From Longivirga aurantiaca (GTDB lineage Bacteria; Actinomycetota; Actinomycetes; S36-B12; CAIYMF01), in NCBI RefSeq assembly GCF_042660085.1, contig NZ_JBHSTI010000008.1:150001-182000 (forward strand): a stretch of 32,000 nt of DNA, read 5' to 3'. Below the pieces are notes generated by a model that saw only the letters and a program-made list of their open reading frames with translations, was not told where the DNA came from and made no database searches. Each line of letters begins with the position of its first letter. Position 1 is the stretch's first letter. Both the position numbers and the translations under genes were made by a program. This document shows, in pieces, positions 1 through 32,000 of this stretch.

Positions 1-236
1 CGCCCCGGTCGATCCGCTGGTGGCAAGCACGACGGCGATGTCGTCGTCGACGGTGGCCGCGGGATCCGGGAGCACGGCCGCACGTGCCCGCGCGGCAGCG
101 GGCTCGTCACCGGCGGGAGCGACGGCGAGTGCAGGACCGTCGCCCGCGAGCGCCTCGGGCAGCAGGTCGAGCAGCGCCTCGACCCCGACGGGGCCGGGCA
201 CGACGTCCACGCGTCGGAGGTCGCGCTGCCTGCTCA
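1..236 (-). CDS. menE: o-succinylbenzoate-CoA ligase (MenE), N-terminal 78 codons only; gene runs off the window start
   Basis: Minus-strand translation from GTG (complement of 234-236) reads VSRQRDLRRVDVVPGPVGVEALLDLLPEALAGDGPALAVAPAGDEP...DDDIAVVLATSGSTGA. TSGSTG is the adenylate-forming enzyme P-loop motif. The men-cluster context fits MenE. It is absent from the ORF track because it is truncated. Confidence 0.7.
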
Positions 237-244
237 CGCCTCTC

Positions 245-250
245 AGCCTA
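245..250 (-). promoter_or_regulatory. Candidate -10 hexamer TAGGCT for a leaderless menE transcript
   Basis: Minus strand reads CCC-TAGGCT-GAGAGGC-GTG. A TAnnnT hexamer lies 7 nt upstream of the GTG start, and there is no room for a Shine-Dalgarno sequence. No -35 element was recognised. Confidence 0.35.
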
Positions 251-254
251 GGGT
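249..254 (+). promoter_or_regulatory. Candidate -10 hexamer TAGGGT for the small-ORF/menC/menD transcript
   Basis: Plus strand reads AGCC-TAGGGT-TGTCGG. It is a TAnnnT hexamer overlapping the menE -10 by 2 nt within the quasi-palindrome AGCCTAGGGT, about 45 nt upstream of the GGAGGA SD at 299-304. Confidence 0.3.
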
Positions 255-309
255 TGTCGGTGCAGGCGCTCTCCCGCGACGGGAGGCGCGGACGAGGCGG
301 AGGACGCGG

Positions 310-471
310 ATGGCCACCGAGGCGCAGCCGACCCCGCCCGTCGACGGCGCGCCGACGCCGGAAGAGCCGACAGCCGACGATGCCCGGGAGCGCACGACGC
401 AGGAGCGGCTCCGGTCGATCGGCGCGCGGGCGAAGTCGATCTGGTGCGGAATCCTGAGCGGCCTCGGATGA
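310..471 (+). CDS. Small hypothetical protein (53 aa), translationally coupled to menC
   Basis: ATG at 310 is preceded by GGAGGA (299-304) with a 5-nt spacer. Translation is MATEAQPTPPVDGAPTPEEPTADDARERTTQERLRSIGARAKSIWCGILSGLG. By hand count GC3 is 48/53 and GC2 is 34/53, a coding-like asymmetry. The stop TGA (469-471) overlaps the menC ATG (468-470) as ATGA. It is too short for the supplied ORF track. Confidence 0.45.
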   Translation: MATEAQPTPPVDGAPTPEEPTADDARERTTQERLRSIGARAKSIWCGILSGLG

Positions 472-1478
472 CCCTCACCGTCGACGAGGCGGTGCCGTTC
501 GCGCTGCCCCTGTCGCGACGTTTCCGTGGCACGACCCTGCGCGAGGGCGTCCTCGTGCGCGTGGGGGACCGGTGGGGCGAGTGGGCGCCGTTCCCCGAGT
601 ACGACGACGTCACAGCCGCGCGCTGGCTGCGCGCGGCCCTCGAGCAGGCGCGAGGCGACTGGCCGGACGCCGTCCGCTCGTCGGTGCCGGTCAACGCGAT
701 CGTCCCCGCGCTCGACCCGGCCGAGGTCGGCGCGCTGGTGCTCGACGCCGTCCAGGTCGACGGCTGCACCACGATCAAGGTGAAGGTCGGCGAGCCGGGC
801 CAGGTCTTCGCCGCCGACGTCGCCCGCATCGCCGAGGTGCGCGCGGTCCTCGACGCCTGCGGTGCGGCCGAGGCGCTGATCCGGGTCGACGTCAACGGCG
901 CCTGGACCGTCGAGGAGGCCGCCGAGCGACTTGTCGTGCTGGCCGATGTCGCCCTCGGCCTCGAGTACGCCGAGCAGCCGTGCACCACGCTCGCCGAGCT
1001 CGCGGACCTGCGCACGCGGATCGACGTGCCGGTTGCGGTGGACGAGGGCGTGCGCCTCGCGGGCGAGCTCTCCGACCCCGCGCTCGACGCAGTCCGCGAC
1101 GCGGCGGACGTCGTGATCCTCAAGGCCATCCCGCTCGGCGGCGTACGCCGTGCCCTCGAGCTGGCCGAGCGCATCGGTCGACCCGTGACGGTGAGCGGCT
1201 CGCTCGACTCCAGCGTGGGTCTCGCGGCGGGTCTCGCGCTGGCCGGCGCCCTGCCCGACCTCGGGCACGCGTGCGGCCTCGGCACCGGACGGCTGCTCGC
1301 GGCCGACCTCACCGCGCGCACGCTCCTGCCCGAGGACGGCAGACTGTCGGTCGTGCGCCTCGCCCCCGATCCCGACCGGCTCGCCTCCGCCGCAGCTCTG
1401 CTCGCCGACGACCGTCGCGGGTGGTGGGCCGCCCGGCTCGACCGCTGCCTCGCCGTCCTCGAGGAGGGCACCGCATGA
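468..1478 (+). CDS. menC: o-succinylbenzoate synthase (MenC, enolase superfamily)
   Basis: ORF 444..1478 contains FALPLSRRFRGTTLREGVLV...WGEWAPFPEY, KVKVG, IRVDVNGAW, LEYAEQP and VAVDE, the typical actinobacterial MenC metal and lysine motifs. The ATG at 468 is preferred because of its ATGA overlap with the upstream small ORF. GTG at 444 is the alternative start. Confidence 0.9.
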   Translation: MTLTVDEAVPFALPLSRRFRGTTLREGVLVRVGDRWGEWAPFPEYDDVTAARWLRAALEQARGDWPDAVRSSVPVNAIVPALDPAEVGALVLDAVQVDGCTTIKVKVGEPGQVFAADVARIAEVRAVLDACGAAEALIRVDVNGAWTVEEAAERLVVLADVALGLEYAEQPCTTLAELADLRTRIDVPVAVDEGVRLAGELSDPALDAVRDAADVVILKAIPLGGVRRALELAERIGRPVTVSGSLDSSVGLAAGLALAGALPDLGHACGLGTGRLLAADLTARTLLPEDGRLSVVRLAPDPDRLASAAALLADDRRGWWAARLDRCLAVLEEGTA

Positions 1479-3331
1479 ACCCCAGCACGGCGATGGCGCG
1501 GGTCCTGGTCGACGAGCTCGTCGCCGGGGGGGTGACCGAGGTCGTGCTCGCGCCCGGCAGCCGCAGCGCGGCGCTCGCGATCGCGCTCGCCGAGGCCGAT
1601 GAGCGCGACGACCTGCGTCTGCACGTGCGCGTGGACGAGCGCAGCGCGGGCTTCCTCGCCCTCGGTCTCGCCAAGGTGGCCAAGGAGCCGGTCGCCGTCG
1701 TGACGACCAGCGGCACCGCCGTCGCCAACCTGCTGCCCTCACTGGTGGAGGCGTCGTACGCCGGGGTGCCGGTGATCGTCATCAGCGCAGACCGGCCGGC
1801 CGAGCTCCGCGACACCGGTGCGCACCAGACGATCGACCAGGTGAAGATCTTCGGCACCACCGTGCGCTGGTCGACCGAGGTGGCCGTGGCCGAGGCGCGC
1901 GTGGGCCAGGTGCGCTACTGGCGCTCGGTCGTGGCGCGCGCGATCTCGGTGGCGACCGAGGTCGGCTCGTCGGGGCCCGTGCACCTCAACGTCGCGTTCC
2001 GCGACCCGCTCGTGCCGGACGGCGACGACACCTGGATCGAGCCGCTCGCCCTGGCCGATGCCGACTCCTCGCCGGAGGAGCGGCTGCCCGTCGCGGTCGA
2101 CGCCCGGCTCGGGATGTCCGCGGCGCAGCCGATCGACGAGATCCTCGCGCTGTTCGCCGGGCCGGACGCCGACCCGGACCACGTCGTCCCCGCCCGCGGA
2201 GTCGTGGTGGTCGGCGACCTGTCCGACGTCGAGGCCAGCGACTCCGCCGTCGCCCTGGCCGAGTCGTGCGGCTGGCCGCTCATCGGGGAGCCGAGCGGCA
2301 ACGCGCGGGTGGGCGACTCGACCGTCGCGCACGGCGCGCTGCTGCTGGCCGACCCGCACTTCGCCGACGAGCACGCGCCCGAGCTCGTGGTCTGCGTCGG
2401 GCGCCCGGGGCTCTCGCGCTCGGTCCTCGCGATGATCCGCGACGCCCCGATGGTGATCGTGGCCGACGACCGCGCCGCGGCGTACCGCCCGGACCCCACG
2501 CGCAACGCGACGATGTTCGTCTCCGTCGTACCCGAGCCGCCGACGGCGTTCGAGCTGTACGACGACTCCTGGCTCGACGCCTGGCTCGCCGCCGACGCGC
2601 GCGCGGACGCGGCGATCACCAAGCGGCTCGACGAGGGCTCGACCCTGACCGGCCCGGACGTCGCGCGCACCCTCTGGGACGTGCTCGACTCCTCGGCGCT
2701 GCTGCTGGCGGCGTCCTCCTGGCCGGTGCGGCACCTGGAGTCGTTCGCGCGGGTGCGCGTGGCCGACGAGGCGCCGCTCGTGATCGGCAACCGCGGCGCG
2801 TCCGGCATCGACGGCCTGCTCGCGACGGCCTGGGGCGCGGCGCTCGCGCACCAGACCCCGCGCACGGCGATCCACGTGGACGAGGACGGCGTGGCGGAGG
2901 TGGTGACCGCGACCGGCGGCACGGCGTACGCGCTGGTCGGCGACCTCGCGTTCCTGCACGACCACAACGGCCTGCTCGCGGGTGACGACGAGCCGCGGCC
3001 CGATCTCGTGATCGTCGTCGTCGACAACGACGGCGGGGGGATCTTCGGCCAGCTCGAGCAGGCCGGTACGCCGCACTTCGAGCGGATCTTCGGCACGCCG
3101 CTCGGCCTCGACCTCGAGAAGGTCGCGGCGGCGGTCGCGGTCGACCACGTGTGCACCGTGACCGACGTGACGGCGCTGGTGGCCGCGATCGACGAGGCGA
3201 CGGCCGCGGGCGGCGTACGCGTCGTGGTCGCGAAGGTCGGCGAACGCGGCGACGAGGCCCAGCTGCTGCGCGACCTCCAGACCGACGTCAGCGCCGCCCT
3301 CGTCGACCTCGACGACCTCGACACCCCCTAG
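1475..3331 (+). CDS. menD: 2-succinyl-5-enolpyruvyl-6-hydroxy-3-cyclohexene-1-carboxylate (SEPHCHC) synthase (MenD)
   Basis: Translation from the ATG at 1475 (ATGA overlap with the menC stop) reads MNPSTAMARVLVDELVAGGVTEVVLAPGSRSAALAIAL...VDERSAGFLALGLAK...VTTSGTAVANL. A C-terminal GDLAFLHDxNGL...VVVDNDGGGIF thiamine diphosphate-binding motif is present. It is in frame with the 3' 618 codons of track ORF 572..3331. Confidence 0.95.
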   Translation: MNPSTAMARVLVDELVAGGVTEVVLAPGSRSAALAIALAEADERDDLRLHVRVDERSAGFLALGLAKVAKEPVAVVTTSGTAVANLLPSLVEASYAGVPVIVISADRPAELRDTGAHQTIDQVKIFGTTVRWSTEVAVAEARVGQVRYWRSVVARAISVATEVGSSGPVHLNVAFRDPLVPDGDDTWIEPLALADADSSPEERLPVAVDARLGMSAAQPIDEILALFAGPDADPDHVVPARGVVVVGDLSDVEASDSAVALAESCGWPLIGEPSGNARVGDSTVAHGALLLADPHFADEHAPELVVCVGRPGLSRSVLAMIRDAPMVIVADDRAAAYRPDPTRNATMFVSVVPEPPTAFELYDDSWLDAWLAADARADAAITKRLDEGSTLTGPDVARTLWDVLDSSALLLAASSWPVRHLESFARVRVADEAPLVIGNRGASGIDGLLATAWGAALAHQTPRTAIHVDEDGVAEVVTATGGTAYALVGDLAFLHDHNGLLAGDDEPRPDLVIVVVDNDGGGIFGQLEQAGTPHFERIFGTPLGLDLEKVAAAVAVDHVCTVTDVTALVAAIDEATAAGGVRVVVAKVGERGDEAQLLRDLQTDVSAALVDLDDLDTP

Positions 3332-3385
3332 AACCGCACCCGTGTGCCCTGTGGTGAACTGCCTTGATCGACCCTAGGGGGTGAA

Positions 3386-4693
3386 TCAGGCGGGTTCGAG
3401 GGCGTCGCGCATGGCGACGAGCTTGGCCTGGGACTCGGCCAGCTCGGCGTCGGCGTCGGAGCCGGACACCAGGCCGCAGCCGGCGAACAGCCGCAGGCGG
3501 TCCTCCGCCTCGATCGCGCCGCAGCGCAGCGCGATCCCGAACTCGCCGTCGCCGCGCGCATCGACCCAGCCGACCGGCCCGGCGTAGCGGCCACGGTCCA
3601 TGCCCTCGAGCTCGCGGATCACCGCGAACGCGCGCTCGGTGGGCGTGCCGCACACCGCTGCCGTCGGGTGGAGCGACGCCGCCAGCGCGAGCGCCGGTGC
3701 GCCGTCGGCCAGGACGCCGCTGACGTCGGTCGCGAGGTGCTGCACGTTCGCGAGGCGGAGCAGGCGCGGCGTCGCGGGGACGTCGAGGTCGGTGCAGTGC
3801 GCCGCGAGCGCGAGGGCGACGGAGTTGACGGCGTACTGGTGCTCGGCGTGGTCCTTGGCGGAGTCGAGCAGCGCCTCCGCGAGCGAGGCGTCGTTGGTCG
3901 CGTCGGACGAACGACGCATCGTGCCGGCCAGCACGCGCGAGGTGACGGTGTCGCCGATGCGCCGCACGAGCATCTCCGGCGTGGCGCCGAGCAGGCCGTC
4001 GACCGAGAACGCCCAGCACGAGGGGTACTTGGTCGCCAGCCGCGTCAGCAGGTGCCGCGGGTCGATGGGGCCGTCGGTGGTGACGACGACGTCGCGCGCG
4101 AGCACCACCTTGTCGAGCTCGCCGTCGTCGATCCGGCGGACGGCCTCGGTGACGGCGGACTGCCAGTCGGGCACCGACAGCGTGCCCTCGGAGTAGGCCA
4201 CGCCGCGCGGGGCCTCGGGCACGATGGTCGGGTGGGCCAGGGCCGCCACCGTCTCGGCGACCGCGTGCCGGGCCTCGCGCGCGCTCGCGGCGACGACGGT
4301 CAGCCAGGTGACGCCGTCCCGCCGCCCCACGACCACGCGCGGGACGACGACGACCGACGACCCCGGGGTCGCGTCGAAGGCGAACGACGCGAACGCCACG
4401 GCGCCGGAGCCGGGCAGGTGCACGGCGTCCTGCACGTCGGCGTCCGCGACCCAGGTGGCCCACCAGCGCTGGGCCCGCGAGAACCGCTCGGCACCGCCGA
4501 ACTCGCCCCGCGCCGCCTCGCCCCATCCGACCAGGCCCTGGTCCTCGCCGTGCTCGTCGGTGGTCACCCACGAGGTCGGTGCGAGTCCGCGCGGGAGCAG
4601 CGACAGGAGGGGCCGGTCCGCGAACTCGTCCGGGAGGACGACAGTCCGTACGGTGGCCGGCGGAGCCGGCACGGCGACGGGTGCGGTGGACAC
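3386..4693 (-). CDS. menF: Isochorismate synthase (MenF)
   Basis: ORF 3386..4732(-) contains GATPEMLVRR, VLAGTMRR, LHPTAAVCGTP, EGMDRGRYAGPVGW and GEFGIALRCG, the chorismate-utilising enzyme signature of isochorismate synthases. GTG at 4693 (VSTAPVAVPAPP...) is preferred because a TAGCCT -10 lies 7 nt upstream. The longest-ORF start is 4732. Confidence 0.9.
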   Translation of the reverse strand: MSTAPVAVPAPPATVRTVVLPDEFADRPLLSLLPRGLAPTSWVTTDEHGEDQGLVGWGEAARGEFGGAERFSRAQRWWATWVADADVQDAVHLPGSGAVAFASFAFDATPGSSVVVVPRVVVGRRDGVTWLTVVAASAREARHAVAETVAALAHPTIVPEAPRGVAYSEGTLSVPDWQSAVTEAVRRIDDGELDKVVLARDVVVTTDGPIDPRHLLTRLATKYPSCWAFSVDGLLGATPEMLVRRIGDTVTSRVLAGTMRRSSDATNDASLAEALLDSAKDHAEHQYAVNSVALALAAHCTDLDVPATPRLLRLANVQHLATDVSGVLADGAPALALAASLHPTAAVCGTPTERAFAVIRELEGMDRGRYAGPVGWVDARGDGEFGIALRCGAIEAEDRLRLFAGCGLVSGSDADAELAESQAKLVAMRDALEPA

Positions 4694-4700
4694 GCGATTC

Positions 4701-4706
4701 AGGCTA
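4701..4706 (-). promoter_or_regulatory. Candidate -10 hexamer TAGCCT for a leaderless menF transcript
   Basis: Minus strand reads GGCCC-TAGCCT-GAATCGC-GTG. The geometry is the same as at menE, and 14 of 19 nt match the menE motif. Confidence 0.35.
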
Positions 4707-5001
4707 GGGCCACCTGACCTCCTCGGCAGCACGACGAGGGCGTTACGTGGCGCACGTCATGCCCCTCGCCGCTCCCGTGAGCGTGGGTGCGGGCGTGGGC
4801 AGGGGTACGGCGGACGTCGTCGCCCGGCCGTGCGAGCCCCGCCGCGCCGGTGACGGCGGGAGTCCGCCCCGGGTCCTGCGGCCGGCGGGTGCGACGGGCA
4901 GCCAGGGGCGCGGAGCAGGCTGGTCGTCGCATCCGCGAGCCGCGGGGCCGTGCGCGGAGCGCTGGTGGGGAGCGCGGGCCGGGCGGTGGCCGGGCCGTGG
5001 C

Positions 5002-5934
5002 TCAGGTGGCCGTCGCCGCCGACACCCGCGTCGCGAGCAGCGTCCCCGTGAGCGTGAAGCCACTGCCGTAGTTGGTTGAGGCACAGCTCAAGGCCAAAGG
5101 TGCTGAGGCTGCGGTGATGGAGACGACTGCCGGAGTCAGGGCGATGACGTCGTCGCGAAGGCTGGCCTCAGGGTCCTTCACAGTCGGTGGTTGTGGACTG
5201 TTGAGCGTGTTGGGTGGCGCGACGTCGTAGGTACAGGTGAGGACCGAAACGGTTTGGATGCCAGCGCCGTTGGAGGTGAACACATGCCCGGTCACGACGT
5301 AGGTGCCGGAGGGGAGGGTGACGGTGGCCAGCGTGTGGGTGTCGCTGGCGGTGTAGACGGTGGCCTCGCCGGTGTCGAGCCAGGCCGGCCCGGTGCCGTC
5401 GGCACCGTCGGCCCCGTCGACACCGGCCGGGCCGCGCGGACCGACATCTCCCTGCGGACCGACGTCGCCCTGCGGGCCGGCTGGGCCCTCCGGACCCGTC
5501 CCGCCCAGCGGTCCCGCATCGCCCGCGGCACCGGTCGCGCCGGTCGCGCCGGTCGGACCTGTCGCCCCCGTCGTCCCGGTCGCTCCGGTGGCGCCGTCCG
5601 ATCCGGTCGGCCCGCGGGCACCGGTGGCACCCGCGGCTCCGGAAGCGCCGGTGGCCCCGGCCGGGCCGCGCGCCCCGACCACACGGGTGAGCGTGTACCC
5701 CGACGGGCAGCTGCCCGCGGTGGTCGGCGCGACCATCGGCGCACCGCGCTTCAGGCACACCGACAGGGCCGACGTGCTGGTCGCGGCGTCGGCCACCACG
5801 ACGCCCGCGAGGAGCAGGCCCGCGGCCACACCGGGCACGAGCAGAGCGGCCCGGGTGCGGCGACCGGCTCGGCGTGCGCCCTGCAGCATCGGGGCCGAGG
5901 GGGAGGTTCGGGAGGGAAGGTCTTCTCTGGTCAT
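5002..5934 (-). CDS. Secreted collagen-like triple-helix-repeat protein with a C-terminal beta-rich globular domain
   Basis: The 310-aa ORF has an N-terminal basic stretch ([12 protein letters not shown]), then the hydrophobic segment [20 protein letters not shown] with an A-x-A site. Residues 87-182 are 32 uninterrupted G-X-Y triplets. The last 128 aa are Thr/Val/Ser-rich ([32 protein letters not shown]...). ATG at 5889 is an alternative start. Confidence 0.85.
5389..5676 (-). repeat. Coding G-X-Y (collagen-like) triplet repeat, 32 units
   Basis: The protein reads [96 protein letters not shown]. It includes an 18-nt tandem duplication encoding GPQGDV twice. Confidence 0.9.
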
Positions 5935-6177
5935 GCCCCTAGGGCACCGCGCGGATGCATCGGGTCGCGCGCCGAGCGCGCGGAACCGGCCGAACTCCCG
6001 ACGGGGGTCCGCCGACCTGCCGGCGTCGCGGTCCGACCGCTGTCACCCAGACGTCCTAACCGCCCTGAATCCACGCCGTGGATGTGCCCTGCCCGGCGGC
6101 CGGACGCGGCCGAGCCGGCACCGATGCAGGGCCGGCTGACTTCCTCGTACCGGGTCGGATCGGCAGGCGTGGCGGGG

Positions 6178-6183
6178 TACAGT
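6178..6183 (+). promoter_or_regulatory. Candidate -10 hexamer TACAGT upstream of the Rex-operator-like site
   Basis: GGGG-TACAGT-ACGCG is a TAnnnT hexamer ending 10 nt before the palindrome at 6194. No convincing -35 was seen. It would imply a nuoA leader of about 310 nt. Confidence 0.3.
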
Positions 6184-6193
6184 ACGCGTGCGC

Positions 6194-6211
6194 TCGTGAA
6201 CACGTTCACAA
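6194..6211. promoter_or_regulatory. Rex operator (ROP)-like inverted repeat upstream of nuoA
   Basis: TCGTGAACACGTTCACAA matches the Streptomyces ROP consensus TTGTGAA-N4-TTCACAA at 13 of 14 specified positions. It lies inside a longer near-palindrome at 6187-6218 (CGTGCGCT-C-GTGAAC-AC-GTTCAC-A-AGCGCACG). Confidence 0.6.
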
Positions 6212-6503
6212 GCGCACGTGCATACCTGACGACCGACGAGGAACCGCGACTCCTGTGGCCATGCAGACCCCGCCTCGGCGCGCAGCCGGCACCGGCGTCG
6301 GCGACGCCGACCGCACGGCTGCGGAGGCCGCCGAGACCGGCGTCGGACGGGTCGCGGGAGCGGTCCCGAGACGGGGTCCGGCAGCATGACCGCCCGGGTC
6401 CGAGGGTCATTCGGACAGCACTAGGATTCATCAGGTTTGAGATCCACCAGCGTGAGCGAGGCAGCCCGGCGCGAGCGGGGCGACCAGGAGAAGGGGCACT
6501 GAC

Positions 6504-6866
6504 GTGGGCGAGGTCTACCTCCCGATCCTGGTCCTCGGCATCCTCGGACTGGCCTTCGGTCTCTTCGCGGTGTTCGCCCCGGTGGTCATCGGCCCCCGCC
6601 GCTACAACCGCGCGAAGCTCGACTCCTACGAGTGCGGCATCGACCCCACCCCGCAGCCCATCGGCGGCGGCCGGTTCCCGATCAGGTACTACCTGACGGC
6701 GATGCTCTTCATCGTCTTCGACATCGAGATCGTGTTCCTCTACCCGTTCGCGGTCGCGTTCGACCAGCTCGCGCTCTTCGGGCTCATCGAGATGGGCCTG
6801 TTCATCATCACCGTCCTCGTGGTCTACGGGTACGTCTGGCGCCGGGGCGGGCTCGAATGGGACTGA
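6504..6866 (+). CDS. nuoA: NADH-quinone oxidoreductase subunit A
   Basis: The 120-aa product has three hydrophobic segments and contains [28 protein letters not shown] and LEWD. The GTG start is preceded by AGGAGAAGGGG. Confidence 0.95.
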
Positions 6867-6940
6867 CGCCCCGCCAGGTCCGCAGCAGCACCACGCACCC
6901 CGCACGCACCGCACCCCCCACCGGACAGGAGCGCTAGGAC

Positions 6941-7495
6941 ATGGGACTCGAGGAGAGCCTCCCGAGCGGCATCCTGCTCACCACGGTCGAGAAGCTGGCC
7001 GGCTACGGCCGGGCCGGGTCGATGTGGCCCGCCACCTTCGGCCTCGCCTGCTGCTCGATCGAGATGATGTCGACGGGCGGTCCGCGCTACGACCTCGCCC
7101 GCTTCGGCATGGAGGTGTTCCGCGGCTCGCCGCGCCACGCCGACCTCATGATCGTGGCCGGCCGCGTGAGCCAGAAGATGGCACCGATCGTCCGCCAGAT
7201 CTACGACCAGATGCCCAACCCCAAGTTCGTGCTCGCGATGGGTGTCTGCGCCTCGAGCGGCGGCATGTTCAACAACTACGCGATCGTCCAGGGCGTCGAC
7301 CACATCGTGCCCGTCGACGTCTACCTGCCCGGCTGCCCGCCCCGCCCCGAGATGCTGCTCGACGCGATCATGCAGATCCACGAGAAGTCGCGGCAGACCA
7401 AGCTCGGCATCAACCGCCAGAACCAGATCACCGAGCTCGAGGAAGCCGCGCTCGTCGCGACCCCGACCTCCGAGATGAAGGGGCTGCTGCGGTGA
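6941..7495 (+). CDS. nuoB: NADH-quinone oxidoreductase subunit B (N2 cluster subunit)
   Basis: Contains [27 protein letters not shown] and PGCPPRPE, the four Cys ligands. AGGAG lies upstream of the ATG. Confidence 0.97.
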
Positions 7496-8214
7496 CCGAG
7501 TCCCACGACGACACCGCGGGCATCGTCCCGGTCGTGCCGGCCGGCGTCCCGACCCTCCCCGTCGTCGACGTCCGCACCGGCCTCTTCGGCGGCTCGGGCA
7601 CCGGCGACACCTCCGGCTTCGGCGGCCTCGTCCGCACCATCGAGTTCCCGCCCCCGAGCCCGCGCCCGTTCGGCGGCTGGTACGACGAGGTCGCGGACGA
7701 GCTCGACCTCGCGCTCCAGGAGGACGGCCTGTCGTTCGACGCCGCGGTCCTCGCGACGGTGGTGTCGAACGGCGAGATCACGTTCCACGTGCGCGCCGAG
7801 CACCTGCTCGCGTTCGTCCAGCGTCTGCGCGACGAGTCCGCGCTGCGCTTCGAGATGTGCCTCGGCGTCTCCGGCGTCCACTACCCGCACATGACGGGCG
7901 CGGAGTTCCACGCCGTGTGGCACTTCCAGTCGGTCACGTTCAACCGCCGTATCCGCGTCGAGGTCTCGGCCCCGGCCGAGCACCCGCACGTGCCCAGCAT
8001 CGTGTCGGTCTACCCGGCCGACGACTGGCACGAGCGCGAGGCGTTCGACATGTTCGGCATCGTCTTCGACGGCCACCCCGGTCTCACCCGCATCCTCATG
8101 CCGGACGACTGGTACGGCTTCCCCCAGCGCAAGGACTACCCGCTCGGCGGGATCCCGGTGGAGTACAAGGGCGCCTCCATCCCGCCGCCCGACACGCGGA
8201 GGTCGTACACCTGA
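7492..8214 (+). CDS. nuoC: NADH-quinone oxidoreductase subunit C
   Basis: The GTG at 7492 overlaps the nuoB stop (GTGA). The product contains [31 protein letters not shown]...RKDYPLGG, the 30-kDa subunit signature. It is in frame with the 3' part of track ORF 7024..8214. Confidence 0.95.
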
Positions 8215-9587
8215 TGGCCGACGTCACCTACGAGTCCGCGTACGACGACATCCTCGGCGAGACCGAGGGTCCCGAGGCGGGCAGCTACGACACCACCGAG
8301 GGACGCGTCTACACCGTCACCGGCGGCGACTGGGACGAGGTCCTGGCGCCCGAGTCCGGCGTCAAGGAGCGCGTCGTCGTCAACATGGGCCCCCAGCACC
8401 CGTCGACGCACGGCGTGCTGCGCCTCATCCTCGAGATGGAGGGGGAGGTCATCACCGAGGCCCGCTGCGGCATCGGCTACCTCCACACCGGCATCGAGAA
8501 GAACCTCGAGTACCGCACCTGGGTGCAGGCCGTGCCCTACGTGACGCGCATGGACTACCTCGCGCCGATCGCCAACGAGGCCGGCTACTGCCTCGCGGTC
8601 GAGAAGCTGCTCGGCATCGTCGACAAGGTGCCCGAGCGCGCGCAGCTCATGCGCGTCATCACCCTCGAGCTCAACCGCATGGGGTCGCACCTCGTCGCGC
8701 TCGCCACGGGCGGCTTCGAGATGGGCGCGCTCACCGCGATGACCAACGGGTTCCGCGACCGCGAGCTCACCCTCGACCTGCTCGAGATGATCACCGGCCT
8801 GCGCATGAACCACGCGTACATCCGCCCCGGCGGCGTCGCGCAGGACATGCCCGAGGGGGGCGTCCGCGACATCCGCGCGGCGATGGACAAGCTCGACCGC
8901 CAGCTCGACGGCGTGCCGCAGCTGCTGGTGAACAACAGCGTCTGGATGGACCGCACGTCCGGCATCGGGGTGCTCGACCTCGCCGGCTGCATGGCTCTCG
9001 GGATCACCGGCCCGGTGCTGCGCTCGACCGGTCTTCCGTACGACATCCGCAAGAGCGAGCCGTACTTCGGCTACGAGCAGTTCGACTTCGAGGTTCCGAC
9101 CGAGACCACGAACGACGTCTACGGCCGCTTCCTGATCCGTCTGCGCGAGCTCGACGAGTCCAAGAGGATCATCCGCCAGGCCTGCGACCTCCTCGAGAAG
9201 ACGCCCGGCCCGGTGATGATCGAGGACAAGAAGATCGGCTGGCCCTCTCAGCTCTCCATCGGCGGAGACGGCATGGGCAACTCCCTCGAGCACATCCGCC
9301 ACATCATGGGCGAGTCGATGGAGGCGCTGATCCACCACTTCAAGCTGGTCACCGAGGGCTTCCACGTCCCGGCGGGCCAGGCGTTCTCGCTCATCGAGGC
9401 GCCGCGGGGCGTCCTCGGGGTGCACGTGGTCAGCGACGGCAGCAACCGTCCGTACCGCGTGCACTTCCGCGACCCGTCGTTCAACAACCTGCAGGCGACG
9501 GCGGCGATGTGCGAGGGCGGCCAGGTGGCGGACGTGATCGGTGCGGTGGCGTCGATCGACCCCGTCATGGGCGGTGTGGACAGGTGA
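8214..9587 (+). CDS. nuoD: NADH-quinone oxidoreductase subunit D
   Basis: The ATG at 8214 shares its A with the nuoC stop TGA. The product contains [36 protein letters not shown] and [10 protein letters not shown]..., the 49-kDa subunit signature. Confidence 0.97.
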
Positions 9588-9724
9588 GGCGAGGAACGAG
9601 CCGAACGGCTCCGCAGCGAGGGGCCGGTGTGGACAGGTGAGGCGAGGAACGAGCCGAACGGCTCCGCACCGAGGGGCCGGTGTGGACAGGTGAGGCGAGG
9701 AACGAGCCGAACGGCTCCGCACCG
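9573..9724. repeat. 53-bp direct tandem repeat, about 2.9 copies, spanning the nuoD stop and the nuoD-nuoE spacer
   Basis: Copies lie at 9573-9625, 9626-9678 and 9679-9724. The unit is GGTGTGGACAGGTGAGGCGAGGAACGAGCCGAACGGCTCCGCA(G/C)CGAGGGGCC. Copy 1 and copy 2 differ at one base. Copy 3 is identical to copy 2 over 46 nt and then diverges. Confidence 0.95.
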
Positions 9725-9745
9725 GGATGCCAGGGTCGACCGCTG

Positions 9746-10474
9746 ATGAAGGCGACGGGGGCACGGACAACGACGGACGAGGCGAGAGAGACGACAGTGG
9801 ACGCAGGACTGACGGAGCAGACCCGCGCCGATGCGGTCGAGCTCGCGGGGCGCTACCCCGAGAGCCGCTCGGCGCTGCTGCCGATGCTGCACCTCGTGCA
9901 GTCGGCCGAGGGTCGGGTCACGCCCGCAGGCATCGCGCTGTGCGCGGAGGTCCTCGACCTCACCACCGCCGAGGTGGCCGCCGTCGCGACGTTCTACACG
10001 ATGTACAAGCGGCACAAGGTGGGTCGCTACCACGTGGGCGTGTGCACCAACACGCTGTGCGCCGTGCTCGGCGGAGACGCGATCTGGACGGCGCTGTCCG
10101 AGCGTCTCGGCGTCGGCCACGACGAGGTCACCGCCGACGGCACGATCTCGCTCGAGAGGATCGAGTGCCAGGCTGCCTGCACGCACGCCCCTGTGATGAC
10201 GGCCAACTGGGAGTTCCTCGACGACATGGACGTCCCGCGCGCCCTCGAGGTCGTCGAGAGGCTCAAGGCCGGCGAGGAGGTCTTCTCCACCCGCGGACCG
10301 CGCATCGGGACGTTCGAGGAGATCGAGCGCACGCTCGCGGGCTTCGAGGACGGCCTGGTCGCCGAGGGCCGCACCGATGCCCGGATGACCGCGGGCCTGG
10401 AGTACGCCAAGGCCAACGGCATGGCCGCCCCGGCCGGGCCCGCCACCTCGCCGCTCGTGAAGACGGAGGGCTGA
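9746..10474 (+). CDS. nuoE: NADH-quinone oxidoreductase subunit E (2Fe-2S)
   Basis: Contains [30 protein letters not shown] and [11 protein letters not shown], the NuoE Cys pattern. The start is uncertain. ATG at 9746 is given. GTG at 9797 ([10 protein letters not shown]...) is equally plausible. GTG at 9680 lies inside the repeat and is rejected. Confidence 0.88.
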
Positions 10475-10477
10475 GAC

Positions 10478-11782
10478 GTGCCGCTGACCCCGATCCTCAC
10501 CGCCCACTGGGACGAGGCCGACTCGCACACCCTCGAGGGCTACCGCCGCCACGGCGGCTACGACATGGTCCCCGTGACCTTCGGCGCCCACCCCGACGAG
10601 ATCATCGCCCTCGTCAAGGAGTCGGGCCTTCGCGGCCGCGGCGGTGCGGGCTTCCCCACCGGCATGAAGTGGGGCTTCGTCCCGCAGAACGACGGCAAGC
10701 CGCACTACCTCGTGATCAACGCCGACGAGTCCGAGCCGGGTGCCTGCAAGGACATCCCGCTCATGATGGCCAACCCGCACTCCCTCGTGGAGGGCTGCAT
10801 CCACGCGTCGTACGCGATCCGCGCCAACTACGCGTTCATCTACATCCGCGGCGAGGTGCCGCACGTGATCCGCCGCGTCACCGCCGCCGTGCGCGAGGCG
10901 TACGCCGCCGGGTTCCTCGGCAAGGACATCCTCGGATCGGGCTTCGACCTCGACATCGTCGTCCACTCGGGCGCGGGCGCCTACATCTGCGGCGAGGAGA
11001 CCGCGCTCCTCGACTCGCTCGAGGGCCGCCGCGGCCAGCCGCGCCTGAAGCCGCCGTTCCCCGCGGTGGCCGGCCTGTACGCCGCGCCCACGGTCATCAA
11101 CAACGCCGAGACGATCGCCAACATCCCCACGATCGTGCGCAACGGCGCCGAGTGGTTCAAGCAGTTCGGCACCGAGAAGTCGCCGGGCTTCAAGCTGTTC
11201 GCGGTGTCGGGCCACGTCCAGCGCCCGGGCATCTACGAGGCGCCGCTCGGCACCACGATGCGCGAGCTGCTCGAGTACGCCGGCGGCATGCGCGAGGGCC
11301 ACGAGCTGAAGTTCTGGATCCCTGGCGGCTCGTCCGTGCCGATGCTGCTCCCCGAGCACCTCGACACCCCGCTGACCTACGAGGACATGGCGGGCCTCGG
11401 CACGATGCTCGGCACGGGCACCCCGATGGTCTTCGACGAGACCACGAGCGTCGTGCGGGCGATCAGCCGCTGGATCCACTTCTACAAGCACGAGTCGTGC
11501 GGCAAGTGCACGCCGTGCCGCGAGGGCACGTTCTGGCTCGACCAGATGCTCGTGCGCTTCGAGAACGGCACCGCGGCGGAGGTCGACATCGACACCGTCG
11601 ACGACATCTGCAAGCAGATCTCGGGCCGTTCGTTCTGCGCTCTCGGGGATGCGGCCGCGACGCCGTACGCCCCGGCGCTCAAGTACTTCCGCGAGGAGTT
11701 CCTCGCGGGGACCCACACCCCGGCCGACCAGCTCTTCGATCCGGTCGCCGCCACCGTCTTCGCCGGAGCTGCAGCGCGATGA
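10478..11782 (+). CDS. nuoF: NADH-quinone oxidoreductase subunit F (FMN/NADH-binding)
   Basis: Contains [42 protein letters not shown] and [12 protein letters not shown]. Confidence 0.97.
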
Positions 11783-14262
11783 CCGTCACCTCATCGGGGC
11801 CGAACGCTCCCGCCACCACGCCGACCGACGGTGTCACGATCACCGTCGACGGCATCGACGTCGTCGTGCCCAAGGGCACGCTCGTCATCCGCGCCGCCGA
11901 GCAGCTCGGCATCGCCGTGCCGCGCTTCTGCGACCACCCGCTGCTCGACCCGGTCGCGGCGTGCCGCATGTGCCTGGTCGAGATCGAGGGCCAGCCCAAG
12001 CCTCAGCCCGCGTGCGCCATGACGGCCACCGAGGGCATGAAGGTCAAGACCCAGGTCACGTCCGAGATCGCCGAGGAGGCGCAGCAGGGCGTGATGGAGT
12101 TCCTCCTCATCAACCACCCGCTCGACTGCCCCGTCTGCGACAAGGGCGGCGAGTGCCCGCTGCAGAACCAGGCCATGTCGGCCGGCCGCGGCGAGTCCCG
12201 CTTCGACGCCGTGAAGCGCACGTTCCCCAAGCCGATCAACGTCTCGGCGCAGATCCTGCTGGACCGCGAGCGCTGCGTCTCCTGCGCGCGCTGCACGCGC
12301 TTCGCCGAGCAGATCGCCGGCGACCCGTTCATCGACCTCCTCGAGCGCGGTGCCCAGCAGCAGGTCGGCATCTCCTCCGACCAGCCGTTCGACTCGTACT
12401 TCTCCGGCAACACCGTGCAGATCTGCCCCGTCGGTGCGCTCACGAGCGCGAAGTACCGCTTCCGCTCGCGCCCCTTCGACCTCGTCTCGACCCCGACCGT
12501 CTGCGAGCACTGCGCCTCGGGCTGCAGCCTGCGCACCGACGTGCGTCGCGAGACGATCATGCGCCGCCTGGCGTGGGACGAGCCCGCGGTGAACGAGGAG
12601 TGGAACTGCGACAAGGGCCGCTTCGCGTTCGGGCACCTGCAGGACGGCCGCATCGAGCACCCGCTCGTCCGTGAGGCCGACGGCATCCTCGTCACCGCGT
12701 CCTGGCCCGAGGCCATCACGATCGCCGCCGAGGGCCTGCGTGCCGCAGGTGCCGCGACGGCGGTGCTGCCCGGTGGCCGGCTCACCGTCGAGGACGCCTA
12801 CGCCTGGGCGAAGTTCGCCCGCGTCGCCCTCGGCACCGACGACATCGACTTCCGTGCGCGTCCGGCGTCCGCCGAGGAGTCCGCGTTCCTCGCCGCCGTG
12901 GTGGCCGGTCGTCCGACGGGTCCGACGTACGCCGACCTCGAGGCTGCTCCGGTCGTCGTGCTCGCCGGGCTCGACGCCGAGGACGAGTCTCCGATGGTCT
13001 TCCTGCGCCTGCGCAAGGCTGCGCGCACCCAGGGCGTGCAGGTCTTCTCGGTCGCCCCGTTCGCCTCGGCCGGTGTCACCAAGGCCAAGGGCAAGGTGCT
13101 CGCGACCGCGCCGGGCGCCGAGGCGGCCACGCTCGACTCGCTCGCCGACGAGGCAGGGCAGAGCGGCGACCTCGCTGCCGCTGCCGCACTGCTGCGCCAG
13201 CCGGGCGCCGTCGTCCTGGTGGGCGAGCGCCTCGCGCAGTCCGCAGGTGCGCTGTCCGCCGCCGCCCGGCTCGTCGCGGCCACCGGCGCCTCGCTCGGCT
13301 GGGTCCCGCGCCGTGCGGGCGAGCGCGGTGCGCTCGACGCCGGTGCCCTCACCGGCCTGCTGCCGGGTGGCCGTCCGCTCGCGAACGACACCGCGCGTGC
13401 CCAGGTGGCAGCGGTCTGGGGCGTCGACCCCGCATCGCTCCCCACCGAGACCGGCCGTTCGCTGGCCGAGGTCGTCGAGGCGGTCACCGCCGACCGCGAC
13501 GCCCTTTCTGCAGCCTCCGACCCGTCCGAGGTCGACCGCTCCGTGAAGGCGCTGCTGGTGGGCGGCGTCGAGGCCGCCGACCTCGCCGACCCCGCAGGCT
13601 TCCTCGCCGCCGTCGAGTCGGTGCCGTTCGTGGTGTCGCTCGAGCAGCGGCACTCGGAGGTCACCGCCCTCGCCGACGTCGTCCTCCCGGTCGGTACCGC
13701 CGCCGAGAAGGCAGGCACCTACCTCGACTGGGAGGGGCGTCCGCGCCAGTTCGCCCGCGTGTTCACCTCCTCGCTCGCGCTGTCCGACGCCCGCGTCCTC
13801 GCGATGCTCGCCGACGAGGCCGACATCGACTTCGGCCGCGGCGACGTCGCGGCGCTGCGCGCCGAGATCGCCGCGATCGGCGCCTGGGACGGCGAGCGCG
13901 CCGAGGCCCCGAGCGTGGCACCCGCCGCGACGCCCGAGGTGGGCGACGGCGAGGCCGTCCTCGCCACCTGGCGCCAGCTCCTCGACCACGGACTCCTGCA
14001 GGAGGGCGACCCCTACCTGCAGGCGACCGCGCGCACCGCGGTGGCACGCGTGTCGCAAGCGACGGCCGAGCGCGTCGGCGCCGTCGACGGGGGCGGGCTC
14101 ACGGTGTCGACCGACTCCGGCTCGCTCACCCTTCCCGTGGTGGTCACCGCGATGCCGGACGGCGTCGTCTGGCTCCCGGCCAACTCCGACGGGTCCACGC
14201 CGCGCGCCACCCTCGGCGCCGGCCATGGCGATGTCGTGCGCATCGCAGGAGGTGCGGCGTGA
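11779..14262 (+). CDS. nuoG: NADH-quinone oxidoreductase subunit G
   Basis: The ATG at 11779 overlaps the nuoF stop (ATGA). The product contains [49 protein letters not shown] and CPVGALT, followed by a molybdopterin-like domain. It corresponds to the 3' 827 codons of track ORF 9727..14262. Confidence 0.97.
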
Positions 14263-15638
14263 ACGCTCTGGCTGCGGCAGCGGGCGACCTGTCCATCTTC
14301 GGGCAGGACCCGTTCTGGCTCACCCTCATCAAGTGCCTGGTCGTCTTCCTCGCGCTGATCCTGCTCACGCTCTTCACGACGTGGTTCGAGCGCAAGGTCG
14401 TCGCGCGCATGCAGCAGCGCTCCGGCCCGAACCGCTGGGGCCCCTTCGGCCTTCTGACGCCGATCTACGACGGCATCAAGCTCGCCCTCAAGGAGGGCAT
14501 CACCCCGGCGAACTCCGACAAGCTCGTCTACCTGATCGCACCGGCGATCTCGGCCATCTCGGCGTTCCTGGTGTTCGCGGTGATCCCGGTCGGGCCGGTC
14601 GTGTCGATCTTCGGAGTCGAGACCCCGCTGCAGCTCACCGACTTCCCCGTGTCGGTGCTCTACGTCCTGGCGATCGCCTCGATCGGCATCTACGGCATCG
14701 TGCTCGCCGGTTGGTCGTCGGGCTCGACGTACTCCCTCCTCGGCGGCCTGCGCTCGAGCGCCCAGATGATCTCGTACGAGATCGCGATGGGCCTGTCGTT
14801 CGTGGCGGTGTTCCTCTACTCGAGCTCCGCGTCGACCTCGCAGATCGTGGCCAAGCAGGCCGAGACGTTCTCCCTCGGCGGCCTCGAGCTCAACAGCTGG
14901 TTCGCGCTGCTGCTGCCGGTGTCGTTCGTGATCTACCTGATCGCGATGGTGGGCGAGACCAACCGCGCTCCGTTCGACCTCCCCGAGGCCGAGGGCGAGC
15001 TCGTCGCCGGGTACTTCACCGAGTACTCCGGTCTGCGCTGGGCGTCGTTCTACCTCGCCGAGTACATCAACATGATCAACGTGTCGGCCGTGGCCACCAC
15101 GCTGTTCCTCGGCGGCTGGGCGATGCCCGCACCGATCTCCACCATCTGGCCCGGCGCCAACGAGGGCTGGTGGCCGGTCCTGTGGTTCGTCCTCAAGATC
15201 TACGCGATGCTCTTCGTGTTCGTCTGGCTCCGCGGCACGCTGCCGCGCCTGCGCTACGACCAGTTCATGAAGTTCGGCTGGCGCGTGCTGATCCCCGTGT
15301 CGATCGTGTGGATCCTGCTCGTGGCCTCGGTCCGCGCCCTCACGAACCAGTCCGACTTCGAGCTGCGTCCGTTCCTCCTCTGGGGCGGACTCATCCTCGC
15401 GGTGGTGGCGGTGTTCGCGTTCGTCCTCGACGTGCGAGGCGGCTCGAAGACGGACGACGACGCCGAGCCCGAACCGTTCGACCCGTTCGCGGGCGGTCAC
15501 CCCGTCCCGCCCCTGCCCGGTCAGGAGCTCATCGTGACCCGTCGCGCCAAGGCGACCGTCACCACAGCCGTCACCGCCCGGGACTCCACGTCCCAGGCTG
15601 ATGCCGGCACCGAGGGGGAGGAGAGCGCCCATGAGTGA
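14259..15638 (+). CDS. nuoH: NADH-quinone oxidoreductase subunit H
   Basis: GTGA overlap with nuoG. The product contains [23 protein letters not shown], a polytopic membrane profile, [21 protein letters not shown] and [12 protein letters not shown]. It has an acidic, Pro-rich C-terminal tail. Confidence 0.97.
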
Positions 15639-16224
15639 CGAGCGCCGGTTCTTCCGCGGGTTCGGTGTGCCGTTCACCCAGATGTTCAAGCGGGTGGTCA
15701 CCGAGCAGTACCCGGACGTCAAGACGCCGGTCCGCCCGCGCTACCACGGCCGCCACCAGCTCAACCGTCATCCCGACGGCCTCGAGAAGTGCGTCGGCTG
15801 CGAGCTGTGCGCGTGGGCCTGCCCCGCGGACGCGATCTACGTCGAGGGCGCGGACAACACCGAGTCCGAGCGCTTCAGCCCCGGCGAGCGCTACGGCCGC
15901 GTCTACCAGATCAACTACCTGCGCTGCATCTTCTGCGGCCTGTGCATCGAGGCGTGCCCGACCCGCGCGCTCACGATGACCAACGAGTACGAGCTCGCCG
16001 ACGACAACCGCCAGGACCTCATCTACGAGAAGAAGGACCTGCTGGGCCCGCTCCTCCCCGGGATGGCGGCGCCGCCGCACGCGATGGTGCCGGGGACGAC
16101 CGAGACCGACTACTACCTCGGCAAGGTCACGGGTGCTGTCGCGGTGCAGATCGGCGAGGTCGAGGCCCGCCGCGCCGGCACCTGGACCGGTCCCGCGGCC
16201 GACGACGAAGAGGTGACCGCATGA
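15631..16224 (+). CDS. nuoI: NADH-quinone oxidoreductase subunit I (2x[4Fe-4S])
   Basis: The ATG at 15631 is preceded by GAGGGGGAGGAGAG and overlaps the end of nuoH by 8 nt. The product contains [12 protein letters not shown] and [12 protein letters not shown]. The longest-ORF start at 15601 is less likely. Confidence 0.95.
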
Positions 16225-17075
16225 CCTCGCTCCTCTCGGCCGTCGAGACCACCGGCAACACCGGCGAGCAGATCGTGTTCTGGATCTGCGCGTTCGTGGC
16301 TGTCGCCGGCGCGCTCGGCATGCTGCTGTCGAAGAAGGCGGTGCACAGCGCGCTGTCGATCGCCGCGACGATGATCAGCCTGGCCGTCCTCTACGTCGCT
16401 CTCGAGGGCCCGTTCCTCGGCATGGTGCAGATCATCGTCTACACCGGCGCCGTCATGATGCTGTTCCTCTTCGTGCTCATGATCGTCGGCGTCGACTCCA
16501 ACGACTCGCTCGTGGAGACGATCAAGGGTCAGCGCGCGGCTGCGGTGCTCTTCGCGCTGGGCTTCGCCGGCCTGCTCGTCACGGGCGTCGGCTCGGCCAT
16601 GGTCTCGGACGCGCAGGGCCTCGGCGTCGCCAACACGGTCGACGGCGGCAACGTCCAGGGCATCGCGCGGCTGATCTTCGGCCGCTACGTCCTCGCCTTC
16701 GAGGTCACCTCGGCGCTGCTCATCACCGCAGCCCTCGGCGCGATGGTGCTCGCCCACCGCGAGCGCGCCACGCCGCGCAAGACCCAGGCCGAGCTGGCGG
16801 CCGAGCGCGTGCGCTCCGGCCACGCCCAGAACCTCCCCGGCCCCGGCGTCTACGCCCGCCACAACGCGGTCGGCACCCCGGCGCTGCTGCCCGACGGCAC
16901 GCCCACCGACCGCTCGGTGCCCGAGCCGCTGCGCGGCGTGAGCGAGCGGGTCGGCGTCGACCACGCGGACACGCGCCGCGTCAACGCGCTCGCCCAGGGC
17001 GGCGCGGTCGGCGAGGACCCCGAGCACCCGCTCGGTGCCGAGGACATCGCCCACGAGGAAGGCGGTCACCGATGA
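16221..17075 (+). CDS. nuoJ: NADH-quinone oxidoreductase subunit J
   Basis: The ATG at 16221 overlaps the nuoI stop (ATGA). The product contains [30 protein letters not shown]...[19 protein letters not shown] and a long hydrophilic C-terminal extension. Confidence 0.95.
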
Positions 17076-17371
17076 ACCCGTCGAACTACCTCTACCTCTC
17101 GGCGATCCTGTTCAGCATCGGTGCGCTCGGCGTGCTGGTGCGACGCAACGCGATCGTGGTGTTCATGTGCGTCGAGCTCATGCTCAACGCGTCGAACCTC
17201 GCGTTCGTCTCGTTCGCCCGGGTCCACGGCAACCTCGACGGCCAGGTCATCGCGTTCTTCGTGATGGTGGTCGCGGCAGCCGAGGTCGTGATCGGTCTCG
17301 CGATCATCATGACGATCTTCCGTACCCGCCGGTCGGCCTCGGTCGACGAAGCCAACCTGCTGAAGTACTAA
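17072..17371 (+). CDS. nuoK: NADH-quinone oxidoreductase subunit K
   Basis: The 99-aa product contains [35 protein letters not shown]...[15 protein letters not shown] overlap with nuoJ. Confidence 0.97.
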
Positions 17372-17384
17372 GGGGTCTGACGTC

Positions 17385-19316
17385 GTGTCACCGTTCTCGG
17401 GCGGGCTCGCCACCGTCGCCGAGGTCGCCACAGCGACCGAGGCGAGCGGGGTGTTCGCGCTGACCTGGCTGCTCGTCGGGCTGCCGTTGCTGGGAGCCGC
17501 CGTGCTCCTGCTCGGCGGTCGGCGCACCGACCGCTGGGGCCACTGGCTCGGCGTGCTCATGTCCGGCGGCTCGTTCGTCGTCGCCGTCCTCATCTTCTTC
17601 GGCATGCTCGGCCGGAGCCCGGAGGACCGCACGATCACCCAGCACCTCTTCGACTGGATCGCGGTCGGCACGTTCAACGTGCCGTTCGACCTGCGTGTCG
17701 ACCAGCTGTCGATGACCTTCGTGCTGCTGATCACCGGGGTCGGCACGTTGATCCACATCTACTCCGTCGGCTACATGAGCCACGACCACGACCGTCGTCG
17801 CTTCTTCGCCTACCTCAACCTGTTCGTCGCGTCGATGCTCCTGCTCGTCCTCGCGAACAACTACCTCCTCCTCTACGTCGGGTGGGAGGGCGTCGGTCTC
17901 GCGTCGTACCTGCTGATCGGCTTCTGGTTCTACAAGGACTCCGCGGCCGTCGCGTCGAAGAAGGCCTTCGTCGTCAACCGCGTCGGCGACGTCGGCCTGT
18001 CGCTCGCCGTGATGCTGATGTTCGTCACCTTCGGATCGGTCACGTTCGACGGCGTCCTCACCAACGCGGCGAGCGCGAGCGAGTCGCAGCTGACCTGGAT
18101 CGGCCTCGCCCTCCTGCTCGCGGCGTGCGGCAAGTCGGCGCAGTTCCCGCTGCAGTCGTGGCTGCTCGACGCGATGGAGGGCCCGACCCCGGTCTCGGCC
18201 CTCATCCACGCGGCGACGATGGTCACCGCCGGCGTCTACCTGATCGCGCGCTCGAACGCGATCTTCGACGCCGCCCCGACCGCGCAGACCGCCGTGGTGA
18301 TCATCGGTGCGATCACGCTCCTCATGGGTGCGGTGATCGGGTCGGCGAAGGACGACATCAAGAAGGCCCTCGCCGGATCGACGATGAGCCAGATCGGCTA
18401 CATGGTGCTGGCCGCGGGTCTCGGCCCGGTCGGCTACGTGTTCGCGATCTTCCACCTGCTCACGCACGGCTTCTTCAAGGCCACGATGTTCCTCGGTGCG
18501 GGCTCGGTCATGCACGGCATGAACGACAACGTGAACATGCGCAGGTACGGCGGGCTCCGTGCGGTCATGGTGGTCACCTGGATCACGTTCATGGCCGGCT
18601 ACCTCGCCATCCTCGGCATCCCGCCGTTCGCAGGCTTCTTCTCCAAGGACAAGATCATCGAGGCGGCGTTCTCCGCGAACACGCTCACGGGCCTGGTCAC
18701 GCTGCTCGGCGCGGGCATCACGGCGTTCTACATGACCCGCCTCGTGGCGATGACCTTCTTCGGGAAGGCCCGCTGGGAGGACGACGCGCACCCGCACGAG
18801 TCGCCCGGCATCATGACCGGCCCGATCGCGGTGCTGGCGTTCCTCTCGACCGTCGGCGGCTTCCTGCTCGCCTTCAACAACACGATCGAGCACTGGCTCG
18901 AGCCGGTGCTGCCGTTCGAGGAGCCCGTCCTCCCGGTGCCGATCGCGGTCCTCACGTTCGTGACGCTCGCCGTGGTGGTCGTCGGCGCCGTGCTCGGCTG
19001 GGTGCTCTACGCCCGCCGGTCCGTCCCGGTCGTGGCGCCCGCGGGCAACGTGCTGACACGCGCCGCCCGCGCCGACCTCTACGGCGACGCGTTCAACGAG
19101 GCGGTGTTCATGCGCCCGGGCCAGTACCTCACCCGGTGGCTGGTCTGGTTCGACAACCGCGTGGTCGACGGCGTCGTCAACGGCGTCGCGGCGACGATCG
19201 GCGGTCTCTCCGGCCGGTCGAGGCGCCTGCAGACGGGCTTCACGCGCTCGTACGCGCTGTCCATGCTCGGCGGTGCCGCTCTCGTGGTCTTCGCCCTCGT
19301 CCTGGTGAGGCTGTAG
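17385..19316 (+). CDS. nuoL: NADH-quinone oxidoreductase subunit L (antiporter-like)
   Basis: The 643-aa polytopic product contains [59 protein letters not shown] and a C-terminal lateral-helix region. Confidence 0.97.
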
Positions 19317-19318
19317 CC

Positions 19319-20860
19319 ATGACCTTCAACTGGCTCCTCGTGCTGTTCCTCGCGCCGCTCGTCGGCGCGGCGGTGGTCATGCTGCTCCCCAGGAGCAACC
19401 CCACGCTGGCCAAGCAGGTCGGCATCGGGTTCTCGCTGCTGACGTTCCTCATCACGATCGCGGCCGCGCTGAAGTTCGACGCCTCCATGGCGGCCGACTT
19501 CCAGCTCGGGTTCTCGTACTCCTGGATCCCGTCGTTCGGTGTGAACTTCGCGATGGGCCTCGACGGCATCGCGCTCGTGCTCGTCGCGCTCTCCACCTGC
19601 CTCGTCCCCGTGGTGCTGCTCGCCGGCTGGGACGACGCCGACGGAGCCCGCGGCTCGGTCAAGGGCTACGTCGCGCTGATCCTGGTGCTCGAGGCGGCGA
19701 TGATCGGTGTCTTCGCAGCCACCGACGTCTTCCTGTTCTACGTGTTCTTCGAGGCCATGCTCGTGCCGGTCTACTTCCTGATCGGCCGGTACGGCGGCCC
19801 GCGCCGCAACTACGCCGCGGTGAAGTTCCTGCTGTACAGCCTCTTCGGCGGCCTGCTCATGCTGGCCTCGCTGATCGGCCTGTACGTCGTGTCCGCCGAG
19901 CAGCTCGGCACCGGCACCTTCGACTTCACGGCGCTCGCCGGCCTCACGATCGACCCGGACACGCAGAAGTGGCTGTTCGTCGGCTTCTTCATCGCGTTCG
20001 CGATCAAGGCCCCGCTCGTGCCGTTCCACACCTGGCTGCCGGACGCTGCTGCGGAGTCGACCCCGGGCACCGCGGTGCTCCTCGTCGGCGTGCTCGACAA
20101 GGTCGGCACGTTCGGCATGCTGCGCTACTGCCTCGAGCTGTTCCCCGAGGCGTCCACCTGGGCGACGCCGCTCGTCATCGCGCTCGCGGTGATCGGCATC
20201 ATCTACGGCGCGCTCCTCGCCATCGGCCAGCAGGACATCAAGCGCCTCATCGCCTACACGTCGGTGTCGCACTTCGGCTTCATCGCGCTCGGCATCTTCG
20301 TCATGACCTCGCGCGGCCAGAGCGGCTCGGCGCTGTACATGGTCAACCACGGGTTCTCGACGGCGGCGCTCTTCCTCATCGGCGGCTTCCTCATCAGCCG
20401 CCGCGGCTCGCGCCTCATCGACGACTTCGGCGGCGTCCAGAAGGTGGCCCCCGTCCTCGCGGGCACCTTCCTCGTCGCGGGCCTGTCGTCGCTGGCGCTC
20501 CCCGGCCTGTCGAGCTTCGTGAGCGAGTTCCTGGTGCTGCAGGGCACGTTCGAGCGCTACCCGTGGATCGGCGTCGTGGCCACTCTCGGCATCGTGCTCG
20601 CCGCGCTCTACATCCTGCTCATGTACCAGCGGACGATGACGGGCGAGCCGCCCGAGATCGTCAAGGAGAGGGTCGGCGACCTGCGGGGCCGTGAGGTCGT
20701 CGCGATCGCCCCGCTGCTGGTCGTCATCGTCGCGCTGGGCTTCTACCCGAAGCCCGTGCTCGACGTCATCAATCCGGCTGTCGACCGCGTGATGATCGCC
20801 GTCGACGCCACCGACCCGGCGCCCCTGGTGGCACCGGTCGCAGAAGGGGCACAGCCGTGA
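19319..20860 (+). CDS. nuoM: NADH-quinone oxidoreductase subunit M (antiporter-like)
   Basis: The ATG at 19319 lies 2 nt after the nuoL stop. The product contains FLFYVFFEAMLVPVYFLIG, FAIKAPLVPFHTWLPDA and YTSVSHFGF. It corresponds to the 3' 513 codons of track ORF 17882..20860. Confidence 0.97.
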   Translation: MTFNWLLVLFLAPLVGAAVVMLLPRSNPTLAKQVGIGFSLLTFLITIAAALKFDASMAADFQLGFSYSWIPSFGVNFAMGLDGIALVLVALSTCLVPVVLLAGWDDADGARGSVKGYVALILVLEAAMIGVFAATDVFLFYVFFEAMLVPVYFLIGRYGGPRRNYAAVKFLLYSLFGGLLMLASLIGLYVVSAEQLGTGTFDFTALAGLTIDPDTQKWLFVGFFIAFAIKAPLVPFHTWLPDAAAESTPGTAVLLVGVLDKVGTFGMLRYCLELFPEASTWATPLVIALAVIGIIYGALLAIGQQDIKRLIAYTSVSHFGFIALGIFVMTSRGQSGSALYMVNHGFSTAALFLIGGFLISRRGSRLIDDFGGVQKVAPVLAGTFLVAGLSSLALPGLSSFVSEFLVLQGTFERYPWIGVVATLGIVLAALYILLMYQRTMTGEPPEIVKERVGDLRGREVVAIAPLLVVIVALGFYPKPVLDVINPAVDRVMIAVDATDPAPLVAPVAEGAQP

Positions 20861-22416
20861 GCGCCATCCTCGCCGCCACGGGGTCCTTCGAGGTCCCCAC
20901 GATCGAGTACGCGGCGCTCGCACCGATCCTGATGGTGCTCGGCGGCGCGGTCGTGTCGGTCCTGCTCGAGGCGTTCCTGCCGCAGCGGCTTCGTCGGCCG
21001 GTCCAGCTCACGCTGACGTTCGCAACGCTCGTCGCGGCCTTCGTGTTCGTCGTGCTCGCGCGCGGCACGCGGGCGATCGTCGCGGAGGGCTCGGTCGCCG
21101 TCGACGGTCCCACGCTGTTCATGCAGGGATCGATCCTGGTCCTCGCCTTCATCGCCGCCCTGGTGATGGCCGAGCGGCAGGTCGACCCGGCGGGCGACGC
21201 CTTCGCCCCTCGCGCCTCGGCACTCCCCGGATCGGAGGAGGAGCAGGAGTTCACGCGCCTCGGCTGGTTCCAGACCGAGGTGTGGCCGCTGTTCCTCTTC
21301 AGCGTCGGCGGCATGCTGCTGTTCCCGGCGTCGACCGACCTGCTCACGATGTTCGTGGCGCTCGAGGTGCTCTCGCTCCCGCTCTACGTGCTCGCGGGTC
21401 TCGCCCGTCGCCGTCGCCTGCTGTCGCAGGAGGCCTCGCTGAAGTACTTCGTGCTCGGCGCGTTCTCCTCGGCGTTCTTCCTCTACGGCACCGCGCTGCT
21501 GTACGGCTTCGCCGGCACCGTCGAGCTCAGGGGCATCGCGAACGCGCTGACGGCCTCGGCAGGTCAGAGCGGTCTCGTGATCGCCGGCACCGCGCTGCTG
21601 ATGGTCGGTCTGCTGTTCAAGATCGGCGCCGCGCCGTTCCACCAGTGGACCCCGGACGTCTACCAGGGCTCGCCCACGTCCATCACCGGCTTCATGGCCG
21701 CCTGCACCAAGGTGGCGGCGTTCGGTGCGCTGCTCCGCGTCATGTACGTCGCCCTCGGCGGCATCCGCTGGGACTGGCGCCCGGTGATGTACGTGATCGC
21801 CGCTCTCACCATGATCGTCGGCACGATCTTCGCGCTCACCCAGACCGACATCAAGCGCATGCTCGCCTACTCGTCGGTCGCGCAGGCGGGCTTCATGCTC
21901 GTCGGCGTCCTCGCCACGAGCGCCGCGGGCCTCGCCGGCACGATGGTCTACCTCCTGGCCTACGGCGTGGCCACGGTCGGCGCGTTCGCCATCATCACCC
22001 TCGTCCGGGACGCCACCGGAGAGGCGACGCATCTGTCGTCCTGGGCCGGTCTCGGGAAGAAGTCGCCCTTGGTGGCCAGCGCGTTCGCGCTGTTCCTCCT
22101 GGCCTTCGCGGGCATCCCGCTCACCAGCGGCTTCACCGGAAAGTTCGCGGTCTTCACCGCGGGCATCGCGGGAGGTGCCACGCCGGTCGTCATCGTGGGT
22201 GTCGTGGCGAGCGCGGTCGCGGCGTTCTTCTACATCCGCGTCATCGTGCTCATGTTCTTCAACGAGCCGCCTGCGGACGGCGGCGCTAGCGTGGTCATCC
22301 CCAGCAGCTTCACCACGTTCGCCATCACCATCACCGTCGCGATCACGCTCGTGATCGGCGTGCTGCCGCAGATCGTGCTGCAGCTCGTCGACCAGGCCGG
22401 CGTGTTCGTCCGCTGA
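20857..22416 (+). CDS. nuoN: NADH-quinone oxidoreductase subunit N (antiporter-like)
   Basis: GTGA overlap with nuoM. The product contains MFVALEVLSLPLYVL, LKYFVLGAFSSAFFLYG, FKIGAAPFHQWTPDVYQGSPT and AYSSVAQAGF. Confidence 0.97.
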   Translation: MSAILAATGSFEVPTIEYAALAPILMVLGGAVVSVLLEAFLPQRLRRPVQLTLTFATLVAAFVFVVLARGTRAIVAEGSVAVDGPTLFMQGSILVLAFIAALVMAERQVDPAGDAFAPRASALPGSEEEQEFTRLGWFQTEVWPLFLFSVGGMLLFPASTDLLTMFVALEVLSLPLYVLAGLARRRRLLSQEASLKYFVLGAFSSAFFLYGTALLYGFAGTVELRGIANALTASAGQSGLVIAGTALLMVGLLFKIGAAPFHQWTPDVYQGSPTSITGFMAACTKVAAFGALLRVMYVALGGIRWDWRPVMYVIAALTMIVGTIFALTQTDIKRMLAYSSVAQAGFMLVGVLATSAAGLAGTMVYLLAYGVATVGAFAIITLVRDATGEATHLSSWAGLGKKSPLVASAFALFLLAFAGIPLTSGFTGKFAVFTAGIAGGATPVVIVGVVASAVAAFFYIRVIVLMFFNEPPADGGASVVIPSSFTTFAITITVAITLVIGVLPQIVLQLVDQAGVFVR

Positions 22417-22450
22417 TCCGCCGTACCACGATGACCAGGAGGCGTTCCGC

Positions 22451-23449
22451 GTGACCGAGGCCCTTCCGTTCGGGCTCTCGCACGTCGACGACGCCCTCGC
22501 CGACCGCCTGCGCACGGGGCTCGACGACGTCGAGGTCGCGCTGCGCAGGGCTGTGACGAGCGAGTACCCGTTCGTCACCGAGGCCTCGAGCCACCTGGTG
22601 AGCGCGGGCGGCAAGCGCTTCCGCCCGCTGCTCGCACTCGTGGCGGCGCAGTACGGCGATGCCGACGCCCCGGGCAACGTGCCGGGCGCGGTCGTCGCCG
22701 AGCTCACGCACCTGGCCACGCTCTACCACGACGACGTGATGGACGAGGCGAAGCTGCGCCGGGGTGCCCCGAGCGCCAACGCGCGCTGGGACAACACCGT
22801 CGCGATCCTGACCGGCGACTTCCTGTTCGCCCGCGCGGCTGACATCGCGGCCGACCTCGGCACCGACATCGTGCGCCTGCAGGCGCGCACGTTCGAGCGC
22901 CTGTGCACCGGTCAGATCCGCGAGACGGTCGGCCCGGCGGAGGGCGAGGACCCCGTCGTCCACCACCTCGAGGTGCTGGCCGGCAAGACGGGCTCGCTCA
23001 TCGCGGCGGCCGGGCGCATGGGCGCGATGACCTCGGGTGCCCCGCAGTCCGTGGCGCACGCGATCTCGGCGTACGGCGAGAAGTTCGGCGTCGCGTTCCA
23101 GCTCTCGGACGACCTGCTCGACATCGCGAGCGAGTCGGAGGAGTCGGGCAAGACTCCCGGCACCGACCTGCGCGAGGGCATCCGCACGTTGCCCGTGCTG
23201 CTCGCCCTGCGCGGCACCGACCCCGAGGGCGCCCGCCTGCGCGAGCTGCTCGCGGAGCCGCTCGTGGACGACGACCTGCACGCCGAGGCCCTGGGCCTGC
23301 TGCGCAGCTCGCCGGCCATGGTCGAGGCCCGCGCCGAGCTCGTGTCGTGGGCGGAGTCCGCCCGTGCCGAGCTCGCCGCCCTGCCGGCCGGCCCGGCCAC
23401 CGACGCCCTCTCGATGATGTGCGACGTCGTCGTCGACCGCTCCGCCTGA
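22451..23449 (+). CDS. trans-Polyprenyl diphosphate synthase family protein (probable menaquinone side-chain synthase)
   Basis: First Asp-rich motif LATLYHDDVMDEA and second motif FQLSDDLLD, with GKRFRP upstream. AGGAGG lies 9 nt before the GTG. Product chain length cannot be told from the sequence. Confidence 0.9.
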   Translation: MTEALPFGLSHVDDALADRLRTGLDDVEVALRRAVTSEYPFVTEASSHLVSAGGKRFRPLLALVAAQYGDADAPGNVPGAVVAELTHLATLYHDDVMDEAKLRRGAPSANARWDNTVAILTGDFLFARAADIAADLGTDIVRLQARTFERLCTGQIRETVGPAEGEDPVVHHLEVLAGKTGSLIAAAGRMGAMTSGAPQSVAHAISAYGEKFGVAFQLSDDLLDIASESEESGKTPGTDLREGIRTLPVLLALRGTDPEGARLRELLAEPLVDDDLHAEALGLLRSSPAMVEARAELVSWAESARAELAALPAGPATDALSMMCDVVVDRSA

Positions 23450-23457
23450 CCTTCCGC

Positions 23458-23517
23458 GAGCTACTGCCCGAAGTGGGGCTTTCGACGAGCTCAACACCCC
23501 ACTTCGGGCAGTAGCTC
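23458..23517. terminator. Bidirectional factor-independent terminator hairpin between convergent genes
   Basis: Perfect 21-bp inverted repeat GAGCTACTGCCCGAAGTGGGG (23458-23478) / CCCCACTTCGGGCAGTAGCTC (23497-23517) with an 18-nt loop. It begins 8 nt after the polyprenyl synthase stop and ends 6 nt before the lipoprotein stop. There is no U-tract, which is common in actinobacteria. Confidence 0.7.
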
Positions 23518-23523
23518 GAGCCC

Positions 23524-24168
23524 TCACCCGGCGGCGGCCTGGACGGCGGCCCGGACGAGGGCGTCGCGCTCGGCCTCGTCCCCGGTCGAGACGGTGAACG
23601 AGCGGTCGCCGGACACCCAGGTCGCGAACCACTCCCAGTCGGCCGGGTCCAGCGGCTCCCCGAGCTCGTCATGGGTGAACGTGCACGACCACCAGGGCAC
23701 GGCCTCCGGCAGCGTCTCGGGCAGCGCGCGGATCGCGGTTCCCAGCTCGTCCCCCGCCTGGCCGGCGAGCACGGCGATCGACGGCGACGACTCCCAGCCC
23801 TCGCAGGGCTGCGCTCCGTCGTCGAGGTCGAGCACCCCGAGCAGGCCCTCGAGGCCCCCTCCGTCGAACCAGGCGACGCTCCGGTCGTCGTCCTCGGCGC
23901 CGGAGCGGTAGACCACGAAGTCGAACCCGGCGCCGGGCTCGTCGCTGGACACCTTGGCGAGGCCCTCGACCTCTGCGGGCATCCGCGCGAGCCACTGGGC
24001 TGCGGCGTCGTCGTCCGCCGGCCAGGGGACCGATCCGACGCCGTACGGGTCGGCCGACGACGTGCTCACCACGGCCGTCGGCCTCGGAGCCGGGCCGGGG
24101 AGCGCGCTGCACCCCGACGCGAGCAGGCCCAGCACGAGGGCCGGTGCGAGCACCGTACGTCGACGCAT
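23524..24168 (-). CDS. Putative lipoprotein of unknown function
   Basis: The ATG at 24168 is preceded by AGGAG. The product begins MRRRTVLAPALVLGLLASGCSAL, a signal peptide with the lipobox L-A-S-G-C. The mature part is acidic and Trp-rich with no motif I recognise. The longest-ORF start at 24219 is less likely. Confidence 0.7.
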   Translation of the reverse strand: MRRRTVLAPALVLGLLASGCSALPGPAPRPTAVVSTSSADPYGVGSVPWPADDDAAAQWLARMPAEVEGLAKVSSDEPGAGFDFVVYRSGAEDDDRSVAWFDGGGLEGLLGVLDLDDGAQPCEGWESSPSIAVLAGQAGDELGTAIRALPETLPEAVPWWSCTFTHDELGEPLDPADWEWFATWVSGDRSFTVSTGDEAERDALVRAAVQAAAG

Positions 24169-24225
24169 CCCCACTCCTGTCGAGTCAGGCGCCCAGGCTG
24201 TCATGCCGCAGCCGTGCACCGGCCG

Positions 24226-25200
24226 TCAGGCGGGCTCGGTGACGCCCTCGTGCACGCCGTCGGCCTCCTCCGCCCGACGGGCGACGCGGTTGGCCTGGCC
24301 GTTGCGCAGGCTGTCCCAGGTGAAGACGATGAGCGCGACCCAGACGACGGCGAAGCCCACCCACCGCGAGGCGGGCATCTGCTCGCCGAACACGAAGATC
24401 CCCAGCAGGAACTGCAGGCACGGGGTGAGGTACTGCAGCACGCCGATCGTCGAGAGCGGCACGCGGTTGGTGGCCGCGCCGAACAGCACCAGAGGGATCG
24501 CTGTCACGACGCCGGTCATCATGAGCAGCACGGTGTTGGCGGTCGACGAGTGGCCGAACACGAGCTGGCCCTGCGCCGAGAGCCAGATGAGGAAGGCGAG
24601 GGCGAACGGCGTGCCGTAGGCCGTCTCCACGGTGAGGCTTGCGACCGGGTCGACCCCGGCGAGCTTCTTCACGAGCCCGTAGCCGGCCCACGAGGAGGCG
24701 AGCGCTAGCGCGACCCACGGAACCGAGCCGTACCCGAGGGTCAGCACCGCGACCGCGACAGCCGCGATGCCCACCGCCGTCCACTGCATCGGTCGGAGCC
24801 GCTCGCCGAGCAGCAGCGTGCCGGTGAGGACGACGACGAGCGGGTTGATGAAGTAGCCGAGCGAGGCCTCGACGACACGGCCGTTGTACACCGCCCAGAT
24901 GTACACGCCCCAGTTGACCGAGATCAGCAGCGTGGCGATGACGAGCATCAGCATCACGCGTCGGTTGTGCAGCACCTCGGTCATCCGCGACCACGAGCGC
25001 GTCACCGTCATGATCAGCGCGAGGAAGACGAACGACCAGAAGAACCGGTCGGCCAGCACCTCGAGGGGGGCGGCGGGCTGCAGCAGCGGGAAGTAGACCG
25101 GGAACAGCCCCCACAGGGCATAGGCACCGATGCCGAACAGCAGGCCGAGCCGGTGGCTGGCGCGCTCGGTCTCGGCCGCACTGGTGGGGGAGTCGCTCAT
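24226..25200 (-). CDS. rarD: EamA/RarD-family drug/metabolite transporter
   Basis: The 324-aa product has about 10 hydrophobic segments. The N-terminus GLLFGIGAYALWGLFPVYFPLL...EVLADRFFWSF matches the RarD signature region. Confidence 0.85.
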   Translation of the reverse strand: MSDSPTSAAETERASHRLGLLFGIGAYALWGLFPVYFPLLQPAAPLEVLADRFFWSFVFLALIMTVTRSWSRMTEVLHNRRVMLMLVIATLLISVNWGVYIWAVYNGRVVEASLGYFINPLVVVLTGTLLLGERLRPMQWTAVGIAAVAVAVLTLGYGSVPWVALALASSWAGYGLVKKLAGVDPVASLTVETAYGTPFALAFLIWLSAQGQLVFGHSSTANTVLLMMTGVVTAIPLVLFGAATNRVPLSTIGVLQYLTPCLQFLLGIFVFGEQMPASRWVGFAVVWVALIVFTWDSLRNGQANRVARRAEEADGVHEGVTEPA

Positions 25201-25362
25201 CGCCCGGCCACGGTACGCCGTCGGCCTCTCCCACCGCTCTCCCCATTCGCCAGCCGAGACGCTGCCGGCATCGGGAGGGTCGGCATCGTCCGGCAGGAAG
25301 GGCAGAGACCCCCGACCCAGCGCCGCCTCCCGCCCTGGCTCGACCAGCCACCCGGACGTGCG

Positions 25363-25395
25363 GGAGGCCCCGACCGTCGTGCGGTCGGGGCCTCC
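25363..25395 (-). terminator. Terminator hairpin downstream of korB
   Basis: GGAGGCCCCGACCG (25363-25376) / CGGTCGGGGCCTCC (25382-25395) form a 14-bp perfect stem with a 5-nt loop, starting about 22 nt past the korB stop on the minus strand. Confidence 0.6.
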
Positions 25396-25416
25396 GGACA
25401 GGCGGTGCCGCCTGGA

Positions 25417-26467
25417 TCAGGCGATTTCCCACGTGTCGCTGCCGGCGAGCAGGGAGCCGAGGTCGGCGCTGCCGCCGGCCTTGGCCGTGGCGAGCTGCGC
25501 CTGGAACATCGAGTCGTACGACGCCCGGGGCACGTCGCGGAACACGCCGATCGGAGTGTTCGCGAGCGTCATCGAGTCCGACAGCCGCGACAGCGCGAAC
25601 GCGGTCGAGGGGTCGGGGCGGTGGGCGTCGTGAACGAGGATGGCGTCGAGACCGACCTCGGCGACGTCCGCGACCTCGAGGCTGCCCTCGGCGTTGCGGA
25701 TCACCCCGCGGGTGCCGTCGACCAGCGTGATGGGCTGGCCGTGCTCGAGCCGCAGCGTGAGCGCGTCGCGGTGGTCGGAGTCCTTCAGCGGGTCCCACGC
25801 ACCGTCGTTGAAGATGTTGCAGTTCTGGTAGATCTCGACCAGCGCCGTGCCGTCGTGCAGCGCGGCCTGGCGCAGCGTCTCGGTGAGGTGCTTGCGGTCG
25901 GAGTCGATCGTGCGCGCGACGAACGACGCCTCCGCACCGATCGCGAGCGACACCGGGTTGAACGGGTGGTCCAAGGACCCCATGGGCGTCGACTTCGTGA
26001 CCTTGCCGACCTCGGACGTCGGCGAGTACTGCCCCTTGGTGAGGCCGTAGATCCGGTTGTTGAACAGCAGGATCTTGAGGTTCACGTTGCGGCGCAGCGC
26101 GTGGATGAGGTGGTTGCCGCCGATGGAGAGCGCGTCGCCGTCGCCGGTGACGACCCACACCGAGAGGTCGGGCCGGGTCATGGCGAGGCCCGAGGCGATC
26201 GCCGGGGCACGGCCGTGGATCGAGTGCATCCCGAAGGTGTTCATGTAGTACGGGAAGCGGCTCGAGCAGCCGATGCCGGAGATCCAGACGATGTTCTCCT
26301 TGGCGAGCCCGAGCTCGGGCATGAAGCTCTGGACGCCGGCCAGGATCGCGTAGTCACCGCACCCGGGGCACCAGCGCACCTCCTGGTCGGTCTTGAAGTC
26401 CTTCGCCGACTGCTTCCCGTCCGTCTTCGGGACGAGCTTCAGCGACGGGAAGCCCAGATCGACGGAC

Positions 26468-26475
<8 letters not shown>
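25417..26475 (-). CDS. korB: 2-oxoglutarate:ferredoxin oxidoreductase, beta subunit (KorB)
   Basis: Contains WCPGCGDYAIL, GIGCSSRFPYY and VTGDGDALSIGGNH (thiamine diphosphate-binding motif). The GTG start overlaps the korA end by 8 nt. Confidence 0.92.
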
Positions 26476-28324
<1,849 letters not shown>

Positions 28325-28515
28325 GGTGTCCTCGCCTTGCTGCGGCCGGGTGCGCCGGCGCTCCTGGGGAGTGGTGCTGGGACGACGGCCGGGCGGGCCC
28401 GGTCGTACGAGGCACCATCCTCCCGCGTGATGCCCCCTTTCGCGCGCACGGGTCCCGTCATCCGGACCGCGCGTCGCGATCTTCGCCGAGGGCGTAGCCG
28501 CGCGTCCGGCTCGCC

Positions 28516-28521
28516 TAGGCT
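28516..28521 (+). promoter_or_regulatory. Candidate -10 hexamer TAGGCT for the nuoB/C/I-like operon
   Basis: CGCC-TAGGCT-CTGCCG lies 43 nt upstream of the GTG at 28565. The purine-rich SD region GAGGAGAGCGAGG lies between them. Confidence 0.3.
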
Positions 28522-28564
28522 CTGCCGACAGGAGCGGCGAGAGCACGAGGAGAGCGAGGCGGAC

Positions 28565-29053
28565 GTGGCGGACGGCGATGTGCTGCTCGGCCTCCCCGGC
28601 CTCGGCCGGCCGGGCCCGGCAGCCCCCCTGCGGCTGACCGTGAGCCTCGACGGTGCCGACGACCGGGTCGTGGCCCTGCACGTCGCCGGCGCGGGGCTCG
28701 CCTGCTGCTCGGTGGAGCTCGTCGCGGCCGCCCTCCGGAGGCCGGAGGCCCGCGCCGCGGGGCTCGGCGAGGCCGATGCGGTGGCCCCGGCCGTGGACGT
28801 GATCGTCGTGTCCGGCACCTGCACCGACATCCTCGCGCCCGCGCTCGCCGCCCTGCACGCCGCGCTCCCCGTGGGCACGCCGGTGCTGTCGTTCGGCGCC
28901 TGCGCGAGCTCGGGCGGGCCCTACTGGGACTCGTACTCGGTCACCAAGGGCGTCGACCAGGTGATCCCCGTGGACGTCTACGTGCCCGGCTGCCCGCCGA
29001 GGCCCGAGGCGCTGGCCGACGGCCTGCGCCTCCTCCCAGGGGTGGCGCGGTGA
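28565..29053 (+). CDS. NuoB-family (Oxidored_q6-like) Fe-S protein, divergent paralog
   Basis: The 162-aa product contains [20 protein letters not shown] and [13 protein letters not shown]. By hand count the Cys spacing (C48 to C113 is 65, C113 to C143 is 30) nearly equals that of canonical NuoB in this window (65 and 29). It corresponds to the last 162 codons of track ORF 26393..29053. GTG at 28565 is preferred and 28579 is the alternative. Confidence 0.85.
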
Positions 29054-29592
29054 GCGCGGTGGTGGAGGCGGTCCAGGCGGGCGTCGGCGACTCCGTGCTC
29101 GCGGTCGTCCCCGGGTTCGGGCCGGTCACCGTCGACGTCGCGCCGTTGTCGTGGCACGAGGCCGTCGCAGCGGCCGCTGCCGCGGGGGCGACGTACGCCG
29201 ACGTCCTGACGGCGTACGACGAGCTCGAGCTCGGCTTCGCCGTGGTCGTCCACCTGTCGACGCCGGACGCGTCCGACCATGTGCTCCTGCGGACGCGGGT
29301 GCCGCGCGACCGGCCGGAGGTGGCGACCGTGGTCGACCTCTACCGCGGGCTGGCCTGGCACGAGCGCGCCACCCACGAGATGTTCGGCATCGGCTTCGTC
29401 GGCAACGACGACCTCTCCCCGCTCCGCACCCGGCCCTCGCTCGGCGCGCACCCGCTCCGCAAGGACTTCGTGCTCGCGGCGCGGGTGGCCCGGCCGTGGC
29501 CGGGGGAGAAGGACCCGGCGGGCGACACCGGGCGCGCCCGGCGCCGCACCCTTCCTCCCGGCGTGCCCGAGGGCTGGGGGGAGCAGGCATGA
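29050..29592 (+). CDS. NuoC-family (30-kDa subunit-like) protein, divergent short paralog
   Basis: GTGA overlap with the upstream gene. The 180-aa product contains [22 protein letters not shown]...HPLRKDF, which aligns to the canonical [22 protein letters not shown]...PQRKDY. Confidence 0.85.
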
Positions 29593-29993
29593 GCGAGGAC
29601 CAGGCGCCGGCGGCGACCGACGGCGGCGGCTACGCCGTACCCGCACGCAGCCGCGGCGTGATCACGCTCGTGGAGGAGAACTGCACGGTCTGCATGCTGT
29701 GCGCCCGCGAGTGCCCCGACTGGTGCATCCACATCGAGGGCCACACCGGAACCCTCCCGGCCGACGAGGTGCACCGCCGCCCGCGCACCGAGAACGTGCT
29801 CGACCGGTTCGCCATCGACTTCTCGCTCTGCCTCTACTGCGGCATCTGCATCGAGGTGTGCCCGTTCGACGCATTGCACTGGTCGCCCGAGCACGAGTAC
29901 GGCGGCACCTCGCTCACCGACCTCACGCACGAACGCGACCGCCTCGCCGCCTGGGAGGCCACCGCCCCCACCGACGCCGAGCGCGACGCCTGA
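29589..29993 (+). CDS. NuoI-like 2x[4Fe-4S] ferredoxin-domain protein, short paralog
   Basis: ATGA overlap with the upstream gene. The 134-aa product has [12 protein letters not shown] and [12 protein letters not shown] with NuoI-like spacing. It lacks the canonical NuoI N-terminal segment. It corresponds to the 3' part of track ORF 29151..29993. Confidence 0.85.
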
Positions 29994-30141
29994 CCCAGCC
30001 CGGGGTCAGCGGTGAGGGGGGCCTTCATCCAGAACCCCGGCCTCGATCTGCGAATCCGTCGTCTCCCGGCCCGCCGACGGCCCCGGAAGCGACGGCTTCA
30101 CAGATCGACAGCGGGGCGGGGCAGCCCGCGCGGAGCGGCGA

Positions 30142-30633
30142 CTAGCGGTAGTTCACGAACTGGACGGCGAAGTCGAGGTCGGCGTCGCGCACGAGCGACT
30201 GCACGGCCTGGAGGTCGTCGCGGCTCTTGGAGGTCACGCGGAGCTCCTCGCCCATGACCTGCGCCTTGACCGTCTTGGGGCCCTCGTCGCGGATGAGCTT
30301 GCCGAGCTTCTTGGCCTGCTCCTGGTTGATGCCGGCCTGGAAGGTCATCGAGATCTTGTACTCCTTGCCCGAGGAGCGGGGGTCATCGGCCTTGAGCGAC
30401 TTCAGCGAGAGCTGGCGCTTGACGAGCTTGTCGCGGAAGACCTCGAGGGCGGCTGCGGCGCGCTCCTCGGTGGAGGAGGTGATCTCGACCGCGAGCTCGC
30501 CCTTCCACTCGATCGTGGTGCTCGTGTTCTTGAAGTCGAACCGCTGCGAGAGCTCCTTCGCCGCCTGGTTGAGCGCGTTGTCGACCTCCTGGCGGTCGAC
30601 CTTGCTGACGATGTCGAAGCTGCTGTCGGCCAT
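30142..30633 (-). CDS. yajQ: YajQ-family (UPF0234) nucleotide-binding protein
   Basis: The 163-aa product reads [35 protein letters not shown]...VQFVNYR, which is typical YajQ from end to end. Confidence 0.9.
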
Positions 30634-30740
30634 GGCCGGTTCGTCCCTTCGGTGCGGTGGTCAGGTGGGCGGCACCCCGGGGATTTCCCCCGTGCCGCGC
30701 CTCCTATGTATCCTCCCCTCTGCCGTCCTCGGACGGCAAA

Positions 30741-30822
30741 GGCGGGTTGCCCGAGCGGCCAATGGGAGCGGACTGTAAATCCGTCGGCTTTGCCTTCGAT
30801 GGTTCGAATCCATCACCCGCCA
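30741..30822 (+). tRNA. tRNA-Tyr (anticodon GTA), type II with long variable arm
   Basis: Hand-folded cloverleaf. The acceptor stem is GGCGGGT/ACCCGCC plus discriminator A, and the D stem is CCCG/TGGG. The anticodon stem is GCGGA/TCCGT with loop CTGTAAA. There is a 13-nt variable arm, and the T arm is GATGG-TTCGAAT-CCATC. CCA is not encoded. Confidence 0.95.
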
Positions 30823-30828
30823 CACGGC

Positions 30829-30861
30829 AGGAGGCCCGACCCCTCAGGGGTCGGGCCTCCT
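30829..30861. terminator. Bidirectional terminator hairpin between tRNA-Tyr and the SDR gene
   Basis: AGGAGGCCCGACCCC (30829-30843) / GGGGTCGGGCCTCCT (30847-30861) form a 15-bp perfect stem with a 3-nt loop, followed by CTCGTTCGT. Confidence 0.65.
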
Positions 30862-30887
30862 CTCGTTCGTACGGCCGTCCGGGGGCC

Positions 30888-31847
30888 TCAGGCCGTGATG
30901 CCCGCCACCACGTCGTCGAACCGGACCCCGACGAGGGCCTCGGACTCCTCCCACAGCGCGGCGGCCATGCGGGTGTCGCGCGCGGCGGCCGTGGTGCCCA
31001 CGAGCCGCGGGTGGCCGTGCTGCTCGAAGAAGCCGTCCGGTCCGGCGTACGACGCCGGCGGGAGCCCGGGCTCGGTGGCCACGTAGAGAGTCGGCAGCGC
31101 CCCCATCTCGGCCGGCTGGGCGAGGAGCCGGTTGCCGAGCTCGGTGAACCGGGCGCCCAGGCTGCTGCCCTTCATGGCCGGCGCGACCGACTGGAGGTTC
31201 GTGGCGGCGTAGCCGGGGTGGGCGGCGTACGCCCCGACGGGCAGGCCGGCCGCGTCGAGGCGGTGCTGGAGCTCGAAGGTGAGCAGCAGGTTGGCGAGCT
31301 TGCTCTGCCCGTACGCCACCCAGGGCTGGTACTTCTGCCGCCCCATGAGGTCGTCGAGGCGGATCCGGCCCATCTTGTGCGCGTTGCTGGACACGGTGAC
31401 CACCCGGGACGCCGCCCCCACGGACCCGGCGCGGGCGAGCGCCGGGAGCAGGCCGAGGGTGAGGGCCATGTGCCCGAGGTGGTTCGTGCCGAGCTGCATC
31501 TCGAACCCGTCCGCGGTCTCGCGACGCGGGATGGCCATGACGCCGGCGTTGTTGACGAGCAGGTGCAGGGGGTCGGCCCCCACCGTCTCGGCGCAGGCGC
31601 GCACCGAGGCGAGGTCGGCCAGGTCGAGGGGCACGACCGCGACGCTCCCGGCGGAGGTTCCCACGGCCGCCGCGATCCGGGCGCGGGCGTCCTCGCCGCG
31701 GCCGGCGTCGCGGACGCCGAGGAGCACGTCGGCGCCGTGGCGCGCGAGCTCGAGAGCGGTGACGTAGCCGATGCCGGAGTTCGCCCCGGTGACGAGGGCG
31801 CGGCGACCGGAGAGGTCGGGGATGTCTGCGGCGGTCCAGGGGCTCAT
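30888..31847 (-). CDS. Short-chain dehydrogenase/reductase (SDR) family oxidoreductase
   Basis: Contains the TGANSGIG Rossmann motif, NNAG and the catalytic YGQSK (YxxxK). The 319-aa size is classical extended SDR. The substrate is unknown. Confidence 0.9.
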   Translation of the reverse strand: MSPWTAADIPDLSGRRALVTGANSGIGYVTALELARHGADVLLGVRDAGRGEDARARIAAAVGTSAGSVAVVPLDLADLASVRACAETVGADPLHLLVNNAGVMAIPRRETADGFEMQLGTNHLGHMALTLGLLPALARAGSVGAASRVVTVSSNAHKMGRIRLDDLMGRQKYQPWVAYGQSKLANLLLTFELQHRLDAAGLPVGAYAAHPGYAATNLQSVAPAMKGSSLGARFTELGNRLLAQPAEMGALPTLYVATEPGLPPASYAGPDGFFEQHGHPRLVGTTAAARDTRMAAALWEESEALVGVRFDDVVAGITA

Positions 31848-31910
31848 GCCCCCATCCTCACCCGACGGAGACCGGTGCGCGTCCCGGGCGGAGGCGGGCT
31901 GCTGCCCGTT

Positions 31911-31940
31911 TTGGAGGAACCCAGGGCCACCGGGTACGCT
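31911..31940 (+). promoter_or_regulatory. Candidate promoter for tRNA-Thr (-35 TTGGAG, 18-nt spacer, -10 TACGCT)
   Basis: TTGGAG at 31911-31916 and TACGCT at 31935-31940. The -10 ends 13 nt before the mature tRNA 5' end. Confidence 0.35.
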
Positions 31941-31953
31941 GCTCAGGCTCTAC

Positions 31954-32000
31954 GCCCCCATAGCTCAGTCGGCAGAGCGTCTCCATGGTAAGGAGAAGGT
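31954..32000 (+). tRNA. tRNA-Thr (anticodon GGT), 5' 47 nt only; truncated by the window end
   Basis: GCCCCCA-TA-GCTC-AGTCGGC-AGAGC-G-TCTCC-ATGGTAA-GGAGA-AGGT. The D arm and a 5-bp anticodon stem flank the loop ATGGTAA, giving anticodon GGT. The layout is close to known bacterial tRNA-Thr(GGU). Confidence 0.85.

Follow-up and report, generated by a model that had tools for sequence, protein, structure and literature searches.

How a set of NuoB-, NuoC- and NuoI-like genes comes to be maintained with no NuoD-type partner beside it is the question raised by the locus described here. In complex I the NuoB, NuoC and NuoI subunits all pack against NuoD, and in a family of enzymes that is seen as modular the NuoB-NuoD pair is regarded as its invariant heart; we know of no NuoB-NuoC-NuoI assembly that lacks NuoD. 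The window, by which is meant the whole 32-kb stretch of DNA that was analysed, contains such a set, designated B2, C2 and I2, together with a complete canonical nuoA-N operon. The relevant features are as follows.

6504-22416, forward strand: canonical nuoA-N operon, subunits A to J recognized by Pfam and K to N by translation, tblastn and the gene calls of relatives
25417-28327, reverse strand: korB-korA, of the 2-oxoglutarate:ferredoxin oxidoreductase type, divergent and upstream of the triad (PF01558, PF01855 and PF02775 in relatives)
28565-29053, forward strand: B2, NuoB-like subunit, GTG start, 162 amino acids
29050-29592, forward strand: C2, NuoC/30-kDa-like subunit, GTG start, 180 amino acids, no cofactor
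29589-29993, forward strand: I2, NuoI-like subunit of the two-[4Fe-4S] type, ATG start, 134 amino acids
30142-30633, reverse strand: yajQ, convergent and downstream of the triad (PF04461 in relatives)

The three reading frames of the triad are joined by two overlaps, GTGA at 29050-29053, in which the start of C2 overlaps the stop of B2, and ATGA at 29589-29592, in which the start of I2 overlaps the stop of C2. GC3 is 0.96 in each of the three genes and 0.97-0.99 in real genes nearby, whereas alternative and antisense open reading frames that overlap the triad reach only 0.54-0.81, a contrast which identifies the B2, C2 and I2 frames as the coding ones. The triad is separated by 237 bp from korA (minus strand, about 28327 down to 26468) and by 148 bp from yajQ, and tblastn detected no NuoA, NuoH, NuoJ, NuoK, NuoL, NuoM or NuoN in either of these gaps of the window. 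The sole NuoD, NuoH and antiporter-like genes of the 32 kb are those of the canonical operon, with the only NuoD at 8214-9587, and the triad proteins are 34% (B), 29% (C) and 36% (I) identical to their canonical counterparts. An earlier, sequence-only reading of this DNA had described the coupled open reading frames with both overlaps, the divergent korA and convergent yajQ that bound them, the complete nuoA-N operon and the lack of an adjoining NuoD, NuoH or antiporter-like partner, and in all of this it is borne out. An Rfam scan of the window returned tRNAs only.

The assignment of the three proteins to the NuoB, NuoC and NuoI families, also made at that stage, holds in profile searches. 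All three pass Pfam domain thresholds, B2 matching Oxidored_q6 (PF01058, 8e-19), C2 matching Complex1_30kDa (PF00329, 9e-24) and I2 containing two Fer4 domains. Among NCBIfam models, B2 scores 117 bits with the NuoB subfamily NF005012 (cut-off 116), the corresponding figures for TIGR01957 being 114 and 143 bits, and the best matches of C2 and I2 are NuoC_fam (60 bits, cut-off 122) and TIGR01971 NuoI (68.5 bits, cut-off 113). The motifs picked out by eye are present: B2 keeps the four N2-cluster ligands C47, C48, C113 and C143 and has an additional C86, I2 has both CxxCxxCxxxCP motifs (C32/35/38/42 and C81/84/87/91), and the WHERE..MFG core of NuoC is found in C2 as WHERE..HEMFG. C2 also carries a conserved C-terminal tail containing ...RRR..PPGVP..W; in its AF2 model residues 1-125 have a pLDDT >90 and the tail <60, and the best matches in a fold search are complex I NuoC/30-kDa subunits. 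The protein database contains 782 homologs of C2, and at least 585 genomes have a relative.

The nearest solved homologs of B2 are complex I NuoB/PSST (3.5e-27), with MbhJ/HycG at about 1e-16; in the PDB sequence search C2 matches complex I at 2.5e-25 as against 8.5e-8 for Mbh/Hyc, and the single-stretch matches of I2 are to complex I NuoI/TYKY (about 1e-11). Hydrogenase small-subunit models reach only 12-21 bits on the triad, and the PorD/KorD delta-subunit model TIGR02179 gives 40.8 bits with I2, below its cut-off of 60.05 and less than the NuoI models score. The matches favour descent of the triad from a true complex I, with NuoB, NuoC and NuoI as more probable relatives than the subunits of Mbh and FHL. 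The group 4 [NiFe]-hydrogenase-type complexes (Mbh, Mbx/Mbs, FHL/Hyc, Ech, Ehr) do share NuoB-, NuoC- and NuoI-like proteins with the triad, but all of them have a large subunit, the NuoD homolog, and membrane subunits, and the triad has neither; a large subunit (NuoD/HycE/MbhL homolog) was absent from the triad locus of the window and from related loci.

The triad had been thought to fall outside known architectures. It does not: judged by gene order and phylogeny, it is an orthologous remnant of the second nuo cluster of actinobacteria (nuo2), lying in the same korAB/yajQ slot as the Streptomyces cluster. The cluster has been described in Streptomyces and other actinomycetes as nuoA2, B2 and H2-N2, with no C-like gene named in the Streptomyces accounts (PMC3765725, PMC8388888). 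In its full form the order is korBA / A2-B2-C2-H2-I2-J2-K2-L2-M2-N2 / yajQ, in the same chromosomal slot in Streptomyces, Micromonospora, Actinomadura and many others. Most of 80 genome loci read korBA / A2 B2 C2 H2 .. I2 (J2) K2 L2 M2 N2 / yajQ, tblastn detecting KorA/KorB on the upstream side of A2/B2 at about half of these loci. In Catenuloplanes the C2 homolog sits in B..C-H..I-J-K-L-M-N, followed by yajQ, and at locus L067 the succession of canonical nuoMN, polyprenyl synthase, korBA and full nuo2 is the large-scale gene order of the window. yajQ comes after N2 in full clusters (L002, L029, L072, L078 and L081, for example) and after I2 in triad-only loci. In a tree of B+C+I, for which canonical NuoB/C/I copies serve as a distant outgroup, the window proteins nest within the nuo2 clade beside the full-cluster locus L088 (bootstrap 92-97%), and C2 is 46-62% identical to nuo2 C2 proteins as against 29% to canonical NuoC.

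Like the triad, the nuo2 operon of Streptomyces and other actinomycetes is without D, E, F and G. What sets the window locus apart is that the membrane subunits A2, H2, J2, K2, L2, M2 and N2 are missing, that B2, C2 and I2 are joined as one overlapping tricistron, and that I2 is without its N-terminal helix and B2 without the conserved segments flanking its CC motif. The sequence-only reading had allowed that the locus might be the decayed remnant of a set that in relatives adjoins membrane genes. The first part of this is upheld, in that B2, C2 and I2 accompany H2 and J2-N2 in most Actinomycetota, which makes the window form a reduced remnant; the second is not, for the remnant is maintained under purifying selection and a survey of relatives found it conserved as a triad. 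A search of the literature on nuo2 and on partial or second nuo operons turned up accounts of nuo2 itself and none of a B-C-I triad, and on the best reading the triad is a new variant and nuo2 a known but uncharacterised system.

The layout of nuo2 varies in other ways as well. In Dactylosporangium (L026, L055) the cluster is split, with L-M-N-yajQ apart from B-C-H, in Micromonospora B2 is displaced by 3-5 kb, and locus L079 has lost B2. The nuo2 cluster as a whole appears to be missing from many actinobacteria.

The lack of NuoD appears to be older than the triad. No NuoD homolog was found by tblastn within 10 kb at any of about 90 nuo2 or triad loci, and the gene that follows B2 in the operon is the C-like gene, not NuoD, so that the supposition that NuoB is paired with a NuoD in the Streptomyces second cluster has to be given up. 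Since NuoD is never nearby in nuo2 loci, its absence would be an ancestral trait of the family and not peculiar to the window. The candidacy of a hidden NuoD-like gene in the gap between H2 and I2 was rejected: the genes in this gap of 0-8 kb, as called from GC3 in full clusters, are unrelated, lineage-specific and mostly on the opposite strand, and in Streptomyces nuo2 the gap is absent. The Streptomyces genome has been reported to encode a nuoD2 elsewhere, unlinked to nuo2 (PMC3765725, PMC8388888). Complex-I-like operons in which C is present and D is missing form a family found in at least 585 actinobacterial genomes.

Triad-only loci with the same flanks as in the window are seen at L001, L084/85, L086/87, L089/90, L091, L092 and L093, and the P0067 locus is also triad-only, its lineage having retained the triad with korAB not adjacent. 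In the B+C+I tree the eight triad taxa form a single clade (97%), whose sister is the full-cluster L088 (92%), a monophyly that long-branch attraction could inflate, these being neighbour-joining trees of short proteins with accelerated branches; the KorAB tree pairs the triad-only L091 with L088. Two further triad-only loci, L019 and L063, fall outside the window clade in the B+C+I tree and are set apart from it in the KorAB tree too. On the evidence of these trees, reduction to B-C-I has taken place in a clade of at least eight lineages, that of the window among them, and as independent events in two or more further lineages. As I2 lies between H2 and J2, to spare it takes separate deletions on either side in each lineage. 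In the lineage of the window there would have been three separate deletions, one of A2, one of H2 and the 5' end of I2, and one of J2-N2, leaving the hydrophilic B2, C2 and I2 to be joined up again, with translational coupling, as a tricistron with a promoter of its own. L088 was considered as a decay intermediate and set aside; its yajQ is broken too, which makes assembly indel errors likely there.

The eight lineages have diverged to about 85% identity in KorA and 54-64% in the triad, and the inactivating changes in relatives that the sequence-only reading had envisaged were not seen, the frames being intact in all eight with no frameshift or stop. All 12 Fe-S cysteines are kept in 8/8 sequenced lineages of the window clade, and the 4-bp overlap of start and stop codons persists in 8/8 at B/C and in 6/8 at C/I. 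Close pairs give dN/dS values of 0.08-0.29 for the three genes, and deeper pairs values no higher than 0.5, with B2 at 0.14-0.50 and about 0.5 for the window against L092, all as NG86 values under extreme codon bias. Low dN/dS, intact frames and conserved overlaps together argue that the triad genes are not pseudogenes. The ratio of dN in B2 to that in KorA is 3.2-8.9 in pairs from the triad clade vs 0.0-0.3 in full-cluster pairs. By these measures the triad is under selection with its constraint much relaxed, and relaxation of this strength means that its function may be minor or dispensable.

The relaxation is uneven. When 59 full-cluster and 8 triad-clade B2 sequences are compared region by region, mean pairwise identity falls from 0.93 to 0.35 in the segment before the CC motif, from 0.89 to 0.41 in the loop after it and from 0.83 to 0.37 in the C-terminal helix, whereas the CC motif itself goes only from 0.99 to 0.90 and the N2 side from 0.94 to 0.89. 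The loss of the SxWP and PRYDLxRFG regions from the NuoB-like protein, noticed at the outset, is real, and loss of SxWP/RYDLxRFG is confined to triad-only lineages, full-cluster B2 being almost invariant there. Every full cluster inspected has the N-terminal helix of I2, 'GLAKGLAVTLRTM..QYPD', which is missing from the window I2 and from all triad lineages, among them the independent L019, L063 and L079. Change falls mostly on the CC flanks of B2 and the N-terminal helix of I2, elements that we take to be NuoH-facing and quinone-channel-lining from solved structures of complex I.

The explanation that we favour, and consider probable, is that the triad is a nuo2 remnant working as a detached three-[4Fe-4S] electron-transfer module; the soluble Fe-S module proposed by the sequence-only reading remains the best mechanistic guess. 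The products of B2, C2 and I2 would still be made and are under selection, and we propose that they form a small soluble trimer in which B2 contributes one N2-type [4Fe-4S] cluster and I2 two. Electrons would pass from I2 to B2 along the cluster chain, as in complex I, with C2 and its conserved tail holding the two together. The module would have come off the NuoH-type membrane subunit, and the quinone channel would no longer be formed. The surface at the N2-type cluster, which in complex I faces NuoD, is highly conserved, so the module may have a redox partner, of the NuoD type or another, whose gene lies elsewhere.

An alternative that had also been proposed is that B2, C2 and I2 are isoforms which under some condition replace NuoB, NuoC and NuoI in canonical complex I, sharing NuoD, NuoH and the antiporter-like subunits from genes 7-22 kb upstream. 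The canonical nuoA-N operon is intact in the window and in every triad-only relative where it is visible, the NuoD-facing N2 side of B2 is still conserved (0.89), and a nuo2 family with no D in cis makes the borrowing of D plausible family-wide. Docking on canonical NuoH, however, should have preserved the NuoH-facing elements (assuming the interface given above), and it is just these, the CC flanks of B2 and the N-terminal helix of I2, that were freed or deleted after the loss of H2; the triad proteins are moreover only 29-36% identical to the canonical ones. The proposal is weakened to the point of being unlikely and is retained as a rival.

Somewhat less likely again is a split system, in which H2, J2-N2, A2 and possibly NuoD2 are encoded elsewhere in the genome and the triad works within a full nuo2 complex. 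Rearranged nuo2 clusters exist (Dactylosporangium L026 and L055, Micromonospora), nuoD2 is reported to be unlinked in Streptomyces (PMC3765725, PMC8388888), and our view of the window genome is limited to 32 kb. Had H2 merely moved, however, the elements in question should have stayed constrained, as they have in Micromonospora and Dactylosporangium, and it is only in triad-only lineages that B2 shows its mosaic relaxation and I2 has lost its N-terminus. When H2 of L088 was compared with the protein database, identity was 75% or more throughout the best 120 matches, and no triad-lineage contig was among their sources; with the list saturated by such close homologs, this is weakly negative evidence.

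We doubt more strongly that the clusters of I2 and B2 are a dedicated electron acceptor for KorAB, a two-subunit enzyme without a ferredoxin-like delta subunit. Many lineages have korBA as a conserved divergent neighbour, both of nuo2 and of the triad, and I2 has the sub-threshold PorD/KorD match of 40.8 bits, but that match is generic two-[4Fe-4S] similarity, and the adjacency lies within a long conserved core-genome block, nuo-polyprenyl synthase-korBA-nuo2-yajQ-rpmG-secE-nusG, and may reflect inherited gene order only. The P0067 triad, without neighbouring korAB, and this long block are what led us to downgrade the coupling; the Micromonospora clusters also have no korAB within 10 kb. Least probable of all, and very improbable, is a non-functional, slowly decaying remnant that owes its retention to chance or to some polar or regulatory effect, an idea prompted by amino-acid change much faster than in full clusters and neighbouring genes, by lost motifs, by the loss of B2 from L079 and by the apparent absence of nuo2 from many actinobacteria, and opposed by dN/dS well below 1 in all three genes and all pairs, by eight diverged lineages free of frameshifts and stops, by the conserved 12 cysteines and start/stop overlaps, and by the sparing of the same three genes in at least three independent reductions.

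The triad can be compared with several known systems. The Q-module of complex I (NuoB, NuoC, NuoD, NuoI) draws on the same three families, and the triad has N2 and N6a/N6b-type ligands; it differs in having no NuoD in cis and no adjoining NuoH, and in that the elements presumed to line the quinone channel and to face NuoH have either diverged or been lost by deletion. The 11-subunit relatives without NuoEFG (Campylobacter Nuo, cyanobacterial NDH-1, archaeal Fpo) are like the triad in missing the NADH-oxidising module, which implies another electron donor in both, but all of them have retained NuoD, NuoH and antiporter-like subunits, of which the triad locus has none. Such partial 11-subunit complexes are regarded as functional, not degenerate (PMC4453560). 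The partial nuoA-(hypothetical)-HJKLMN operon of Salinispora, Streptomyces SM17/SM18 and Kocuria flava, which has been discussed as an accessory module, is a mirror image, consisting as annotated of membrane subunits only, whereas the triad is hydrophilic only (PMC6676996).

That several lineages dropped all seven membrane subunits and kept exactly three hydrophilic ones under selection amounts to a natural experiment, which points to a selectable role for B-C-I itself and to the surfaces that served the membrane arm. Possible, and more tentative than the detached module as such, is that B2-C2-I2 is a free-standing soluble redox protein, carved at least three times from a membrane-bound complex-I-like enzyme; if so, the function kept never needed the proton-pumping arm, and the triad would represent a new kind of soluble electron carrier or adaptor derived from complex I. 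Since the full nuo2 operon is also without NuoD, a B-C-I unit could perhaps form and function in the absence of the 49-kDa subunit, which would contradict an obligate NuoB-NuoD pairing, and a module independent of NuoD would call for a revision of views on how complex I evolved and what its smallest functional unit is. The triad is also a small and tractable three-protein target for the function of the enigmatic Streptomyces nuo2.

Two putative expression signals lie between korA and B2.

28516-28521, forward strand: TAGGCT, candidate -10-like box of the actinobacterial TANNNT type, 43 nt 5' of the B2 start codon
28547-28559, forward strand: purine-rich GAGGAGAGCGAGG, candidate ribosome-binding region for B2, 5-18 nt 5' of the GTG at 28565

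A scan of 28200-30300 for sigma-70 promoters and intrinsic terminators found none, such a generic scan being uninformative for an actinobacterium of 72% G+C. In the alignment of the korA-B2 intergenic region from the window, L001, L084 and L086 the block CTCGCCTAGGCTCTG is conserved, and TAGGCT is present also in L089 and L093; L001 keeps the box despite an IS481-family insertion upstream. TAGGCT may be a promoter element of the triad, and GAGGAGAGCGAGG is likely, from its composition and position, to be the ribosome-binding region of B2.

It is clear that the three coupled genes flagged by the sequence-only reading, which encode NuoB-, NuoC- and NuoI-like proteins (here B2, C2 and I2), are real. 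Their positions, the GTGA and ATGA start/stop overlaps that join them, and the flanking genes were correctly read, as was the complete canonical nuoA-N operon at 6504-22416. The features are as follows.

1-6500, upstream of nuoA: very high G+C, 74-77%
About 28327, divergent, upstream of the triad: start of korA
28565-29053 (+): B2, GTG start, 162 aa
29050-29592 (+): C2, GTG start, 180 aa
29589-29993 (+): I2, ATG start, 134 aa
30142-30633, convergent, downstream of the triad: yajQ
30741-30823 (+): tRNA-Tyr (anticodon GTA), between yajQ and a short-chain dehydrogenase gene
31954-32000 (+), window edge: 5' part of a further tRNA

Since spurious long open reading frames are common at about 72% G+C, the frames were checked by third-position G+C, which is 0.96 in each of B2, C2 and I2, as compared with 0.97-0.99 in korA, yajQ, nuoB and nuoD and only 0.54-0.81 in alternative and antisense frames overlapping the triad. 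Pfam recognizes Oxidored_q6 in B2 (8e-19), Complex1_30kDa in C2 (9e-24) and two 4Fe-4S domains in I2, and the top-ranked NCBIfam models are NuoB, NuoC and NuoI, with a single model, for a NuoB subfamily, scoring above its cut-off (117 vs 116 bits). Identity to the canonical copies in the window is only 34% (NuoB), 29% (NuoC) and 36% (NuoI). The cysteines already noted are present (B2 C47, C48, C113 and C143; two CxxCxxCxxxCP motifs in I2), and B2 has an additional C86 (codon 28820-28822), in a motif, SGTCTD, common to the triad-only clade described below and its full-cluster sister; the corresponding motif of other B2 proteins is SGTVTD. The triad may have its own promoter, as suggested by a conserved TAGGCT box 43 nt upstream of B2; generic promoter and terminator scans of the region were uninformative. 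In L001, a locus from a close relative, an IS481-family transposase gene (rve, LZ_Tnp_IS481; L001:8393-9355) lies between korA and B2, with the box and the triad intact downstream of the insertion.

The orphan status proposed for the triad does not stand, as its ancestry is clear. A search with C2 returned 782 homologs, nearly all of about 180-240 aa and from Actinomycetota, and the homolog of Catenuloplanes nepalensis (53% identity) is part of a second cluster of nuo genes (B..C-H..I-J-K-L-M-N) with convergent yajQ after it, the same downstream neighbour as in the window. An alignment of C2 proteins scanned against one genome per species found a relative in 585 genomes and returned 80 loci, which were annotated by tblastn with all Nuo proteins of the window. 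The prevailing order is korB-korA (-), then A2-B2-C2-H2-(0-8 kb of unrelated genes)-I2-J2-K2-L2-M2-N2, then yajQ (-), as seen in Streptomyces, Micromonospora, Actinomadura, Nonomuraea, Streptosporangium, Planomonospora, Kribbella, Jiangellaceae and others; in one metagenome-assembled genome (L067) canonical nuoMN, polyprenyl synthase, korBA and a full nuo2 cluster follow one another in the large-scale order of the window. The genes of the triad are thus the orthologs of B2, C2 and I2 in this nuo2 family, and the peculiarity of the window is that A2, H2 and J2-N2 are missing. The lack of D, which had been regarded as an oddity of this locus, is inherited, since it is a trait of the whole family: no NuoD, NuoE, NuoF or NuoG homolog was found within 10 kb of C2 (tblastn, E < 1e-4) at about 90 loci (L001-L093). 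A complex-I-like operon with C and without D is itself unusual. In sequence, all three triad proteins resemble the subunits of complex I more closely than those of Mbh or FHL, which marks the nuo2 family, as read from its proteins, as a derivative of true complex I and not of a hydrogenase-type relative. The nuo2 operon is already known and uncharacterised; in Streptomyces transcriptome papers nuoA2, B2 and H2-N2 form one contiguous set and nuoD2 lies elsewhere, and the C-like gene is left unnamed (PMC3765725, PMC8388888). A literature search found no account of a form reduced to B-C-I, nor any paper that treats the C-like gene as a full member of the operon or reports that D is missing from the operon throughout the family.

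In full clusters, insertions recur at a hot spot, the H2|I2 junction (0-8 kb), where lineage-specific, unrelated and mostly opposite-strand genes split the cluster into A2B2C2H2 and I2-N2 units (L004:11594-15009, L068:11480-19900; also L010, L031 and other full loci). The gap is absent in Streptomyces (L070), and in Micromonospora B2 has moved 3-5 kb upstream of C2.

The contigs with closer C2 homologs all have this tricistron at the corresponding position, in the common order nuoLMN-polyprenyl synthase-EamA-korBA, B2-C2-I2, yajQ-SDR-rpmG...secE-nusG, with C2 identity to the window of 83% (L084/85), 80-81% (L086/87, in which I2 was missed in gene calls and is present by tblastn), 77% (L001), 63% (L092), 60% (L093), 57-60% (L089/90, whose KorA is 85% identical to that of the window), 58% (L091) and 56% (the P0067 locus). 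In a concatenated B+C+I tree (70 taxa, canonical copies as outgroup), eight triad-only lineages form one clade (97% bootstrap) with the full-cluster locus L088 as sister (92%). Two further loci of the triad-only type (L019 and L063) lie elsewhere in the tree, among full-cluster lineages, and the same separation appears in a tree of KorA+KorB, taken as a proxy for the species: L063 pairs with full-cluster L061, and L019 lies at the base of the Actinoallomurus/Streptosporangiales group. These are neighbour-joining trees of short, rate-heterogeneous proteins, and many of the loci come from metagenome-assembled genomes. The triad is shown to be a reduced derivative of nuo2, and the reduction to be recurrent. 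Because the ancestral I2 sits between H2 and J2, formation of a triad needs separate deletions on either side of I2, plus loss of A2, and the sparing of this same trio on at least three occasions is hard to account for unless selection favours it. The triad is less mysterious than first thought, its ancestry being clear and its missing D inherited, and of greater interest than a remnant in decay, since precisely the hydrophilic Fe-S subunits have been retained, repeatedly and under selection.

A further, different state of reduction is seen in L079, which has C2 and I2 and neither H2, J2-N2 nor, within 10 kb, B2; its order (L079:10001-15270) is C2, an ABC-transporter-like gene (607 aa), I2 with a truncated N-terminus, an HtpX-like gene and yajQ. 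An HtpX/M48-type peptidase gene, probably an ordinary conserved neighbour, lies between I2 and yajQ in several reduced loci (L019:11556-12494, L063:11090-11977, L079:13602-14498, L086:11044-12195) and is absent there in the window. In L088, the closest full-cluster relative, tblastn matches are split in J2, L2 and M2, and also in yajQ (12134-16627 and 18260-18752); either the membrane arm is decaying or these are long-read indel errors, and the broken yajQ favours errors.

Codon comparisons show the three predicted proteins to be under purifying, though relaxed, selection. In close pairs (95-97% KorA identity), Nei-Gojobori dN/dS is 0.14-0.22 for B2, 0.17-0.29 for C2 and 0.08-0.18 for I2, alongside 0.08-0.12 for KorA, 0.14-0.22 for EamA and 0.12-0.22 for SDR; in deeper pairs the triad genes reach 0.3-0.5. 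They are not pseudogenes: in 8/8 sequenced lineages of the window clade the frames are open and none of the twelve Fe-S cysteines is missing, and the 4-bp overlaps are kept in 8/8 (B/C) and 6/8 (C/I). Constraint is nevertheless much below that in full clusters, where B2 dN/dS is only 0.00-0.07; dN relative to KorA is 0.0-0.3 in full-cluster pairs and 3.2-8.9 in the triad clade for B2, 0.1-1.1 and 1.6-3.7 for I2, and 1.3-2.9 and 3.4-8.5 for C2.

The divergence is unevenly distributed along B2, which is nearly invariant phylum-wide in full clusters.

Mean pairwise identity of B2 regions in 59 full-cluster and 8 triad-clade sequences
Segment before CC: 0.93 full cluster, 0.35 triad clade
GLACC motif: 0.99 full cluster, 0.90 triad clade
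Loop after CC: 0.89 full cluster, 0.41 triad clade
Block around the cluster (33 residues): 0.94 full cluster, 0.89 triad clade
C-terminal helix: 0.83 full cluster, 0.37 triad clade

A like trend, at an earlier stage, is seen in L063 and L019, which were reduced independently (loop identity 0.65-0.68 to their full-cluster relatives). All full clusters inspected have an I2 N-terminal segment, GLAKGLAVTLRTM....QYPD..PD, whereas every triad-type I2, including those of L019, L063 and L079, begins just before LPPRSRGVI, which fits a deletion of H2 that extended into the 5' end of I2. In complex I structures, the quinone channel is lined by the NuoB regions on either side of the tandem cysteines (the 'PSST loop'), which are also in contact with NuoH/ND1, and the N-terminal helix of NuoI/TYKY sits on the membrane arm. 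The diverged or lost elements thus map to the membrane-arm interface, and the pattern is read as loss of the NuoH/quinone-channel interface, while the core that binds the clusters and the surface that in complex I faces NuoD were retained. The C2 core and conserved tail (...RRR..PPGVP..W) are kept in both groups; an AlphaFold model of C2 has a NuoC fold (residues 1-125, pLDDT > 90), it is matched best in structure by the 30-kDa/NuoC subunits of complex I, and its tail is of low confidence, as would be expected of a segment that becomes ordered only on a partner.

On the favoured reading, B2, C2 and I2 would form a small complex, soluble or attached only peripherally, in which the two I2 clusters and the single B2 cluster would make an electron wire of three centres with C2 as scaffold, and which would exchange electrons with a partner encoded outside the locus. 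A NuoD-type protein, either canonical NuoD or an unlinked D2, is one candidate. Neighbouring KorAB is another, attractive because two-subunit KOR enzymes depend on external ferredoxin. The case for it suffers from the P0067 lineage (19 contigs), in which the triad directly follows EamA with korAB not adjacent, so that adjacent korAB is not required for retention of the triad; a further point against it is that the adjacency seen elsewhere is part of an extended stretch in which gene order is conserved. That B2, C2 and I2 are instead alternative subunits that plug into the canonical complex, as the sequence-only reading had also considered, is made less likely because the elements that face NuoH have been lost. 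The same loss disfavours a split system with the nuo2 membrane subunits encoded elsewhere in the genome; in the search bearing on this, the list of H2 homologs was saturated.
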